From assembly GCA_963812845.1 (NCBI GenBank), contig CAWEWQ010000001.1:1724496-1788495 (forward strand): a stretch of DNA of 64,000 nucleotides, read 5' to 3'. Made by a program: the position numbers and the translations under genes. The notes beneath the pieces are model-generated. The model did no database searches, was not told the origin of the DNA, and saw only the letters and a program-made list of their open reading frames with translations. Source of the stretch: an uncultured Actinomycetes bacterium. GTDB taxonomy: Bacteria; Actinomycetota; Thermoleophilia; Solirubrobacterales; 70-9. This document shows, piece after piece, positions 1 through 64,000 of this stretch. Numbering within the stretch: the first letter of the stretch is position 1; the number at the start of each line of letters is the position of its first letter.

Positions 1-435
1 GAAGACCGTCATCGCCCCGTAGCGGCCGTCGGCGGAGACGCGGGCCCGCGAGGGCAGGCCGGTCAGGGCGATCCTGTCGGTCGGGCGCAGCTTGCGAGTC
101 GAAGATCGTCGCCGTCGTAGTCGACCCCGGACGGCGCGACCGCCCATGCAGATGCCGTGGCCCGCGGCGTAGTAGACCCGCTCGCAGGCGAGGTCGGCCG
201 AGCGCTCGCCGCACCTTGCCGTCGTCGATTTCGTAGACGCGGCCGTTGAGGCGCGGGTTCGAGGGGTCGACCGCGCGCACCATCAGGTCGGCTGTGGGCG
301 AGCACCTCGCGTCGCCTCGGGGCGGGCGTCGGTGGTCGTCTCGTCGGGACCCGAGCGCGGCGATCGCGACGTAGCCGCCGCCGAGCGACGACGCAGAGCG
401 ACGACGAGGGCGAGCGAGGATCTTGCCCGCTGCGG

Positions 436-1705
436 CTATCCATGCACCGGGGCCCGCTGCGCCCGGATCAGCAGCGGCGACGGCGACCGCGATCGCCAGG
501 CGCCAGGGCGACGGCGAAGACAAGCACCGCGCTCGTGCAGCCCGATCGCGAACCAGAGGGCGCCGAAGGCGACCGAGGAGACGAGGCGACCGAGGCTGAC
601 CACGGTGATCAGTATCCCGATCCCGCTCGCCTGCAGCTTCTCCGGCAGCACCGCCCCGGCCAGCGCGGTCATCACGCCTTCGGTGGCGGCGAAGTAGCCG
701 CCGAGGGCAGACCAGGCAGACGATCAGAGCCCGTAGCCGACCGAGGTCATCAGCAGCACCCCGTAGACGACGAAGAGCAGCGCGTGGCCGGCCAGCAGCA
801 CCGGCACCTTGCCGACCCGGTCGGCGAGCTGGCCGACCGGGATCGCCAGGGCCATGAAGGAGATCGGCGGTGATCACGTAGAGCAGCGGGAAGACGGCCG
901 GCTCGAAGTCGATCGTGCGCTGCAGGCCGACGTAGATCATCGCGTCGGAGACGCTGGCGATCGAGAGCCCGGCGGCGGCCAGCAGCAGCGGCGCGAAGCG
1001 CGGTCCTTGACGCAGCGCCGGCGGCGGCCCGCAAGCGACGGCGCGGCGTCCCTCGCGCGGCGCCCGCCGCGGCTTGCCCTGCGACGGTGAGGACGAGGAC
1101 GGCGAGGCCGAGCACGGCGAACAGGGTGCTGACGACGAAGACGGCGTCGAAGCGGGCCGGCGCGACGAAGAGGATCCCGAAGGCGACCAGCGGCCCGAGC
1201 ATCGCCCCGACGCTGTCCATCGCCCGGTGCACGCCGAACGAGGTGGCGAGGCTTGTCCTTGGCGCTGGAGAGCGAGATCAGCGCGTCGCGCGGCGCGGTG
1301 CGGATCCCCTTGCCGACCCGGTCGACGGCGACGATCGCGCCGATCCCGCCGATCGTGTTGCCGGCGGCGACCAGCGCCACCTTGCCCAGGGCCGAGAGGC
1401 CGTAGCCGAGCCCGGCGACCTCCTTGTGGCGGCGCCAGCGGTCGGAGGTGAAGCCGCTGGCGACCTGGACCAGGGCGGCGGCGCCGCGGTAGGTGCCGTC
1501 GATCGCGCCGAAGACGAGCGGGCTGGCGCCGAGCGAGAAGACCAGGTACATCGGCAGGACCGTCGCGACCATCTCCGAGGAGACGTCGGTCAGCAGGCTG
1601 ACCAGCGCCGAGCATGACCACGTTGCGCGGCACCCGCAGGCGGGCGGAGTGCCGCGCCCAGAGGCGCGGCTTCAAGAGGGCTTTGGAGGCTTCTACCTGG
1701 TACAT
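436..1705 (-). CDS. MFS transporter (frame broken at least twice in this assembly)
   Basis: ORF pieces 937-1572, 750-1232 and 436-675 read as one multi-TM permease (MVATVLPMYLVFSLGASPLVFGAIDG.., ..MLGPLVAFGILFVAPARFDAVFVVSTLFAVLGLAVLVL.., ..GIGILITVVSLGRLVSSVAFGALWFAIGL). An ATG at 1705 gives MYQVEASK... Confidence 0.6.
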
Positions 1706-1766
1706 GGCATCTCAGAGGAGAGCCGCAGTCCGGTGTTTCGGCGCCCTCAGTGATGCAACGTGCCGA

Positions 1767-3142
1767 CTAGTCCTTTTCTCGCACTTTCGTCGGTCGGCCT
1801 GACCGGACAGCCCGAGCCGCTCGGCGACTTCGCCGGCGACGTCTTCGGCGAAGCCCATCACCGAGTCGCCGTTCAGCAGGTAGGGGTAGATCTGGGCGTT
1901 GGAGGCCAGGGCGAGACCCTCGACCCCGGGCCAGACCGGGGCGATCCGCGGACCCCGTCGCCGCGGCGCGAGCCTGGTGCACCGGCTCGACCAGCTTCGC
2001 CCGCTGCACGGTCCAGTCGACGACCTCGTCGCGGCTGAAGCCGGGCGAGAGGCGGGCGAGGTAGTCGGTGAAGCGGCGGTAGACGGACTCGTCGTCCTCG
2101 CTCTGCTCCGGCGCCTCGGGGTCGCAGTACTTGGGCAGGTAGACGAGGTGGAGGCCGTCGGTGTGCTCGGTGCCGAGCACCTGGGTGGTCTCGACGGCGC
2201 TGGTCATCGGCGTCGGCTCGATGATGTTGATCGCGTAGTAGGGCAGCAGCGAGCGCCGCACCTTGACGATCGGGCAGACGCAGCCGAGCCAGCGCTCGGG
2301 GTAGGGCGCGAGCAGGTGCTGGTGGCGCTCCGGCAGCAGGAACCGCAGCGCCGGCGGCTGCAGGGTCGGGATCGTCAGGTCGAACTCGAGCGTCTCGCCC
2401 TCCAGCTCGACCCCGGTGACCGAGCCGTCCTCGGCCATCGCCAGTCCGCTGACCGGGGCGTCGGTGCGGGCCTCGACCCCGAGCTCGCTCCGCCCGCGCG
2501 ACCATCGCGTCGATCAGGCGCTGGTGGCCGCCGACGATGTGGCCCATTTCCTCGCCGCCGCTGCCCCTTGCCGCTGCGGCGCGCCGGACATGCGCCGGGT
2601 GCGGGCCCAGAGGTAGGTCGCCGGCAGCCCCGAGGGGTCGCCGTCGAAGCGCGAGTCGAGCAGCGGTTTCCAGATCCGCTCCCAGACCTGGTTGCCGCAG
2701 ATCCGCCGCAGCCAGGTCTCGAGCGGGATCGTCTCCAGCTTCTCGTAGGAGCTGCGCAGCTGGCACTGGGCGACGAACATGCCCAGCCGCAGCCGCGCCG
2801 GCGGGCTCAGCGGCGAGAATCGCAGCAGGTCGCCGATGCCGTTGAAGTCGTGCATCTCGCCGTTCGACGAAGAAGCCGGCGCCGACCGGGGTGAAGCGCA
2901 GCTGATCGCCGAGCCCGACCTCCTCGGCCATCGCGATCATCCGCTCGTCGGCGGGGGTGATCACGTGGTAGAAGCGGTCGACCTCGTGGCCGCCGAAGTC
3001 GAAGGTGCCGGCGAGGCCGCCGAGGCTGGGGCCGCGCTCGACCACGGTCACCCGGGCGCCCGGCTGGGCCAGGCGCAGGGCGAGCGAGACGCCGAGGACG
3101 CCGCCGCCGACGACGCCGACGCGCGGTGCAGCTGGCCTCCAT
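1767..3142 (-). CDS. NAD(P)/FAD-dependent oxidoreductase (amine-oxidase/desaturase-like), frameshifted
   Basis: After correcting one indel the N-terminus has a Rossmann motif: MEASCTA-VGVVGGGVLGVSLALRLAQPGARVTVVERGPSLGG. It continues through pieces 1873-3051, 2514-2855 and 1767-2438. The ATG at 3142 overlaps the upstream stop by 1 nt. Confidence 0.6.
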
Positions 3143-3997
3143 CAGCCCTGGACTACCGGAGCCGCGGCCGCTTGCCGCGGGACGCCTTCGGTCACGGTCG
3201 CGGCGGCCGGCTCGGGCAGGCCCATCGGCGCCGTCGCCTCGGCCAGCGGCGAGACCGGCGGCGGCTGGATACGGCCGACGATGTGCGCGGCCATCACCCG
3301 GAAGTAGGCGACGCACGGTCGGTTTCAGCTGCATCTTCGACTCGCCTTTGCGGGTCGTCCAGTCGTTCGTCGTCGGCACCTCGGCGACGGTGGCGCCGGC
3401 GTTGTAGAGCTTCAGCAGCAGCTCGACGTTGGCGGCGAAGCCGGGCTCGCGGACGAGCAGGTAGCCGTAGGTGTCGGCCGCCTTGCGCAGCGTCCCGGCC
3501 CGGTAGACCCGGTAGAGCGAGGAGAGCGTGTGCATCTCGCGCAGGCCGCCGAGGTAGCGGAAGGTGTTGGAGACCGATTTGCTCGCCGCCAGGCGCCAGC
3601 CGGCGACGCCGACGATCTTGCCGCCGGGCGCGTAGACCGAGGCGAGGACGACGTCGGTGCCCCGCTCGAAGAGCTCGAGCATCCGCGGCAGGTCGGAGAG
3701 GTCGGAGGTCGTGTCGGCCTCGAGGGTGACGATCGCGTCGTCGTCGGAGGACTCCTTCAGGGCCGAGCGGATGCCGGTGTTGATCGCCGTGCCGAGACCG
3801 CGGTTGACGGTGTGGGTGACGACCGCCAGGTGCATGTCCTGGGCGTGTTCGCGGATCACGTCGCCGGTGCCGTCGGTGGAGCCGTCGTCGACGATGATCA
3901 CCCGGGCGCCGAGCTCACGGGCCACCGGGGCCAGGTCGGCGAGCAGCCGGGGGATGTTTTCGGCCTCGTTGTAGGCCGGGATCACGAAGCGGATCAT
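3142..3997 (-). CDS. Glycosyltransferase family 2 (dolichyl/polyprenyl-phosphate sugar synthase-like), one frameshift near 3290
   Basis: MIRFVIPAYNEAENIPRLLADL..VIIVDDGSTDGT..TLEADTTSDL.. inside ORF 2807-5053. The ATG at 3997 overlaps the upstream stop at 3994 (ATGA). The true C-terminus (..YFRVMAAHIVGRIQPPP..VVQG*) appears after removing one extra C. Confidence 0.8.
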
Positions 3998-5053
3998 GCG
4001 AAGACCTCCAGGGGGCGGGGGGCGGGGATGTCGAGCAGCTCGACCGGGCGCCGGACCGCGGCGGACTCGCGCACCGCGAGCGCCGCCGCCAGGGCCTTGA
4101 CGCCGTCGTGGGCGCTGACCGGCTCGGGCGTGTCGTCGAGGACGCAGCGGCAGAAGGCTTCGAGCTCGGCCCGCAGCGGCTCCGCCTTGGCGAGCGAGAA
4201 CCGCACCGCGGCGCCCTCGCCGTCGCCGCGCAGGATCGAGAGCCCGTCCCACTGCAGCGGCGCGGTCGTCGACTCGACGAACCAGACGTCCTGGGTGATG
4301 TAGCTGGCCCGCAGCAGCCCGTTCTCGCCGATCAGGGCGATCTCGCGCTTCTTCTCCGGGGTCAGCCAGTTGACGTCGAGCAGGCCCAGCGTCTCCGCCT
4401 CGCCCTCGCCGCCGAAGCGGGCGAGGCAGGTCAGCAGGTCCTCCTGGGAGCTGTGCTGGAAGCGGCCGCCGTCGGCGTAGATCTCGTGGATCGAGCCGTC
4501 GAGGACGTACTGCATCACGTCGAGGTCGTGGGTGGCGAGGTCGATCGCGACGCCGGTGTCCTGGATCCGCGTCGGCAGCGGGCCGACCCGGGTCGTGTGG
4601 GCGCGGTAGACCCGGCCGAGGCGGCCGTCGGCGACCAGCTCGCGCAGCTTCTCGACCGCCGGGTTGAAGCGCTCGACGTGGCCGACCATCAGCTTGCGGT
4701 CGGCCTCGATCGCGGCGCCGCGCATCCGCAGGGCATCGGGCAGCGTCGTCGCGATCGGCTTCTCGACGAGGACGTGGAGGCCGGCGGCGAGCGCCTCCAG
4801 CGCGACCTCGGCGTGGTGCTCGGAGGGACAGGCGATCGAGATCGCGTCGAGCTCGTCGGCGTCTTCGATCATGTCGCGCCAGTCGGAGAACTCGAGCGCC
4901 TGGGCTCCCGCCGAGGGCGCGGCGCCGCGAGCATCCTCGATCGGGATCGGCGACCGCGACCAGCTGGGCGCAGTCGAGCTGGGCGTAGTTGCGGACGTGG
5001 AAGGCGCCCATCCGGCCGCAGCCGACGACGCCGACTCGAAGCTGCTCAGACAA
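3994..5053 (-). CDS. Gfo/Idh/MocA family sugar oxidoreductase, one frameshift near 4930
   Basis: The N-terminus MSEQLRVGVVGCGRMGAFHVRNYAQL (frame of ORF 2807-5053) joins ..ISIACPSEHHAEVALEALAAGLHVLVEKPIATT..VGHVERFNPAV.. (frame of ORF 3994-5985). Confidence 0.75.
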
Positions 5054-6115
5054 CGGACTCCTCCCGGGCGCGGTCGAGGTGGGAAACGGTCAGCTCGGCG
5101 ATCCGCTCGGCCGCGTGCCCGTCGCCGAAGATCGGCGGACGCGCGTCGGGCAGCGGCTTCGCGAGGGCGTCGCGGAACTTCTCGGCGTCGACGCCGACCA
5201 GCGTGTTCCAGCCGGTCGAGACGGTCTCGATCCACTCGGTCTCCTCGCGCATCGTGATGCACGGCACCCCCCAGAGGTAAGCCTCGCGCTGGACCCCGCC
5301 GGAGTCGGTCGCGATCGCGACCGCGTCCGCGCTCGAGGATCAGCATCTCGGTGTAGGTCACCGGGTCGCGCATCTCGACGTTGGCAGGGACCTCGAGGTT
5401 CCAGGTCTCGATGCTCTTCCGCGTCCGCGGGTGCAGCGGGAAGATCACCCGGCACTCGGCGGCGCCGAGGCAGTCGAGGACGGCGCCGAGCCGCTCCGGC
5501 GGAGTCGGTGTTGTAGTTGCGGTGGGCGGTGGCAAGGACGTACTCGCCTTCCTCGCCGCCGCTCGGGCAGACGGGCGCGGGTCGCCAGGAGGACGTCGGC
5601 GAGGACGTCGCCGGTGACGTGGATCGCGCCCGCCTACGCCCTCTTCGACGAGGACCTCGCGGGCGTGCTCGCAGGGAGCGAAGAGAAGGTCGGAGAGCTG
5701 ATCGGTCTCGATCCGGTTGGCCTCCTCCGGCATGTCCTGCCGGTAGCTGCGCAGGCCGGACTCGACGTGGAGCAGCGTCACCCCGGCGGCGACCGCGGCG
5801 CGGGCGCCGGCGATCGTCGCGTGGTGTCGCCGCGGACCAGGACCGCGTCGGGTTCGCGGCTCTCGATCACGCGGCCGATCCGCTCCTCGGCCACCGCGAC
5901 CGCCGCCGTCGGCGGCAGCGAGCCGACCCCGAGGTTGAACTCCGGGCAGCGGCAGGTGCAGGTCGGCGATCTGCAGATCCGACATCCCGGGGTCGTAGTG
6001 CTGGCCCGGTGTGGACCAGGATCTCCTCGACGCAGCTCGAGTAGGCGAGCGAGAGCGGTGCCGCCTGGACGATCTCGGGACGGGAGCCGATGATGGAGAC
6101 GATCCGGGCTGCCAT
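5046..6115 (-). CDS. UDP-N-acetylglucosamine 2-epimerase (non-hydrolysing, WecB/MnaA-like), multiple frameshifts
   Basis: N-terminus MAARIVSIIGSRPEIVQAAPL (5867-6115). Mid region ..LLHVESGLRSYRQDMPEEANRIETDQLSDLLFAP.. C-terminus ..CITMREETEWIETVSTGWNTLVG..IFGDGHAAERIAE (5046-5267). Confidence 0.7.
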
Positions 6116-6258
6116 GGGTAATCAACGCACGAGCGCGCCGTGTCTTTTGCGCCGCCCGGAAAATGTCCGCCGGCAATCTGAGCCTCAGACCTTTTTCAGC
6201 CTCCGGAGCAGGCAGGGTGGCGCAAGTGTTCCGGGGTCGCGGCCGTTGTCTCTTACGC

Positions 6259-6956
6259 ATGGAGGCCCACGGACTCACCCGCAGCGAGACGACCGCCGAG
6301 GTCGCCGCGAAGCCGCGCTGGCGTCAACGTCCTGCGCCGCTGCTTCGACCTCGTCGTTTCGCCTGGCCCTCGATCCTCCTGCTCAGCCCGATTCTGATCG
6401 GCGGTCGCACTCGCGGTCCGCCTCGACAGCCGCGGGCCCGCCCTCTTCCGCCAGCGGCGGGTCGGCTACCGGGAAGCGGGAGTTCACCCTCTTCAAGTTC
6501 CGCAGCATGCGGGTCGACGCCGACCCGCGCGGCCACCAGGAGTACGTGACCGCGCTGATCAAGGGCGAGAGACGCAGACCCCAGAGCGGCGGGCGCGACG
6601 ATCTCTACAAGCTCGCGGTCGACGACCGGATCACCGCGGTCGGGCGCTGGATCAGGCGCTGGAGCCTCGACGAGCTGCCCCAGCTCTTCAACGTCGTCAA
6701 CGGCGACATGACCCTGGTCGGACCGCGCCCGGCGATCCCCTACGAGGTCGCCGAGTACCCGAGCTGGTACCGCGAGCGGTTCTCCGTCAAGCCGGGCCTG
6801 ACCGGCTACTGGCAGGTCAGCGGCCGCAGCGAACGGACCTACGAGGAAATGGTCCGCCTCGACATCGAGTACGCCGAGCGGCGGTCGCTCGGCCTCGACC
6901 TCTCAATCCTTCTCAAGACCCCATGGGTCGTCCTAAGTCGAAAGGGAGCAGCGTGA
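6259..6956 (+). CDS. Polyprenyl-phosphate sugar-phosphate transferase (bacterial sugar transferase, WbaP/EpsL-like small type), frameshifted N-terminus
   Basis: GREFTLFKFRSMRVDAD..DDRITAVGRWIRRWSLDELPQLFNVVNGDMTLVGPRPAIPYEV..KPGLTGYWQVSGRS. The N-terminal TM segment (CFDLVVS..ILLLSPIL) lies in a second frame. Confidence 0.75.
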
Positions 6957-8044
6957 ATCCAGCAGGTGCAATCGGAACCATGGTCGTCGGCTACGGCTAC
7001 TGGGGCCCGAACATCGTCCGCAACGTCGTCGAGCGTCCCGAGTTCCGCCTGATGGGCCTCTGCGAGCTCGACGAGGGCCGCGCCGAAGACTTCCGCCGCC
7101 GCCACCCCGGGGTCTGGATCGAGCCCGACCTCGACGCCGCGCTCGCCGATCCGCGGATCGAGGCGGTGGCGATCGCCACCCCTCCCCACACCCACTACAA
7201 CCTCGTCCGCCGCGCGCTGGAGGCCGGCAAGCACGTGCTGGTCGAGAAGCCGCTGGCCCGGACCGCCGAGGAGGCCGCGGCGCTGGTCGCGCTGGCCGAC
7301 GAGCTCGGCCTGGTGATGATGCCCGGCCACACCTTCGTCTACAGCCCCTCGGTCAACAAGGTCCGCGACCTGATCCAGACCGACGAGCTGGGCGAGATCT
7401 ACTTCGTCACCTCCTCGCGCATGAACCTCGGGCTCTACCAGCAGGACGGCGTCGTCCTCGACCTCGCGCCGCACGACCTCTCGATCCTGCTGCACTGGCT
7501 CGACAAGCCGCTGCTCGAGGTCTCGGCGACCGGCCGCAGCGTCTTCCAGGAGGGCGTCCACGAGACCGCCTTCCTCACCCTGCGCTTCGAGGGCGGCACC
7601 CAGGCCAACGTCCAGCTCTCCTGGCTGGCGCCGCGCAAGATGCGGCAGATGGTCGTCGTCGGCAGCCGCCGGATGGTCCAGTACGAGGACACCGCGGCCG
7701 ACGACTCGGTCCGGATCTACGACCGCGGCCTCGACTTCGCCGAGCCGCCCGCCAACTTCGGCGAGTACCGCCTCACCTACCGCACCGGCGACATGGTCGC
7801 GCCGCGGGTCCAGGCGCTGGAGCCGCTCGGCCAGGAGCTGAGGACTTCGCCGCCGCGATCCACGAGGGCACCACGCCGGTCTCCAACGCCCGCCTCGGGC
7901 CTCGAGATCGTGCTCGGCCTCGAGGCCCTGGAGCAGTCGCTGGCGAACCAGCGGCGAAGCCGGTCGCGGTCCGCTCCGTCGCCGAGGCGCTGGAGGCCGC
8001 CGCCCGGGCCGACCTCTCGGCGCCAGGTCCCCAGCAGCGACTAG
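6953..8044 (+). CDS. Gfo/Idh/MocA family oxidoreductase, frameshift near 7845 (true 3' end uncertain)
   Basis: MVVGYGYWGPNIVRNV..AVAIATPPHTHYNLVRRALEAGKHVLVEKPLA... The GTG at 6953 overlaps the upstream stop (GTGA). An alternative ATG lies at 6980. Confidence 0.75.
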   Translation: MNPAGAIGTMVVGYGYWGPNIVRNVVERPEFRLMGLCELDEGRAEDFRRRHPGVWIEPDLDAALADPRIEAVAIATPPHTHYNLVRRALEAGKHVLVEKPLARTAEEAAALVALADELGLVMMPGHTFVYSPSVNKVRDLIQTDELGEIYFVTSSRMNLGLYQQDGVVLDLAPHDLSILLHWLDKPLLEVSATGRSVFQEGVHETAFLTLRFEGGTQANVQLSWLAPRKMRQMVVVGSRRMVQYEDTAADDSVRIYDRGLDFAEPPANFGEYRLTYRTGDMVAPRVQALEPLGQELRTSPPRSTRAPRRSPTPASGLEIVLGLEALEQSLANQRRSRSRSAPSPRRWRPPPGPTSRRQVPSSD

Positions 8045-8485
8045 CGGCTCGGGCTCCGAAGTCGGTAACCGCGCGTGGGTCCGCGCGCGGAACGACGCCG
8101 AGAAAGTCGAGCTCGGCCAGGTAGACGAGCACCGCGTGAGCGGCCAGACGGGTCGTCGTCGTCCGCTGCCGGCGGGCCTCCTGCGCCAGCAGCGCCTCGG
8201 TCTCTCGGTCGAGCGTCAGGTCGAATTTCGCCTGCGGCCGAGGGCTCGGAGCGCAGGAAGCGGGGCGCGCGCGATCGGCCTGCGCCCGGCCTTCAGCTTG
8301 TAGGCGTAGTGCAGCAGCGCCTTGCGCGCACCGGCCAGGATATCGTCAGCGCCGAAATGCCCTTCGAGTCCGCTACAGGCAAGTTTTCCGAGTTCGACAT
8401 CTGACCATGCTCTGTAAAGAACTCCCCGAGGGTGGCCAACATTTTCACGCATGCGGCGGATTCCTCCTAACTTCAGACTCTTCAC
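8045..8485 (-). CDS. Hypothetical protein with a ribbon-helix-helix-like C-terminal segment (frames unresolved)
   Basis: ORF 8216-8485 (GTG start) is followed in another frame by ..FDLTLDRETEALLAQEARRQRTTTTRLAAHAVLVYLAEL, a CopG/Arc-like RHH pattern. No independent start exists for the RHH part. Confidence 0.25.
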
Positions 8486-8754
8486 AACTCCCCTAGACGA
8501 ATACCGAAAAAGTCTGCGTTTACAGGAAAGTCGCGAGCCTCGCTCCTAATTAGTCGAAAATTGTGCTTGACAATTCGCCAGGGCGGTGATCAGGCTTCCG
8601 CGCAATTAGCCCGCTCCCTCGGAGGGGGCTTCGGTCTTATTCCCCCATTTTGGGAATTTTTTTGAAACCAGACAATTTCCATGAGAAGGAGCTCACCGCA
8701 CTTCCTCTTGGAAGCATTGGACTCGAAAAACCAGTGGTAGTGCATGCGGTGAGC

Positions 8755-9365
8755 ATGAGGGAGAGCATCGATGAGCAGCGCGTCCGACGGCCATCACGCG
8801 AGCCAGGGACCAGCAATCTGACCCGCGAAGCCGTAGCTCGAGCGAAGGCAGGAGACTCGGAGGGGCTGCATTACCTGTACGTTCGCTACGCGGATGACGT
8901 CCTCCGTTACGTAAACGGCATGATCCGCGACCACCACGAGGCCGAAGACATCACCCAGAACGTCTTCGCCAAGCTGATGACGGCGATCAACAAGTACGAG
9001 GAGCGCGCGGTTCCCTTCGACGCCTGGATCCTGCGCGTCGCCCGCAACGCCGCCCTCGACCACCTGCGGGCGAAGCGCAGCGATCCCGACCGAGGAGGTC
9101 AGGCTGACCGACACCGGTCGGCGCCCAGACCGGCCTGGACCGCGGTCAGGCCCTGCGCCAGGCGCTGGAAGACCTGCCCGAGGACCAGCGCGAGGTGCTC
9201 GTGCTGCGGCACATCGTCGGACTCTCACCGGTCGAGATCGCCGACACCCTCGACAAGAGCGAGAGCTCGGTGCACGGCCTCCACCATCGCGGTCGCCGCT
9301 CGCTGCGAGCCAACCTGAGCGAGCTCGACGCGGCGCCGGTCGTCGCCTCACCACCGCCTAGCTAG
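8755..9365 (+). CDS. ECF-type sigma-70 family RNA polymerase sigma factor, one frameshift near 9090
   Basis: Region 2: HHEAEDITQNVFAKLMTAI..FDAWILRVARNAALDHLR. Region 4 lies in a second frame: LPEDQREVLVLRHIVGLSPVEIADTLDKSESSVHGLHHRGRRSL. The ATG at 8755 follows an AT-rich leader. Confidence 0.75.
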
Positions 9366-9795
9366 CCGCTCTGCGCCGCCCTCGCCCGAGCCGAGGTCGT
9401 CGAGGATCCTCTGGGTGACCCGGCCTGCGTCGAGCTCGGCCGCGAAGTAGAAGGCGGCGTGCTCGAGCAAGCTGCTCGACCGATACACCCTGTCCAGCGG
9501 CCGCCTGCCTCGAAGTCCCGCCAGAGATCCTCCGCCGACCGCGAGCTCGAGCTCGACGTCCTTCTGCGTCTCGCTACCCCGGAGGAAGCTCGGGGTAGGC
9601 CCAGGCGGGCCTGACCGCTGCCGCTGTCCCCCAGGTAGCAGCGAAGCGCGTTCTCCATCCTCAGCGACGAGTCGACGATCGCGGTTTCCGCCCGTCAACG
9701 ACGTCGAATGCGAGCTCGCTCAGGGCAATGGTGACTCGCGCTCTCTGCGCTTTCGTCGCGCGCCAAGCCCAGTTCCTCCCACAGTCATCGCCCAT
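9348..9795 (-). CDS. Hypothetical protein (three frame pieces, function unknown)
   Basis: An ATG near 9795 gives MGDDCGRNWAWRATKAQRARVTIALSELAFDVVDG... Later pieces are MENALRCYLGD.. and ..LLEHAAFYFAAELDAGRVTQRILDDLG. It is convergent with the sigma factor gene and overlaps its 3' end. Confidence 0.2.
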
Positions 9796-9894
9796 CGGTA
9801 CATCGGCCTACCCCTATGACTGGTCTGGCTAACTAGCCCGATCTATTATCTAACCGATCTTCGCACCCCGGCGCAACACCCAAAATCTCGACAC

Positions 9895-10910
9895 TCAGTC
9901 CAGCAGACCCTTCTCGCGCGCGCCGGCGACCGTCTGTCGCAGGGTCTCCGCGGCGTCGTAGCGCGGCTCGCCAGCCCAGCTCCCGCCGCGCCTTCGCGCG
10001 TCCATCAGGACCGGCGTGTCCGCGCGCGCTCGCCCACTCGAGCTTCGAGGAGGCGAAGCTGAGACGGCGGGCGGCCGCGGTGCCGAGGCCGACGGCGAGG
10101 CGCGGAACCGGGATCGAGCGCCAGCCGAGCTCGCGGGCGATGTCGCCGATCCGGACCTCGCCCTCGCCGGCGAGGTTGTAGGCGCCGGGCGGGCCGTCGC
10201 CGCAGATCGCCGCCGCCATCGCCCGGGCGACGTCGTCGTGGTGGACGAGCTGGACCGGGACGCCGGGATCGGGCAGGACCGGGCGTCACCAGCGGCAGCT
10301 TTTCGACCCCCGGCGCAGCAGCGGCACCGGATCGCCGGCGCGCACCGCGTCGACGGTCTGCTCGATCAGCATCGTCGCCCGCGGCCCGGCGACGATGCAC
10401 GGCCGGAAGACGTAGGCCTCCACCCCACTTCCCGGCAGCAGCCGGTCGAGCAACCCCTCGAGCTCTGCCTTCTGGGCCGAGTAGTAGAAGCTCTCGCTGC
10501 CCCGGGCGGGAACGTCCTCGGTCAACGGCTGCGGGTTCTCGGGGTGGAAGCCGTAGGCGGCAACCGAGGAGGCGTAGACCGAGCCGCTGGACCCCGGCGC
10601 GGATCGCCGCCTCGAAGACGTTCCGCGTCCCCTCGAGATTGACCTTCCGCGTCTCCTCCCTGCTCGCCGAAGATCGCAAAGGCAAGGTGCACCGCGACGT
10701 CGACTCCGTCGAACAGCGCCGCCAAGCGCGCCCCGATCGAGAATGTCCCCCCGCCGGTAGCTCGACCTTCGCCCACCCCTCATCAGCAGGATCGAACGGC
10801 CGCCGTGCCATCCCCAGCACGCTCCCCACCTCGTCCCTCCTCTCCAACTCGGCCATCAAAGGCTTCCCGATCTCACCCGTGGGTCCCGTGACTGCGACTT
10901 TCAAAGCCAT
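9895..10910 (-). CDS. NAD-dependent epimerase/dehydratase family protein, frameshifted
   Basis: MALKVAVTGPTGEIGKPLMAEL.. (GxxGxxG), ..VYASSVAAYGFHPENPQP..ESFYYSAQKAELE (YxxxK), ..VFRPCIVAGP... The corrected C-terminus ends ..AGAREKGLLD* at 9895. Confidence 0.7.
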
Positions 10911-10942
10911 CGGGCCATGCTAGTCAGCTATTGCCGGTCAGC

Positions 10943-11024
10943 GGAGGGGGTGGGACTCCCTCGCCAGACACTCAACATCGAGCCATAGCGAGATGTGTCT
11001 GGGGAGGGAGTCCCCCCCCTCCCC
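10943..11024. repeat. Nested-hairpin intergenic repeat, family 1, copy A
   Basis: G-rich arm 10943-10963, 39-nt core 10964-11002 (ccagacactcaacatcgagccatagcgagatgtgtctgg, itself an 8-bp stem with 23-nt loop), C-rich arm 11003-11024. The core is identical to 21991-22029. The element ends 8 nt from the relA stop. Confidence 0.8.
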
Positions 11025-11032
11025 ACACCCCA

Positions 11033-13292
11033 TCAGGCCCCCGGCGTAACCCGATATGCGTCGAACACAGACTCGACGTTGCGAAGCCGGCCGATGCACT
11101 GCTTCAACTGCTCGGTATCCCCCACCTCGACCACGAACTTGTTCTTGACCATCGGGTGATTGGTCGTGCAGGTGGCGCCGATGATGTTGATCCCCGCCTC
11201 CGAGAAGGTGCGCGAGAGGTCCTCGAGCAGACGGGTGCGGTCGTAGGCGTCGATCTGTAGCTCGACCCGGTAGGAGGCCTCGTTTTCGCCCTGCCAGCGA
11301 ACCTCGACGAAGCGCTCCGGCGCGCGTTTCAGCGCCTTGACGTTCTTGCAGTCGGTGCGGTGGATGGTGATCCCGCGGCCGAGCGAGACGTAACCGGCGA
11401 TCTCGTCGCCCGGCACCGGACGGCAGCACTTGGCCAGCCGCACGGCGACGTTGTCGACGCCCTTGACGATGATCCCGTAGTTGGAGGCGTCCTTGGTGCG
11501 CCGAGCCCGGTCCTCGCGCCCGAGCGGCGCCCCGGCGCCGTCCTCCTCGACCCCCTCGCCCGCTTTCAGGCGCTGCATCAGCTTGTTGGCGGCGGCCTTG
11601 GCAGAGACCTTGCCCTGGCCGAGGGCGATGTAGAAGTCGGTCGCTTTGCGGAACCCCATCTCGCGGATCACGTCCGCCAAGCAGGGCCGATCCGGCCACC
11701 TTCTGCATCGGGATGCCGCGGGTGCGCAGAGCTTCCTCGAGCTTTTCGCGGCCGTCGCGCTCAGCGTCCTCGCGGCGCTCCTCTTTGAACCAGGAGCGGA
11801 TCTTGTTGCGGGCGCGGTTGGTCCGCACCAGTTTCAGCCAGTCGAGCGAGGGGCCGCGCTTCTGCTTCGCGGTCAGCACCTCGACGATGTCGCCGGAGCG
11901 CAGCTGGTAGTGCAGCGGCACGATCGAGCCGTTGACCTTGGCGCCGACGCAACTGTGGCCGACGTCGGTGTGGACCGCGTAGGCGAAGTCGAGCGGCGTC
12001 GAGCCGGCGGAGAGGTTCTTCACTTCGCCCTTCGGGGTGAAGACGAAGACCTCGTCCTCGAAGAGGTCGACCTTGAGCGACTCGAGGAACTCGGCCGGGT
12101 CCTGTTCGCCCTCGGCCTCGACCAGCTGGCGCAGCCAGGTCATCTTCTCCCGCTGCGGGTCGCCTTGAGCACCCTCTTTGTAGGCGACGTGGGCGGCGAT
12201 CCCGTACTCGGCCAGCTTGTGCATCTCCTCGGTCCGGATCTGGATCTCCAGCGGTTTGCCCTCGGGCCCGATCACGGTGGTGTGCAGCGCCTGGTACATG
12301 TTGGCTTTGGGCATCGCCACCCAGTCCTTGAAGCGGCCGGGCAGCGGCTTCCAGATCGAGTGGATGACGCCGATCGCGCCGTAGCAGTCTTTGACCGAGT
12401 GGACGATCACCCGCATCGCCGTCAGGTCGAAGATCTCGTTGAACTCGCGGCCCTTCTTCGCCATCTTCGTGTAGATCGAGTAGAAGTGCTTGGCGCGGCC
12501 GGAGATCTCGGCGTCGATCCCGACCTGCTCCAGCTCCTCGGCGAGGAAATCGCCGGCCTCGGTCACGTATTTCTCGCGCTCGTCGCGCTGCTGGGCGACC
12601 AGCTGTTTGATTTCCGCGTACTTGCGCGGGTGCAGGGTCGCGAAGGCGAGGTCCTCGAGCTCCCATTTGATCGCGTGGATCCCCAGCCGGTGTGCCAGCG
12701 GCGCGTAGATCTCCAGCGTCTCGTGCGACTTCAGCGTCTGTTTCTGCTTCGGCAGGGCGCCGAGCGTGCGCATGTTGTGGAGACGGTCGGCCAGCTTGAT
12801 CAGGATCACCCTGACGTCGGTGGCCATCGCCACCATCATCTTGCGGTAGTTCTCCGCCTGCCGCTCGTCGCGGCTCTCGAAGGTGATCCCGGTCAGCTTG
12901 GTGACGCCGTCGACCAACTGGGCGATCTCCTCGCCGAACTCGTCGCGGATCTCGTCCAGGCTCGCAGTCGTGTCCTCGACCGTGTCGTGGAGCAGCGCCG
13001 CGCAGAGAGTCTCGGTGTCGAGCCGCATCCCGGCGCAGATCTGGGCGACCCCGACGGGGTGGGTGATGAACTCGTCGCCCGAGTAACGACGCTGGTCGGC
13101 GTGCCGGTCGCAGGCGAAATCGAAGGCGCGCTCGACCTTGGCGCGGTCGATCGTCGCCACCGCCAGCGCGGTGGCGCCGTTGCCGTTACCGCCGCCGGCT
13201 TCGGTCGCGGCCGAATCGAACTCCTCGATCACCGCGAAGAGATCGGCGAGGAGATCCTTGTGCGCTACCGCGGTTTCGGTCTTTCGAGATAT
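11033..13292 (-). CDS. relA: Bifunctional (p)ppGpp synthetase/hydrolase RelA/SpoT, one frameshift near 11690
   Basis: HD domain: HPVGVAQICAGMRLDTETLCAALLHDTVEDT. Synthetase domain: AKHFYSIYTKMAKKGREFNEIFDLTAMRVIV, ..YQALHTTVIGPEGKPLEIQIRT. TGS and ACT regions follow. The C-terminal piece is ORF 11033-11680. The start is uncertain: GGAGG lies 7 nt before an ATA at 13292. Confidence 0.9.
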
Positions 13293-13356
13293 TGCTGGGC
13301 CTCCGAAAATCTTTCGTCGTACGCGCGGAAAGCAGCCGAGCGCTGCAGATCCGTCC

Positions 13357-15881
13357 TCACTGAGGATACGACCCGGACGACCCCTGCGCCCCCTTCCGGC
13401 GATCCCTGTAGCGAGGCCGAGCTCGCGCAGTACCCGGAAACGGCGAGCCGCCGCCTCGGGGCAGAGCGGGTAGGCGCCGGACCCGGCCAGCGCCTCCCGC
13501 AACCGGCACCCGCGGGCGTCGCCAGTCTGGCGCAGGGCGCGGTAGGTCTCAGCGACCCCCTCCCGCGTCGCCCACTGCTCGGCCAGCGACCGGACCGCGA
13601 ACTCCAGCTCGGCCTCGCTCCAGAGGACGTGCAGGAAGCCCGGCCGCCGCCTCATCCCATGGGAGGCTCGCCGAAAGCCTCGTCGGAAGCCCCGCGCGGC
13701 GGATCGACGAGGACGACGTGCTCGAAGTCTGCGGCCAGCTCGGGCGCGCGTTCGAGAGCGCGCGAAGTCGGTCAGCGCCAGCCCGCCGCCCTGTCGACCC
13801 GCAAGGGCGGCGATCTCCACGTCCCCGCAGCGATGGCAGGCGATCAGCGCCGCGCCGCCGTTGAACCGCGCAAGCCCGGTGGCACCGTTAGCCAGCGCCG
13901 CCCGCCGCGAAGCGTCCGCGCAGATCGCCAGCACCCCAGCCCCGCTGGAAACCAGCTCCGCAATAGCCACGGTGGCCGGCGCCGAACTTTCGACCAACCG
14001 CCGTCCTCCTTCGCGAGTCCGCGAAAACGGCTCTTCAGGGACCGTTCTCGCGGACTCGGTAACGAGGCCCGCTCCGAGCTCCGATTCGAAGCGTGCCCAC
14101 CAGGCCGCTTCGTCGCGCGAGCAGGCGTGCGGGAGGACGGGCTCCTCGGTGTCCGGCTCCTCCAGCGGATGGAGCTCGCGGAGCACGACCCGGGGCTCGA
14201 CCGAGCCGTTCCAGTGGTTGACCTCGAGGCGGATGCCGGCGTCGAGCAGGTCCTCGTCCTCGACTCCGAGGCCGGTGCGGCCGAAGGCGACTCCGAGGGC
14301 ACGGTGCGAGCCGCTGTGGAGGCTGAAGCGAGAGTGCTTGCCCTCCCCCATCGTCCGCACGTCGCTGACCCGCGCCGACGGGCACCAGCAGCCGCACTCC
14401 GGGGTTGCCCATCCCGAACGGAGCCAGCTGCCGCAGCTCTTCGGCCAGCTCGAGGCCGAGACCGACGCCGCCGACGATCGCGTCGACCTTTTCGGTCCGC
14501 TGCAGGTCCTCCTCGCTCAGCACCTCGTTGGCGTGGGCGGCGAACGCCGCGCCGGAACGCCTCGACGTTCTCGGCCTTGATCTGCAGCCCCGCCGCCGCC
14601 CGGTGCCCGCCGAAGCCCTCGAGGTGCTCGGCGCACGCCTCGAGCGCACCGAGCAGGTCGAAGCCGGAGATGCTGCGCCCGGAACCGCGCCCGTTTCCGT
14701 CCCCGTCCAGCGAGATGACGACCACCGGCCGGCAGTGGCGCTCGACCAGCCGCGAGGCGACGATCCCGACCACGCCGGGGTGCCAGTCCTCGCCGGCCAG
14801 CGACCAGCCCACGCGCTTCCCGCATCTCCTCGGGCAGCTCCCGCCGCGCCGCCTCGGCCGCGGCGTCGACCTCGCGCTCGGTCGCCCGGCGCTCGGAGTT
14901 GGCGCGGCTGAGCTCGACCGCGATCGCCCCGGCCCGCTCGGGATCGTCGGTGAGCAACAGCTCGACACCGGCATCTGCCCGATACAGACGGCCCGCGGCG
15001 TTGATCCGCGGCGCCAGTCGGAAACCGAGATCGCTCTCGTCCAGACCGCTCCGGGTCGCATTTCGAAACCTCCAGCAGAGCACGTATTCCCGGTCGCTGC
15101 GCCCGCCTGATCTCCGCAAGCCCTTTCCGCACAAGCGCGCGGTTCTCACCCACCAGCGGAACCACGTCGGCGACCGTCGCCAGCGCCACCAGGTCCAGAT
15201 CGGGCCCAGAGGCGGCATCAGCAGGACCTACTTGGCTTGTGGGTCCTGCTGATGCCGCCTCCCGCAAAGCGCAGACAAGCTTCCAAGCCACCGCCGTCCC
15301 GCAAAGGGCCTTAAAGGGGTACCCGCTGACTTCGCGGATGCAGGATCGTGCAGTCGGGCAGCGCCGCCGCCTGCTGATGGTGGTCGGTGACGATCACCTC
15401 CATTCCAAGCTCGCCGCGCCAGCGCCACCTCCTCGACGGAGGTGATCCCGCAGTCGACCGTCAGCAGCAGCCGGGTCCCCCGCTCCGCCAGCCGTCTGAC
15501 GTTCTCGGCCGAGAGCCCGTAGCCGTCCTCGAGCCGGTCGGGGATGAACCAGTCGCACTCGGCGCCCAGCACGCGCAGGGTCGAAACCATCAGCGCCGTA
15601 GCGCAGACGCCGTCGACGTCGAAGTCGCCGTGGACGGTGATCCGGTGCCCCGACCCGATCGCGCCGCGAACCCGCTCGACCGCCGCATCCATGCCCGTGA
15701 AGGCCGACGGCGGGTGCGACTCGTCCGCGGCGAGGAAGGAGCGGGCCTGCTCCGGCGTCCGGTACCCCCGGCGGACGAGGGTGACCGCCACCGGGTCGCT
15801 CAGGCCGAGATCCTCGGCGAGGGCATGCGCCTCTGCGTAGGAGTAGGGCTCGACCGCAAATGGGCTGGCACTATCCGGCAC
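13357..15881 (-). CDS. recJ: Single-stranded-DNA-specific exonuclease RecJ, multiple frameshifts; 3' end approximate
   Basis: N-terminus (ORF 15228-15881): ..RITVHGDFDVDGVCATALMV..FIPDRLEDGYGLS..LLLTVDCGITS. Later pieces: ..DLVALATVADVVPLVGENRALV.., ..FRLAPRINAAGRL.., ..HPGVVGIVASRLVE.., ..GFGGHRAAAGL.., ..FGMGNPGV... Confidence 0.8.
15209..15261. repeat. Perfect 20-bp inverted repeat (13-nt loop) inside the recJ coding region
   Basis: gaggcggcatcagcaggacc (15209-15228) pairs with ggtcctgctgatgccgcctc (15242-15261). It is read in frame as ..REAASAGPTSQVGPADAASGP... Confidence 0.85.
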
Positions 15882-15956
15882 GCTTCCCAGGCTAGGAAGC
15901 GGTGCGGCGGAACCGGGGCGCTCCGGAGTGCCGAAGATGCGGCGAAAACCCGCGGC

Positions 15957-16225
15957 TCAGCCGACCGGCTCTTCGGACCGGACGCCGATCGCGTAGACGA
16001 TCGCCAAGCCCGATCAGAGGTCCCCGGCACCGCGATCAGCGCCGTCGAGAGATCGGTGTCGCCGAGGCCCTTGCCGCTCGCCTCCTGGACGATCATCCCG
16101 AAGACGATCGAGCCGAGGACCGCGCCGATGAAGGCACCGACGATTCCCTGCCAGAAGCGATCGGGCAGGAACACCGTGAAGTGCCAGAGCGCGATTCCCA
16201 TGATGAAGAAGACGAGGAGTGCCAT
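15957..16225 (-). CDS. Small integral membrane protein (about 89 aa), frameshifted
   Basis: MALLVFFIMGIALWHFTVFLPDRFWQGIVGAFIGAVLGSIVFGMIVQ.. then ..LIGLAIVYAIGVRSEEPVG* after frame correction. It lies 6 nt downstream of the secF stop. Confidence 0.4.
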
Positions 16226-16230
16226 CAGAT

Positions 16231-17492
16231 CTACGAACGCCTCCCGTGCTTGCGTCGTGCTTGTCGGCGGGCGCGGCGCTCGGCGTTGCGCTGACGGCGC
16301 TCGGCCGAGGCCGAGGCGGCGGCCTCGGTGTCGCCGTTGGTGAGAGATCCGGTGCCGGCGCCGTTGCCGGAGTCGTCGAGACGCTCGGCCGTGGCCACCG
16401 CCCCCGCGGTCGGCTCCACCGCCGGAGCCTCGACCTCGGTCGGCGTGCCCGCTTCCGCCTCGTCGTCGCGTCCGCAGCTCCGCCATCTCGATGTCGTCGG
16501 CGTAGGCCGGAACGCGACCGCCCTCGACTTCGGCGATCCGCAGGCGGCGGCGGACGAAGCCCGGCTCGCGTTCCTTCCAAGCGGTCAGCACCGGCGAGGC
16601 GATGAAGATCGAGGAGTAGGTACCGGAGGCGATCCCGACCAGCATCGCGAAGGCGAAGTCCTGGAGGATGGCGCCGCCGAAGACGAGCAGGGACGTCACG
16701 CCCAGCAGGGTCGAGAAGCTGGTCGCGAGCGAACGGGTCAGGACCTCGCTCATCGAGCGGTTGACGATCTGCGAGAAGGCGGCCCGCGGCATCCGCGGCA
16801 CGTTCTCGCGGATCCGGTCGAAGACGATGATCGTGTCGTAGATCGAGTAGCCCAAGATCGTCAGGAAGGCGGCGACCGTACCGCTGCTCACCTCTTTTCC
16901 GGTCAACGAGTAGACGCCCGCCGTGATCAGGATGTCGTGGAAGATCGCGATCAGGACCGGGACGGCGAACTTCGGGTCGAAGCGCAGCGCCACGTAGCCG
17001 CAGATCACCAGCATCGAGAAGATCAGCGCCTTCAGCGCGCTGTCGGCCACCTGTTGGCCGAAGGTCGGGCCGACGCTGGTGCTGTCGAACCCTTCGCTGA
17101 CGACGCCGAACTTGTCGATCAGCGCCGATTCGGCGTCGCGCACTTCGCCCGGCTCCAGTTCGTGCGACTGGATCTGGAAGACGTTGCTGCCGAAGTTCGG
17201 GTCGTCGACCTGCTGGATCTCCTCGCCGCTCGATCCCGGCTTCGTCGAGCGCCTGGCGCACCCCTTCCTCGTCGGTCGGCTTCTGCAGGGCGGCGGTGAT
17301 CCGGGTACCCGACTCGAAGTCGATGCCGAAGTTGAGCTGCTTCGTCGCCAGGGCAAAACCGCCGATCAGCAGGATCACGCCGGAGATCGAGAAGAACCAG
17401 CGGCTCGCCCCCATGAAGTCAAAGTGCCAGCGCCGGCCCTCGCCACGGGCGCCCAGCGCCGCCGGAGAGCGGAGCAGGCGAGAACGGCTCAT
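16231..17492 (-). CDS. secF: Protein translocase subunit SecF (possibly fused with SecD), frameshifted
   Basis: ..FDFMGASRWFFSISGVILLIGGFALATKQLNFGIDFESGT.., ..ALIFSMLVICGYVALRF..IFHDILITAGVYSL..AAFLTILGYSIYDTIIVFDRIREN... An acidic/basic tail ends at 16231. Confidence 0.85.
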
Positions 17493-19181
17493 GCGTGCCC
17501 AGCAGCGCCTGCGTGAAGACCACCGCGGTCAGCAGCGAGACGATCGTGCCGACCCCGAGGGTGAAGGCGAACCCCTTGACGCCCGCGGTCGCCAGGACGA
17601 AGAGGATGAAGGCGGTCAGCAGGGTGACGACGTTGGCGTCGATGATCGTGCTGATGCCGCGTTTGTAGCCGGCGCTGATCGCGCTCGACATCGAGCGTCC
17701 CGCCCGCACCTCCTCCTTTATTCGCTCGAAGATGACGATGTTCGAGTCGGCGGCGACGCCGATCGTCAGCACCAGCCCGGCGATCCCCGGCAGGGTCAGG
17801 GTGATCGGGATCAGGTCGATCAGGGCGAAGAAGATCACCGCGTAGGCGCCGAGCGCGATCGAGGCGATCAGGCCGAGGAAGCGGTAGTAGAGGAGCAGGA
17901 AGACGATCACCAGCGCGAGGCCGACGATCCCGGCTTTGACGCCCTCGTGGAGGGCTTCGCTGCCGAGGGTCGCCGAGACCTGGGTCTGGCTGATCAGCTT
18001 GAGGCTGATCGGCAGGGCGCCGATCTGCAGGGTCGTCGCCAGTTCCTGCGCCTCGTCGACGCTTCTGAAGCCGCCGGAGATCTGGGCCCCCTGGCGCCCG
18101 TCGATGCCGTCCGGGTTTTCGGAGAAGTTGATGATCGGCCGGGTTTTGACTTCGTTGTCGAGGACGACGGCGAAGTGACCGGAGAGCTGTTCGGCTTCTT
18201 GGCCGGCGACCGGGCCGATCGCCTGGGCCTGGCCGCGCTGGGCGATCTTGCGGGTCACTTCCTGGAAGGCGCTCTGGCCCGTGTCGGTGAAGCCGAAGGA
18301 GACGACCGGTTCGTTGTTGGGCCCGTAGGTCTGTTCGGGGTTGGTGATGTCGTTGCCGCTCAGCGCCGGTTCGTCTTTGAGCGCGTACCAGCCGGGATCG
18401 GCGTCTTCGATCGTTTCCCCGTTTTCGTCACTGGGAAGTTCGGACACCAGGACGGTTCCCGCCGGAACTTCGACGACGATCCCGTCATGCGAGCGTTTTT
18501 TGCCGGTGGCGCTGATGTAGAGGTCCTTTTTCGCCAGCTCAGGCCCGGCGATCAGGTCATGCGGCTCGGCCTTCTCGAAGAGGTAGTAGCGGGGCTTGGC
18601 GACCGAGCACTGTTCGCAGTTCTCGACCGGCTTCTGTTCGGCGGCGAGCTGGGCGGCTTCGTAGGCGGTCGGGTAGGCGCCGGAGAAGATCAGCCGTTTG
18701 TTCTCTTCTTTGGCGATGTTGCGGCCGGCTTCTTCCCAGCGTTTTTCCGATGCTTTGAGGGGACCGGCGGGGGGCTGGATGCCAGGCTTGCCGCCGATCA
18801 CGCGCTCCGGGCCGAGCAGGTTCGTCTCCCAGTCGTAGTAGTAGAGCTGGGCGGTGGTCCCGACCTGGTCGGCGGCGCGGTGCGCGTCGGTGACGCCGGG
18901 CAGGCTGACCGTGATCTGGTCGACGCCCGAGGCGCGCCACCTCGGGCTCGGAGACGCCGAGCTTGTTGATCCGCTGTTCGATGATCGAGATCGAGTCCTC
19001 GATGTCTTCGCCGGAGACTTCGTCGCTGGTGCCGGTCGGCTGCCCCTGGTAGACGAGCTCGAGGCCGCCCTGGAGGTCGAGGCCGAGCTTCGTTTCCTGC
19101 TTCGGCGATGACGATGCCGGAGACGACCACGAGGCCGAGGACGAAGAGCAGGATGAAGAGGTGCCGGCGCCGGTTGCCCAT
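17419..19181 (-). CDS. secD: Protein translocase subunit SecD, frameshifted near the N-terminus
   Basis: MGNRRRHLFILLFVLGLVVVSG.., ..LGLDLQGGLELVYQ.., ..IVGLALVIVFLLLYYRFLGLIASIALGAY..GIAGLVLTIGVAADSNIVIFERIKEE... Confidence 0.85.
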
Positions 19182-19185
19182 CGGC

Positions 19186-19674
19186 CTATCCCTCCGGAGT
19201 GAGGACGAGGAGGAGCCCGCCGTCGTCGTCGTAGGCGGGGAAGACGTCGGCGACCGCCTTTGCCGGCAGGTCGCCCTCGGCGTTCACCGAGACCCGTTTG
19301 CCGAGCGAGCGGACGCCCCACTCGAGAGAGGTCTCGATCGGGTCGCTGACCCCGTCGCCGTTGCTGTCGGCCTCCTCGCCGCCGTCGCCGGGGTCGATCC
19401 AGTCGAGCCCGAGGACCTCGCGCACCGGGCGGCCGATCACGTCCTCGTCGGTCAGCCCGGTCAGCTCGAAGCTGCCTTTGCCTGCGTCGATCACGCGTTC
19501 CTGCTTATCACAGACGAAAAAGGCGGCATTGGGAGCCGGATAATAATCGTCGAGTAATTCGAAGACAAAGCCGAAGCCGCATTTCGAGCAGCCCTTCGGA
19601 CGGGTGCTGAACCCCGCGGTCCTCTCCCCGCTCACCTCCCGGTGTCCGCAATTCGGACAGATGAAAAACGGCAT
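19186..19674 (-). CDS. Zinc-ribbon plus PAS-like domain protein (hypothetical), intact
   Basis: CPNCGH..(17 aa)..CSKCGF, then FFVCDKQERVIDAGKGSFELTGLTDEDVIGRPVREVLG (PAS-like). It lies 4 nt upstream of secD and 24 nt downstream of ruvB. Confidence 0.55.
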   Translation of the reverse strand: MPFFICPNCGHREVSGERTAGFSTRPKGCSKCGFGFVFELLDDYYPAPNAAFFVCDKQERVIDAGKGSFELTGLTDEDVIGRPVREVLGLDWIDPGDGGEEADSNGDGVSDPIETSLEWGVRSLGKRVSVNAEGDLPAKAVADVFPAYDDDGGLLLVLTPEG

Positions 19675-19698
19675 GTTCGACAGGCTAGCGGGAGGGTC

Positions 19699-20790
19699 TC
19701 AAAAGAGGCTTGCCGCACCTTCGGGGGCAGGTAGGCCGAGATGATCGAAAGCGCGCTGAGTCAGCACCCGGCCCCGCGGGGTCCGCTTCAACAAGCCCTG
19801 TTGCAACAGGTAGGGCTCGAGCACGTCCTCGATCGTGTCCTGCTCCTCGCCGATCGCGATCGCCAGGGTCGAGAGGCCGACGGGACCGCCGCCGAACTTC
19901 GTCGCGATCAGGTCGAGCAGGGCGCGGTCGCTGCGGTCGAGCCCGCCGGCGTCGACCTCGAGCATCTCCAGGGCGTCGGCCGCCTCGCGGGCGCCGATCC
20001 GGCCGCTGCCCTTGACCTGGGCGAAGTCGCGCACCCGCTTGAGAAGGCGGTTGGCGACGCGCGGCGTCCCGCGCGAGCGGGACGCGATCGTCTCCGCCCC
20101 CGCCGGGTCGATCTCGACGCCGAGGATCCCGGCCGAGCGCTGGACGATCAGCGCCAGGTGCCCGGCCTCGTAGTACTCGAGCCGGTGGGAGACGCCGAAG
20201 CGGTCGCGCAGAGGAGTCGTCAGCAGGCCGGAGCGGGTCGTCGCGCCGATCAGGGTGAACGGCGGCAGCGGCAGCGTCACCGTGCGGGCGCCCGCACCCT
20301 GGCCCAGCACGACCGGCAGCTCACCGTCCTCCATGGCCGGATAGAGGGTCTCCTCGACCGCGCGCCCGAGACGGTGAATCTCGTCGATGAAGAAGACGCT
20401 TCCCGGCTCCAGGGCGGTGAGGAAGGAGGCGACGTCGGCCTTGCGCTCGAGAGCCGGCCCGGCCGTCTGCACCATCGAGACGCCGAGCTCGGCGGCGACG
20501 ATGTGGGCGAGCGAGGTCTTGCCCAGACCCGGCGGACCCGCGAGAAGAACATGGTCCAGGGGCTCGCCGCGACCCTTCGCCGCTTCGATGAAGACCGTGA
20601 GCTGCTCGGTCACCTGCTGCTGGTTGACGAAGTCCGCGAGGGTCGGCGGGCGTAGGGAGCGGTCGAGGTCCTCGTCGGGCGCCTCGGCTCGCGCGTCGTG
20701 GACTTTGACCTCGGCGTCGACCGGCACCGGCTCGCCCTCGATGCCGGGGGTGCGAATGCGATTGCCGCCGATCTCCGGACCTTCGCTCAT
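19699..20790 (-). CDS. ruvB: Holliday junction branch migration ATPase RuvB
   Basis: Intact 363-aa ORF with [14 protein letters not shown] (Walker A), [10 protein letters not shown] (Walker B) and ..[21 protein letters not shown]... Confidence 0.95.
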
Positions 20791-21380
20791 GCCGCGTTCC
20801 TCGAAGTTCCGGCTTTGCGCAGCGCCGCGGCAACCAGTTCCTCGGGCTCGGAGCCCTCAACCCCGTCGAGGAGCTGCTCGGCCTCCAGCGGCGCGTAGCC
20901 GAGATTGACGAGCCCGTCGCGGGCGAGCGTCCTTGCGTCGCCCTCCGCGGCGCCGACGGCGACCTCCTCCTCCAAGGCCCCGGCCACCTTCTCCCGCAGC
21001 TCGACGATGATCCGTTCCGCGGTCCGTTTGCCGATCCCGGGAACCGCCTGGAAGCGCTTGGCGTCGCCGGCCGCGATCGCCCGCAGGAGATCGCGGTGGG
21101 TGCCGCCGGAGAGGGTCGCGATCGCCACTTTCGGGCCGACGCCGCTGACGGTGATCAGAAGCCGGAAGAGGTCGCGCTCCTCCTCGGAGGAGAAGCCGTA
21201 GAGGGAGAGCGAGTCCTCGCGCGAGATCAGCTCGGCGTGGAGGAAGGCGTCGCGACCGGTGGCGGGTACGGCTTTCAGCGTCTCCGAGGAGACCGTGAGC
21301 CGGTAGCCGACGCCGCCGGCGTCGATGACGACGTGGTCGGGCCGTCGCACCATCACCTCGCCCCGCACCGCGGCGATCAT
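20787..21380 (-). CDS. ruvA: Holliday junction DNA helicase subunit RuvA
   Basis: Intact 197-aa ORF: [45 protein letters not shown] 4-nt overlap occurs at each end with ruvC and ruvB. Confidence 0.95.
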
Positions 21381-21913
21381 CCGGCGATCCGCTCCCCGCG
21401 GCCGGCGGTCGCTTCCTTCGCCACCGCGACAGCGCGCTGGTGGCCGTCGGCGCCACCGTGGCAGATCGCAACGGCCAGAGCGTCGGCGGCGTGATCGGGA
21501 GTCGGCGGCTCCGGCAGCCCGAGCAGGGTGCCGACCATGCGCTGGACCTGCTTCTTGCCGGCCGCGCCGGAGCCGCAGACGGCCATCTTGATCGCCTGCG
21601 GCGTGTAGGCGAAGCAGTCGACGCCATGCTCGGCTGCCGCCAGCATCGCCACGCCGCTGGCCTGGCCGACGGCCATCGCCGAGCGAACGTTCTTGCCGAA
21701 GAAGACCTCCTCGATCGCCATCGCCCGTGGCTCGTGCCAGGAGATCAGCTCCTTCAAAGACCTGTGAATCCGCTCCAGGCGCCGCTCCAGCGGCAGATCG
21801 GGCGTCGTCTCAACCACCCCTCCGTCGAGGGCCACCATCCGGTTCCCCTCCACCCGCACGATCCCAAAACCAAGATTGGCCGCGCCCGGATCGATGCCCA
21901 TCACCACCTGCAT
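21377..21913 (-). CDS. ruvC: Crossover junction endodeoxyribonuclease RuvC
   Basis: Intact 178-aa ORF: VMGIDPGAANLGFGIV..MAIEEVFFGKNVRSA..DHAADALAVAICH. Confidence 0.95.
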   Translation of the reverse strand: MQVVMGIDPGAANLGFGIVRVEGNRMVALDGGVVETTPDLPLERRLERIHRSLKELISWHEPRAMAIEEVFFGKNVRSAMAVGQASGVAMLAAAEHGVDCFAYTPQAIKMAVCGSGAAGKKQVQRMVGTLLGLPEPPTPDHAADALAVAICHGGADGHQRAVAVAKEATAGRGERIAG

Positions 21914-21969
21914 AGGTAGTCATTCTCGGAATCCCATCGGATGCCTGCCGAATCAGGCAATCCGGTCGT

Positions 21970-22052
21970 GGAGGGGGCGGGGGACCTCCTCCAGACACTC
22001 AACATCGAGCCATAGCGAGATGTGTCTGGGGGAGGTCCCCCGCCCCCTCCCC
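21970..22052. repeat. Nested-hairpin intergenic repeat, family 1, copy B
   Basis: Arms 21970-21990 and 22030-22052 form 20 Watson-Crick bp continuous with the 8-bp core stem. The core 21991-22029 is identical to copy A. The element ends 2 nt from the yebC stop and lies upstream of ruvC. Confidence 0.85.
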
Positions 22053-22054
22053 AA

Positions 22055-22804
22055 TCAAGCCGCCAGTTTCTCCAACACGTCCGCCGGAATATCGAAGTTC
22101 GCGTAGACCTCGTCGACGTCGTCCTGATCGTCGAGCGAGTCGAGCAGCTTCAAAACCCGCTCGGCGTCGTGCCCCTTCAGCTCGACGGTGCTTTTCGGCT
22201 CGGTGACCAGGCCCGCCGACTCGACCTCGATCCCTTCGCCCTCGAGAGCTTCGCGCACCGTGGTCAGATCGGTGGGCTCGCAGATCACGCGCAGCTTGCC
22301 CTCGTCCTCGCGCACGTCCTCGGCGCCGGCGTCGATCGCCCCGATCAGGTCGTCCTCGCCATAGCGGCTGCCGTCGACCACGATCGCGCCTTTTTTCTCG
22401 AAGATCCAGGCGACCGAGCCCGGCTCGCCCAGGTTGCCCCCGTGCTTGGAGAACGCGTGCCGGATCTCGGCGCTGGCGCGGTTGCGGTTGTCGGTCAGGG
22501 CCTCGACGAGAACGGCGACGCCCGCCGGCCCGTAGCCCTCGTAGACGATCCTTTCGATCGTCGCGCCGTCGCTTCCGGCACCGGTACCGACATCGATCGC
22601 TTTCTGGATCTTGTCCTTCGGCATCGAGGCGTCTTTGGCCTTCTGGACCGCGGTCGCCAGGGTCGGGTTGCCGCTCGGGTCACCGCCGCCGTCGCGGGCC
22701 GCCACGGTGATCGCCCGCGCCAGCTTGCTGAAGAGCTTGCCGCGTTTGGCGTCGGCGGCGCCCTTCTTGTGTTTGATCGAGTGCCACTTGGAATGTCCGG
22801 ACAT
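22055..22804 (-). CDS. yebC: YebC/PmpR family DNA-binding transcriptional regulator
   Basis: MSGHSKWHSIKHKKGAADAKRGKLFSKLARAI... 249 aa, uninterrupted from the ATG at 22804 within ORF 22055-23218. Confidence 0.95.
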   Translation of the reverse strand: MSGHSKWHSIKHKKGAADAKRGKLFSKLARAITVAARDGGGDPSGNPTLATAVQKAKDASMPKDKIQKAIDVGTGAGSDGATIERIVYEGYGPAGVAVLVEALTDNRNRASAEIRHAFSKHGGNLGEPGSVAWIFEKKGAIVVDGSRYGEDDLIGAIDAGAEDVREDEGKLRVICEPTDLTTVREALEGEGIEVESAGLVTEPKSTVELKGHDAERVLKLLDSLDDQDDVDEVYANFDIPADVLEKLAA

Positions 22805-22828
22805 CGCCTGCCATTCTATGAAGTGCCG

Positions 22829-23264
22829 ATGGGGACGCAGGAAAGAATCCACGAAGCGGGACATGCGCTGGCGGCCGGCCTCGTCTTCCTCGCCATGCTC
22901 GTCGCGGCCTTCTCGCTCTGGACGGCGATCCCGCTGAGCTGGGTCTACATCGCCTCGAAGCTCTCCGAGACCCAGTTCCCGAGTGGCGGCCCCTACGCCG
23001 TGGTGGCGATCGGAATCGTCGCCTCGATCCTCTTCGTCGCCTGGCTGATCGGCCGCCTCAACAACCTCTACATCCGCATCACCGGCACCAACAGGTTGGC
23101 CCCGATTCGCCCGACCTGGCTGAAAAGCATGCGAGACACCGGCGCCGGCCTCGAGTTCGGTGACGGTGGTCGAGGCGGTGCTGATGGCCTCGGTGATGCT
23201 GGCCGCTCTGGCTCTCACCCTCTGGTTCTTCCTCCTCGCCGGCTCGCCCTTGCCGGACCAGTAA
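22829..23264 (+). CDS. Small membrane protein, one frameshift near 23155
   Basis: MGTQERIHEAGHALAAGLVFLAMLVAAFSLWTAIPLSWVYIA..YAVVAIGIVASILFVAWLIG.. then ..LMASVMLAALALTLWFFLLAGSPLPDQ* (stop 23262-23264). Confidence 0.45.
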
Positions 23265-23332
23265 CACTTCCGGCACTGAAGTTTTTAAGTTTCGCAGACC
23301 AAAAGTTGCATTTGGCTTGGTAGGCTGCCACC

Positions 23333-23659
23333 ATGGCCGTGATGGCAAGGGAAGAGTGGACCGCCGCAGACCTCAATCAGCTGAGCGGGCAGGTGGACGC
23401 CGGCTTCAAAGAGATGCGTACGGAATTCAAGGCAGTCCGGGGTGAGGTCAAGGAAGAGATCCAGGCAGTTCGAGGTGAGATCAAGGAAGAGATCCAGGCA
23501 GTTCGAGGTGAGATCGGGCAGGTCCGCGCTGAGATGGTGCAACTCCGGAGTGACATGAATGCCTTCCACAGCTCCGTCATCCAGTTGGTATGGGGAATCG
23601 TCGGAACCGTCTTCCTCGGCTTCATGGGGACGATTGCGGCGCTGTTCTCCCTCGTCTGA
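23333..23659 (+). CDS. Coiled-coil, C-terminally membrane-anchored small protein (108 aa), intact, lower GC
   Basis: Repetitive heptad-like KAVRGEVKEEIQAVRGEIKEEIQAVRGEIGQVRAEM, then a TM tail VIQLVWGIVGTVFLGFMGTIAALFSLV. Its stop abuts the convergent aminopeptidase stop (TGA|TCA). Confidence 0.6.
   Translation: MAVMAREEWTAADLNQLSGQVDAGFKEMRTEFKAVRGEVKEEIQAVRGEIKEEIQAVRGEIGQVRAEMVQLRSDMNAFHSSVIQLVWGIVGTVFLGFMGTIAALFSLV
23450..23515. repeat. Perfect 2 x 33-bp in-frame tandem repeat
   Basis: aaggaagagatccaggcagttcgaggtgagatc occurs twice (KEEIQAVRGEI x2) inside CDS 23333-23659. Confidence 0.85.
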
Positions 23660-24769
23660 TCAGACGACGAACTTGCCGTCTTCCTGCATGACGACGCCGT
23701 CGACTTCGAGCTTGCCGCCGAGGCGGAGGTCGCAGACGAGGTCGGTGTGGACCGCGGACTCGTTCTCGCCTCCCGACTCGGGATAGCTGCTGCCGACCGC
23801 CATGTGGACGGTGCCGCCGATCTTCTCGTCGAGCAGGACCTCACGGGTGCCTTTGGTGATCCCGTAGTTGGTGCCGATCCCGAGCTCGCCGAGCGTCCGC
23901 GCCCCCTCGTCGGTGTCGAGCAGTTTCAGCAGGTACTCCTCGCCGCGCTCGGCCGAGGCGTCGACGACCTTGCCGCCCTCGAAACGCAGCCTCACCCCGG
24001 CGACCTCGCGGCCACCGATCACCGCCGGCAGATGGAAGCTGACCTCGCCCTCGACCGAGTCCTCGACCGGGCCGGTGAAGAACTCGCCGTCGGGCATGTT
24101 GTTGTCGCCGACGCAGGGGATGAACCTGCGGCCCGCGATCCCGAGCCGGATGTCGGTCCCCGGCGCGGTCACCCGCACCTCCTCGTGGCCCTCGATCCAG
24201 TCCGCCAGGCGCGTCGTCTCCTCCGAGGCGCGCTTCCAGGCCGTCAGCGGCTCCGGGTCGGCGGCAAGGCAGGCGCCGTAGTAGAAGTCTTCGTAGTCGG
24301 CCAGGCTCATCTCCGCCTCCGAGGCGTAGGCGCTGGTCGGAAAGAGCGTGTAGCACCAGCGGAACTCGCCTTCGGCCGCGCGCTTCATCGCCCTCGTCAT
24401 CAAGCCGCCGGTGGCCGACTGGCGCAGGGTCTGGCGCTCCGGGGCGACGCCTGAGAGCTCGCGGGTGTTGGTGCTGGCGCCGATCGCGATCCGCACGTCG
24501 GCGTTGTCGACCATCCACTCGGCAAACGGGGAGATCCATTCCAGCTGCCGGTCGGAGGCGTGCTTGAAGTAGGAGGCGATCTGTCCCTCCAGCGCCACGT
24601 TCAGCATCGGGTGGCCCCCGGCCTCCAATACCTCCTCATAGACCGCCAGCAGCAGCGGCGCCGCCGCGCTCTCGCCGTCGATCGCGACGACGTCGTCCTC
24701 CTTCACCTCGGTCGAGTAGCCGACCAGGATCTTCGCCAGGTTCTGAATCCGGGGGTCGCCGCCGCTCAT
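23660..24769 (-). CDS. Aminopeptidase, M29 (AmpS/PepS) family
   Basis: MSGGDPRIQNLAKILVGYSTEV..LFPTSAYASEAEMSL..DGEFFTGPVE..GELGIGTNYGI..GGTVHMAVGSSYPESGG. The ATG at 24769 overlaps the pdxT stop (ATGA). Uninterrupted. Confidence 0.85.
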   Translation of the reverse strand: MSGGDPRIQNLAKILVGYSTEVKEDDVVAIDGESAAAPLLLAVYEEVLEAGGHPMLNVALEGQIASYFKHASDRQLEWISPFAEWMVDNADVRIAIGASTNTRELSGVAPERQTLRQSATGGLMTRAMKRAAEGEFRWCYTLFPTSAYASEAEMSLADYEDFYYGACLAADPEPLTAWKRASEETTRLADWIEGHEEVRVTAPGTDIRLGIAGRRFIPCVGDNNMPDGEFFTGPVEDSVEGEVSFHLPAVIGGREVAGVRLRFEGGKVVDASAERGEEYLLKLLDTDEGARTLGELGIGTNYGITKGTREVLLDEKIGGTVHMAVGSSYPESGGENESAVHTDLVCDLRLGGKLEVDGVVMQEDGKFVV

Positions 24770-25356
24770 CGCCTCGCCTCCTCTCCGGCCCGCTCCCGAG
24801 CCGCCGTGGTCATTGCCATGAATATCGCGTGGAAGCGCGGGTCGTCGGTCAGCTCGGGATGAAAGGCGCAGGCGAGCACGCTGCCCTCGCGAATCGCCAC
24901 CGGGTGACCGTCGTAGGAGGCGAGCACCTCCACCTCGGGGCCGCAGCGCTCGACCCACGGGGCGCGGATGAAGACCGCGCGCAGGGTCTCGTCTCCGGCC
25001 CCCTCGACCTCGAGGTCCGCCTCGAAGCTCTGCAGCTGGCGCCCGAAGGCGTTCCGCCGCGCGGTGGCGTCGATGAAGCCGAGATGCTCGGCGTCACAGA
25101 CGATCAGCCCGGCGCAGGTGCCGAGGATCGGTCGGCCGGCCTCGTGGTGGGCGCGCAGTGGAGCCTCGAGGCCGGAGGACTGGATCAGCTTGCCGATCGT
25201 GGTGCTCTCGCCGCCGGGTATCACCAGCGCGTCGAGGCCCTCCATGTCCGCCGGCGTACGGACTTCGCTCGGCTCGGCCCCGAGCTGGCGCAGGGTCGTG
25301 GCGTGGGCTTCGAAGTCCCCCTGCAGCGCGAGTACGCCGACCTTCAGGTCAGCCAC
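24766..25356 (-). CDS. pdxT: Pyridoxal 5'-phosphate synthase glutaminase subunit PdxT
   Basis: Intact 196-aa ORF: KVGVLALQGDFEAH..LVIPGGESTT..PILGTCAGLIV..FIRAPW..CAFHPELTDD. Confidence 0.95.
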   Translation of the reverse strand: MADLKVGVLALQGDFEAHATTLRQLGAEPSEVRTPADMEGLDALVIPGGESTTIGKLIQSSGLEAPLRAHHEAGRPILGTCAGLIVCDAEHLGFIDATARRNAFGRQLQSFEADLEVEGAGDETLRAVFIRAPWVERCGPEVEVLASYDGHPVAIREGSVLACAFHPELTDDPRFHAIFMAMTTAARERAGEEARR

Positions 25357-25392
25357 CGGATGAGCGGTTCCACGGCCGGGTGCGCCTGGGGG

Positions 25393-25486
25393 CGCGCCTG
25401 GCCAAGCAGATCAAGGACGCAGGGCGCAGCCTTTGCTGGTTGCAAAGGCAAGTCCGAGGACGCAGAGATGCGCGGCGCCAGGCGCG
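25393..25486. repeat. Structured intergenic repeat, family 2, copy 1 (between pdxS and pdxT)
   Basis: Outer stem 25393-25402/25477-25486. Conserved block aagcagatcaaggacgcaggg at 25404-25424. Inner hairpin 25429-25436/25442-25449. Conserved block ccgaggacgcagagatgcgc at 25454-25473. The architecture matches 51658-51762. Confidence 0.8.
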
Positions 25487-25519
25487 TCATCCAGGTGTGC
25501 CGGGTCGTGGGACCGCTCA

Positions 25520-26416
25520 TCAAGCTCCGCGGTTCTGCAGCAGGGCGTCCTCGGCGGCGAGCCCGGCGATCTCCAGCCCGGGCATCGCCTCGCCGAGCCC
25601 GATCGAGGCGTCTGCGACCCGCTCGGGGTCGTTGAAGTGGGTGGTCGCCTCGACGATCGCCCGCGCCCGCCGCTCGGGATCGGAGCTCTTGAAGATCCCG
25701 GAGCCGACGAAGTTGCCCTCGGCCCCGAGCTGCATCATCAGCGCGGCATCGGCCGGGGTTGCGATTCCGCCGGCGCAGAACAACGGCACCGGCAGGGAGC
25801 CCGCCTCGGCGACGACTTTCACCACCTCGAGTGGGGCCTGGAGTTCTTTTGCCTCCGAGGAGAGCTCCTCGGGCCCGAGCTGCGCAAGCCGCTTGATCCC
25901 GGAGGTGATCCCACGCATGTGGCGCACCGCCTCGACCACGTTGCCGGTCCCGGCCTCCCCCTTGGAGCGGATCATCGCCGCGCCCTCGCCGATCCGCCGC
26001 AGCGCCTCGCCGAGGTTGGTGGCGCCGCACACAAACGGCACCTCGAAGGCCAGCTTGTCGATGTGGTTGTGCTCGTCCGCCGGAGTCAGGACCTCCGACT
26101 CGTCGATGTAGTCGACTTCCAGGGCCTGCAGGACCTGGGCCTCGGCGAAGTGGCCGATCCGGGCCTTTGCCATCACCGGGATCGAAACCGCCTCCTGGAT
26201 GCCCTTGATCATCGCCGGGTCCGACATGCGGGCGACGCCGCCGTCGCGGCGGATGTCCGCCGGCACCCGCTCCAGCGCCATCACCGCGCAGGCGCCGGCG
26301 TCCTCGGCGATCTTCGCCTCCTCGGGAGTGACCACGTCCATGATCACCCCGCCCTTCAACATCTCCGCAAGGCCGGTCTTCAACCTAAAGGTCGCGCGTT
26401 CAGTCATGGCGTCCAT
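25520..26416 (-). CDS. pdxS: Pyridoxal 5'-phosphate synthase lyase subunit PdxS
   Basis: Intact 298-aa ORF: [65 protein letters not shown]. Confidence 0.95.
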
Positions 26417-26458
26417 CTTACGAAGACAGGCGCTTCTCCCGCGGGTGGCGACGATGGG

Positions 26459-26486
26459 GGACTCCCGCCAGTTGGCGGGAGGGTCC
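26459..26486 (-). terminator. GC-rich hairpin 3' of the rpiR-like gene (arm-only relative of repeat family 1)
   Basis: ggactcccgcc-agtt-ggcgggag(gg)tcc. The arm sequence resembles copy A (gggactccc[t]cgcc). It lies 37 nt after the stop at 26524. No U-tract is present. Confidence 0.35.
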
Positions 26487-26523
26487 TATCGGAGACAGGA
26501 CCCGCGGGCCGGCGACGCCCGCG

Positions 26524-27372
26524 CTACTTCAGTTTGTAAGCCCGGATGCGGTCTTTGTGCGCCGCTTCGTCCCGCGCATACAAACCGTGGGCCAACCCCT
26601 GGACCAATGCCATCAGCGCCGTGTGCGAACGCGTGAAGCTGGGGCTGTTGGAGGAGAAGTAGAGCGTCATCTCGGCGTGCTCCCCCACCTCCGACATCGT
26701 CGCGTCGGAGATCGCCAGGGTGCGGGCGCCGCGGTGCAAAGCGAGCTTCATCGCTCGCAGCAGCAGCGGGTGGGCGCGGCCGGCGGAAAGCGTGATCACG
26801 AGCGTGCTCTCGTCGATCCGGCCCAGGCGCTGGAGCGATTCGCCGCCGGTGCTGGCGACGATCTCGGCGCGGATGTCCAGCAGGCTGAGGGTGTGCCGAA
26901 GGTAGCTGGCGAAGAAGGCCATCTGGTCGACGCCGACGATGACGATCCGCTGGGCTTCCGCCAGCGCCGCGACCGAGGCGTTCACCTGGTCCGAGGTCAA
27001 CTTGCGCGCGGTTTCCTCCAGGTTCGCGTAGTCGGCGCTGAGCGATCCCTCCAGCTCGGAGTGGTCGAAGGAAAAGAGAGCGCCTCCGGCTGCGGCGCTG
27101 GTGGCGATCGTCGTCCGGTACTCCTCGATCGCCGCCTGCTGGAGCTCCGGATAGCCCTCGAAGCCGAGGGCCTGGGAGAAGCGCACCACCGTCGATGACG
27201 AGGTGCTCGCTCTCCGGGCCAGCTCCTCGGCGGTGAGGAAGGCTGCCTCGTCGAGGTGGTCGACGATGTAGCGGGCGACGTCCTTCTGGGAGCGCGAGAA
27301 CTCGTCGAAACGCTCCTGGATGTAGTCGGAAAGGCTTTTGAGCTGTGGGGACTTCGTTGCGGTCTTGGTCAC
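26524..27372 (-). CDS. MurR/RpiR family transcriptional regulator (HTH plus SIS domain)
   Basis: Intact 282-aa ORF: ..SRSQKDVARYIVDHLDEAAFLTAEELARRASTSSSTVVRFSQALGFEGY.. then a SIS-like ..IVIVGVDQMAFFASYL..VITLSAGRAHP... Confidence 0.85.
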   Translation of the reverse strand: MTKTATKSPQLKSLSDYIQERFDEFSRSQKDVARYIVDHLDEAAFLTAEELARRASTSSSTVVRFSQALGFEGYPELQQAAIEEYRTTIATSAAAGGALFSFDHSELEGSLSADYANLEETARKLTSDQVNASVAALAEAQRIVIVGVDQMAFFASYLRHTLSLLDIRAEIVASTGGESLQRLGRIDESTLVITLSAGRAHPLLLRAMKLALHRGARTLAISDATMSEVGEHAEMTLYFSSNSPSFTRSHTALMALVQGLAHGLYARDEAAHKDRIRAYKLK

Positions 27373-27433
27373 GGCGGATCATTTCGCCGAACCGGACCCT
27401 TTCCCTTCCAGGTTCTGGTTGGATTCGTCGCAG

Positions 27434-27817
27434 ATGACTCTCGAAAAGGCCCTGCGCCTGACCAATCGCAACATGATCGCCTTCGACCTGCTGCTCGGCA
27501 GCGCGGCGATCGCGGCACCCGAGATGACCCTGAAGGTGCTCGGGCACGACGAGCCCTCGCCGGACGCGAAGCACCTGTTCCGCCGCTGCGGGCCGATCTG
27601 GCTCACCTTCGCCGCCGCCCACCTGGTGGCGGACCGCCGCGGCTCGAAGGCCGACTGGCAGTCGCTCGCCTGGCTGCGCGGAACCGAGATCGCGACCGAC
27701 GCGCTCTGGTCCGCCTCGCCGGCCGTCAGCCGGCCCGGGGCAAAGCTCGGCCTGCAGCTGGCGGGAGTCGCCAACGTCGCGATGGCCGCCGGCTTCGCCT
27801 GGATGTCGAGGCGCTGA
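27434..27817 (+). CDS. Small membrane protein (hypothetical)
   Basis: MTLEKALRLTNRNMIAFDLLLGSAAIAAPE..IWLTFAAAHLVAD..LQLAGVANVAMAAGFAW. It is divergent from the rpiR-like gene. The internal ATG of ORF 27338-27817 was chosen as start. Confidence 0.45.
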   Translation: MTLEKALRLTNRNMIAFDLLLGSAAIAAPEMTLKVLGHDEPSPDAKHLFRRCGPIWLTFAAAHLVADRRGSKADWQSLAWLRGTEIATDALWSASPAVSRPGAKLGLQLAGVANVAMAAGFAWMSRR

Positions 27818-27819
27818 GC

Positions 27820-28152
27820 TTGAGCCGGTTCGACGGAGAGCCGAGCAAACGCTGGAGCCTCGTCGGCCTGAACGAAGAGGGCGACGAGGTTTGGCTGATC
27901 CGCGGCATCGCCCGCAAGCTCTACCACTGCCCCGGCTGCCACGGGGACCTCCCGGTCGGCGAAGAGCACACGGTGGTCCAGTTCGTGCGCCGTCTCGGCG
28001 GCACCGACCACCACCACTGGCACCGGCGCTGCGCCGAAGAGCTGCTGGTTCCCGAGCTCGGGAACCTGAAGAAGGTGGCGGCCGCCGAGTCGAGCCAGTC
28101 GCGGCTGGAGGCGCGGGGCCGGCACAAGTCCGGGCGCCGCCGCCGGCCGTGA
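27820..28152 (+). CDS. Small Cys/His-rich (putative zinc-binding) conserved hypothetical protein
   Basis: ..RWSLVGLNEEGDEVWLIRGIARKLYHCPGCHGDLPVGEEHTVVQF..DHHHWHRRCAEE... A TTG start lies at 27820, in the frame of ORF 27256-28152. Confidence 0.5.
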   Translation: MSRFDGEPSKRWSLVGLNEEGDEVWLIRGIARKLYHCPGCHGDLPVGEEHTVVQFVRRLGGTDHHHWHRRCAEELLVPELGNLKKVAAAESSQSRLEARGRHKSGRRRRP

Positions 28153-28899
28153 GCTTCCCCCGCAGGCTGGCGTCGACGTACGCGCAGATCTGGCGCACCT
28201 ACTGGGGCTGGGCGCCCTCGATCCTGCTCCTGGCAGTGATCGTCTTCGTCCCGCTCGGCCTGCTTCAACGCGCTGACGATGAACGTCGAGCTCGACTCGC
28301 TGGACATCACCAGCGGGATCAAGGTGGCTGCTCTGGTGCTGGCGGTCGGGGTCGTGACCGCGACCGGCCTGCTCGGCGAGGTCTTCTTCAGCGGCGCGAT
28401 CGCAATCTCCCTTACCCACCCTCACGGCGAGGAGCCGCCGCCGTTGCGCGAGATCGCCAGGCGCCTCAAGTACGGCCGGCTGATCGCGTCGACCTCGCCT
28501 TCGTCGGAATCGTCGCCGTCGGGTTGCTCCTCGGGTTCGTCCCCGGAGTCCTCGCCTATCGTCTGGCTCGGCCTCGCCGGCCCGCTGGTGGAGCTGGAGG
28601 GCTGCGGTCCCGGCGGCGCCCTGCGCCGCAGCATGCAGCTGGTCCGCGGCGACTTCTGGCTCGTCTTCTGGGTGCTGGTCCCGATCGAGATCGTCGGCGA
28701 CGCGATCGGCGGCGGTCTGGCGGCCCTCGTCCACGACCTCTTCGGCCACACCTTCCTCGCCACCTGGCTGGCCGAGTCGCTGGCCGACGCCGCCCTCTCG
28801 CCCGTCTTCGCCGTCGCCGCGGTCCTTCTGACCGTCGACCGGATGACCGCCAAGGAAGGCAACGGCGCCGCCCCTGCACGCGAGCCCGGTGCCCGCATG
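28149..28899 (+). CDS. Integral membrane protein (hypothetical), frameshifted; 3' end uncertain
   Basis: GTG at 28149 (GTGA overlap): VSFPRRLASTYAQIWRTYWGWAPSILLLAVIVFVPLGLL.., ..VAALVLAVGVVTATGLLGEVFFSGAIA.., ..FWLVFWVLVPIEIVGDAIGGGLAALV... Confidence 0.45.
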
Positions 28900-29761
28900 A
28901 CCAGCGCCTCGATCGTCACCGACTTCTGGGACCGGATCGCCGAACACGAGCTGCAGGGCCTCTACCTGGTCCTGATCGGCTTCCTCCTCTCCTTCGCCTT
29001 CATCCGCATGAGCACCCGGCTGATGCGCAGCCCCAAGGTGCCCTGGTGGCCGGGCAGCATCGTCAGCGACTCCGGCGTCCACCTCCACCACCTCGTTTTC
29101 GGGATCGTGACGATGATGGTCGCCGGTGCCGGCGGCTTCGCCGCCTTCGGCAACAGCCCCTGGACGGAGATCTGCGCCTTCGCCTTCGGGATCGGCGCCG
29201 GGCTGACGATCGACGAGTTCGCCCTCTGGGTCTACCTCGACGACGTCTACTGGGCGAAGGAGGGGCGCAGCTCGATCGACGCGACCGTGATCGCGGCCGC
29301 GCTGATGCTGCTGGCGCTGCTCGGCTTCACCCCGTTCACGATCGACGACGGCTCGACCGAGTCGCTCTTCGGCACCGCCCTCAGCGCCCTCGTCGTCTTC
29401 CTCCTCGTCGCCGTCTGCTTCGCCAAGGGCCGGGTGCTCCATGGCTGCGTCGGCTTCTTCGTCTTCCCGATCGCCCTCTACGGCGCCTGCCGCCTCGGCA
29501 AGCCCGGCTCTGCCTGGGCGCGTCGCCGTTACGGCGAGCGGAACCCCGAGCAAGCAGGCCCGCGCCGAAGAGCGCTTCCCGCCCGACCGCCGCACCGATC
29601 GCTTCAAGGACGCCTTTCGCGACGTCGTCGGCGGCAAGCCCAGCGAGGGCCTGACCGCGGCGCGCGACGAGGCCTTCGCCGCGACCCGCGAGGCAAGCGA
29701 AGAAGTCCGCCAGCGGGCCGAACGGGTGACCCACCCCGGCGACCGCGGCGACGACTCCTAG
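28897..29761 (+). CDS. Integral membrane protein (hypothetical), frameshift near 29545
   Basis: MTSASIVTDFWDRIAEHELQGLYLVLIGFLLSFAFIRMSTRL..HLHHLVFGIVTMMVAGAGGFAAF..FGIGAGLTIDEFALWVYLDDVYW... The tail ends ..HPGDRGDDS* at 29761. Confidence 0.5.
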
Positions 29762-29772
29762 CTAGGAGGGAT

Positions 29773-30807
29773 CTAGGCTGGTATTTCCACGGGGTCCCCG
29801 TGGTAGCCGACCCGGGCGAGCAACTTCGTCTCCCCGCCGGGCCAGGTGGTCAGCCGTACCTCGGCGCGCTGTTCGGCCGGCTCCATCCGCAGCCACGCCA
29901 GCGGTGCGTCCTCGTCGGCCTCCTCGCCGGCGGCCGCCAGCCGCCGTTCGAAGGCGCTGCGCTCCTCCTCGGACATGTACTGCATGACGATCGAGTGGAA
30001 AACGACGGTGGTCGTCTTGGACCGGGGCGTGGCGAGGCGCTCGCCGAGCCAGTCCGCGGCACCGGCGCGATCAATCTCGACCGGCGATCCGACGGCTGCG
30101 TCCAGCGCGCACCGCAGGCGCTGCAGCCGTTCGACCTGGTCCGGCCAGACGAAGGAGAGAAGCGTCAGCCGCCCCTCCTCGGTCGAAAGGTCGACCGGGC
30201 AGCGGTCGCAGCCGCGCCGTTCCGAGACCTCGACCGGAACCGGCTCCAACGCCGGCCCGGCAAGCTCGAAGGCGATCCGCACCGGCGCGTCGGGACTGCC
30301 CCAGCGGAAGCCATCGGCCTCGTAGCCGTAACAGTCCCACCGCAGGTTGAGCCCCGCGCTTGCACCCACCTCGAGCAGGCGCAGCGGCAGACCGCGGCGG
30401 GCGGCAAGGAGGAACCCCGGCAAAAGCGCCGCGCAGCGCCCGACTTCATTCGTCTGCACGGGCCGGTGGAGGAGTTCCCGAATCGCTTCGCAATCCTCGG
30501 CGAGCGCCGCCCGAAAGGCGACCCACGTCTCGGCCCCCTCGGCTGACCGGAAGTGGGGCTCCAGCCCGGGAAGTGCCCCTTCCAGGACGCGACGATGGAC
30601 CGCGCCCATCAGGCGCAGCGCCAGCATCGAGCCGGGCGGATCGCCCTCGCGATCCCGCAGCACCTGCGCCACCGGCCCTCCATCCTCGACGTCGGCGGCA
30701 GCGCGTCCGAGCAGGTCGGCATAGAGCGGCGAGCCGAGGCGTGCGCAGTGTGCTGCCTGGGTGGCCAGAAGCGAGGAGAGAACTTCGCTTGACTTAACCA
30801 TCCTCAA
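29773..30807 (-). CDS. DUF2332 family protein
   Basis: Intact 344-aa ORF: ..QAAHCARLGSPLYADLLGRAAADVEDGG..LRLMGAVHRRVLEG..LLEVGASAGLNLRWDCYGYE..VVFHSIVMQYMSEEER... Family assignment is from memory of the DUF2332 pattern. Confidence 0.6.
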   Translation of the reverse strand: MRMVKSSEVLSSLLATQAAHCARLGSPLYADLLGRAAADVEDGGPVAQVLRDREGDPPGSMLALRLMGAVHRRVLEGALPGLEPHFRSAEGAETWVAFRAALAEDCEAIRELLHRPVQTNEVGRCAALLPGFLLAARRGLPLRLLEVGASAGLNLRWDCYGYEADGFRWGSPDAPVRIAFELAGPALEPVPVEVSERRGCDRCPVDLSTEEGRLTLLSFVWPDQVERLQRLRCALDAAVGSPVEIDRAGAADWLGERLATPRSKTTTVVFHSIVMQYMSEEERSAFERRLAAAGEEADEDAPLAWLRMEPAEQRAEVRLTTWPGGETKLLARVGYHGDPVEIPA

Positions 30808-30851
30808 ACCCTAGCCGCGAGATCGACCACCTAGACTCGGCCCAGGGGAGC

Positions 30852-31634
30852 ATGCGCCGCCGATTCCTAATTCCCGTTCTGACCGTCGTCCTTGCGTTCG
30901 GCTGGGCCGCCGACTCGGGGGCGGTGAGGGTGATCAAGGACGGGCTCGAACTCACCTTCGACGCCGACTTTGCACCGCATGCCCTGCCCCGCAACCGCAG
31001 CCGCCCCGGTGAGCGTCAGGGTCGCGGGCCGAGATCGCCACCACCGACGGCAGTCATCCGCCACCGCTGCGCTGGTTGGAAGTCGCGATCAACCGCAGCG
31101 GCCACCTCGTACACCAAGGGTCTGCCGGTCTGCACCGCGCCGATCCTGCAGTCGACGAGCAGCGAAGCGGCGCTGGAACGGTGCGCCCGTCCCTCGTCGG
31201 ACGTGGCACCTTCCGTGCCGACGTCCAGCTCGGCAAGGAGATCGTGGCGACGGGCAAGATTCTCGCCTTCAACAGCCGCAGTCACGGAAAGCAGGCGCTG
31301 GTTCTCCACCTCTTCGCGGGAGTCCCGGTCCGCTTTACCTTGGTGGTGCCGCTGAGGATCGAGCACCCGACCAAGGGGCAGTTCGGCACCCTCCTGCAGG
31401 CGAAGATTCCGCGCCTCGGCGGCGGGCTCGGCTCGGTTACCGAAATCCAGCTGACGATAGATCGCCGCTATTCGTTTGCAACGGCAGAGCGCCGCAGCTA
31501 CGTCTCGGCGGCCTGTAGCGCTCCAGAAGGCTTCACCGTCGTTCCGTTCGTTTTCGCTCGCGGGCACCTTCCGCTTCGAAGGTCACAGCGAGATCAGCGA
31601 AGACCTCGACCAGGTCTGCCGGGCTACGCAGCTA
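30852..31634 (+). CDS. Secreted hypothetical protein (signal peptide), several frameshifts; 3' end uncertain
   Basis: MRRRFLIPVLTVVLAFGWAADSGAV.. then frame pieces ..GTFRADVQLGKEIVATGKILAFNSRSHGKQALVLHLFAGVPVRFTLVVPLRIEHPTKGQFGTLL.. and ..YVSAACSAPEGFTVVPFVFARG... Confidence 0.4.
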
Positions 31635-31967
31635 GAGGCCGAGGCCGCCGACACCGCCCTCGTCCCAGCCGAGGTGGTGGGCGAGCTCGTGGCGGAGCGT
31701 CTGCTCCACCTGGCGGGCGAGCAGATCCCGGTCGTGGCCGAAGTCTCGTTCGAGCGTGTCGCGGTAGATCACGATCCGGTCCTCGTAGCGTTCGGCCGCC
31801 ACCCCGTCGCCGAAATACTCGCCGTAGGCGTGCCGTTCCGCGCCGAGGTCGGAGACGACCACGGCGACCTTCTCGAGCAGGCGCTGGAACTCGTCAGGTA
31901 GCGCGTCGATCGCGTCGGCGACGAGTTGCTCGAAGTTGTCCGGCTCCGTCTGATTCACTGCCGCCAC
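31632..31967 (-). CDS. Metallopeptidase family protein (minimal zincin, DUF1025-like)
   Basis: ..FEQLVADAIDALPDEFQRLLEKVAVVVSD..RIVIYRDTLERDF..VEQTLRHELAHHLGWDE (HExxH). GTG starts lie at 31967 or 31958, in frame within ORF 31632-32789. Confidence 0.7.
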   Translation of the reverse strand: MAAVNQTEPDNFEQLVADAIDALPDEFQRLLEKVAVVVSDLGAERHAYGEYFGDGVAAERYEDRIVIYRDTLERDFGHDRDLLARQVEQTLRHELAHHLGWDEGGVGGLGL

Positions 31968-31992
31968 GTTAACCAGCAACGATCTGGAGCAT

Positions 31993-32360
31993 GTGATGAA
32001 CAAGAACGCCGCGCCCCGTCCTCTCGTTGTTCGCCGTGATCGCGATCGCCGCCGGCGGCGTCGTCTGGTCCGGCTGCGGCAGCAGCAGCGACGAAAGCAA
32101 CACGATTCGAGGCCAGGCCGAAACGCAGGTCGAAGAAGGCACCAAGAACGGCCGAAGAAGCGGTCGAAGAAGGCGTCGAAACGACCAAGAAGGGCCTCGA
32201 AGAAGCCAAGGAACAGGTCGAAAAGGGCGTCAAGGGGAAGACGAAGAAGAAGTTCGAAAACGCCCAGAAGGAAGCCGAAGAGGGCCTCGAAGAAGGTCAG
32301 GCGAAGGCCGAAAAGGGCATCGAAGAAGCCAAGGAACAGGCGGAAAAGTACCTGCCCTGA
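31993..32360 (+). CDS. Lys/Glu-rich lipoprotein, frameshifted
   Basis: Lipobox ..IAIAAGGVVWSGCGSSS, then after frame correction repeated ..EEAVEEGVETTKKGLEEAKEQVEKGVKGK..AEEGLEEGQAKAEKGIEEAKEQAEKYLP* (stop 32358-32360). Confidence 0.5.
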
Positions 32361-32403
32361 GGCCTCGCTCTCGGCGTGGAGGTCCCCGGTGGCTTCGATG
32401 CTC

Positions 32404-33751
32404 TCAGCCGAGGATCTCGACCGCTCGCCGCAGCTGCTCCTCGGAGATCGTGAACGGCGGCGCCAGACAGAGGATGTCGTCGAGCAGGCGCGCGGGTGAG
32501 CAGGCCTCGCTCGCGCGCCTCGATCGCGGCGCGGCGACCGCGGCCGGCCTCGACCGGCCAGCGCTGACGCGTCTCGCCTGTCGGCGACCAGCTCGACGCC
32601 GACCATCAGTCCGGCCTGCCGGATCTCGCCCACTTCCGGGATGGTCGCGGAGCGGCGCGACCAGCGTCGGCGAGCGAGAGCGCTCGTCTCGTCGCACCCG
32701 CGCCAGCAGGCCTTCGCGCTCGATCGCCTCGATGCTCGCCAGCGCGACCGCGCAGGCGACGGGTGGCCGGAGTGGGTGAACCCGTGCATCAGGAGCCGGG
32801 GTCGGCGGTCGGGGTCGCGCAGCTCGTCCCAGAGCGCGTCGCTGAGCGATCACCCCACCGAGCGGTACGTAGCCGCTGGTCACGCCCTTGGCGAAGGTGA
32901 TCAGGTCCGGCGACGACTTCCTCGTGCTCGACACGCGAACCAGGTGCCGGTGCGACCGAATCCGGTGATCACCTCGTCGACGATCAGCAGCAATCCGGTG
33001 GCGGTCGCAGATCTCGCGCAGCCGCCGCAGGTAGCCCGGCGGCGGCACGATCACCCCACCGGAGCCGAAGACCGGCTCGACGATCACCGCCGCGATCCGC
33101 TCGGCTCCGAGCTCTGCGATCTGTTCCTCGAGCGCTTCGCCCCGGCAGATCGGGCAGGTCTCGGGGTCGCAGGGAACACCCGCCGCGCAGCGGTAGGTGT
33201 AGGGAACCGGGACCTCGACGATGTCGGGCGCGTCGGACGCCGAAGTCGGCGTGGTAGGGCCTGCAGCCGGGTCGCGGTCGTCGTCACCCCGGCGAGGCCG
33301 TGATAGCCGCGATCGTGGGCGAGGACGATCGACTTCCGCGGGTTCGCCGCGCGCGAACCCAGTGACGCCGCGCGAGCTTGATCGCGGTCTCGTTGGCCTC
33401 GCTGCCGCCGCTGACGAAGAAGACGCCGCTGAGCCCGGGGGCCAGGCCGGCGATCCGCTCCGCGAGCTCGATCGCCGGCGGCGAGGCAACGCCACCGAAG
33501 GTGGCGGCGTAGGGCAGCGTCTGCGAGCTGCCGGTGCGCGCCGCCTCGATCAGGTCCCGGCGGCCGTGGCCGAGGTTGACCGTCCACAGGCCCGAAGAGC
33601 CGTCGATCAGCCGCCGCCCGTCGGCGGCGATCAGTTCGCACCCTTCGCCGCGGACGATCACCAGCGGCCCGACGTCGGCCAGCTGCGAGTGGTCGGTGAG
33701 GGGGTGGATCAGGTGGGCCAGATCCCCTGCTAGATGATCCGGTACGGGCAC
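32404..33751 (-). CDS. Class III (omega-type) pyridoxal-phosphate aminotransferase, many frameshifts
   Basis: GTG at 33751: ..GEGCELIAADGRRLIDGSSGLWTVNLGHGR..VFFVSGGSEANETAIKLAR.., ..AAVIVEPVFGSGGVIVPPPGYL.., ..DLITFAKGVTSGYVPLGGV.., ..LCLAPPFTISEEQL... Confidence 0.8.
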
Positions 33752-33774
33752 GAGCCCGATACATTAGTCCAGAC

Positions 33775-33789
33775 TAGACAGACTGTCTA
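33775..33789. promoter_or_regulatory. Perfect 7-1-7 palindrome, candidate TetR-family operator
   Basis: TAGACAG-A-CTGTCTA lies in the 43-nt AT-richer gap between the TetR gene stop (33795) and the aminotransferase start (33751). Confidence 0.4.
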
Positions 33790-33794
33790 TGAGC

Positions 33795-34452
33795 TTACTC
33801 GGGTGACGACTTGCGCCCCAGCGGGCTGCGCGGTGCGTCGTCCGGAGGGACCGAGCAGATCGAGTACCAGTGCAGCAGCGCAAGCTGGTGCGCGGCCTTG
33901 TCGATTTCCTCCTCGCTCGAGGAGACGTCGAAGGTGGACAGCACCGACTCGATCATCGCGTAGGCGGCGCGAACGCCGAATTCGAGGTCGATGTCCTCGC
34001 GGATCAGGCCGGCGTCCTCGTCCGCGGCGTGGACGGCGATGATCCAGCCGAGCATCGCATCGTCTGCGGCTTTGTTCGCCTCCTCCCAGCCGGAGCCGCG
34101 CAGGTTGCGCGGCGACGGCGACGATCGGCGCAGGTCGGCGTTCTTGACCCGCCAGCCGAGCGCCTCGCGGACCATCTCCTGGATCAGCTCGAACGAGGTC
34201 TGGCCCGAACGGGCGCTTTCGCGCAGCCGCTGGGCGATCTGCGCGTATCCGGTCATGTAGTCGCTGATGATCGCCGCGAGGATGTCCTGCTTGTCGTCGA
34301 AGTTGTTGTAGACGGTCGCCCGGGCGACCCGCGCCGCCACGCGCGATGTCGCCCATCGAGGTCTCGGAGAAGCCCCGACGCGAAAACAGTTTCCGGCTCG
34401 CCTCGAGGATCTTCGTCCTCGCCCGCGGTTCTCCGCGCCGTGGGCGCGTCAC
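33795..34452 (-). CDS. TetR/AcrR family transcriptional regulator, one frameshift near 34340
   Basis: GTG at 34452: ..RARTKILEASRKLFSRRGFSETSMGDIA (HTH first half) joins ..ARVARATVYNNFDDKQDILAAIISDY.. (ORF 33795-34340). Confidence 0.8.
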
Positions 34453-34534
34453 CTCTCGCCCTCTCGTCGATGCGTACGCCCAGCCCGCATCACACAACCG
34501 AGACTATCCAATGCGATATGACATGCACCATTTC

Positions 34535-35320
34535 TCAATGCACCTCTTCGGGAAGTTCGTACCAACGCTTCCTCTCCCCCACCCGCGCGCGCAGCTTCCA
34601 TCCGCGCGTCTTCGGGACCGCGTCGAGCTCCGCGCGTAAGCGCTGAATGCGCTCGGCAACCGTCTCTCCGGCAGCAAACCCGGGGAGCTCCAGGGCAAAC
34701 CGTTCGCTGCGCTCGGCGACCATCCCGAGCGTTCGCCACAGACCCCAGTCCGAGGCGGTCAGGTTCGCGATATAGGCTGACGTCGACCCCACTCTCGCCC
34801 TCGCTGAGTTCGTGATCGGCAAAGATCGCGCAGATGTCGAGGTAGTCCTTTTCGTTCGTCTCGACGATCTGCAGCTTCAACACCATCAGGTCGGCCAGGG
34901 GCAGCGTCAGCGGTACGAGGCCGATCCGCTCGCGCAGATCGATCCGGTGGCAGAGGTGCGCCTCGTCGACGAAGACGTCGACCTGGCGCTGGTTGGCCTC
35001 GTCCCAGAAGTAGAGGCGCCGGTGCCCGTGAAGCATGTTGAACTCCCGGTCGGCCTCGTATCCGAGCTCGCCGCATCAGGTCGATCGCGGCATCCCTCGC
35101 CGCCAGAGTGGTGACGCAGGTCGATGTCCGCGTAATCCCGCTGCAGCGGCGGCGACTGGCGCTCGGGCAGTCGATCGCAACCGCCACCCCGCCGAGCAGG
35201 CCGCAGCGGAAGCCCTCTCGCCGGCCACGGCCTCGGCGATGCGCCTTCCCTCGGCGACCGGATCGGCATGCGGCTGCCCGTGCCCTCCCGATGCCTACTC
35301 CGGCGGGATCTCCGCCGCAA
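34535..35320 (-). CDS. Nucleotidyltransferase-fold hypothetical protein, frameshifted
   Basis: After frame correction ..LLGGVAVAIDCPSA..YADIDL.. (pol-beta-type G[GS]..DxD), then ..MLHGHRRLYFWDEANQRQVDVFVDEAH..LKLQIVETNEKDYLDICAIF.. and ..RLRAELDAVPKTRGWKLRARVGERKRWYELPEEVH*. Confidence 0.35.
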
Positions 35321-36968
35321 GTTTGTCGACGTCCACGCCCTGGCGCAGACGAGCCGCTCGGGCGACGAAGAAGGTCAGCAGGGCCGCTCCGAGGATGCAC
35401 TGCGCAGTCGCGGAAGAAGTGCCCCTTGTCTTCGATGCCGAGGTCCGGGTAGTGCATGTAGACGAAGAAGAGGCCGACCATCAGGAGGATCGTGGTCAGC
35501 GCCCCGGCCAGCGCGACGACGGGAATCCCGAGGAACCGCTGGGTGGTCGCCGACGCCCGCCAGACGTCGGGCCGGCGATAGGGCAGCAGCACCGCTGAGA
35601 TCGCCGAGCAGGATCATCGTCACCAGCTGCAGCAGCACCGCCTCGAAGAGGACTTTGATGAACCCTTCGCCGTTGCTTACCGCCCAGTAGAGGACGAGCG
35701 ATGCTGAGCACCACGGTCAGGCCGATCGCGTAGTTCGGGGCATGGGTTCGTGGGGAGACCCGCGCGAACTGCGAGGGCAGCATGCCGTCGAGCGCCCAGG
35801 CGAAGAAGGTGCGCACGGCGATCGCGATGTTGGGCAGCATCAGCAGCGGGTAGGCGACCGCGAAGGTGATCAACAACCACCAGGCGAAGCAGCGGTGCTG
35901 CCGCCCGGCGATCGAGGTCAGGAACGTGTAGTACGGCGGCGCCCCGGCGAAGGGATAGCTTTCGTGTCGCTGAGGCCGTTGATCGCGACGAAGAAGTCGT
36001 GGCCGAACTTCCAGAAGAAGACGACTCGCGAGAATCATCGCGATCGCGATGTGGACGAAGGTCGCGAGGCTCATGATCTTCATCTGGGTCGATGTCTTTG
36101 GCCCGTCGCACCTCGCCGGAGATGTAGATCGAGAGCCAGCTGTAGATCGAGAGCCCGGCGATCGCCGCCATCGTCGGCCAGGTGTTGTCGAGGCTGAAGG
36201 CGGGCGAGGGGTCGATCCCTTCCTTCTGGGCGGCGGTGATGATCCCGTGGTAGGAGTCGCGGTTCGCCGGTGATCGGCCCGGCGAACTGGTTGAAGCTGT
36301 CGACGAAGCCGCCGTGGCTCTTGAAGAGGAGGACGAAGAAGGACGGTGCCGAGACCGAGCATCGTTAGCGACCCAGAGGCCGTTCATGATCCGCGTCGTC
36401 CAGCGCCAGCCGCCGGCAAGGAGGCCGGCCGAGACCGAGGATCACGGCGGCGCCGACTCCGAACTGCCACCACTTCGCTCGGTCGCCAGGGTCTTCACCG
36501 GCGGTGACCAGCGAGTGGTGGTCGCTGATCAGGCCGACGGCGGTCAGCGACGGCGCCAGCGCGACGGTGACGAATGACAGCGCGATGAAGGCGATCGAGA
36601 GGATCACCCCCGAGATCCAGAAGAACGAGGAGATCAGCCCGACCACGGGGTGGGTGACCCGGCCGACGAGCACGTAGTCGCCGCCGCTGCGCGGAATCGC
36701 CGAGGTGAAGAGGCCGTAACAGACGCAAAGCAGAATCGCGACGACGAAGGCCATCGCGAAGCCGAGCCAGATCGAGCCGCCCGGGAAGAAGGCGAGCGGA
36801 AGAAGAACGCAGACGGCGAGCGATCAGAATGGCGGTCGGCTGTCCCGCCATGTTGAAGACGAAGGTCGAGAACGGCGATACCTCCCGTACCAACCCGGTG
36901 GCTTTCCGTGCGAACGTTCCCTGGGACGTCGCCTGTGGCGGCACCCCACTTCCCCCTAAATCGGCCAT
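35295..36968 (-). CDS. APC-superfamily amino acid permease, many frameshifts
   Basis: MADLGGSG..LVREVSPFSTFVFNMAGQPTAIL.., ..AILLCVCYGLFTSAIPRSGGDYVLVGR.., ..SIYSWLSIYISGEVR.., ..FAVAYPLLMLPNIAIAVRTFFAWALDGMLP.., ..GIPVVALAGALTTILLMVGLFFVYM... Confidence 0.7.
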
Positions 36969-36986
36969 CTCTTCCCCTCTTTCCCT

Positions 36987-37961
36987 TTACCCCGACACCA
37001 GATAGTGGTTGACCACACGGTCCCTTCCCAGGTGGACCAGGCAGCCGTCCAGGTGGCCGCTACCGTAGTCGGAACCGGGGTTGATTGCCACCGTTCGACC
37101 GATTGTCGTCACACCTCTGCTCTCGTGGATGTGACCGTGCAGGCTGAGCAAGCGGCTGCGTCTCTTCGATGATCTGCCGCACCGCCTGGCTGCCGGTCGC
37201 GACCTCGTGGGGGCGCCCCCCCTTGGTCACGTATCGCAGCTCCTCGTCGACCTCGAAAGCGGTGTCGAGACTGCTCTCGTATGGCGGCACGTGAATGTTG
37301 AAGATCGCCCGCCCGGGATCTTCGAGCTGCTCGACGAGGCGCTCGAGCCGCGCGTAGATGTCCTCCTCGTCGAGCTCGCGAGGGGTGTGCCAGGGCGTCC
37401 GGTTCGAGTAGCCGAAGGAGACCATCTCGTGGGGGCCGACCATCTCCACCCGCTCGTCGCAGGCAACGACGCCGCTACCCGAGGCCAGCACCTCGTCGAT
37501 CGACCATGGGTCGTCGTTGCCGGGTATCACGTAGGCCCGGATATCGGTACCGGCCAGGCGCTCGTCCGCGAAGCTCGACCCAGAGTCGGAGCTCATCCAG
37601 CAGCGCCCGCTCGAACGCGTCCTCGCGGCGTGCGGAGTCCTCGGCAAGTCGCTCCGCCTCCTCTCGATCGACGATCAGCGGGATACATCCCGTTGGTCGA
37701 GATCGCACGCTGCATCTCGTCGAGCTCGGCCGCCGTTCTGGCCAGCCGCTGCTCGCCGATCACCCTGGCGCCGTAGGAGCCGTCGCCCTGGCGGACGATC
37801 GGAACCAGGGCCTTGCCGGTGAGGTCTCCGCCCATCACCAGGGCGTCGGCGGGATAGTGAGCGGCGGCGTTGACGAACTTCTTCCAGCAGACGCGCGAGC
37901 CGTGGATATCCCCGGCGTAGAAGAGGCGCGTGACCTCCGTCTTTGGGCGGCGTTTGAACAT
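36987..37961 (-). CDS. Metallophosphoesterase, frameshifted
   Basis: ..TRLFYAGDIHGSRVCWKKF..ALVMGGDLTGK.., ..YVIPGNDDPWS.., ..IFNIHVPPYES.., ..LLSLHGHIHESRG.. (after frame correction). The stop TAA lies at 36987-36989, 18 nt before the permease start. Confidence 0.7.
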
Positions 37962-38045
37962 CTATTCCCAGTTCTCCCCAAGGGATCATGCGGGATCGGC
38001 CCGACGATCGACCAGCCCAGCTTAGATACTAATTGGTCACATTGT

Positions 38046-39436
38046 CTAGTTTTGAGAGGCGAGGAGCTCCCGCTGCAGAAGCCGCCACGCCGCACCCACG
38101 TCGACCGAGGTGAGCAGGCCGGCGGCGGCAAGCACGTACTTCGAGTCCACGGCAAGGCGCGGTTCCTGCGGGGCGAGGGACCGCGGAGAGCGCCGCGCGA
38201 GAGCTTCCCCGAGGATCTGCCTCACCGTCGTCGCGGTGGGCGAAAACCCCTCCAGTACCCAAAGCTAGACCTACTTCACGGAGGTCGGCGCCGTCTCGGG
38301 TCAGCGTCGGCGGACCTCCCTCCCCTCGGGTCAGCAGCATCGTCCCGCAGTGCCGCTGAACGGCCTGGGCGGCGCAGCCGGCGGCGAGAAGACCGTCCAG
38401 CGCTTCCTCCGCCGACGTCGACGGGATCCACTCCGGTCGGTCCGCTCTCGCCGAGACAGCGTGTCGAATCTCCACCTCGGTCAGGTCCGTGCGCGAGGCG
38501 ATCCACTCGCGATCCGCTTCATAGGCACCGCGGGCCCCGGCCCGCAAACCGAGGTCTCCCTCGACGGTCCGCAGGGTCGCCGGAGGGGGCAGCAGCGGGT
38601 CCTCGATCCCGGGCGATGCCGCCGCGAGCGAGCGATGCGAGTGGACGTCGGTGGTGGCCCCACCGACGTCGATCACGATCACCTCCCCGGTGCCCGATCC
38701 AGCGGGGCTGCCGGTCGCGAGAAGCTGCGTAGCTTCGTAGACCGCCTCCGGAGTCGGCATCCTCACCATCCGCGCGAAATCGGGGCTGGCGCTGAGGCCC
38801 TTGCCGCCGATCACGTGCTCGAGGAAGAGGCGCATGATCGCCGCCCGCGCCGCCTCGACCTCGATCTTCCCCAGCGCCGGCATCACGTTCGCCTGCGATT
38901 TCGGCCAAGACTCCTCCTTCTTCCAGGAGAGCGGCGGCTTCCCCGGCCACCTCGGCGTTGCAGGCGACGACGACGCCGGCGCCGAGACCGCGACGCGCGA
39001 GGCGCCGCGCGTTTTCCAGCACCAGCTCCCTCTGGCCGCCGTCGGTGCCGCCGGCGAAGAGAACGATCTCCGGTTGCGCCTCTTCCAATGCGTCCAGCCG
39101 CTCGTCGTCGAGGGCGCCGGCGAGCACGCATTCGACCCGGGCGCCGGCGTTGAGTGCCGTCTGCCGCGCCGCCGTCGCGGTCAGCTCATCGACCAGGCCG
39201 ATCGCCGCGACCCTGAGACCACCGCCGGCGCTGGAAGCCGCCAGTCTGCTCGTCGATCGCCACCGCCTCCGGCCGAGCTGACGGCGTCGGCGAGCGCCGC
39301 CGCGTAGCCGTCCATCAGGTCGCTCTCGATGCTGGTCGGCGCTTCGGCCCGGGCCAACAGCCTCCCCTCGTCGGGATCGACCAGGCTCACCTTCGTGTAG
39401 GTGCTGCCGAAGTCGGCGAGAGCGATCGACGCCCAC
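38046..39436 (-). CDS. GlmL/MutL-like (glutamate mutase accessory, ASKHA-fold) protein, frameshifted
   Basis: GTG at 39436, then one extra G, then ..SIALADFGSTYTKVSLVD.. Later pieces: ..GGLRVAAIGLVDELTATAARQTALNAGARV..IVLFAGGTDGG.., ..VIVIDVGGATTDVHS... Confidence 0.65.
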
Positions 39437-39443
39437 CGGCGGC

Positions 39444-41226
39444 TCAGGCGGGCACGCCGCCGCTCCGGCGCTCGATCAGGGCGTCGATCAGGCGGTCGAT
39501 CGTGCCCGGGGTCTCGATCCCGCTCGGCGTTGAGATCGGCGCTGACGTCGATCGGGATCTCCGAGCCGTCGACGTCCTCGTTGAGGACGCCGCCCATGAA
39601 GACCGGCACCTCGCCCGCTGCGGCGGCGCGAAGCTCGTCCATCAGGCGGCGTCCGAAGGAGCGGGCGACGCCGTTGTGGGTGGTGATCACGACCGCGTCG
39701 GCGTCGGTCTCGATCACCGCCTTGACGATGTCCTCGGGATCGCGGTTGATGCCGAAGTCGATCACCTCGGTCCCGACCGCCGCGAGCGCCGAGGTCAGGC
39801 AGGAACTCGGCGAACTCGTGGACGTCGGTCGAGGTGACGAGGACCTTCATCCCCCGGATCGCCTCCTCCTCGCCACGGCCGCGCAGCTCCGCCAGCAGGC
39901 GCTCGCGCTCGGCCATCGTGTTCTTGACCAGATCCGTTTCGAGGATCGGGCGGCGGCCGCGGGGAAAGGCCGGGTCCGGCTCGGCCGGCGCCGAAGAGCT
40001 CCTCGCAGCGGGTCGAACCGAGGCGTTTGAGGACGAGCAGCAGTTGAGCGGGGTCGCGGACGTCGATCCCGGCGCCGGCGAGGCCGTCGATCGCAGCCTC
40101 GAAGAAGGCGCGCCCGCCGCGGACCAGCTCGTCGCGCATCGCCTCGATCTTCGGCCCAGTCGACCACCGGCTCCACCAGCGGCACGTACTCCTCGAGCCG
40201 GCGGCTGATCGTCTGCACCGTCGCCACCTCCTGCCAGGTCGGGATCCGCTCCGTCTCGGTCACCGGGACGGCGATCGGCGCTCCGCCGAGCCTGTAGCGC
40301 TGGTCGACCATCTTCATGAAGAGGACGTCGGTGTTCAGCACCGCCATGTTGCTGTCGAAGTCGGGGGTGTTGCCGATCGTGTCGCCCTGGACGAAGCCGG
40401 CCGGGACCTGGTCCGGGTTGACGGCGTGGAGGGCCAGCGTCACCGCCGACTTGACCACCGGGTTCTGGGTCAGGCCGCCCCACGAGCACGAGTAGGCGGC
40501 GCCGATCAGCTCCTCGCTGATGTAGCGCTCGACCATCGCCCAGCCGACGTAGTTGGCGTAGTCGTGGAAGACGCCGGGATAGCCGTCCTCGAGGTAGGAG
40601 TCGAAGCAGACGCCATCGGCCCGGAAGGCGGAGAGCGCCCCGGCGGCCTGGAGGACCGCCATCGTCTGGCTGACGTCGTCGCTCCAGTAGGGCCAGCGCC
40701 AGGAGTACTGCGAGAGGACCCCGATGTGGGTGATGCCGACCCGCAGCGCGTCGAGGGCGTTGTCGAGCGAGCCGGGGCCGCCGATCATGTTGTCCGCGGC
40801 CTCGGGCTGGATCGGGACGGTGTGGGTCAGCTCCCACCAGTCCTGGTCGTCCCAGAGCGCGGGGCCGGTCTCCTGGGGCGCTTCGGCGCGCTTGTCCTTC
40901 GGCAGCCCCATCCGCCGCTCGGCGATCAGGTTGAAGCGGTCCGGGGGGCGGACGCCGCGGGAGAGCGCGTCCTCGTAGATGAGACCCATCGCCTCGCGGG
41001 TGTCGTCCCAGGTTGCGAGGCCGATGTTCATGCAGGTGCAGGGAATCCCCTCCTGCCGGGCCCGTTCGCGCCACTCGCGCTCCGAGCCGACCCCTTTCTC
41101 CTCGCAGTAGAGCGAGCGCGCCCGCTCAAGGCCCTGGGCGAGCTCCCGCCCTTCCGCGACCGCCTCCCGTCCATCCGGCAGATCGGCGGGGAGCAGCGCG
41201 GTCAGGTCGACGTCGAGCTCGTCCAT
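39444..41226 (-). CDS. Cobalamin-dependent mutase-like protein: large catalytic-type domain fused to a C-terminal B12-binding domain, frameshifted
   Basis: N-terminal roughly 420 aa (ORF 39847-41226). The C-terminus has MKVLVTSTDVHEFAEF (DxHxx[G/A]-like), ..DADAVVITTHNGVA.., ..VPVFMGGVLN.., ending ..LIERRSGGVPA* (stop 39444-39446). It lies 7 nt upstream of the GlmL-like start. Confidence 0.6.
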
Positions 41227-41228
41227 CC

Positions 41229-42029
41229 TCAGCCGTCCAGGATCCAGCCCCCGCTGACCTCGAGGACCTGGCCCGTCGTGTAGCCACCGCCGTCGCTGGC
41301 AAGGTAAAGGACGGTTTCGGCGATCTCCTCCGGCTTGCCCATCCGGGCCAGCGGCGTCATCGCCAGCGCTTCGTCGATGTGCTCCTCGGGGATCTCCCAG
41401 TCCTCCTCCCAGTTGGCGGCGATCGGGCCGGGGGCGACGGCGTTTACCCTGATCTCGGGGGCCAGGTCCCGCGCCAGCGCCGAGGTGAAGGCGCGCACCC
41501 CGCCCTTCGCCGCGCAGTAGGTGACGGCGACGGAGTTGACGACGTTCTCCCGGTCGATCCCGTTCCCGTAGGAGCCGGAGAAGTTGACGATCGCGCCCTT
41601 GCCGCCGGCCCGCAGGTGCGGGGTCGCCGCCTGGCAGACCCGGAAGGTCCCGAGCAGGTCGACGTCGAGGAGCCGCGCGAAGGCCTCCGGGTCCGACTCG
41701 GCAAAGCGGACGGCGTCCTCCGGGTCGATCCGCCCGGCGGCGTTGACGACGACATCGATGCGGCCATAGCGATCGGCGACCTCGGCGACGAAGCCCTCCA
41801 CCGAGCCGGCGTCGGTCACCTCGAGCCGGGCGGCATGACCGCGCGAGCCGGCGGCTTCGATCTCCCCGAGCGAGGCCCGCGCCGAGTCCTCCGAGGAGCG
41901 GTAGCCGAGCGCAACGGTCGCGCCCTCGCGGCCGAGGGCACGGGCGACCGCGCCACCGAGCGCGCCACCGGCGCCCGTGACGATCGCGACCCTCCCCTCG
42001 AATCGCCTGCCGTCGTTCCAGCGCTCCAT
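41229..42029 (-). CDS. SDR family oxidoreductase
   Basis: Intact 266-aa ORF: VAIVTGAGGALGGAVARAL..VVNAAG..NFSGSYG..YCAAKGGVRAFT..RVNAVAPGPI. It lies 2 nt upstream of the mutase start. Confidence 0.85.
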   Translation of the reverse strand: MERWNDGRRFEGRVAIVTGAGGALGGAVARALGREGATVALGYRSSEDSARASLGEIEAAGSRGHAARLEVTDAGSVEGFVAEVADRYGRIDVVVNAAGRIDPEDAVRFAESDPEAFARLLDVDLLGTFRVCQAATPHLRAGGKGAIVNFSGSYGNGIDRENVVNSVAVTYCAAKGGVRAFTSALARDLAPEIRVNAVAPGPIAANWEEDWEIPEEHIDEALAMTPLARMGKPEEIAETVLYLASDGGGYTTGQVLEVSGGWILDG

Positions 42030-42070
42030 TTACGAGAAGAGTCTTACCCGGTCCGGGGCGCGATTGCCAG

Positions 42071-42451
42071 TCAGGCGGGAATCTCGGCGCCCGTCAGGGG
42101 GTGCAGCTCGCCGCGGGCCAGCGCCTCCGTGCGCAGGTGGGCGATCGCCTGGTAGGCCTCAGAGCCGATCATCTCGAGGAAGGCCCGGCGATTCGGGTAC
42201 TCGACCAACAACACCAGGTCCCATGAGCGGTCGCCGAGGAGCACGGGATCCGCCTCGCCGGCGAAGACGACCCGCGCCCCCGCTTTCTCCAGCAACGGGG
42301 CGACAGCCGCGCCGTATTCGGCATAGCGCTCGCGGCCGCCGTCGGGGACGAACTCGAGCAGGTTCAACATCGTTACGGTGGTGGTCTCGTCAGCGCGCTC
42401 GTTGAATGCGGCGAAACCGGTTTCGTTGGGTTGCTCGGGCAGCGCGTCCAC
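42071..42451 (-). CDS. DUF1330 domain protein
   Basis: Intact 126-aa ORF: ..VTMLNLLEFVPDGGRERYAEYGAAVAPLLEKAGARVVFAG..WDLVLLVEYPNRRAFLEMIGSEAYQAIAHLRTEAL... Confidence 0.7.
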   Translation of the reverse strand: MDALPEQPNETGFAAFNERADETTTVTMLNLLEFVPDGGRERYAEYGAAVAPLLEKAGARVVFAGEADPVLLGDRSWDLVLLVEYPNRRAFLEMIGSEAYQAIAHLRTEALARGELHPLTGAEIPA

Positions 42452-42540
42452 GGCGGCAGCCTATCGCCGGGACACGGAGGCGGCAGCTCGAGGCTTCGCG
42501 TACATGCCCGCTTTCCTCGCACTATCGTTCCGCCGTCTCA

Positions 42541-45483
42541 ATGGCCGCACCGGGGAAAGAGTTCGAGCAACGCGTCGCGGACGTCTACAGCGCCCTCGGC
42601 TATCAGGTTGTGCAAAACACCCAACTACCGGGCCGGCAGACCGACATCTTCGCCGAGCGCTTCACCCCCGGCGGGCCCCCGATAAGGCTCGTAATCGAGT
42701 GCAAGGACGAAGCGGAACCCGTGGACAACACGGAGACGTTCAAGTTCATCACCAAGACGATCGCCCATCGCGACAGCAAGAGGGTGGACTTCGGCGTACT
42801 GGTAAGCGCCGGCGGATTCACCCACCCGGCACGCGCCGCAGCAGAGGAGCATCCGTTCATTCTCCTGCTCTCCTGGGAGGAACTGAACGCCGACCTCGTG
42901 GACGTTCGCCACCCCCTTCGCAAGCTGGTCACCGACTACGAGGCATCCGCCATCGGCCGGCACTATCTCCCCCTGGCCAGCGAAAAGCTCTCCTGGGCCT
43001 CGCTTGCCCCCGAGGGCTCCCCGCAGACTCTCGAGGACGTTCTCGAGCGCTGGAAATCCCCGCCGGGATCGGATCCCGGTGCCCCCAGCTCACTCTTTGT
43101 GCTCGGAGACTTCGGTGCGGGAAAGACCACTCTGCTTCACCACCTTCAGTACGACCGCGGCAAGGCCTATCTCGCCCAGGAGGACACGCGTATACCCCTC
43201 TTCGTGCCACTTCGGAATTTCCCCGAAATCGGGGACATGGGCGCCCTCCTGAAGGCGAGCTTCCGCGAGTCCTATGCGCGGGAGCTGACCACCGCCCTGC
43301 TCTGGCAGTACCTACGCGAAGGTCGGTTTCACCTCTTGCTGGACGGTTTCGACGAGATGGTCGAGCGCAGCGACGTCGACCGCCGCCTCGAGCTCTTCTA
43401 CCGCCTCGTCCCGCTGCTGCAGACGCACTCCCACGCCATCGTCACCTCCCGGCCCGGCTACTTCGTCGAGCGAGGCGAGCTCGAGGGCCTGCTCGCACGA
43501 TTGGACGCGCAGAGGAGCTCACCCAGCAGCTCGACGCCCCCCGTCGAAGGCGACAGCAGGCTCCCCGCCGGACTCCTGCAGCGCAAGCTCGTTGCGCACT
43601 ACCGCGAGACGCAGCCGGGCCTCGGCGGCGAGGGAACGGCGGTGCCTCCCTACAGCACCGAGGTCTTCCGGCTGCCGCCGCTCAGCAGGAAAAGGATCGA
43701 AGCCTTTCTGGATCGATATGCCGGCGAGTTGGAGGAGGTGGGCAGCAGCCCCGAGGCACTGATGACCTTCATCGCCAAGACCTACGATCTCTGGGACCTG
43801 GCCTCGCGCCCGCTGCTGCTCGACATGATCGTCAGATCCGTTCTGATGAAGGATCTGGATCCGAGCGAGACCGAAGTCCAGTACGGCGCCTCCGGCCTCT
43901 ATGAGATCTACACGGGGTCGGCCCTGCAGGTGGATCTTTACAAGGGAAGGACGCGCCAGGAGGGCCTTCCGACCGAGGTCCGGCGGATGCTCGCGGAGGC
44001 GCTTGCCGTCCACCTGTACGAAGAAGGCGTCCTCGCCGTGGATTTCCACGAAGTGCTGGAAAAGATCCTCCCGCGCAACGAACAGCTGACGCGGGCCCTT
44101 GAGAAAAGCGACTTCTCGACCCGAGAGATCGAAACCGATTTCGCCACCTGCTCGTTCGTCACCCTCGAGCGAGGGGGCAGCTGCCGCTTCATCCATAAAT
44201 CGTTTCGCGGCTTCTTCGTAGCCCGCGTGCTGAAAGCGCATCTGGAGCGGGATCACCGGCTTTTCGACGAGTGGCTGGACAAAGAGACCTTGTACTTCCT
44301 CGGCGGCTTTGCGCCGACCGATCGTGCTGTCGGACAGGCGCTGTGGTCGCGGTTCCAACGCTCCGCCGATCCGACCCGCCGTCGCAACATGCTCGTTGCC
44401 TTTCTCCACACCCAACCGATCCACACCTCGAAACGAATCGACACGGCCGAGGTGGCGGACGCGGATTTCGGACGCCTGAGCTTCCGGCGTTCGCGGATAA
44501 AGGACGTCATGTGGCGACGCTGCGCGATCAGGAAACTCGAGTTGGACCACGTGAAATGGGACAGCGTGGGTTTGGATTCCTCCCGGATCACCCACCTGCA
44601 CGCAAATGAAAGCGACCTCGATCTCGAGGCCTTGGACACGACCTTCGAAACCGTGGAGATGACCAAGGTGAAGAGCGCGCGATTCCGGTGCGACGCCTCG
44701 ACGATCGGCGCCCTCCGCCTCTCCGAAGCATCCCTGGATCTGAGCGGCCGCGACATTCAGATCGATCGCTTCGAGGGAAAGCGATGCGCATTTTCGACGC
44801 TGGACTCCAGGGAGATCCGGATGGGCGAGGTGGACGTCGACCAAAGCCGGATAAGGCTCGACCCCGGATGGGCATTCAAGAGACTGAAGGCAAGCCGAAC
44901 CGTGTTGGGCATGAGCCTCGAAGGCCTGGACAAATGCAGGCTCGACCTGGAGGAGTGCGTGATGAGGATCTCGCCCAAACCGACGCCTCCCGCCATATTG
45001 AAGTCGAGGGGCTTTCCCCTTCGCGATAAGACGAGTTTCCCCCTTCGCGACAAGACGAGGGTCGACCCGCATTCGGTCATTCTCTCTGTCGGCGACGTGG
45101 CCGGCTCGCTCTTGGACATCGGGCCGTGCGGCCTCTTCGGGGCCGTGGGGGATGGTGCTCCCGAGTTCGACCTCGGGCCCTTGCCGAAGGTGTGGGGGGT
45201 CGTCGACCTCGGAGATTCCATCCCCCGGGAGCTGAAAGAGCTCGACCCGGACATCAAAGGGGTTCGCCACGGAAACCTCCTGCTCGTGAGGGGGGCCTGG
45301 TACGAGCGTGAAGCTTTCCCCGGCGGCCGGCTGGCCTCGGTGGATCGATTGCATCGCTTCGCCGTCAAGTCGGCGGTTGACGAGAGCTTCGCCTCCTGGG
45401 ATCTCCTTCCCAGCCTCCTGGCCGCTGTCAAAGCTGAGTTCGACCAGGTGATGGCCGACGACTGGGCACCGCTCCGAAGGTAG
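42541..45483 (+). CDS. STAND/NACHT NTPase with N-terminal Mrr-type restriction endonuclease domain and C-terminal pentapeptide-repeat-like region (980 aa, intact); candidate antiphage NLR-like protein
   Basis: Residues from the ATG at 42541. Nuclease: GKEFEQRVADVYSALGY..TD35IFAE..VIE53CK55D..GVLVSAGGFTHPARAAAEE. Walker A: GDFGAGK195T (43114-43128). Walker B: HLLLDGFDE (43333-43356). NACHT-type ..SCRFIHKSFRGFFVA. About aa 636-810 show period-5 hydrophobic repeats. The gene is lower in GC than its flanks. Confidence 0.8.
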   Translation: MAAPGKEFEQRVADVYSALGYQVVQNTQLPGRQTDIFAERFTPGGPPIRLVIECKDEAEPVDNTETFKFITKTIAHRDSKRVDFGVLVSAGGFTHPARAAAEEHPFILLLSWEELNADLVDVRHPLRKLVTDYEASAIGRHYLPLASEKLSWASLAPEGSPQTLEDVLERWKSPPGSDPGAPSSLFVLGDFGAGKTTLLHHLQYDRGKAYLAQEDTRIPLFVPLRNFPEIGDMGALLKASFRESYARELTTALLWQYLREGRFHLLLDGFDEMVERSDVDRRLELFYRLVPLLQTHSHAIVTSRPGYFVERGELEGLLARLDAQRSSPSSSTPPVEGDSRLPAGLLQRKLVAHYRETQPGLGGEGTAVPPYSTEVFRLPPLSRKRIEAFLDRYAGELEEVGSSPEALMTFIAKTYDLWDLASRPLLLDMIVRSVLMKDLDPSETEVQYGASGLYEIYTGSALQVDLYKGRTRQEGLPTEVRRMLAEALAVHLYEEGVLAVDFHEVLEKILPRNEQLTRALEKSDFSTREIETDFATCSFVTLERGGSCRFIHKSFRGFFVARVLKAHLERDHRLFDEWLDKETLYFLGGFAPTDRAVGQALWSRFQRSADPTRRRNMLVAFLHTQPIHTSKRIDTAEVADADFGRLSFRRSRIKDVMWRRCAIRKLELDHVKWDSVGLDSSRITHLHANESDLDLEALDTTFETVEMTKVKSARFRCDASTIGALRLSEASLDLSGRDIQIDRFEGKRCAFSTLDSREIRMGEVDVDQSRIRLDPGWAFKRLKASRTVLGMSLEGLDKCRLDLEECVMRISPKPTPPAILKSRGFPLRDKTSFPLRDKTRVDPHSVILSVGDVAGSLLDIGPCGLFGAVGDGAPEFDLGPLPKVWGVVDLGDSIPRELKELDPDIKGVRHGNLLLVRGAWYEREAFPGGRLASVDRLHRFAVKSAVDESFASWDLLPSLLAAVKAEFDQVMADDWAPLRR

Positions 45484-45505
45484 TCGCCTCCTCTGAGGGC
45501 AAGAG

Positions 45506-45579
<74 letters not shown>

Positions 45580-45609
45580 GTGGGCCGAGCGTACCGCGCG
45601 GGTGCGAAC

Positions 45610-45975
45610 TCAGGCGCTGAAGAGCTGGGCGAGGGAGCGGCCGACGTCGGGGGGCTCCTCTTCGCCTTTCGCGGCGGCGGCGGCGCCGTCGGCGAGGGCC
45701 TTGGCGGCGTCGGCTATCTGGTGGTCGCGGCCGCCGCGGATCGTGCCGGTCTTCTTAGCTTCGGCGAGGTCGGACTCCATCAGGCCGGCGAGCTCGGCGA
45801 GTCGGCGCAGACCGACGACGCTCGCGGTCCCCTTGAGGGCGTGGGCTTCGGCGCGCATCGTCTCGAAGTCGGTGGTCGCGGTGGCGAGGCCGGCCGAGAT
45901 CACGTCGCAGCGCCGCTTTGCCTCTTCGGCGAAGGACTGCAGGAGCTCCTCCTCGGTTGCTGCTTTCTCGTTCAT
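45610..45975 (-). CDS. Hpt (histidine phosphotransfer) domain protein
   Basis: Intact 121-aa ORF: ..FETMRAEAHALKGTASVVGLRRLAELAGLME.. (HxxKG phospho-His motif). The ATG overlaps the upstream stop (ATGA). Confidence 0.7.
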   Translation of the reverse strand: MNEKAATEEELLQSFAEEAKRRCDVISAGLATATTDFETMRAEAHALKGTASVVGLRRLAELAGLMESDLAEAKKTGTIRGGRDHQIADAAKALADGAAAAAKGEEEPPDVGRSLAQLFSA

Positions 45976-47003
45976 TCGGCGATCGCTTTGTCGACTGCTT
46001 CATGCATCAACTTGAGCCCGAAAGCCCCCTCGACCGCGTCGGCGACGGTGCCCTTGCGATCGATCGTGAACAGAAACGGCTCGGTCGGCAGATGGAACTT
46101 CCGCACCTGGGGCCGGACTCCTTGCGCGGGGTCGTTGTCGTTGTAGATCTCCATGTGGATAAAGGCAGCCTCGTCACCGTATTCGTGTTTTGCCTGCTCC
46201 GCCACGTCGACTACGGGGCCACAGACCCGACTTTGGCAGAACTCGGGGGTCGCAAACAAGAGCACGATCGGTTCTTTTCCCAGCGCTTCCGCGTAATTCA
46301 CCTTGTTCTGATCGGTCGGCGTCTCGATCCGCGGTGCCAGGTCCCCTGGTTTCGGGATCCGCTTGAACTCGCCGACCACGACGCTCGGCAAGGGCGTTCC
46401 CCTGAGCTCTCCGTCCTCCTTGAGGATCGCGGCAATCCGCCACTCCCCGGCGCTGGGAAAGTCGAGGTCGGTCCAGTAGACGACGCGGGCGGCGTCGGCA
46501 TCTTCGGCCGTGCTCTTCGCCTCGAAGGCCGGCTTCGTGGCGAGGCTTTCGATCGCGGCGGGAAAGGGACCGTGGGCCGGCTGGTCGAGCGCCTGTTCCT
46601 GCGCTTTGGCGAGCTGCCCGCGATTGCCGGATTTCGACCGGGCTCCTGATGGCGGGGTCGGCACCTTTGCGTAATAGAGGGCGACTTCGGCGTCGGTGAC
46701 CTGTCCGTGGTCGTGATCGAAGACGCCGAACGGGTAGCGGTTCGAGCCTGGGTAGAAGACTTCCGCCGCCGGGTCGATGACGGATTCGGCGCGTGCGTCT
46801 GCCGCCTTCAGCACCTGGCGCAGGGTCCGTCCCTTGGCGCTGGGGAAATCGGCCTTCGGAGGGGCTTGGCGGCTTTCGGCCGATCCGGGCGCTGCCGTCG
46901 TCGAGTCGGAGCCCGAATCGCTCCCGCAGGCGCTGAGAAGCACCCCGCTCGCGAGCAGGCAGAGCAACGCGGTGGCGAGGCGGGGGGCGCGCATCGGCGG
47001 CAT
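45972..47003 (-). CDS. Secreted thioredoxin-fold (redoxin/SCO-like) lipoprotein
   Basis: MPPMRAPRLATALLCLLASGVLLSACG (lipobox), ..EPIVLLFATPEFCQSRVCGPVVD..EPFLFTIDRKGTV... Uninterrupted from the ATG at 47003. Confidence 0.5.
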   Translation of the reverse strand: MPPMRAPRLATALLCLLASGVLLSACGSDSGSDSTTAAPGSAESRQAPPKADFPSAKGRTLRQVLKAADARAESVIDPAAEVFYPGSNRYPFGVFDHDHGQVTDAEVALYYAKVPTPPSGARSKSGNRGQLAKAQEQALDQPAHGPFPAAIESLATKPAFEAKSTAEDADAARVVYWTDLDFPSAGEWRIAAILKEDGELRGTPLPSVVVGEFKRIPKPGDLAPRIETPTDQNKVNYAEALGKEPIVLLFATPEFCQSRVCGPVVDVAEQAKHEYGDEAAFIHMEIYNDNDPAQGVRPQVRKFHLPTEPFLFTIDRKGTVADAVEGAFGLKLMHEAVDKAIAE

Positions 47004-47053
47004 GTTATGGAGAGATAGGGTGCGCAGGGTTCGCGACGAGAAGGAGATGGGGA

Positions 47054-47785
47054 ATGGCTGAGCGTGCGGCATTGGTGACCGGGGCCTCGAGCGGGATCGG
47101 GCTCGCAATCGCGAAAACGCTCGGAGAAGAGGGCTACGCCCTGACCGTCTCCGCAAGGCGGCCGGAGAAGCTCGAAAAGGCCGCTGAGGGGTTGAAGTCC
47201 GAAGGGTTCGAGGTCGAGCCGATTCCGGCCAACATGGCCGAGGAGGACCACGTCGTCGCCATTTTCGCCGCCCACCGCCAGAAGTACGGCCGGCTCGACG
47301 CTCTCGTCAACAACGCGGGGGTCGGGATCGGCGCGCCGATGGAGGAGATCCAGACCAAGCACCTCGACATGCAGCTGGCGGTCAACCTGCGGGCGCTGAT
47401 CCTCGGCACCCGCGAGGGCCTGCCGATGCTGCGTGCGGCCGGTGCCGAGCACGGCAAGGCGCTGATCGTCAACACGGCCTCGATCGCCGGCAAGGGCGGG
47501 CAGGCCTGGCTCTCGATCTACGCGGCGACGAAGGCGGCGGTGATCAACTTCACCCAGTCGACCCACCGCGAGGCGGGTGGCGCGGGCATCCAGTGCACCG
47601 CATTGGCACCGGGGTTCGTCGAGACGCCGATGACCGAGTTCGTCCAGGGACAGATTCCGCCCGAGGAGATGATCCGGCCGCAGGACCTAGGCGAGGCCGT
47701 CCGCTTCCTCCTCCGCACCTCGCGCAACTGCCACGTGCCGGAGATCGTCTTCACGAGGCCCGGCGAGGGACTCGATACCCCCTGA
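47054..47785 (+). CDS. SDR family oxidoreductase
   Basis: Intact 243-aa ORF: ALVTGASSGIGLAIAK..LVNNAG..NTASIAG..YAATKAAVINFT..ALAPGFVETPM. Confidence 0.85.
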   Translation: MAERAALVTGASSGIGLAIAKTLGEEGYALTVSARRPEKLEKAAEGLKSEGFEVEPIPANMAEEDHVVAIFAAHRQKYGRLDALVNNAGVGIGAPMEEIQTKHLDMQLAVNLRALILGTREGLPMLRAAGAEHGKALIVNTASIAGKGGQAWLSIYAATKAAVINFTQSTHREAGGAGIQCTALAPGFVETPMTEFVQGQIPPEEMIRPQDLGEAVRFLLRTSRNCHVPEIVFTRPGEGLDTP

Positions 47786-47795
47786 CGGTCCGGGC

Positions 47796-49007
47796 GTGAG
47801 CGAGCGCCTGCGAATCCTGGTCGGCGCCTTCGGCGATGCAGGGCACGTCTTTCCGGCGATAGCGCTGGGCAAGGCCCTTGCCGGGCGTGGTCACGAAGTC
47901 GTGATCGAGACCTGGGAGGAGCGGCGGGGGGCGGTCGAGGGCGAGGGACTGGGATTCGCCGCGGCCGAGGAATACCGGATGTTCCCGCCGCCCGATCCGG
48001 ATTCGGAGGAGGGGCAGCACGCCGCCGAGGCGGCGCTGGCGCTGCGGCCGCTGCTGGACGACTTCCGACCCCACGTGGTGGTCAGCGACATCCTCACCCT
48101 GGCGCCGAGCCTGGCCGCCGAGCAAGCCGGGATTCCGCTCGCCACCCTGATCCCCCACATCTATCCCGTCGTCGAGCCCGGCCTGCCCTTCTTCGCGATC
48201 GGCCTGCGACCGCCGCGGACCAGCCTCGGCCGACGGGTCTGGCGGGCGGGGCACGACCGGGCCCTCAGGGTCGGCCTCGAACAGGGCCGACGCGATCTCA
48301 ACATCCAGCGCGAGCGGCTCGGCCTGCCGCCGATCGACCGCTTCCACGGCGGCATCAGCCCCGACCTGGCGCTGGTCGCCACCTACCCGCAACTCGAGTA
48401 CCCGCGGGACTGGCCCGCCGGCGTCGAGGTCACCGGCCCGATGACCTTCGAGATGCCGCATCCGGAGATCGAGCTGCCACCGGGTGAGGACCCGCTCGTC
48501 CTCGTCGCACCCTCCACCGCCCATGACTCCGAAAACCACCTGGTCCGCACCTCCCTGGCAGCGCTGGCGGACGAGCCGGTGCGGGTAGTGGCGACCACCA
48601 ATCGCGTCGCCCCCCAGAGCCCGATCGAGGTCCCGGCCAACGCCACCCTGGTCGAATGGCTCAGCTACAGCCAGCTGATGCCGCTCGCCTCGCTGGTCAT
48701 CTCCCACGGCGGCCACGGCACCGTCGCCCGCTGCCTCGGCGCCGGCACCCCGGTCCTCGTCTGCCCGATCATCGGCGACATGAGCGAGACGGCGATGCGG
48801 GTCGACTGGGCCGGCGCCGGCCTCTCGTTGCCGTGGCGGCTGTGCCGGCCGGGGCCGCTGAGGTGGGCGACTCGGCGGTTGCTGCACGAGCCGAGCTTTA
48901 CGGCGAAAGCCGAGGAGATCGCCGCCTGGGGGCGGGAGAACGATGGAGCGGCGCGAGGGGCGGAACTGGTCGAGCGGTTGGCATTGAGGAGTCTCGCCGC
49001 CGCTTAA
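47796..49007 (+). CDS. GT1-family (MGT/UDP-glycosyltransferase-like) glycosyltransferase
   Basis: Intact 403-aa ORF: RILVGAFGDAGHVFPAIALGKALAGRGHEV.., C-terminal ..LVISHGGHGTVARCLGAGTPVLVCPIIGDMSETA... Confidence 0.8.
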   Translation: MSERLRILVGAFGDAGHVFPAIALGKALAGRGHEVVIETWEERRGAVEGEGLGFAAAEEYRMFPPPDPDSEEGQHAAEAALALRPLLDDFRPHVVVSDILTLAPSLAAEQAGIPLATLIPHIYPVVEPGLPFFAIGLRPPRTSLGRRVWRAGHDRALRVGLEQGRRDLNIQRERLGLPPIDRFHGGISPDLALVATYPQLEYPRDWPAGVEVTGPMTFEMPHPEIELPPGEDPLVLVAPSTAHDSENHLVRTSLAALADEPVRVVATTNRVAPQSPIEVPANATLVEWLSYSQLMPLASLVISHGGHGTVARCLGAGTPVLVCPIIGDMSETAMRVDWAGAGLSLPWRLCRPGPLRWATRRLLHEPSFTAKAEEIAAWGRENDGAARGAELVERLALRSLAAA

Positions 49008-49010
49008 GAA

Positions 49011-49082
49011 CTCCGGGGGTGGGACTCGAACCCACAACCTAGCGGTTAACAGCCGCTCGCTCTTCCATTGAGCTACCCCGGA
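49011..49082 (-). tRNA. tRNA-Asn (GTT)
   Basis: TCCGGGGTAGCTCAATGGAAGAGCGAGCGGCTGTTAACCGCTAGGTTGTGGGTTCGAGTCCCACCCCCGGAG is a 72-nt cloverleaf with anticodon loop CTGTTAA. CCA is not encoded. It starts 3 nt after the GT1 stop. Confidence 0.9.
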
Positions 49083-49102
49083 TCGTGCTATGCCGGTCCG
49101 AA

Positions 49103-49798
49103 CTACCCCGGATCAACTCCTAAAACAGAATTTAGCGGCACAGCGCTAACTCCTGCCTCCACCTCTGCGTGGCAGTTCGCGCATAGGAGAGCGCACTTGC
49201 TCGCCTCGGCTCGAAGCTTGGCGATCGAACGGGTGCGGCCGCTGTGGGCAAGCGGGAACTCCTTCGTCTTCGGGTCCAGATGGTGAAACTCGAGAGCCCT
49301 GACGCATCGCGAGTAGCCACAGAGAATGCACGTCCCGCCAGCCTCCTCGACCAGGATGCGCTTTAGGCGATGACGCCGCCGCACAGTGGCCTCTACCCGA
49401 CAGCGCTTACAGCGGTAGTAGCCGCGGCCCTCGCGGACAAAGCTCGTCTCGCCATGGCGCTGACATCGGGAGACCATCTCGCGCGATCCATCCCCCGGAC
49501 CACGCCTGCGCCGGGGGTTGGGCTTCAGCTCGTACTTTCCCATCCAGTGGCGAACCGTCGCCAGACTGCGGTCCAACCGTTGTGCAATCTCCCGCAGCGA
49601 CAGGCCGGCAGCAAGCAACCGCTCCATCTCCTCTTTCGACACCGTCCCCTTTGGCGCATGCTTCTCGGTCTTTACCGCCGAAAGGCCGTACTTCTTCAGC
49701 CAGTAGCTGACCGTCGATTCGTGCTTGCCAGCGCGTTTCCCAATCGCCTCGAGGGACATTCCCTCCGCCAAGCACTCTTCGAGGAACTCCTTTTTCAT
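49103..49798 (-). CDS. HNH endonuclease with two N-terminal helix-turn-helix modules (free-standing, homing-endonuclease-like)
   Basis: Intact 231-aa ORF, lower GC. HTH modules: MSLEAIGKRAGKHESTVSYWLKKYGL and LSLREIAQRLDRSLATVRHWMGKYEL. Zn-ribbon: CQRHG..CKRCR. HNH: CILCGY..ALEFHHLDPKTKEF..KCALLCANCHAEVE. Confidence 0.75.
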   Translation of the reverse strand: MKKEFLEECLAEGMSLEAIGKRAGKHESTVSYWLKKYGLSAVKTEKHAPKGTVSKEEMERLLAAGLSLREIAQRLDRSLATVRHWMGKYELKPNPRRRRGPGDGSREMVSRCQRHGETSFVREGRGYYRCKRCRVEATVRRRHRLKRILVEEAGGTCILCGYSRCVRALEFHHLDPKTKEFPLAHSGRTRSIAKLRAEASKCALLCANCHAEVEAGVSAVPLNSVLGVDPG

Positions 49799-49852
49799 GT
49801 CTGCATCCTTGCAGGTGCTGCGGACAGAACCATTCGCAGACAGAACCCTTAG

Positions 49853-51640
49853 CTAAACGCTGCCCGCCGGCCGCTCGGCGTGGGCGATCCGTTCGACCAG
49901 CGCGGCCCGTTCGCGGCTCAGCGCGGCGCGGCGCTCGTAGTCGCCGCGCTCGCCGGCGGCGGCGATCTCGGCCTCGAGGCGGCGCTGCTCGAGGAGGAGG
50001 AAGTTCAGCTCCATCGCCTCGTGGGAGGCCGGCTCCTCGCGGGACATGATCACCAGTTCGGCGATCAGGCCGGCGAGGGCGGAGTCGTCGTGCGGAAGGT
50101 CGGAGGCAGGATCCTCCGGATGCTCCCGCAGCCAGGCGGCCGCCCGCGAGACCGGTCGGCGAGAGGTGCGCCTCGGTGAGGCGGGCGAGGTACTCCTTGC
50201 CCTCGTCAGGCAGCGCGATGCACATCGCCAGCAGGGCCCGCTCGCGGCGCTCGCGCGAGGTCAGCTCCGCCGCCCGCTGCGGCCGCGAGGGCGCCGGGCG
50301 GCTCGGAGCGGGTGCCTGTTCGGGGCCGCCGCTGGTCGGGGTCGAGGCGACGACCCGCCCCATCACCATCGCCGGCTCGAGGTCGAGCCGCTCGGCGACG
50401 CGGCGGACGAGGTCGTCGCGGCTCGCCGTCTCCCCCAGCCCGGCCAGCACCGGCGCCACCTCGGCCAGCGCCCGGTCGCGCTCGACCGGAGAGCCGGCGT
50501 CGGTGCGCTCGAGAACGAGGCCGACCTGGAAGGCGACCAGCTCCTCGGCGCGATCGAGCAGGCCCTTGAAGCGCTCCGGGCCGCCCTCGGCGGCCATCAT
50601 CTCGGCCGGGTCCTCGCCGGCGGGCATCGCCGCCACCCGCAGCCGCATCCGCCGCCCGGCGGCAACGCTCTGCGCCCGCAGCATCGCCTCCTGGCCGGCC
50701 GAGTCGGCGTCGAGCGCCAGCACGACCTCGTCGACCATCCCCGAGAGCGCCGCCACCTGATCGCCCGTGATCGCCGTCCCCATCACCGCCACCGCCTCCT
50801 CGATCCCGGCCTGGTGCAGCGCCAGGACGTCGGTGTAGCCCTCGACGACGACAGCTCGCCCGGCTTTGGCGATCGCCGCTTTGGCCCGGTCGACGCCGTA
50901 GAGGATCTGGCTCTTGTGGAAGAACTCGGTCTCGGCGGTGTTGACGTACTTGGCACCCTGGTCGGAGCGCATCGCCCGGCCGCCGAAGCCGAGGACGCGG
51001 CCGCGGCGGTCGCGGATCGGGAACATGATCCGCTCGCGGAAGCGGTCGTACTCGCCGCCGCTGCGGCCGCGCTGGACGAGGCCGACGCCGCGCAGCTCCT
51101 CGACGCTGAAGCCGGCCCGCTGTCCGCGGACCAGGAGCTTGTCCCAGGCGCTCGGCGCGTAGCCGACGCCGAAGTCGCGCAGCACCTCTTCGCCCAAGCC
51201 GCGCTCGCGCCAGGTAGTCGCGTGCCTTCCCCGCCTCCTCGGACTCCCAGAGGTAGCTGGAGTAGAAGGCGGCCGCCCGTTCCAGCAGCTCCTCCAGGCG
51301 GCGCCGCCGCTGGCGCTTTCGCCTCCGCCCGCGGGTCCTCCTGCTCGCGCTCGAGCTCGACCCCGTAGCGGTCGGCCAGCAGCTCGACCGCCTCGGCGAA
51401 ATTGAGCCCGTCCTTCTCCTCGATGAACTTGATCACGTCGCCGCCGACCCCACAGCCGAAGCAGTGGTAGAGCTTTTCGGTCGGCTCGACCGAAAACGAG
51501 GGGGTGCGCTCGTCGTGGAACGGGCAGAGGCCGACGTAGCGGGCGCCCTGCCGGCGCAGGTCGGTGTGGGCGGAGACGACCTCGACGATGTCGGCCGCCT
51601 GCTTGACCCGCTCGACGCTGTCGGGGGAGATCAGCGCCAT
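49853..51640 (-). CDS. dnaG: DNA primase DnaG, multiple frameshifts
   Basis: MALISPDSVERVKQAADIVEVV..YVGLCPFHDERTPSFSV..YHCFGCGVGGDVIKF (Zn finger). TOPRIM: ..AVVVEGYTDVLALHQAG..VVLALDADSAGQEA... AGGA lies 7 nt before the ATG at 51640, and a TTG lies at 51646. The C-terminal piece is ORF 49853-50053. Confidence 0.9.
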
Positions 51641-51657
51641 TGACAAATCCTCGCAAC

Positions 51658-51762
51658 CTGAGGGTGCGTGTGACCAAGCAGATCAAGGACGCAGGGAGCG
51701 CTGTGTGCTCTGCACACGAGCGACCGAGGACGCCGATATGCGCCGGTCACACGCACCCTCAG
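51658..51762. repeat. Structured intergenic repeat, family 2, copy 2 (between dgt and dnaG)
   Basis: An 18-bp outer stem 51658-51675/51745-51762 includes the dgt stop codon. Block aagcagatcaaggacgcaggg at 51676-51696. Inner hairpin 51699-51708/51712-51722. Block ccgaggacgccgatatgcgc at 51724-51743. Confidence 0.85.
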
Positions 51763-52802
51763 AACCGGGACTCTTCCGGGACGGTCAGCTCGGTGAACTT
51801 GGCGATGCAGAAGCGATCGGTCATCCCGGCGATGTAGTCGGTGACGCGCTGGCAGTCGCTCGCCGTCGGGTCCCACTCGGGGATCTCGCCGGGGTGCTCG
51901 AGGTAGTGCTCGAAGAGGCCGTGCATGGTCCGCTGCACCCGGTCGTGCTCGCTGCGCGCCTCGGGACCGAGGTAGACGCGGTCGAACATGAACTTGCGCA
52001 GGCGCAGCATCGCCCGTCCGATCTCGCGGCCCTGGCGATCTCGCCGGCGCCTTCGGAGTGCTCGACGATGTCGCGGACGAGCGTGTCGATCCGCTGCGAG
52101 CCGGTCGGACCGAGCAGCTCGATCTCCTCGACGGGCAAGCTCTCCTGGCGGCAGGATCCCGGCCCGCAGGGCGTCGTCGATGTCGTGGTTGATGTAGGCG
52201 ACGCGGTCGACCAGCTTGACGATCTGGCCCTCCAGCGTCGCCGGCCTGCGGGAGCCGGTGTGGTTGAGGATGCCGTCGCGGACCTGCTCGGTCAGGTTCA
52301 GCCCGTGGCCGTCGCGCTCGAGCACGTCGACGACCCGCAGCGAGTGCTCGTTGTGGCGGAAGCCGCTGCCGCATCGCTCCCTCAGCGCCGCGTCGAGGGC
52401 CTCCTCTCCGGCGTGGCCGAAGGGCGGGTGGCCGAGGTCGTGGCCGAGCCCGATCGCCTCGGTCAGGTCCTCGTTCAGGCCCAGCGCCCGGGCGACCGTG
52501 CGGGCGATCCCGCAGGCCTCGAGCGTGTGGGTCAGACGGGTCCGGTAGTGGTCGCCCTCAGGGGCGACGAAGACCTGGGTCTTGTGCTTCAGCCGCCGGA
52601 ACGACTTCGAGTGGACGATCCGGTCGCGGTCGCGCTGGAACGGCGTCCGCAACGGGCTGTCCGGCTCCTCCTGCTGCCGCCGCGCCGGATAGGACCGAGT
52701 CGCCTCCGGAGAGAGAAACTCCTCCTCCAAAGCGGAGATGCGCTCCTCGAAGGTGGCAGTGACGGGCACCAGTCGATCATAAGGCGGTCGCCGCACAACC
52801 AT
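51759..52802 (-). CDS. dgt: dGTP triphosphohydrolase-like HD-domain protein, frameshifts near 52000-52130
   Basis: ..[83 protein letters not shown]... ATG at 52802. Confidence 0.85.
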
Positions 52803-52812
52803 CCCCTCTTGC

Positions 52813-52879
52813 GGGGCGAGGGGGAGGGGTTCGCCGGACCCTCCCCGCTGTTGTCCGCCGAACCCCTCCCCCTCGCCCC
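52813..52879 (-). terminator. Perfect 21-bp G/C-rich hairpin 3 nt after the recO stop
   Basis: ggggcgagggggaggggttcg (52813-52833) pairs with cgaacccctccccctcgcccc (52859-52879) around a 25-nt loop. The G-rich arm style resembles repeat family 1. No U-tract is present. Confidence 0.4.
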
Positions 52880-52882
52880 CGA

Positions 52883-53606
52883 TCAAGCCGCAGCGCGCAG
52901 TTGTACGTGCGCGTGGTGCTCGAGCGTCTCGCCGACCGCCCGCTCGACCTGACGCAGGGCGCGAGGCTCGGCTCCGGGCGCCTCGCTCAGCGGCTGCGCC
53001 AGCGCCTCGACCATGAAGTCGTGCGCTTCCTCGTCGAGTGGGAAGGAGCCCGCTTCGCAGCCGGCGCAGACGACGCCGCCGGCGGCGCCGGAGAAGCCGA
53101 CCAGGTGCTCGGCCTCGCCGCAGCGGGCGCAGGAGGCGAGCTCGGGAGCGAAACCGGCGACCAGCGCCAGCTTCAGCCGGAAGGAGAGGGCCGTCTCGAT
53201 GCCCGCCGCCGCGGCTCGCCTGGGTCGTCGAGCAGGGAGAGGTAGCGGCAGAGGAGGTTGTAGGCGGGCGGGATTGGGCTCGGCCGAGTCGAGCAGGCGC
53301 AGGACCGCGTCGCAGGCGCGGGCGCCGGCGGTCAGCGCCGGCCCGGAGGAGCGCAGGCGCGGGTAGCCGTCGACGGTCGTGACGCTGGTCACCGTCATCA
53401 GGTCGCCGCGGCCTTCGTGGAGGATCAGGTCGAGCCGGAAGAACGGCTCCAGGCGGCCGCCGAAGCGGGATCGGTTTGCGCGCCCCCTTGGCGATCGCCC
53501 CGAACCGGCCGCGGCTCTTCGAGTAGAGGTGGAGGATGCGGTCGGCCTCGCCGTAGCGAATGCTGCGCAGGACAATCGCCTCCGTCTTGACCGTAGTTCC
53601 GGCCAC
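52883..53606 (-). CDS. recO: DNA repair protein RecO, frameshifted
   Basis: GTG at 53606: [44 protein letters not shown].. then (ORF 52883-53575) ..[39 protein letters not shown]... Confidence 0.85.
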
Positions 53607-53612
53607 GTCTGC

Positions 53613-54514
53613 CTACTTTGCCCGGCGCTTCGGACGTCTTCGCAGTTTCACCTGGCAGCTCGGGCAGAAGTAGGTGGAGCGGCCGCCGACGACGATGCGG
53701 ACGATCGTCGCCGCCGCAGCGCGGGCAGGGCTCGCCCTCGCGGGTGTGGACGAGGAACTCGTCCTGCATCGTCCCCTTCTCGCCGCGGCCGTCGCGGTAG
53801 TCGTCGATCGAGGAGCCGCCGGCGTCGATCCCGGCCTCCAGCGCGGCGACGACGGCGTCGCGCAGCGCCTCCAGGTGCTCGGGCTTCATCGAGCCGGCCG
53901 GCGAGAGCGGGTGCAGCCCGGCCCGGAAGAGCGCCTCGTCGGCGTAGATGTTGCCGACGCCGGCGACCCCGGACTGGTCGAGCAGGAACGACTTCAGCGG
54001 CGCCGTGCGGCCGGCCGCCATCGCTCCCAGCGCCTCCGGGGTGAACTCGGGCGAGAACGGCTCGACCCCGAGCTTCGGCGAAGCGCGCCTCGAGCCCGAC
54101 GTCGTCGATCAGGAAGGCCTCGCCGAAGCGGCGCGGGTCGGTGAACCAGAGCTCGCGACCGTCGTCGAGGACGAAGCGGGCGCGCAGGTGCCGTTCCTCG
54201 GTCGAGCGCTCGCTCTCGTACAGCCGCCGGCCCTCGGAGGGGTCGAGCACCTCCTCGCCCTCGACCAGGACCAGGTTGCCGGTCATCCGCAGGTGCATGA
54301 CCAGGGTCCGGCCGCCGTCGAGCCCCAGCAGCATGTACTTGCCGCGCCGACCGAGCCGCTCGATCGTCGCGCCGCTGACCGCCTCGCCCAGCTGCTCGGG
54401 CGGCACCGGCCGCGACCAGCGCTCGTCCAGCACCTCCAGCCACTCGATCCGGTGCCCTTCCAGCTCCGGCTCCAGCTGCCGGACGACGGTCTCGACCTCG
54501 GGCAGCTCGGGCAT
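53613..54514 (-). CDS. mutM: Formamidopyrimidine-DNA glycosylase (Fpg/MutM), frameshifted
   Basis: MPELPEVETVVRQL..GRRGKYMLL..HLRMTG.., ..LLDQSGVAGVGNIYADEALFRAGLHP.. After correction the zinc finger reads ..CPRCG..YFCPSCQ.., with a stop at 53613-53615. Confidence 0.85.
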
Positions 54515-54588
54515 GCCGGAGTTCTACTTCATGCCGGCGTTCGTCCTTGGACCGGCATATCGCGTCCCAAGGACGAACGCCAACCGAT

Positions 54589-55559
<971 letters not shown>

Positions 55560-55620
55560 GACGCGCCTGTTTCGCCTCGGCCGCTACAACCCTTGGTCCG
55601 CAAGGGACCGTGCGCAGGCG

Positions 55621-56682
55621 CTAGGTCCCGCGCGGCGAGTGGCGGCTGCGCGAAGAAGAGCGGGTCGTCCTCCAGGTCACCTGCGCCCATCGTGCGTGCG
55701 CGGGAGGCCCGAGGCGCCGTAGGCGTCGAGGTCGACGCGGGCATGGCGGAGTGGACGGCGGTGCCGACAGCCTCGAGGCCGGGCGAGCGATCGGCCCTGC
55801 GCTCCCTCCGGGCACCGGCGACGTCGACCGGGGCCAGGAGCAGGTCGAGGACGGTGTAGGTGTGGTGGCTGAGGTCGCGGTGGCGCTCGCGGGGGTCCGA
55901 GGCGGAGAGGCGCGGGGAGAGCGAGCGTCGGCAGGCGGAGGGAGAGGGCGGCGTGGGCGCTGTCGAGGGCGGCCATGCCGCCGTGGCCGAACTCGGTGTC
56001 GGAGCCGATGATGCCGGGGCCGGGGCCGACCAGGACCGCGTCCCAGCCGAGCTCGGCCGGCGGCGTCGAGGGCGCCGACGGTGCTGAGCGCCTCGTGCTC
56101 GCCGCCGTAGGCCGGCGCCGCGGTGATGTGGCCGCAGAGCAGGCCGCGCTCGCGCAGCTCGGCGACGTCGCGCGAGAGCGAGCCCGGCAGCGCGCCGCCG
56201 CCGGTCTGGACGTAGCCGACCCGCAGCCCGGGCGCGGCCTGCGCCGCCGCCCAGGCCGCCGGCGCCAGGTGGCCGTGCAGCGGCAGGACCACGACCGGCA
56301 CGCCCTCCCCCGTTCCGCGGTTCCTTTGTCCTCTCTATCCGGACTTTCGAACCACGGAATGCTGTCGGACTCCCAGTCGCCGGTGCTCGACCGGCTCGAC
56401 CGGGTGCTGGAGCGAGGTGTAGTTGAGCTTCATCACGTGCGCGTCGCCCTCCGCGCCGCCCCCCTCGAGGCCGCGGGTGAGGTTGACGTGGACGACGTCG
56501 AAGCCGCCGGAGCCGAGCCCGAGGTCGAGCGCGGCGACGTTGACGACGACCTCGTCGCCCTCGCGCATCTCCCCCAGCAGGACCTCGTCGGCCCAGGCGC
56601 GCCGGCGCTCGCCGTCGACCTCGACCTCGAGCGGCTCGGCCGAGACGACGACGCCGCGGCGCAGCTCCAGCCGGCCGCTCAC
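55621..56682 (-). CDS. DUF3866 family protein, frameshifted; 3' end approximate
   Basis: The GTG at 56682 overlaps the upstream stop (GTGA): ..[62 protein letters not shown].., ..[30 protein letters not shown].., ..[15 protein letters not shown]... Confidence 0.65.
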
Positions 56683-57803
56683 TCCCGCTCCGCGGCCGCC
56701 GCAGCGGCGACGATCCCCTCGCAGACCTCGAGCATCTTCTCGAGGCTGCGGGCCGGGACCATCTCGTCGGCGGTGTGGACGGCGTCGGTGCCGTTGGCGA
56801 GCAGGACGCAGTCGAAGCCGTCGCGGCGGAAGACGTTGGCGTCGCTGCCGCCGCCGATCGCCACCCGCCGCGGCTCGAGGCCCGCCGCCGCGCAGCCCCG
56901 CCTCGGCCAGCGCCAGCGCCGGCGAGTCCTTCGGCACCTCGTAGCCGCGGAAGAGCTCTTCGATCCGCACGTCGACGTCGCAGCCGTGCTCGCTCGCGCC
57001 CCAGGCGCAGGCGTCGGCGATCTTCCCCGCCACCTCGGCCGCGCGCTCGGCGTCGAGGCTGCGCGCCTCGGCGTGGATCCAGCAGTGGCCCGGGCACGAC
57101 GTTGCCCGAGGTGCCGCCGGCGATCAGGCCGACGTTGGCGGTCGTCTCCTCGTCGAGCCGGCCGAGCTCCATCCGCGCGATCGCCGCCGCCGCGGCGGCG
57201 ATCGCGCTGCTGCCGTCCTCGGGCTTGATCCCGGCGTGGGCCTCGACCCCGATGAAGTCGGCGAGGATCTTCTGCTGGGTCGGGGTCGCGACGATCACCT
57301 CGCCGACCGGCGCCGGCGTGGTCGAGGACGAAGCCGACCCGCGAGCGCAGCTGCGAGGCGTCGAAGGCCTTCGCCCCGCGCAGCCCCTGCTCCTCGGCGA
57401 CGGTCAGCACCAGCTCGATCCCGACCGGCGCCGGGCCGTTCGACGTGGCGGGCGACCAGCTCCATGAAGACCGCGACCGCGGCCTTGTTGTCGGCGCCGA
57501 GGATCGTCTCGCCGCGGCTGCGGAAGACGCCTTCGTCGTTCGACCACCTCGACCTGGCCCCGGTGCGGGACCGTGTCGACGTGGGCGCAGAACATCACCC
57601 ACTCCTCGCCGCTCCCGGCGAGCCGCGCCAGCAGGTTGCCGGCCCCGGCTTCGGCCGGACCGGCGGCGTCGTCCTCGCTCACCTCGAGCCCCAGCGCCCG
57701 CAGCTCGGCGGCGAGGGTGTCGGCGATCTCGCGCTCCTCGCCGGTCGGGCTGCGGATCTCGCAGAGCCGGACGAAGGTCTCGTGCAGCCGGGATCTCCTC
57801 CAT
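56679..57803 (-). CDS. M20/M25/M40 family metallopeptidase (PepT-like), frameshifted
   Basis: MEEIP.., ..[24 protein letters not shown].., ..[20 protein letters not shown].., ..[18 protein letters not shown].., ..[23 protein letters not shown]... Confidence 0.7.
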
Positions 57804-57840
57804 CGCGGAGAAGGCTAACCGGGAACGCCCAGGCCTGGCC

Positions 57841-61259
<3,419 letters not shown>

Positions 61260-61303
61260 GCGAGGCCGAAGGCTAGTGCCTCGGGGGCACCGCCGCCGAG
61301 GCC

Positions 61304-62490
61304 TCAGTCGATGCCGAGCCAGATGCGGATCTTCAGCCAGAACAGTTCGAAGACGTCGTTCAGCGCCGGCGAGGTGATGACGAGGATCGTCAGCAGGATC
61401 AGGAAGGCGACCACGAAGAAGGCCAGCGGCGCCAGGGTCGAGCTCGGGTTGTAGAGCCGGCTCACCCCCTTGGCGTCGACCAGCCGCTCGCCGATCCGCA
61501 GCCGGGTGAGGAAGGTCGAGGACATGCCGCCGCGCTTGCGGTCGAGGAACTCGATCAGGTTGAAGTGGGCGCCGACGCTGACGATCAGCGCCGCCCCCTT
61601 CTCGTGGCCATCAGCATCGCCACGTCCTCGCTGGTCCCGGCGGCGGGGACGACCTGGTGCGTCGAGGCCGGCCTCGAGCAGCCGCTCGCAGCCGGGCGCG
61701 CGGCCGTCGGGATAGGCGTGGACGATCAGCTCGGCGCCGCAGGCGCAGCGCCGCGTCGCCGGCCGAGTCCATGTCGCCGAGGATCACGTCCGGCTTCAGC
61801 CCCGCTTCGAGCACGCCGTCGGCGCCGCCGTCGACGGCGACGATCAGCGGCCGCACGTCGCGGATGTAGGCGCGCAGCGCCTTCAGGTCGCGGCGGTGGC
61901 GGTCGCCGCGGACGACGATCAGGACGTGGCGGTCGCGGAAGCGAGGCCCGGGTCGGCGGGAAGTCGATGTTGCCGGTCAGCAGGTCGGTCTCTTCGCGCA
62001 CGTGGGCGACGGTGTTTTCGGCGAATTCGGCCAGCGCCTCGTCGATCCGCTCGCGCTGCTCCTGCATCTCGCGTTCGAGCTCGGCGACGCGCGAGGACGC
62101 GGCCGCGCGGCGACCTCCTCGTCGCCGACGAGGACGGCGCCGCCGTCGATCCGCACGCCGGTCGCCGTCCTTGAGCAGCTCGAAGAGCCCGGCGTCGGGG
62201 GCGTCGATCAGGCGGATCCCCTCCCGCGCCAGCATCAGCGGCCCGGCGTTCGGGTAGCGCCCGTCCGAGGAGGGCGAGGCGTTGAGCACCGCGACGACCC
62301 CGGCTTCGATCAGCTCCTCGGCGGCGATCCGGTCGATGTTGACGTGGTCGATGACCGCGACGTCGCCGGGGCGCAGGCGCTTGACCAGGTGCTTGGTCCG
62401 CTCGCCGAGGCGGGCGGTGCCTTCGATCGGCGCGTCCGGCCGCGTCGCCGTTCCTGCGCCCGAGCAGAGCAGGAAGGCGACGACGACTAG
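61304..62490 (-). CDS. steA: Putative cytokinetic ring protein SteA, frameshifted
   Basis: ..ARLGERTKHLVKRLRPGDVAVIDHVNIDRIAAEELIEAGVVAVLNASPSSDGRYPNAGP.., ..RPLIVAVDGGADGVLEAGLKPDVILGDMDS.. The C-terminal TM piece is ORF 61304-61525. Confidence 0.7.
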
Positions 62491-62504
62491 TGGTGGCCAC
62501 CGCC

Positions 62505-64000
62505 TCAGGTTAGGCGAAGGGCAGCGGCAAGGGCAAGGGTCAGGCGGCTGCAGCAGCTCGCGGGCGTGCTCGGTCGCGGCCTCGTCGGAGCTCTCGCCGC
62601 CGAGCATGCGGCGGATCTCGGCGACCACGCCCTCGCCGTCGAGGCGCTCGACGGTGGCCGACGGCCCGCTCGCCGGCGACGTCCTTTTCGAGCCGGAAGT
62701 GGACGTCGGCGAGCGAGGCGACCTGCGGCAGGTGGGTGATGCAGAGGACCTGGCGGCCCCGGCGCCGAGCGCCCGCAGCCGCTCGCCGACGACCCGCGCC
62801 GTGTTGCCGCCGATGCCGGCGTCGATCTCGTCGAAGACCATCGTCCCGGCGCGTCGCCGCCCTGGCCGAGCCCGCTCAGCGCCAGCATCACCCGCGAGAG
62901 CTCGCCGCCGGAGGCGGCGTCGCGCAGCGGCGCCGCCTCGATCCCGGGGTTGGGAGCGACCCGCAGCTCGACCGTCTCGCGGCCGGAGGCGCCGAAGCCG
63001 TCGGGGTGCGGCTCCAGCACGACCTCGAGCGAGGCGCCGGCCATCGCGAGCTGCTCCAGCTCGGCCGCGACCCGCTCCTCCAGCGGACCGGCCGCGGCTT
63101 CGCGCGCCCGGCGCTCAGCCGCTCGCCCAGCTCGCCGCGGCGCGCTTCGGCCGCGGCCAGCGCCGCCTCGGCCTCGGCGCCGCGCTCCTCGGCGCCCTCC
63201 AGCCGGGCGATCTCCTCGCGGCAGCGCTCGGCGTGGGCGAGCACCGACTCGACGCTGCCGCCGTGCTTGCGCTCGAGCCGGTCGATCGCTTCCAGCCGCT
63301 CCTCGATCGCCTGCAGCGCGCGCCGGGTCGGCCTCGACGCCCTCGGCGTAGTCGCGCAGCTCCGAGCGCGACGTCGCCCAGCTCGACCGCCAGCGCCGCG
63401 ACCCGCTCGGCGAGCGCGTCGAGGCCGGGGTCGAGGCCGGCCGCGCCCTGCAGCGCGCGATTCGGCCTGGGCCAGCGCCGCCGCCGCGCCGCCGCCGTCC
63501 TCCTCGGCGCCGGCCAGGCCGGCGTGGGCGCCGCCGGCCGCTTCGCGCAGGCCCTCGGCGTGGCGCAGGCGCTCGCGCTCGGCGGCGATCTCGCTCCCGC
63601 TCCTCGGGGACCGGCGCCACCTCCTCGATCTCGGAGAGCTCGTAGCGGTAGAGGTCGAGGTCGCGCTCCCGCGAGCCCTTCGCGCTCGCGCAGCTCGGCC
63701 AGCTCGGCGGCGAGCCGCCCGCACTCGCGGTGCGCCTCGCGGTAGCCGCCGCCGCAGCTCCAGGTGCTCGGCGCCGGCGAAGCCGTCGAGGATCTCCAGC
63801 TGGGCCGAGGAGATCGTCAGCTGCGGTGCTCGTGCTGGCCGAAGAAGGCGAGCAGGCGACCGCCGAGCAGCTTCAGGTCGGCGGCGGTCGCGGCGCGGCC
63901 GGCGACGAAGGCGCTGGTCCGCCCGCCCGCCGAGACCCGCCGCCCGAGCACGACCTCCTCGGCGCCCTCCGGCAGCCGCTCGGCCAGCTCCGCCATCTCC
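62505..64000 (-). CDS. recN: DNA repair protein RecN (5' end outside window), frameshifted
   Basis: ..RTSAFVAGRAATAADLKLLGGRLLAFFGQHEHRQL.. near the window end, coiled-coil middle pieces, then the C-terminal ..VFDEIDAGIGGNTARVVGERL.. (signature/Walker B region). Confidence 0.8.

What the first reader, a model, noticed from the sequence alone, without database searches (positions are those of the whole stretch)
10943..11024. Repeat family 1: nested hairpin with an identical 39-nt core and covarying G/C-rich arms (second copy at 21970-22052)
Two copies lie 11 kb apart and share a 39-nt core that is identical base for base: ccagacactcaacatcgagccatagcgagatgtgtctgg. The core is itself an 8-bp stem with a 23-nt loop. 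The flanking arms of about 20 nt differ between copies (ggagggggtgggactccctcg versus ggagggggcgggggacctcct). In each copy the arm still pairs with its own partner: 20 Watson-Crick bp in copy B, and 19 bp with one bulged T in copy A. A conserved loop with compensatory stem changes points to selection on structure, as RNA or cruciform DNA, and not to a recent duplication. Both copies begin 2-8 nt after the stop of a minus-strand gene (relA, yebC) and lie upstream of the next gene. They could be unusual terminators or 3' stabilisers, a REP/BIME-like mobile family, or a small RNA.
Basis: seen in the sequence. Interest (0 to 1): 0.65.

Follow-up and report, generated by a model that had tools for sequence, protein, structure and literature searches.

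The report
Hairpin repeat family at gene ends
The two hairpins belong to a large, undescribed family of about 100-base palindromic insertions at gene ends in uncultured soil Thermoleophilia, each with a fast-changing but always paired stem under a conserved structured cap that is selected on one strand and probably stops transcription in one direction.

Summary
The 39-nt core is identical at 10964-11002 and 21991-22029. The arms differ but pair.

The two copies belong to a family with hundreds of copies in uncultured soil Solirubrobacterales. I found 112 in 107 genome loci and 126 in 120 metagenome loci. It has no Rfam family and no literature hit.

Each element has a 28-29 bp stem. The outer 20 bp are near saturation with change, yet 97% of cells stay paired. 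The cap has an 8-bp core stem, a 5' UCAA bulge, a covarying 4-bp helix, a tandem G.A, a 2-3 bp helix and a free loop. Other caps sit on the same scaffold, one at window 52813-52879.

Empty orthologous sites show that the whole hairpin was inserted as a unit. It was then mostly inherited vertically.

Wobble pairs mark the + strand as the selected one, and that strand is antisense to relA and yebC. That strand has a G-poor, C-rich 300 nt upstream and no U-tract. The sense orientation is rarer in tight operon junctions.

Best model, about 35% for the mechanism: a domesticated palindromic insertion that acts as a one-directional, factor-dependent (Rho-type) transcription stop. The main rival is a purely selfish REP/REPIN-like element.

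The parts
10943..10963 (+). Copy A, 5' arm of the long stem (GGAGGGGGTGGGACTCCCTCG), locus-specific sequence
   Evidence: Pairs with 11003-11024: 19 bp, one bulged T and a G.G next to the core. The orthologous copies in L063, L071 and L037 have quite different arms that still pair.
10964..11002 (+). Copy A, conserved cap: core stem CCAGACAC/GTGTCTGG, UCAA bulge 10972-10975, helix CAUC/GAUG, tandem G.A (10980-81 with 10990-91), GC/GC helix, CAUA loop 10984-10987
   Evidence: Exact 39-mer. The inner 29 nt are invariant in 98 genome copies, which were selected by an exact 23-mer inside those 29 nt. Helix covariation and the near-invariant GA..GA come from 29 variants in metagenomes.
11003..11024 (+). 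Copy A, 3' arm
11025..11035 (+). Copy A, C-rich 3' trailer and the relA stop codon (TCA on + is TGA on -, 11033-11035)
   Evidence: The 3' flank is C-rich in the family logo. The relA C-terminus has ACT and RelA_AH_RIS domains.
10600..10942 (+). Copy A, G-depleted and C-enriched zone on the + strand 5' of the hairpin. It overlaps the 5' end of the minus-strand epimerase-like gene and contains a CTAG at 10920-10923.
   Evidence: GC skew is -0.20 to -0.39 here. The family-wide dip is -0.14 to -0.19 over about 300 nt.
21970..21990 (+). Copy B, 5' arm (GGAGGGGGCGGGGGACCTCCT)
   Evidence: 20 Watson-Crick pairs plus a T.G wobble with 22030-22050. Orthologues L083 and L064 have diverged arms that still pair.
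21991..22029 (+). Copy B, conserved cap, identical to copy A
22030..22050 (+). Copy B, 3' arm
22051..22057 (+). Copy B, 3' trailer and the yebC stop codon (22055-22057, minus strand)
   Evidence: YebC/TACO1 domains; sequence.
21675..21969 (+). Copy B, G-depleted and C-enriched zone on the + strand. It overlaps the 5' end of minus-strand ruvC.
   Evidence: GC skew is -0.19 to -0.29. RuvC domain.
52813..52879 (+). Related element of the same superfamily with a different cap (CCGGAC-CCTCCCCGCTGTT-GTCCGC), 27-bp arms, 3 nt from the recO stop (minus strand)
   Evidence: CM hit at 38.8 bits; sequence. Eight further copies with this cap lie in other loci. RecO domains.

Best explanation
What it is (shown). 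Both window copies belong to a large family, and a wider superfamily, of palindromic insertion elements of about 95-120 bp. The family is found in uncultured soil Solirubrobacterales (Thermoleophilia).
- Each element is one long hairpin with a 28-29 bp stem. The outer 20 bp or so are free in sequence and change at roughly twice the neutral rate, yet they stay Watson-Crick paired.
- On top sits a conserved cap: an 8-bp core stem, a 5' UCAA bulge, a 3-4 bp helix, a tandem G.A pair, a 2-3 bp helix and a loop of free sequence.
- Elements lie at gene ends, usually 0-17 nt from a stop codon.
- They entered as whole units, because empty orthologous sites lack the entire hairpin. Afterwards they were mostly inherited vertically.
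- Within a lineage, the cap and the inner arm change together across copies (concerted evolution).
- The non-canonical pairs (T.G, then G.A and A.G, almost never C.A) show that pairing is selected on one strand only. In the window that is the + strand.

How it most likely works (inferred). Read as RNA in that orientation, the element is the pause and stop part of a factor-dependent, Rho-type terminator.
- A G-poor, C-rich tract of about 300 nt lies upstream, followed by a very stable hairpin with a protein- or polymerase-binding cap. No U-tract follows.
- It would therefore stop transcription travelling 5' to 3' along the + strand.
- In the opposite orientation, which both window copies have relative to the relA and yebC-ruvC operons, it is tolerated inside tight operon junctions.
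- There it gives the mRNA only a generic hairpin and would block antisense or convergent transcription from running into relA or yebC.

I rate the identity part at about 0.9 and the mechanism part at about 0.35.
For: Family size and range:
- At least 107 genome loci from about 35 MAGs.
- At least 120 soil or rhizosphere metagenome loci.
- No hit in viral contigs.

Stem covariation:
- 97% of cells are paired, against 78.5% in shuffles and 39-56% when the partner column is slid.
- 576 cells show changes on both sides, against 145 in shuffles.
- Stem length is fixed at 28-29 bp.

Cap structure:
- The P2 pair takes U-A, A-U, G-C and C-G.
- GA..GA is kept in about 123 of 126 copies.
- The loop sequence is free.
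- The distant variant L079 875-970 and the larger cap family keep the UCAA/UCAG bulge and the purine-purine internal loop.

Strand:
- In the genome-MAG copies, T.G and G.T mismatches total about 36, against one C.A or A.C. This holds even where both neighbouring genes are on the other strand.
- The metagenome set replicates this, 33 against 4.

Orthologues:
- Both window sites are occupied in 2-3 related genomes whose genes are 80-90% identical.
- In those genomes the cap is identical and the arms are almost randomised.

Gain as a unit:
- 118 shorter orthologous sites against 681 occupied ones.
- The empty sites lack arms and cap together.

Concerted evolution.

Polarity:
- The GC-skew dip lies 5' of the element in every gene-orientation class, mainly at third codon positions.
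- It is also seen in the other cap families, in the window itself and in the metagenome set.
- Where the 5' gene is on the other strand, the dip is present only when the site is occupied: -0.088 against +0.030, n=6.

Orientation in tandem gene pairs:
- 46 antisense copies against 19 sense copies.
- Spacers to the next start codon are longer in the sense orientation: median 62 nt against 26.5 nt, p=2e-4.

No U-tract or canonical terminator.

The layout of a C>G tract followed by a palindrome is the one that Rho-terminator predictors look for (bioRxiv 10.1101/2022.06.01.494293, read).
Against: - There is no RNA evidence at all. The only 'RNA?' runs gave a 174-nt contig that breaks inside the repeat.
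- In roughly a third to nearly half of classified copies, by gene-caller, including both in the window, the selected strand is antisense to both neighbouring genes. No promoter-like motif lies upstream, so transcription of that strand there is assumed, not shown.
- Where the 5' gene is on the same strand, the C-rich tract is equally present in empty orthologues: -0.118 against -0.110. It may therefore pre-exist rather than be an adaptation. It also lies in translated RNA, where Rho loading is hindered.
- The wobble asymmetry is concentrated in the inner arm. That region evolves in concert with the cap, so the asymmetry could be inherited with the unit rather than selected at each locus.
- A constant stem length and several alternative caps are not needed for a pause hairpin.
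- A single-stranded DNA form cannot be excluded, because G.T and tandem G.A are also stable in DNA.
Confidence: 0.45

Rival explanations
1. A purely selfish REP/REPIN- or MITE-like element. The hairpin on one DNA strand is the substrate of a strand-specific transposase (HUH/RAYT-like or other) that recognises the cap. Structure is conserved for mobility, not for the host, and gene conversion between copies keeps old copies uniform. Effects on transcription are side effects that shape where copies survive.
For: - Whole-unit gain and loss at orthologous sites.
- A possible 4-bp CTAG target duplication in three clean junctions: L077/L137, L042/L044 and L056/L196.
- Several cap families share one scaffold, and two families occupy the same site: L039 and L222 against L086.
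- Concerted evolution of the cap plus inner arm.
- Strand-specific structure is independent of gene orientation, as expected for a top-strand DNA substrate.
- Head-to-head pairs resemble BIME/REPIN arrangements.
Against: - No transposase or longer element with the same ends was found in 1.67 Mb of loci. The gene between two copies in L060 is an ordinary phosphoesterase-like protein.
- The arms of non-orthologous copies are no more alike than chance, so there is no sign of recent bursts.
- Most sites are occupied across species (681 against 118).
- The caps stay intact while the arms are randomised, with compensatory changes that preserve the cap's helices across lineages.
- The hairpin is not flush with the putative duplication, and the arms are not conserved terminal repeats.
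- A local 300-nt composition dip is not expected from a transposition substrate.
Confidence: 0.3
2. One reading: ordinary, possibly bidirectional, terminators or 3'-end stabilisers of the gene they follow. Here that would be relA and yebC, acting as RNA on the minus strand.
For: - The element lies 0-17 nt from the stop codon of an opposite-strand gene in most copies.
- Each of two convergent genes can have its own copy.
- The reverse strand also folds strongly, at -68 and -71 kcal/mol.
- TRIT hairpins in Mycobacterium are an actinobacterial precedent, also tightly placed relative to stop codons (PMC3152330).
Against: - On the mRNA strand the non-canonical pairs would be C.A and pyrimidine-pyrimidine, and the tandem G.A would become U.C/C.U.
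- There is no U-tract.
- This orientation is the one preferred inside tight operon junctions, with a median of 26.5 nt to the next start codon. An efficient terminator there would be harmful.
- Closeness to the stop codon can be explained by insertion at or next to stop-codon sequences.
Confidence: 0.12
3. A trans-acting role. Each copy yields a stable hairpin RNA, perhaps cut out by a double-strand-specific RNase, and its common cap titrates or guides one protein. The roughly 30-80 copies per genome would then act together as a sponge or as a family of small RNAs.
For: - The stem has a fixed length and the cap is conserved.
- Lineage-specific cap variants are shared by all copies, as expected if they co-evolve with one partner.
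Against: - No promoter motif was found and there are no expression data.
- The apical loop is free in sequence.
- The strict placement at gene ends and the polar composition would be left unexplained.
Confidence: 0.08

Closest known systems
REP / BIME elements and REPINs with their RAYT transposases (Enterobacteria, Pseudomonas)
   Same: Short extragenic palindromes present in tens to hundreds of copies. They lie at gene 3' ends and between convergent genes, often as inverted pairs. They are species-specific and homogenised within a genome, and they fold as hairpins. (My own knowledge of the family; the context features were tested here.)
   Different: In REPs and REPINs the stem sequence is conserved and the loop or spacer is free. 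Here it is the reverse: the cap is conserved, and the arms are no more alike between copies than chance. There is no 5' GTAG-type motif, and no RAYT gene was found in the DNA held.
TRIT, the conserved terminator-like hairpin of Mycobacterium (RNIE paper, PMC3152330)
   Same: An actinobacterial hairpin motif repeated 147 times in M. tuberculosis. It is tightly positioned relative to stop codons, lacks a U-tail, and its authors suggested that a further factor binds it.
   Different: TRIT is a palindrome with a conserved double-stranded sequence and is restricted to Mycobacterium. It overlaps the coding end at about -8. The element here has a variable stem, an asymmetric conserved cap and a clear strand polarity. 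TRIT predictions overlapped few mapped 3' ends in M. tuberculosis.
MITEs that fold into long RNA hairpins (Correia/NEMIS of Neisseria, ERIC of enterobacteria)
   Same: Non-autonomous insertions of about 100-150 bp at gene borders, with presence/absence polymorphism. Their effects on neighbouring transcripts depend on orientation. (My own knowledge; gain and loss were shown here.)
   Different: MITE terminal repeats are conserved transposase-binding sites and decay without compensation. Here the arms are hypervariable but stay perfectly compensated. The arms are not flush with the putative CTAG duplication. No parent insertion sequence is known.
Rho-dependent terminators (C>G rut tract followed by a pause hairpin)
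   Same: A G-poor, C-rich tract of up to about 300 nt lies immediately 5' of a palindrome, with no U-tract. This is the architecture used by RhoTermPredict, as described in bioRxiv 10.1101/2022.06.01.494293.
   Different: Known Rho terminators are not repeated sequence families and have no conserved cap or fixed stem length. Rho dependence is untested here.

Membership tests
REP / REPIN (RAYT-associated) | The palindrome's stem sequence is conserved among copies of a genome | tested here: not met
   Arm identity between non-orthologous copies equals the expectation from column composition: 0.63 against 0.631 for the inner arm and 0.481 against 0.483 for the outer arm.
REP / REPIN (RAYT-associated) | A conserved tetranucleotide (GTAG-type) lies at the 5' foot of the hairpin | tested here: not met
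   The 5' flank logo is weak, with T at -5 in 48% and A at -1 in 55%. There is no GTAG.
REP / REPIN (RAYT-associated) | A RAYT (Y1 transposase) gene flanked by the repeats is present in the same genome | not testable with these tools
   Only 8-kb pieces of the genomes are held. No gene flanked by inverted arms was found in them.
REP / REPIN (RAYT-associated) | Extragenic, many copies, at gene 3' ends, often in inverted pairs | tested here: met
MITE | Terminal inverted repeats are conserved between copies and match an autonomous insertion sequence | tested here: not met
   The arms are not conserved. No longer element with the same ends was found in 1.67 Mb.
MITE | Direct target-site duplication flanking the insert | tested here: inconclusive
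   In three clean junctions, CTAG (or CTGA/CTAC) lies on both sides of the insert and only once in the empty site. The hairpin is not flush with it, and stop codons confound the CTAG enrichment.
MITE | Presence/absence polymorphism at orthologous sites | tested here: met
   118 shorter sites against 681 occupied sites. The empty sites lack the whole hairpin.
Canonical intrinsic (Rho-independent) terminator | A GC-rich hairpin followed at once by a U-tract | tested here: not met
   T is at most 0.14 at the first 9 positions 3' of the stem, and the 3' flank is C-rich. The reverse strand is followed by UGCCAC-like sequence. The consensus scan finds no terminator at either copy.
Rho-dependent terminator | A C-rich, G-poor tract upstream of a pause site on the transcribed strand | tested here: met
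   GC skew is -0.14 to -0.19 over about 300 nt on the 5' side, in all gene-orientation classes and in two independent data sets.
Rho-dependent terminator | Termination depends on Rho and produces 3' ends at the site | not testable with these tools
   No RNA or Term-seq data exist for a carrier organism.
Any Rfam 15 family | Score at or above the family's gathering threshold | tested here: not met
   The window gives only two tRNAs. Permissive mode on copy A gives only far sub-threshold microRNA-precursor hairpins. Twelve loci with the other cap families gave no hit.
TRIT (Mycobacterium) | Conserved palindromic double-stranded sequence motif, restricted to Mycobacterium | not tested
   No TRIT model was available. 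From the description in PMC3152330, the design (conserved stem) and the host range both differ.

The most novel reading that the evidence does not exclude
A genome-wide system of modular hairpins. A shape-defined scaffold (a 28-29 bp stem of any sequence, plus its flanks) would carry interchangeable structured caps. The caps would be kept uniform across some 30-80 loci by a dedicated or recombinational copying process. The hairpins would serve as orientation-specific, factor-read transcription insulators at gene ends. This would be a new way for a high-GC lineage without U-tract terminators to punctuate its genome, possibly spread by a hairpin-specific mobility mechanism not yet described.
Probability: 0.25. 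Interest if true: 0.85.

Novelty: new variant of a known kind. Interest (0 to 1): 0.7.

Why it matters
High-GC Actinomycetota largely lack canonical terminators, and how their genes are punctuated is an open question. TRIT in Mycobacterium has remained unexplained since 2011.

This family offers hundreds of natural variants of one design, with a clear strand polarity and a conserved cap that could be used as bait for its binding factor. That makes the question directly testable.

It is also an unusually clean natural example of three things:
- a stem evolving at about the neutral rate while staying paired;
- concerted evolution limited to about 50 nt inside dispersed repeats;
- the reverse of the REP/REPIN conservation pattern.

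For annotation, it gives a marker and a covariance model for a widespread soil lineage.

Tried and rejected
- Chance or recent duplication. Rejected: hundreds of copies exist, and the arms are randomised even between orthologues.
- Insertion of the cap into pre-existing terminator hairpins. Rejected as the general rule, because empty sites lack the arms too. One pair, L198/L203, has a short hairpin with the same outer stem at the 'empty' site, which could be an internal deletion.
- Known RNA families. None matched.
- K-turn. The tandem G.A is not next to the bulge.
- Coding mini-ORFs in the caps. The reading frame is not conserved among the copies inspected by eye.
- An own promoter. TANNNT is not enriched on either side.
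- Replication-oriented element. Coding strand over 8 kb is 49:51 relative to the element, and whole-locus skew is only -0.013. The gene-level and 300-nt effects dominate.
- Mutational origin of the composition dip. The main change is G to C at third codon positions, not transitions.
- Phage or plasmid link. No viral contigs matched.
- Autonomous parent element. A 24-bp inverted repeat 2 kb apart in L025 turned out to be two cobalamin-riboswitch-like sequences.
- RNA evidence. Runs X25-X31 hold only contigs that break in the repeat.
- Literature. No paper contains the core sequence or describes such repeats in Thermoleophilia.
- Integron attC sites, retron msd and CRISPR repeats. Considered from my own knowledge and set aside, because their conserved and variable parts are arranged differently, or they occur once per genome.

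Full report
**Observation**

The 39-nt core CCAGACACTCAACATCGAGCCATAGCGAGATGTGTCTGG is present exactly twice in the window, at 10964-11002 and 21991-22029, both on the + strand. No match occurred in 100 shuffles. The flanking arms differ in sequence but pair within each copy.
- Copy B has 20 Watson-Crick pairs plus a T.G wobble.
- Copy A has 19 pairs, a bulged T and a G.G mismatch.

Folding energies on the + strand are -68.5 and -76.8 kcal/mol, with z-scores of -7.7 and -9.95.

Pfam confirms the neighbouring genes, all on the minus strand.
- RelA/SpoT has HD, RelA_SpoT, TGS and ACT domains. It is split by a frameshift near 11680, and its stop is at 11033-11035.
- An epimerase-like gene starts at 10910.
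- YebC has its stop at 22055-22057.
- RuvC occupies 21380-21913.

**A large family**

All were from Solirubrobacterales/Thermoleophilia MAGs, several with many copies per 2.5-2.7 Mb chromosome.

A second scan of JGI metagenomes left the inner 15-22 nt free. It also hit its limit, at 120 soil and rhizosphere loci. Viral contigs gave nothing.

Rfam 15 has no matching family. The permissive search gave only far sub-threshold microRNA-precursor hairpins. The paper library holds neither the sequence nor a description of such repeats.

**Anatomy**

In an ungapped alignment of 98 copies, the central 29 nt are invariant. This conservation is inflated by how the copies were found, since they were selected by an exact 23-mer.

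The 21 pairs below the cap are hypervariable yet paired.
- 97% of cells form a standard pair, against 78.5% in shuffles and 39-56% when the partner column is slid.
- 23 of 28 pairs show changes on both sides.
- 576 cells carry double changes, against 145 expected.

The stem length from cap to foot is tightly 28-29 bp.

The unbiased metagenome set gave 126 copies with 29 cap variants. These resolve the '23-nt loop' into a structured cap.
- A 5' UCAA bulge.
- A 3-4 bp helix whose third pair takes U-A, A-U, G-C and C-G.
- A tandem G.A, kept in about 123 of 126 copies.
- A GC/GC or GCC/GGC helix.
- A loop of free sequence, such as CAUA, AUU, ACG, GCG, AAA or GAA.

A distant variant (L079 875-970) and a family with an 80-nt cap keep the UCAA/UCAG bulge and a purine-purine internal loop.

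**A superfamily**

A covariance model and a hairpin census found 301 long hairpins in the 1.67 Mb held. A listing of the 142 in the first 0.84 Mb showed that nearly all have the same scaffold of G-rich/C-rich arms of about 27 bp. About 100 of those 142 carry this cap, and the 42 without it were read one by one. At least four other caps occur on that scaffold:
- a 13-nt loop, CCTCCCCGCTGTT;
- a module of about 70 nt;
- a module of about 50 nt;
- a module of about 90 nt.

The window holds one of the 13-nt type at 52813-52879, three nt after the recO stop.

**Which strand**

I aligned the two arms without favouring either strand and counted mismatches. In the genome-MAG copies, T.G and G.T together total about 36, against one C.A or A.C. 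This includes copies where both neighbouring genes lie on the other strand. The metagenome set gives 33 against 4.

The remaining non-canonical pairs are A.G, G.A, G.G, U.U and U.C, which is a typical spectrum for a folded single strand. The tandem G.A would become U.C/C.U on the opposite strand. The selected strand is therefore the one shown in this report, which is + in the window.

This strand is antisense to the gene whose stop codon abuts the element. In 67 of 87 classified copies, the 3' side faces the stop of an opposite-strand gene 0-19 nt away. Translations of ten such genes are plainly real proteins.

**Evolution**

*Orthologues.* Orthologues of both window sites carry the element at the same junction: L037, L063 and L071 for copy A, and L064 and L083 for copy B. 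Their genes are 80-90% identical to the window's. The cap is identical and the arms are almost unrecognisable.

*Arm divergence.*
- Arms of non-orthologous copies are exactly as similar as column composition predicts.
- Arms of orthologous copies are only slightly more similar: 0.68 inner and 0.57 outer, against 0.63 and 0.48 expected by chance.
- This fits pairs that change at about twice the neutral rate while being kept complementary. It gives no sign of recent bursts.

*Gain as a unit.* The elements are nonetheless gained as units. 118 orthologous comparisons are shorter, against 681 that are occupied. The empty sites lack arms and cap together. Typically the empty site is a pair of gene ends overlapping at CTAG. 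Three clean junctions have CTAG or a derivative on both sides of the insert and only once in the empty site. This suggests a 4-bp target duplication but does not prove it, because stop codons confound the CTAG enrichment.

*Shared site.* The same site can hold different caps: L039 and L222 against L086.

*Concerted evolution.* Cap variants cluster by contig and lineage. Two loci 666 bp apart both changed loop and inner arm in parallel between L160 and L163, so the cap and inner arm evolve in concert.

**Polarity of the surroundings**

On the selected strand, the roughly 300 nt on the 5' side are G-depleted and C-enriched. GC skew there is -0.14 to -0.19, against about -0.03 further away. The short 3' trailer is also C-rich.

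*The dip is general.*
- It appears whichever way the underlying gene runs.
- It appears in the other cap families and at both window copies.
- It appears in the independent metagenome set.

*It is not generic to gene ends.* It sits mainly at third codon positions, and the main change is G to C rather than a transition. For genes on the same strand, G3 falls from 0.376 to 0.257. For genes on the opposite strand, C3 falls from 0.535 to 0.323.

*Empty orthologues.*
- Where the 5' gene is on the same strand, the dip is already there: -0.118 against -0.110.
- Where the 5' gene is on the other strand, the dip is absent: -0.088 against +0.030, n=6, p=0.006.

*No terminator or promoter signals.*
- No U-tract follows the hairpin on either strand. 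The window region has fewer canonical terminator-like sites than shuffles.
- No -10-like motif is enriched upstream.

*Tandem gene pairs.* Antisense copies outnumber sense copies 46 to 19. Sense copies have longer spacers to the next start codon, with a median of 62 nt against 26.5 nt (p=2e-4). The sense orientation is thus rarer in tight operon junctions.

**Interpretation**

Shown:
- a new family of structured palindromic insertions at gene ends;
- selection on structure on one strand;
- a conserved cap that evolves in concert across copies.

Inferred:
- In the cap-sense direction the element acts as a factor-dependent transcription stop.
- The layout of a C>G tract, a very stable hairpin and no U-tract is the one Rho-terminator predictors look for.
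- The rarity of sense copies in tight operon junctions suggests a polar effect in that direction.
- In the window both copies are antisense, inside the relA-epimerase and yebC-ruvC junctions. For those mRNAs they would be only a generic hairpin, and they would block transcription entering relA or yebC from the far side.

Weak points are the absence of any RNA data, the assumed antisense transcription, and the pre-existing C-richness in same-strand genes.

The main rival is a purely selfish REP/REPIN/MITE-like element, whose hairpin would be a single-stranded DNA substrate kept uniform by gene conversion. It explains mobility, the modular caps and the strand-specific structure. It does not explain the composition dip, the long persistence of intact caps with compensatory changes, or the lack of any recent burst.

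**Comparison with known systems**

The closest known systems are these:
- REP/BIME/REPIN elements, which share the genomic niche but have the opposite conservation pattern;
- TRIT of Mycobacterium, an actinobacterial repeated hairpin at stop codons of unknown role (PMC3152330);
- hairpin-forming MITEs such as Correia and ERIC;
- Rho-dependent terminators.

Membership of each fails on at least one defining feature that I tested. I therefore classify the family as a new variant of the known kind 'interspersed extragenic palindromic elements', not as a member of any named family.

Noticed in passing
window 52813-52879: A second cap family on the same kind of stem: 27-bp arms and the loop CCTCCCCGCTGTT, three nt after the recO stop on the minus strand. 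Eight more copies lie in other loci.
   Followed up: partly
window 51658-51762: A 105-nt palindromic insert with 18-bp arms and a 69-nt centre, sitting in a minus-strand gene junction. The orthologous site in L139 (89.6% identical flanks) is empty and looks like an overlapping stop/start junction. The arms are not of the G-run type.
   Followed up: partly
window 15209-15261: A plain 20-23 bp perfect hairpin with a 7-13 nt loop, inside or at a frame break of the recJ-like (DHH) gene region. An imperfect 31-nt inverted repeat lies at 14000-14072.
   Followed up: no
window 11640-11700 and 9833-10910: relA/spoT is split between two reading frames near 11680, and the epimerase-like gene after copy A also leaves its frame. 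These are probably homopolymer errors of a long-read assembly rather than real pseudogenes.
   Followed up: partly
window 45506-45579 and 49011-49082: Two tRNA genes on the minus strand. They were the only Rfam gathering-level hits in the window.
   Followed up: no
window 9775-9999: A very strong negative GC skew (-0.26 to -0.41) on the + strand near the end of the epimerase-like gene, with no hairpin element found there.
   Followed up: no
L025 3813-3836 and 5797-5820: A 24-bp inverted repeat 2 kb apart turned out to be two cobalamin-riboswitch-like sequences in opposite orientation. It is unrelated to the hairpin family.
   Followed up: partly
L160 341 and 1007; L163 2449 and 3115: Two copies 666 bp apart changed loop (ACG to GCG) and inner arm in parallel between two lineages, while their outer arms stayed different. 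This is a clean case of short-tract concerted evolution.
   Followed up: partly
L198 11906-11990 versus L203 5513-5541: The 'empty' orthologous site holds a 9-bp hairpin with the same outer stem sequence as the full element. It is either an internal deletion remnant or a case of insertion into a pre-existing hairpin.
   Followed up: no

Follow-up and report, generated by a model that had tools for sequence, protein, structure and literature searches.

The region analysed here, referred to as the window, is a 64,000-nucleotide stretch of DNA from an uncultured Actinomycetes bacterium (GCA_963812845.1 CAWEWQ010000001.1:1724496-1788495). Two minus-strand gene pairs within it, pdxS-pdxT and dgt-dnaG, are each separated by one copy of a repeat that folds into a long hairpin, and the strand of the repeat that carries CAAGGACGCAGGG is called the motif strand. 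The genes, whose original labels proved right by Pfam, and the parts of the two copies are as follows.

24766-25356, minus strand: pdxT (Pfam SNO, 5e-49)
25520-26416, minus strand: pdxS (Pfam SOR_SNZ, 1.9e-104)
25359-25521, motif strand plus: copy 1, long form, a 163-nt rod-like hairpin GATGAGCGG...CCGCTCATC (from its fold; covariance model, 64.7 bits)
25404-25473, plus strand: apical module of copy 1
25406-25412 and 25465-25471, plus strand: P2 helix of copy 1, GCAGATC pairing with GAGATGC
25414-25420 and 25457-25463, plus strand: the mutually facing AGGACGC repeats of copy 1
25429-25449, plus strand: P3 hairpin of copy 1, gcctttgc/gcaaaggc
49407-51640, minus strand: dnaG (Pfam; ATG at 51640-51638)
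51641-51657, minus strand: tail of 17-18 nt leading from copy 2 to the dnaG ATG
51658-51762, motif strand plus: copy 2, short form, a 105-nt rod CTGAGGGTGCGTGTGACC...GGTCACACGCACCCTCAG (covariance model, 90.8 bits)
51658-51675 and 51745-51762: outer stem of copy 2, 18 bp, perfect
51676-51743, plus strand: apical module of copy 2, with block 1 at 51676-51696 and block 2 at 51724-51743
51686-51692 and 51727-51733, plus strand: AGGACGC repeats of copy 2
51703-51717, plus strand: P3 hairpin of copy 2, gtgtgc/gcacac
51759-52886, minus strand: dgt, 375 aa in the source-collection annotation (P0121; Pfam HD and HD_assoc)

Copy 1 occupies the entire gap between pdxS and pdxT, from the pdxS stop codon to 2 nt short of the pdxT GTG. 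The stop codon itself (TGA, 25520-25522) is made of the final two bases of the element and one flanking base, and the pdxT start lies 2 nt from the rod end opposite this stop. At the other site, the dgt stop codon (TGA, 51759-51761) falls within the base of the copy 2 rod, inside the outer stem as had been predicted, and the tail that leads to dnaG carries a Shine-Dalgarno-like GAGGA at 51648-51652 (plus-strand numbering). The motif strand is antisense to pdxS and pdxT at copy 1 and to dgt and dnaG at copy 2. The dnaG frame was found to break after the Zn-ribbon and before the catalytic core, with the Zn-ribbon in a different frame from DNAG_N/Toprim (51200-51640), and recO (52883-53606) was likewise divided, its N-terminal part being read in one frame and its C-terminal part in another. 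With two housekeeping genes disrupted inside a 3-kb stretch, assembly indel errors are suggested rather than pseudogenes, and arguments that depend on single bases at the junctions are soft because the window assembly has these frameshifts. Between recO and dgt there is a further hairpin with 27-bp arms (52813-52879), and dgt is 375 aa long in the window annotation versus 336 aa in relatives, in which the recO-dgt gap is 10 nt. This hairpin is probably another palindromic insertion that is read through as an open reading frame (ORF) and lengthens the dgt call.

The original prediction described a repeat family in which conserved unpaired blocks are combined with stems that change in sequence and keep their pairing. 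Within the window, the 21-nt block AAGCAGATCAAGGACGCAGGG was exactly repeated at 25404-25424 and 51676-51696, and no third match was present at up to 3 mismatches, with 0.02 expected by chance. The inner hairpins and the AGGACGC direct repeat were likewise found where they had been placed. A second block (25454-25473 and 51724-51743) was identical at 18 of 20 positions, as described; taken alone it was not significant, with at least two matches in 8 of 100 shuffles, but it lay in register with the first block. The fold z-scores ranged from -4.2 to -7.5, a signal far above chance. The account of the outer stems was correct for the 18-bp perfect stem of copy 2 and had to be extended for copy 1, in which the 10 bp that were noticed are the inner part of the 163-nt rod, whose fold has about 49-56 enclosing pairs.

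The existence of the family depended on there being copies beyond these two. When 185,579 species genomes were scanned for exact matches to the pattern CAAGGACGCAGGG-N10-40-GAGGACGC, at least 127 exact copies were recovered in at least 120 loci, all of them intergenic, and relaxed patterns and the covariance model added a few further copies, with 1-3 mismatches or degenerate. Away from the copy that defined each locus, the density was about 1 per 55-60 kb, which amounts to tens of copies per genome. Among the matches listed, all were from Gaiellaceae, Solirubrobacterales, Thermoleophilaceae or unclassified Actinomycetes metagenome-assembled genomes (Thermoleophilia). For the Thermoleophilia, a class of soil Actinomycetota that is abundant and has barely been cultured, we know of no described repeat family. 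The gene neighbourhood was different for almost every listed copy, and the neighbours that we spot-checked were housekeeping genes. Although the search pattern itself forces the 21 core bases to be invariant, with about half of the copies that were found independently of it having 1-3 core mismatches, positions outside the pattern were also at least 90% conserved: A41, G42, the CGAC preceding the second repeat, and G86.

The original prediction did not recognize the element as a named motif, and our searches agree with this. Rfam gave no match at gathering score anywhere in the window and, at E values up to 10, nothing relevant for either copy, only generic miRNA-hairpin models; full-text literature searches yielded no description of the element. 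The family is apparently undescribed so far. A search for RNA-seq data of this genome returned soil metagenome DNA runs only. The core pattern was present in only 2 of 2.9 million viral contigs (L131 and L132; IMG/VR), which may be prophage-like Thermoleophilia regions or misclassified chromosomal DNA, and on this count a phage or plasmid vector is unlikely. A contig labelled Acidobacteriota that contains a copy (L010, JBDTXY010000426.1) is syntenic with the Gaiellaceae-type loci L030, L114 and L120, with flanks at 76-90% protein identity, and is probably misbinned. The stretch L048:3529-3730 contains a tandem pair of copies spaced 100 nt apart, of which the downstream one has a perfect rod and the upstream one a decayed right arm.

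Every copy is a rod-like imperfect palindrome whose arms vary between copies yet stay complementary, and the rods form two sharp size classes of 101-110 nt and 162-168 nt. Moving inward, the variable arms are followed by a small internal loop of the AA/CC type, the 7-bp P2 helix with a purine mismatch, a bubble of the 13x13 type that has CAAGGACGCAGGGA on its 5' strand and GACYGAGGACGC on its 3' strand, and finally P3, a variable hairpin of 6-12 bp. The conserved apex is non-palindromic, with one AGGACGC of the direct repeat on each strand of the bubble. As the two repeats each read 5' to 3', a two-fold axis relates them, and judging from the sequence this arrangement resembles the binding site of a dimer. 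Subfamilies with similar arms were found, such as GGCTGGCGAGCGCCGGACC..., TGGCGGAAT... and CGAAAACC...GGTTTGCAGC; the arms were not conserved across the whole family, and outside the subfamilies the end sequences differed between copies. One copy (L038:6289-6416) has about 25 nt of extra sequence within the apical hairpin, which indicates that the apex tolerates expansion at P3. Two likenesses of the apical words were rejected. A resemblance of AAGCAG..CAAGG to domain IV of SRP RNA was confined to short words on the wrong helix strand with no Rfam SRP match, and AAGGA/GAGGA could not be taken as a Shine-Dalgarno-like or CsrA-like site, since a co-oriented gene rarely follows.

Pairing across the family was measured over a 33-pair structure in a sequence-only MAFFT alignment of 120 copies. 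Paired cells made up 68.7% of the total compared to 53.1% in shuffles, and the covariation score was 0.407 versus 0.174 +/- 0.006 in shuffles (0/500), with slid controls at 0.10-0.20. The P2 helix (alignment columns 22-28/86-94) was 85% paired, and GC, CG, AU and UA were all frequent in it. Stems that preserve pairing were a main part of what had been predicted, and this part is upheld. Copies at orthologous sites were then compared pair by pair. At one site shared by four genomes (site A; flanks at 76-90% protein identity), 18 of 57 pairs were compensated. Between the window and L096, the dgt-dnaG copies had 33 pairs, of which 5 were compensated, 1 underwent a wobble change and none was broken; the corresponding figures for the 56 pairs of the pdxS-pdxT copies in the window and L123 were 1, 3 and none. 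These results demonstrate that rod pairing has been preserved after insertion by compensated changes. The pairing must be upheld by selection or by templated correction of one arm from the other (quasi-palindrome template switching), and compensated changes in DNA palindromes can arise without selection too, through such switching. A pair of orthologous copies at L029:2323-2424 and L039:5390-5491 illustrates the latter: the left arm in L029 repeats exactly, in inverted orientation, the final 5 codons and the stop of the gene next to it, which is not so in L039. From these sequences, the L029 arm looks like palindrome extension by template switching, so that some switching is favoured.

The two strands of the element were not equivalent. 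In the arms, read on the motif strand, 427 G.T pairs were counted versus 111 A.C pairs, and the G.T excess was on the motif strand in 86 copies and on the opposite strand in 13, with the same direction in every gene context. The G-Y pair that closes the bubble was GC in 85 copies and GU in 35, and nothing else. When the long forms were folded as RNA, the motif strand reached -114 kcal/mol versus -93.5 kcal/mol for the other strand, and 85 of 88 copies favoured the motif strand. Because both wobble and fold stability favour that strand, a single-stranded form of it appears to matter to the element, although wobble pairs cannot distinguish RNA from DNA.

We investigated the same junctions in close Solirubrobacterales relatives, which were identified by pdxT homologues about 89-93% identical. 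The pdxS-pdxT junction was empty in L121, L122, L125, L126, L127 and one further record; with the element absent, the pdxS end reads ...GGAGCG TAG and the pdxT GTG begins on the next base, leaving the TAG|GTG junction intact. Among the relatives compared, only the window and L123/L124 carried the 163-nt element at this place. The dgt-dnaG junction was empty in L128-L130, relatives about 80-82% identical, which have an overlapping TGATG or TAGATG junction there, and it was filled in the window and, by an orthologous copy, in L096. A tail homologous to the one after copy 2 was found in L096 and was missing at the empty sites, as judged by sequence comparison. Two more polymorphic sites were detected within the same 20-kb neighbourhood: a long form downstream of ruvB, present only in L122, and a degenerate short form between an M29 peptidase gene and a convergent gene, present only in L123. 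These results demonstrate that both window copies are insertions separating gene pairs that are joined in relatives about 80-90% protein-identical, in agreement with the original proposal that the element splits normally contiguous pairs. The copies can serve as markers for strain typing and for detecting misbinned contigs, and the family accounts for odd long spacers and for some over-long ORF calls in Thermoleophilia genomes.

The targets at the four filled/empty sites were GTAG, CTGA, CTAG and CTGA, each with a stop codon in it, and the four junctions disagreed with respect to a target-site duplication. The left junction of the L122 insertion was a canonical C-TA-G and its opposite side was short by 4 nt; the pdxS junction fitted an insertion that split T|A and duplicated nothing, together with one substitution; in the short forms, 4 bp of the rod were common to the TCAG of the target. 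Of the long copies, 10 of 39 had TA at both predicted ends, where the background is 7% per end. Long-form ends often read TA|G...C|TA, and short-form ends read CTGA...TCAG or CTAG...CTAG, so that stop codons are built into both ends on both strands, and an interrupted or abutting ORF still terminates because of them. Measured from the core, the 3'-side gene had its stop codon at 23-26 nt in short forms or at 55-58 nt in long forms in about 70% of cases, which places this codon exactly at the element end, and TAG was over-represented among abutting stops (22 of 58). Since TA is rare elsewhere in a 70% GC genome, a TA-targeting element would land in stop codons almost by default.

[quoted passage not shown] The terminal inverted repeats common to a MITE family were not found, as each copy is self-complementary to its own ends. 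The ends could nonetheless be read as those of a classical MITE moved by double-strand cut and paste by a TA-targeting DDE transposon of the IS630/Tc1-like kind, with the hairpin a by-product of long inverted repeats, its pairing kept by template switching during replication, and the apex a host-factor site comparable to that for IHF in Correia elements. TA enrichment at the long-form ends, the excess of TAG among abutting stops and the canonical left junction in L122 agree with such an origin, some rods reach into flanking coding sequence, the L029 arm fits template switching, and RUP with IS630 provides a precedent (PMC2229807). A DDE transposase, however, needs conserved termini, and the ends of this element are not conserved between copies; the short forms terminate in CTGA...TCAG rather than TA; a 4:1 ratio of G.T over A.C and a strand asymmetry of 20 kcal/mol would be unexpected if the element were handled as a duplex only; and no related insertion sequence (IS) was seen in the loci spot-checked. 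We regard a classical DDE-mobilized MITE as unlikely.

Orientation relative to genes was determined with a codon-position GC caller that was validated on the window genes. The gene 3' of the motif strand was on the opposite strand in 87 of 103 cases and co-oriented in 16. In the 47 co-directional contexts, the motif strand was antisense in 39 and sense in 8, and 31 copies were between convergent genes versus 5 between divergent genes. The gene on the 5' side, by comparison, was oriented 50/50 at every distance, and there was no relation between GC skew and the orientation of the element (orientation-independent term, -0.0017 +/- 0.0018). These two results rule out replication polarity as the source of the bias and indicate that it concerns transcription instead.

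Such a bias is what would be expected if the host had domesticated the element, either as a polar terminator or insulator acting on the motif strand, by which antisense or convergent transcription would be stopped strongly and sense transcription let through, or as a place of RNase III-type processing by which the relative amounts of the upstream and downstream cistrons would be fixed. One strand does fold far more strongly, and that strand is antisense in operons by 39:8, with 31 convergent versus 5 divergent placements; rods have been kept at orthologous sites despite flanks that are only 76-90% protein-identical, and ERIC elements have orientation-dependent effects on mRNA stability (PMC2229807). 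We nevertheless judge a domesticated module to be improbable. Presence and absence differ among close relatives at essential, tightly coupled junctions, a terminator role leaves the conserved asymmetric apex unexplained, and there is no U-tract.

The original prediction offered a structured RNA or a protein-bound DNA element that could modulate coupling of the downstream gene. Read as a structured RNA regulating these operons, the element would be, for example, a riboswitch, an attenuator or a protein-binding leader that acts in cis on the downstream gene of each pair. Conserved unpaired blocks with covarying stems speak for such a reading, as do the location between cistrons and, at copy 1, a rod base that buries the pdxT start. 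Covariation and conserved loops are not in themselves enough to make a regulatory RNA, however, since both are also features of mobile palindromes. In the two window copies, and in most operon settings (39 of the 47 that are co-directional), it is the antisense strand that folds well; a co-oriented gene follows on the 3' side in just 16 of 103 cases; the genes beside the element bear no relation to one another across loci; close relatives lack the element at these junctions, where it is an insertion; and Rfam contains no match. This part of the prediction was not sustained, and we consider a cis-regulatory RNA highly improbable.

Taken together, the above-described results lead us to conclude that the copies are probably non-coding, MITE/REPIN-like, non-autonomous mobile hairpins of Thermoleophilia that are moved in trans via the apex of a folded strand. 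They depart from a textbook MITE in three respects: conservation lies in the apex and not in the ends, good folding is limited to a single strand, and the ends are on stop codons. The original prediction had considered that the conserved blocks might be the end of a known mobile element; the element does appear to be mobile, but it is none of those known, and the blocks lie at its apex instead of its ends. A putative trans-acting enzyme, encoded elsewhere and probably a dimer, would move the element by reading the symmetric apical bubble on the folded single strand that carries CAAGGACGCAGGG. Recognition of the folded motif strand is proposed because wobble and fold stability favour it in every gene context. 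The orientation bias in operons can be explained by purifying selection against mRNAs that contain the strongly folding strand, which would probably act as a terminator or roadblock, and between co-directional genes the element would be tolerated only if the weaker-folding strand enters the mRNA. Such selection leaves the wobble asymmetry unexplained, and it is for this reason that a single-stranded intermediate is proposed. More tentatively, a dimeric enzyme might recognize the AGGACGC/AGGACGC bubble, cut and join about 25 or 56 nt down the rod and insert the element at stop codons in a fixed orientation, by a logic like that of REPIN/RAYT systems with unrelated parts, persisting across the class; we offer this detailed scheme as possible rather than as expected. 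Among the genes between paired copies that we spot-checked, no transposase or partner gene was found; these genes were jag, rsmG, yidC, rnpA, tlyA, NAD kinase and rhamnose-synthesis genes. About 1.2 Mb of loci were spot-checked for a parent insertion sequence having the ends of the element, and none was seen. A conserved apex with free ends points to a mechanism of transposition or recognition unlike that of textbook MITEs, and a search for a co-inherited enzyme could reveal it. The family is new, though of the MITE/REPIN kind, and it would be of greater interest if recognition of an apical bubble were to prove a new transposition mechanism.

The insertions may also affect the genes into whose junctions they fell. 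The coupled stop/start pairs of pdxS/pdxT and dgt/dnaG would now be held apart by the rods. At copy 1, the base of the rod is predicted to bring the pdxS stop and the pdxT start together again, and ribosomes finishing pdxS would melt the rod base and expose the pdxT GTG; in this model, pdxT initiation probably still depends on such melting. At copy 2, dnaG may have gained a new Shine-Dalgarno sequence in the short tail after the element. From the layout of the two junctions, a side effect on the coupling of pdxT and dnaG is plausible. Because the same translationally coupled junction occurs with and without a hairpin of 105-163 nt, these genomes provide a natural experiment.

In kind, the element appears closest to ERIC, Correia, RUP and REPIN repeats, and attC sites and MIRUs seem partial analogies; none of these six shares its sequence or its apex-centred design. 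The attC sites of integrons are imperfect palindromes directly downstream of ORFs, are conserved more in structure than in sequence, and are read as a folded single strand that is antisense to the cassette ORF. The Thermoleophilia element is likewise an imperfect palindrome directly downstream of an ORF, but its ends have no R''/R' core sites (RYYYAAC/GTTRRRY), there are no cassette arrays and no nearby intI, and its contexts are housekeeping operons. The MIRUs of Mycobacterium tuberculosis, reportedly described by Supply et al. in 1997, are said to lie between the stop and start codons of operons in one orientation. MIRUs are tandem direct repeats with small overlapping ORFs and not hairpins, so that the likeness extends to an actinobacterial intercistronic repeat between stop and start and not to the hairpin.

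REP and REPIN sequences are handled as folded single strands, and REPIN/RAYT systems are known mainly from Proteobacteria. A REPIN consists of two conserved inverted REPs, with a 5' GTAG, around a variable spacer; in the Thermoleophilia element, by contrast, the conserved blocks are apical direct repeats and it is the outer arms that vary. No RAYT gene was seen among the genes between paired copies that we spot-checked, which were housekeeping genes. Two reports on REPINs describe them as non-autonomous hairpin repeats with long vertical persistence that depend on a single-copy enzyme elsewhere in the genome (PMC3337134, bioRxiv 2022.05.22.493013).

The ERIC elements are similar in being imperfect palindromes with many copies, filled and empty sites, and effects of orientation. 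The centre of ERIC, according to what Hulton et al. are said to have found in 1991, is its best-conserved part, which is a further likeness. ERIC/IRU sequences are imperfect palindromes of about 127 bp in transcribed intergenic regions, with tens to hundreds of copies across related genera, and filled and empty sites between relatives, an orientation-dependent effect on mRNA and no known mobilizing enzyme have been described for them (PMC2229807). The Thermoleophilia element has no sequence similarity to ERIC, its composition is GC-rich and, among the matches listed, it is confined to Thermoleophilia; the repeats at its asymmetric apex are direct and face each other instead of being inverted, its arms vary far more, and its pairing has a marked strand asymmetry. 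Correia/NEMIS elements of Neisseria have two sizes of about 107 and 155 bp, TA termini and long stem-loop transcripts, and their long form contains an internal IHF-binding motif and stops in all frames (PMC2229807). The Thermoleophilia element also has two size classes, and TA is enriched at the ends of its long forms. In Correia elements, however, the 24-bp terminal inverted repeat is conserved and the centre variable, the reverse of what we found, and the extra length of the Thermoleophilia long form is in the arms and not in an internal segment, with no IHF-like site recognized. RUP of Streptococcus pneumoniae is a 107-bp intergenic MITE that depends on IS630-Spn1 and inserts at TA (PMC2229807). 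Unlike the Thermoleophilia element, for which no such IS was seen in the spot-checked loci and no conserved ends were found, RUP has conserved ends that match the resident IS630, and RUP is AT-rich.

A second, unrelated palindromic repeat family was observed in the same genomes, at 10947-11019 and 21970-22050 in the window, at L123:13010-13145 and at L125:13271-13391. It has arms of the GGAGGGG... type and the shared words CCAGACAC...GTGTCTGG. This family occupies the yebC-ruvC spacer in L123 and L125 and is absent from it in L121, L122 and L127, so that it is likewise insertion-polymorphic.

Follow-up and report, generated by a model that had tools for sequence, protein, structure and literature searches.

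The locus consists of one long reading frame and a tRNA gene (Table 1) within the window, that is, the whole 64-kb stretch of DNA analysed. The frame runs without interruption, as the preliminary description had claimed, and encodes a 980-aa protein. The longest in-frame span is 42406-45483, whereas the 980-aa version begins at ATG 42541, in agreement with the N-termini of the family, whose consensus starts a few residues ahead of GKxFExRV. This start leaves a spacer of 89 nt to a divergent DUF1330 gene (start at 42451), and the 45 additional codons upstream are probably untranslated. The gene is indeed transcribed divergently from the neighbouring operon (DUF1330/SDR genes). The search for a sigma-70-like promoter upstream of it found none; as the scan is centred on sigma-70 and E. 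coli, it is ill-suited to this lineage and uninformative. Protein P0001, encoded on a contig of 2.45 Mb, is identical in sequence.

Table 1. Features of the locus, in window coordinates
Feature	Coordinates	Strand	Remarks
Complete ORF, 980 aa + stop	42541..45483	+	Mrr nuclease, NACHT NTPase, beta-solenoid, C-terminal domain
Upstream in-frame extension, 45 codons	42406..42540	+	Overlaps start of DUF1330 gene and 89-nt spacer (42452-42540)
Mrr_cat PD-(D/E)xK nuclease effector (predicted), aa 1-120	42541..42900	+	Catalytic E9, D35, E53-x-K55
NACHT module, aa 181-625: P-loop NBD, helical and winged-helix domains	43081..44415	+	Pfam, Foldseek, invariant motifs
Beta-solenoid, aa 627-811, ~9 coils of ~20 residues	44419..44973	+	pLDDT 93-99, lag-5 periodicity, profiles
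Disordered linker, aa 812-840	44974..45060	+	pLDDT <50
Alpha/beta C-terminal domain, 140 aa, aa 841-980	45061..45480	+	Specific to the family
tRNA-Met(CAT)	45505..45579	-	3' end faces the gene's stop; marks boundary of variable slot

The tRNA gene had been recognised beside the reading frame, but the gap between them is 21 nt rather than 22. Among syntenic relatives, sequence identity ends precisely where tRNA-Met has its 3' end, and the slot that follows measures 1.35 to 5.4 kb with differing cargo; the gene is absent there in all 80 of 80. Most of the cargo in relatives is ordinary accessory genes, and one relative carries a Cap15 CBASS effector in the slot. The gene is also the lowest-GC 3-kb stretch of the window (0.637 versus a median of 0.692, rank 1 of 306), with a GC3 of 0.81 compared to 0.87-0.93 in most neighbours, confirming that it is AT-richer than its flanks. 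Low GC content, absence from 80 relatives and the end of homology at the tRNA support the acquisition proposed earlier: the gene fills a variable tRNA-flanking slot by insertion. A classical tRNA-integrated genomic island was considered and rejected, as there is no integrase within the slot and no att-like direct repeat duplicating the tRNA 3' end. The surroundings are core chromosome (SDRs, DUF1330, Hpt, DnaG, RecO and PyrG), with no defence island.

Domain architecture of the 980-aa protein

An AlphaFold model of the full-length protein (pLDDT 83, pTM 0.73), together with Pfam and Foldseek, bears out the three modules read from the sequence earlier (nuclease, NACHT and repeat), and the best structural matches of the whole model are NOD2, NLRP3 and NLRC4. 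Motif conservation was scored in an alignment of 51 family members at E9, D35, E53 and K55, at G192/G194/K195/T197, at D268-G-F-D271-E272, at R304 and at H552 in FIHKSFRGFF. All motifs quoted in the preliminary description are present, with conservation of at least 90%, up to full invariance.

Pfam places the N-terminal domain (aa 4-115) in Mrr_cat (PF04471), above threshold with 43.7 bits against a cut-off of 21 (E 3.5e-11), and the domain is modelled with a pLDDT of 82-94. D35 and E53 are invariant, and E9 and K55 at least 90% conserved, among the 51 homologues; the PF04471 match thus comes with the complete E...D...(E/Q)xK constellation of an active Mrr_cat domain. PF22722 (NA-iREase1) is a Pfam class of NACHT-associated inactive REase domains, and since some family members match it, nuclease activity is not to be assumed from the fold alone. 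In the 980-aa protein, the catalytic residues are intact and PF22722 gives no match at E<=1.

The central module matches NACHT (PF05729) at aa 185-307, also above threshold (43.1 bits against 26.7, E 5.3e-11). The Walker A motif GDFGAGK195TT lies inside this match, with G192, G194, K195 and T197 invariant in the 51 homologues, and the Walker B/NACHT signature reads LLLD268-G-F-D271-E272, with no variation at D268, F270, D271 or E272 and at least 90% conservation of G269. R304 is sensor-1, the WHD histidine H552 is likewise invariant, and a disordered insert of low pLDDT occupies aa 311-370. The best Foldseek match is NOD2 (5irm, E 2.5e-10), then NLRP3 and NLRC4, and the NBD-HD-WHD of the model aligns with all three at E 1e-10 to 1e-8; the phage-portal-bound Avs4 (8dgf) appears further down (E 5e-6). 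The fold is that of a genuine NACHT.

The repeat region had been described as at least 12 consecutive pentads of a pentapeptide beta-helix. Counting only L/I/V/F/W/M, 10 pentads follow one another without a break, and 13 do so if Ala is included, so the earlier figure is true only with Ala. The region is modelled as ~9 coils of 19-20 residues each (pLDDT >90), and its lag-5 hydrophobic autocorrelation is 0.40 (z = 5.5), a value that none of 5000 shuffles reaches. Autocorrelation at lags 5, 10, 15 and 20 is all present, aa 627-811 show inward hydrophobics at i-2/i with ~20 residues per coil, and the low-entropy positions fit an h-x-h-x-x / x-x-h-x-x pattern. Pfam is not significant for the protein alone, with Pentapeptide_4 at 15.1 bits (17.7 on the isolated C-terminus) against a curated cut-off of 38 and no PF00805 match, but the periodicity is clear and 16 of 31 family members have sub-threshold Pentapeptide_4 matches (best E 2e-6). 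Furthermore, the family profile of the repeat matches AlbG (7e-5), EfsQnr (1.5e-4) and MfpA (5e-3), and hhalign aligns the repeat with the region flanking the canonical repeats of P0079, a distant relative, at E 3.6e-5. The top Foldseek matches of aa 627-811 are nearly all pentapeptide proteins (AlbG and HetL with probability 0.99, also Qnr), at weak similarity (best E 4e-3, TM 0.37-0.41, rmsd 8-9 Å). Family profile and fold search uphold a beta-helix related to pentapeptide-repeat proteins, presumably a divergent helix of this type that provides the sensor surface. Only its inward-facing positions are conserved and the outward ones are nearly free, with an entropy of 2.5 bits compared to 1.45 in the NACHT module.

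The linker that follows is gapped in 54% of family members; at 45006-45053 within it, 24 nt are imperfectly duplicated in tandem (FPLRDKTS/FPLRDKTR). Structure prediction of aa 630-980, taken from the full-length model, shows the beta-solenoid and then an alpha/beta domain in which G864-x-F866-G867 and W885-G886 are invariant and W975 is conserved. The preliminary description recognised no features in the C-terminal region, and aa 841-980 indeed have no PDB sequence match at E<=10 and no Pfam match. Among 1.84 billion cluster representatives, this domain matches 46, of which all real ones belong to its own family or are fragments. Within that set, it is confined to this Mrr-NACHT-solenoid family.

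Distribution of the family and its surroundings

A search of 5.8 billion clusters gives the family ~70 members. Virtually all of them come from uncultured Solirubrobacterales/Thermoleophilia, and the 9 carriers among 185,579 species representatives are all MAGs of the same lineage. The distribution is patchy and lineage-restricted. Homologues are 48-50% identical to the 980-aa protein across the nuclease and NACHT modules compared to 24-28% across the beta-helix and C-terminal domain, so a conserved core is joined to a variable, sensor-like C-terminus.

No neighbour gene is conserved across the family loci. Some copies adjoin Dnd and conjugation genes, some a second Mrr-STAND gene, some an integrase fragment with an RHS toxin, and some toxin-antitoxin and Fic genes. 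The enrichment of homologues next to defence genes that the preliminary description proposed as a check did not emerge: neighbourhoods vary, and the 120 ORFs flanking 12 family loci show no measurable enrichment and no recurring defence family beyond generic regulator and kinase matches. Nor did PADLOC return a system for the whole protein, as it matches only the Mrr domain, and NCBIfam matches nothing.

Proposed function and its alternatives

Our analysis suggests that the gene is most likely antiphage, and we favour, as the probable reading, a stand-alone NLR-related immune protein of the bNACHT-type STAND kind, in which a sensor trigger would lead to NACHT oligomerisation and nuclease attack on DNA. 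In the resting state, ADP-bound NACHT would keep the protein monomeric and the Mrr-type PD-(D/E)xK nuclease inactive. When a phage or some other invading element infects the cell, the variable C-terminal sensor, comprising the ~9-coil pentapeptide-type beta-helix and the 140-aa family-specific domain, would recognise a trigger. NACHT would then swap its nucleotide and oligomerise, bringing the nuclease domains together, and the degradation of DNA would destroy the invader or kill the infected cell (abortive infection). Activation by oligomerisation in this scheme is modelled on Avs3 and Avs4, which are reportedly activated by ligand-induced oligomerisation (Gao et al. 2022). The antiphage role, oligomerisation, DNA as the substrate and the trigger-binding part of the C-terminus are all points that we infer. 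The preliminary description put the defence role too strongly, given that no whole-protein model matches, the setting is core chromosome and the homologues lack defence enrichment. The facts weighed against a defence reading were this setting, the missing whole-protein model, the mostly ordinary slot cargo and the distant likeness to bNACHT25.

Sensing may be indirect, which we consider unlikely: the beta-helix/C-terminal module would guard a host process or act as bait, with the nuclease effector unchanged. A precedent is bNACHT25, which senses the MS2 coat protein via the host chaperone DnaJ (PMC12169576). However, the outward residues of the helix are hypervariable, a better fit for diverse foreign ligands than for a conserved host partner.

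A little less likely still is a conflict or programmed-cell-death STAND protein aimed elsewhere than at phages; possible roles would lie against plasmids/ICEs, in kin discrimination or as a stress-triggered suicide module in soil actinobacteria. Aravind-lab surveys (PMC7159879) tie repeat-sensor NACHT/STAND proteins to conflict systems of filamentous or multicellular bacteria, one homologue lies inside or adjoins a conjugative element, and the flanks of the 12 loci lack measurable defence-island enrichment. In contrast, every REase-NACHT protein tested to date is antiphage (Kibby et al.) and conserved partner genes are missing, while a sparse, lineage-restricted distribution and a variable sensor are no less characteristic of antiphage genes.

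In a specific form of indirect sensing, the pentapeptide helix may mimic DNA and be bound by phage DNA-binding or anti-restriction proteins. The corresponding decoy, in which the beta-helix would imitate duplex DNA, be grabbed by phage DNA-binding proteins and have this binding read by the C-terminal domain, which frees the NACHT switch, seems to us improbable. Examples of such phage binders are anti-restriction, end-protection or replication proteins. The closest repeat relatives are the DNA-mimicking gyrase binders AlbG, EfsQnr, QnrB1 and MfpA, and pentapeptide repeats may inhibit DNA-binding proteins according to Kaur et al. (PMC7159879), but the fold similarity to gyrase-binding proteins is weak (TM at most 0.41) and the helix is not consistently acidic, with a family mean net charge of -7.4, a range of -19 to +3, and -1 in the 980-aa protein.

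Very unlikely is an NTP-dependent type IV-like restriction enzyme whose Mrr domain cuts modified DNA directly with the NTPase as motor or regulator: several homologues carry the source name 'restriction endonuclease' and one of 51 members has a weak PADLOC mREase_IV match, but the NTPase, whose helical and winged-helix domains resemble those of NLRs, is a genuine NACHT switch and no McrB/helicase-type motor, Pfam detects no Mrr_N-type DNA-reading domain in the protein, and ~350 aa of variable sensor would be left without a role. Just as remote is the reading of an inert passenger, acquired horizontally and no longer expressed or functional in this host; the negative promoter scan, the solitary position in a core region and the linker duplication would suit it, yet the 2.9-kb ORF is intact in a high-GC genome with every catalytic and nucleotide-binding residue in place, and the duplication keeps the frame and lies in a disordered linker whose length differs between family members.

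Significance and comparison with known systems

The innate immune receptors of animals and plants have their prokaryotic counterparts in the bacterial NLR-like proteins. To our knowledge, the sensing of infection by their very diverse sensors is understood for only a handful, namely the TPR-like Avs and bNACHT25 via DnaJ, and we know of almost no phage-defence biology in the Solirubrobacterales/Thermoleophilia, a poorly studied soil lineage. Our literature search found no experimentally tested pentapeptide-type beta-solenoid sensor, although the class is catalogued. The family offers a compact and confidently modelled case of such a sensor, joined to a domain found nowhere outside it. The bNACHT kind, REase effectors and the pentapeptide sensor class are already known. 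The practical gain is modest: PADLOC v2 and NCBIfam miss the whole family, and a profile from the 51-sequence alignment would therefore close this annotation gap. If the decoy were true, an NLR would detect a biochemical activity (DNA binding) via a nucleic-acid mimic rather than a protein fold; if the defence role fails, this is one more uncharacterised STAND protein.

The solenoid shares five-residue periodicity, inward hydrophobics and ~20 residues per coil with AlbG, McbG, Qnr, MfpA and HetL. The D/N at i-1 that is usual in pentapeptide-repeat proteins is mostly missing here, and the helix forms one domain of an NLR-like protein instead of standing alone as a gyrase binder. Like Avs3/Avs4 (PDB 8dgf), the protein is a single chain that runs from an N-terminal PD-(D/E)xK/Mrr-like nuclease through a STAND NTPase to a C-terminal sensor. 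Its NTPase, however, is of the NACHT clade, with NLRs scoring far better than Avs4, and its sensor is a beta-solenoid where Avs sensors are alpha-helical and TPR-like. Avs types 1-5 were rejected on the all-beta sensor, on the structural rank of Avs4 behind NLRs and on the lack of a PADLOC Avs match among the 51 members.

The order of the three modules recurs in P0079, P0083 and the Rhizobium gallicum plasmid protein WP_167377947.1, which are 24-31% identical across the nuclease, NACHT and first repeat coils. In P0079 and P0083, the pentapeptide repeats are canonical and pass the Pfam threshold. The C-terminal domain of the family is missing from all three proteins, whose repeats are either canonical or otherwise extended (WD40 in P0083) and which come from other phyla and plasmids. 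Distant relatives with Mrr_cat, NACHT and canonical pentapeptide repeats thus exist, some on conjugative Rhizobium plasmids.

The preliminary description could not place the protein in a named system. It has the features by which Kibby et al. define bNACHTs, namely the P-loop GxxxxGK[ST], a Walker B followed by the NACHT signature D[GAS]hDE, and a helical and winged-helix extension with a conserved histidine (equivalent to NLRC4 H443). By sequence and predicted structure, it is a bacterial NACHT (bNACHT) with an Mrr nuclease effector. The survey of Kibby et al. (bioRxiv 10.1101/2022.07.19.500537) sorts NACHTs into 25 numbered clades, to which we compared the protein by architecture only, and lists both REase effectors and, among the predicted sensor types, pentapeptide repeats. 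The effector-NTPase layout recurs in clade 2 (for example Kibdelosporangium, Mrr_cat 16-132 and NACHT 233-703, and a Planctomycetes REase+NACHT) and the sensor class in clade 9 (NACHT+pentapeptide, in cyanobacteria). No row of Table S1 of that survey joins Mrr_cat/REase, NACHT and pentapeptide, there is no Thermoleophilia or Solirubrobacterales entry in it, and the domain key of Figure S3 (tested proteins) has no pentapeptide sensor. The nearest tested counterparts in layout are the clade 6 proteins bNACHT25 and bNACHT32 (REase + NACHT + NCH1), from a different host phylum (E. coli). The 752-aa bNACHT25 ends in a short helical NCH1, as opposed to a 185-aa beta-solenoid and a 140-aa alpha/beta domain, and is 24% identical over 93 aa, only around the P-loop and Walker B. 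Nevertheless, both are single genes with an N-terminal REase-fold effector, a central NACHT, a C-terminal sensor and the WHD histidine equivalent to H552. They protect E. coli against T2, T4, T6, lambda and MS2, and a hyperactive WHD-histidine mutant of bNACHT25 is toxic unless its nuclease is inactivated by D48A (bioRxiv 10.1101/2022.07.19.500537).

Gene model, nuclease and NACHT module

The preliminary description had reported an uninterrupted 980-aa ORF, and it is present as claimed, as the version starting at ATG 42541 within a longer open frame. On the sequence evidence we prefer this start, because in the family consensus only a few residues precede the GKxFExRV helix and because the 45 upstream codons would run into the beginning of the divergent DUF1330 gene (42451). 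A promoter scan of the gene, which is uninformative for this lineage, found no site. Pfam recognised both of the catalytic modules proposed earlier, Mrr_cat at aa 4-115 (43.7 bits against a cut-off of 21) and NACHT at aa 185-307 (43.1 bits against 26.7). The nuclease and Walker motifs described before are all there, and in an alignment of 51 relatives conservation is complete or at least 90% for the nuclease constellation (E9, D35 and E53-x-K55), Walker A (G192, G194, K195 and T197), Walker B together with its NACHT signature (D268-G-F-D271-E272), the sensor-1 R304 and the winged-helix histidine H552 (FIHKSFRGFF). The D-G-F-D-E motif is an exact fit to the D[GAS]hDE signature, which separates NACHT from other STANDs (Kibby et al., bioRxiv 10.1101/2022.07.19.500537).

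AlphaFold2 with the family alignment gave a confident full-length model (mean pLDDT 83.1, pTM 0.73), whose regions are listed in the table. Its top Foldseek matches in the PDB are NOD2, NLRP3, NLRP9, NLRC4 and related NLRs (E 2.5e-10 to 1e-7); Avs4 bound to the phage portal matches at 5e-6, and Cdc6/ORC proteins rank lower. As the NLRs lead this list, the model indicates that the central module is a true NACHT, beyond a mere P-loop. A single-protein sequence search of the PDB gave chance matches only, and the NCBIfam scan returned nothing above noise. PADLOC, which the preliminary description had proposed to run, found no whole-protein defence model for the window protein or any of the 51 relatives, and matched the Mrr domain alone (PDC-S02, ZorD).

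Features of the gene, the adjacent tRNA and the regions of the predicted protein
Feature	Position	Strand	Source
Longest open frame	42406-45483	+	ORF call
980-aa ORF	starts ATG 42541, ends 45483	+	ORF call
tRNA-Met(CAT)	45505-79	-	ARAGORN and Rfam
Alpha/beta nuclease	aa 1-120		AlphaFold2 model
P-loop domain with disordered insert	insert aa 311-370		AlphaFold2 model
Helical and winged-helix domains	to ~aa 625		AlphaFold2 model
Strikingly regular all-beta region	aa 627-811		pLDDT >90
Disordered linker	aa 812-840		AlphaFold2 model
Alpha/beta C-terminal domain	aa 841-980		AlphaFold2 model

Repeat region and C-terminal domain

A pentapeptide-repeat beta-helix had been proposed for the region that follows the NACHT module. 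Taken alone, the window protein is not significant in Pfam (Pentapeptide_4, 15.1 bits against a cut-off of 38), but the proposal survives on its periodicity, the family profile, the fold matches and an alignment to a distant relative. Hydrophobic periodicity is strong at lags 5, 10, 15 and 20, with a lag-5 autocorrelation of 0.40 (z = 5.5) that was attained in 0/5000 shuffles. The run of at least 12 consecutive hydrophobic pentads claimed previously holds when Ala is counted (13) and falls to 10 when a large central hydrophobic residue is required. Column entropies follow an h-x-h-x-x / x-x-h-x-x pattern, near 0 at inward positions compared to >3 bits at outward ones. Pentapeptide_4 matches, all sub-threshold, occur in 16/31 family C-termini (best 2e-6), and the C-terminal alignment profile retrieves AlbG (7e-5), EfsQnr (1.5e-4) and MfpA (5e-3) from the PDB. 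A separate model of aa 611-980 is very confident (pLDDT 88.5, pTM 0.87), and its best PDB matches are mostly pentapeptide proteins, i.e. AlbG, HetL, EfsQnr, QnrB1 and MfpA, which match weakly (best E 4e-3, TM 0.37-0.41, rmsd 8-9 Å). Finally, the first solenoid coils align to P0079, a distant Mrr_cat-NACHT-pentapeptide protein, in the segment just before its canonical above-threshold pentapeptide repeats (hhalign E 3.6e-5). From these several independent lines (periodicity, entropy, profiles, fold and hhalign) we conclude that aa 627-811 would form a beta-solenoid of divergent pentapeptide type, with about nine coils of 20 residues, which we do not class with the canonical Pfam pentapeptide proteins. 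The 20-residue coils and the matches lead us to infer a four-sided or flattened cross-section.

The linker that follows contains an imperfect 24-nt tandem duplication (window 45006-45053, 79% identity) encoding FPLRDKTS/FPLRDKTR between the beta-helix and the C-terminal domain, and 54% of family members have a gap where this one has the duplicated stretch. The C-terminal domain itself carries the invariant motifs G864-x-F866-G867 and W885-G886 and a conserved W975. That this region lacks recognisable features, as first described, was borne out: its profile (aa 841-980) has no match in the PDB even at E<=10, a Pfam scan of the C-terminal regions gave pentapeptide families only, and comparison of the C-terminal model with viral predicted structures gave nothing significant. 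The domain profile matched only 46 proteins when HMMER was run exhaustively over 1.84 billion cluster representatives. Those examined either have the same architecture as the window protein or are a spurious satellite translation, and the others are about as long as family members or fragments and match at their C-terminal end; the domain is therefore exclusive to the family. No case of the same C-terminal sensor on a different effector was found among the 1.84 billion representatives. One match, P0106 (1196 aa, with 14 matches to the profile), was dropped as an outlier because it is the translation of a tandem satellite repeat containing PGVFGAF, and it shows that the short G-x-F-G motif can drive false-positive profile matches.

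Family distribution and genomic setting

Searching 5.8 billion protein clusters recovered an identical protein and about 66 full-length relatives (960-1040 aa, 37-52% identical, ~99% query coverage), of which the few that are labelled stem from Thermoleophilaceae or Solirubrobacterales MAGs. Genomes of 185,579 species held full-length relatives in nine, one genome each, all of them uncultured Solirubrobacterales, Thermoleophilaceae or 'Actinomycetes' MAGs. Matches in Planctomycetota, Chloroflexota and Alphaproteobacteria are confined to the N-terminal 600-770 aa, with 25-30% identity; a plasmid search gave 14 distant matches, three of which, on Rhizobium megaplasmids, span aa 5 to ~701-772, and the phage genomes searched hold no homologue. 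The nuclease and the NACHT module average 48% and 50% identity to the window protein, the beta-helix and the C-terminal domain 24% and 28%. A fast-evolving C-terminus on a conserved engine has been reported for bNACHT01-like proteins too (Kibby et al., bioRxiv 10.1101/2022.07.19.500537). The divergence backs a sensor role, as support rather than proof, because any free-surface solenoid would be expected to show the same. At one family locus (L018 10001-12907) the tblastn match spans query residues 4-980, and the sole called product linked to it, P0072, has 596 aa, holds the C-terminal domain and has no Pfam match; a frameshifted or split gene in that MAG, or an error of assembly, may explain this.

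Comparison of seven long contigs carrying family members revealed no neighbour gene common to them. On L002 the family protein P0006 lies between a Dnd-type cluster (1-9829; SMC-like DndD, DndE, cysteine desulfurase and an HATPase_c_3 protein) and conjugation genes (13057-22931; TcpC/TcpE/AAA_10), probably in an integrative conjugative element. On L001 the flanks hold an ECF sigma factor and a further Mrr-STAND gene; on L007 they include an integrase fragment, a pair of tRNA-Ala genes and an RHS toxin, on L004 PIN-RHH and Fic genes, on L008 a gene of the baeRF family, and on L006 and L009 ordinary metabolic genes. A tRNA lies within 1.3 kb upstream of the family gene in 3/7 contigs. When the 120 ORFs lying no more than 7 kb from 12 family loci were scanned in batch with PADLOC, each of the 25 top families listed was confined to three ORFs or fewer, rarer matches such as Dnd falling outside that list. 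The top matches were of a generic kind, with wHTH 'Csa3' regulators and with Ser/Thr kinases matching every kinase-based model. The enrichment of homologues near defence genes for which the preliminary description had suggested looking is thus not demonstrable in this set, and with no common neighbour and only generic matches the family gene is solitary and mobile-looking. A second, different Mrr-STAND gene beside or near an Mrr-NACHT-repeat gene was seen both in a Solirubrobacterales MAG (L001 4390-6393, Mrr_cat + AAA_16/nSTAND5) and on a Rhizobium gallicum conjugative plasmid (L115 5516-7804, Mrr_cat + nSTAND3); in two such unrelated lineages this could be recurrent pairing or mere clustering of similar defence genes.

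In the window, the gene's stop codon faces the 3' end of the tRNA-Met, one of two tRNAs that were the sole Rfam matches. The adjacency noted before stands, and the distance is 21 nt (ARAGORN, Rfam) instead of 22. The gene is AT-richer than its flanks, as had been seen: its GC of 0.637 compared to a median of 0.692 makes it the lowest 3-kb stretch of the 64-kb window (rank 1 of 306), and its GC3 is 0.81 compared to 0.87-0.93 in most neighbours. Scanning metagenomes with the 394-aa gene across the tRNA-Met as seed gave 80 syntenic loci (59-79% identity). About 70 of them contain the p394-Hpt-tRNA-Met block, followed in 40 by the SDR/p459 block after an interval of 1.35-5.4 kb. The Mrr-NACHT gene is absent from all 80, and in the alignment of the tRNA flank the sequence that the relatives share ends precisely at the 3' end of the tRNA. 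The slot 3' of the tRNA-Met (window 42452-45504; L035-L114) is variable, with interchangeable cargo across this group of soil relatives: recurring accessory clusters with a PAS-PAS-LuxR regulator, a chromate transporter, DUF3618 proteins, a Holin-X family protein and an FKBP, ORFs without annotation (832 aa, with no Pfam match, and 1110 aa), and singletons that include a Cap15-type CBASS effector (L100 12098-13415, PF18153 + PF23471) beside a deoxynucleoside kinase. The recurring clusters C1-C9 are missing from the entire window, where only the two-member cluster C10 has a short match, at the DUF1330 gene start.

The best reading is that the window gene is a gene-sized insertion or replacement in this tRNA-anchored variable slot, with its GC3 partly ameliorated. 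Sampling has yielded no close donor, as even the nearest homologue shares just 52% identity. The horizontal acquisition proposed earlier is thus supported by the low GC, the absence from the 80 syntenic loci and the identity break at the tRNA, but not by an integrase or att-like repeats, both of which were sought at the gene and not found, so a classical integrative island is rejected. A defence-island context is unsupported as well. Directly around the gene are encoded two SDRs, a DUF1330 protein, an Hpt protein, a glycosyltransferase and two proteins without annotation, and farther out lie DnaG, an HD/dGTPase-type protein, RecO, a Xer-type recombinase, CTP synthase and glutamate-mutase-like genes; these core or metabolic surroundings are core chromosome.

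Several ORFs >700 aa in this 70% GC window are composite, and mechanical ORF lists over-extend genes there. The ORF at 54524-57298 (-) combines M20_dimer, DUF3866 and Xer-type integrase matches, and that at 51762-53606 combines RecO_N with HD/HD_assoc. The 394-aa ORF (45972-47156, -) overlaps the start of an SDR gene (47054-47785, +) by ~100 nt, and alignments with its homologues do not begin before about residue 35-40; its true start is probably downstream, near MPPMRAPRLATALL, which resembles a signal peptide.

Proposed activation and comparison with known systems

By analogy with tested relatives, an autoinhibited monomer would open once the C-terminal sensor engages its trigger, the NACHT module would then oligomerise in an NTP-dependent manner, and the clustered PD-(D/E)xK domains would cleave DNA. 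Among these relatives, bNACHT25/32 (REase + NACHT + NCH1) protect against T2, T4, T6, lambda and MS2, and the toxicity of a hyperactive bNACHT25 histidine mutant is rescued by a nuclease-dead mutation (Kibby et al., bioRxiv 10.1101/2022.07.19.500537). bNACHT25 is described as sensing the MS2 coat protein only through DnaJ (PMC12169576), and sensing by the window protein may therefore be direct or indirect. Avs4 with bound portal protein, a structural match of the window protein, counts as a mechanistic precedent, and the analogy suggests a defence function. The nearest relatives of the pentapeptide-type helix are DNA mimics that bind gyrase, which raised the idea that the helix is a DNA-mimic decoy sensor. 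Its charge ranges from -19 to +3 across the family and is not consistently acidic; we therefore give the decoy a low probability and reject conserved DNA mimicry as a family property.

In all NACHT-clade features of sequence and fold that were tested, the window protein agrees with the clade, and it therefore belongs to the bNACHT kind, where the preliminary description had been unable to place the combination in a named system. The catalogue of Kibby et al. has REase effectors in clades 2, 3 and 6 and pentapeptide sensors in clade 9; no row of its table joins the two or comes from Thermoleophilia or Solirubrobacterales, and the domain key for the tested proteins has no pentapeptide sensor (bioRxiv 10.1101/2022.07.19.500537). 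The main text of a Nature 2026 STAND survey does not mention pentapeptide sensors (PMC13581612). The three-part Mrr_cat-NACHT-pentapeptide architecture itself is not unique, because it is shared by P0079, by P0083, another distant protein, and by Rhizobium WP_167377947.1, all unnamed, the last annotated 'restriction endonuclease'. What is new, and recognised by none of the current defence-annotation profiles, is a coherent Solirubrobacterales/Thermoleophilia subfamily with a strongly diverged helix and a private C-terminal domain.
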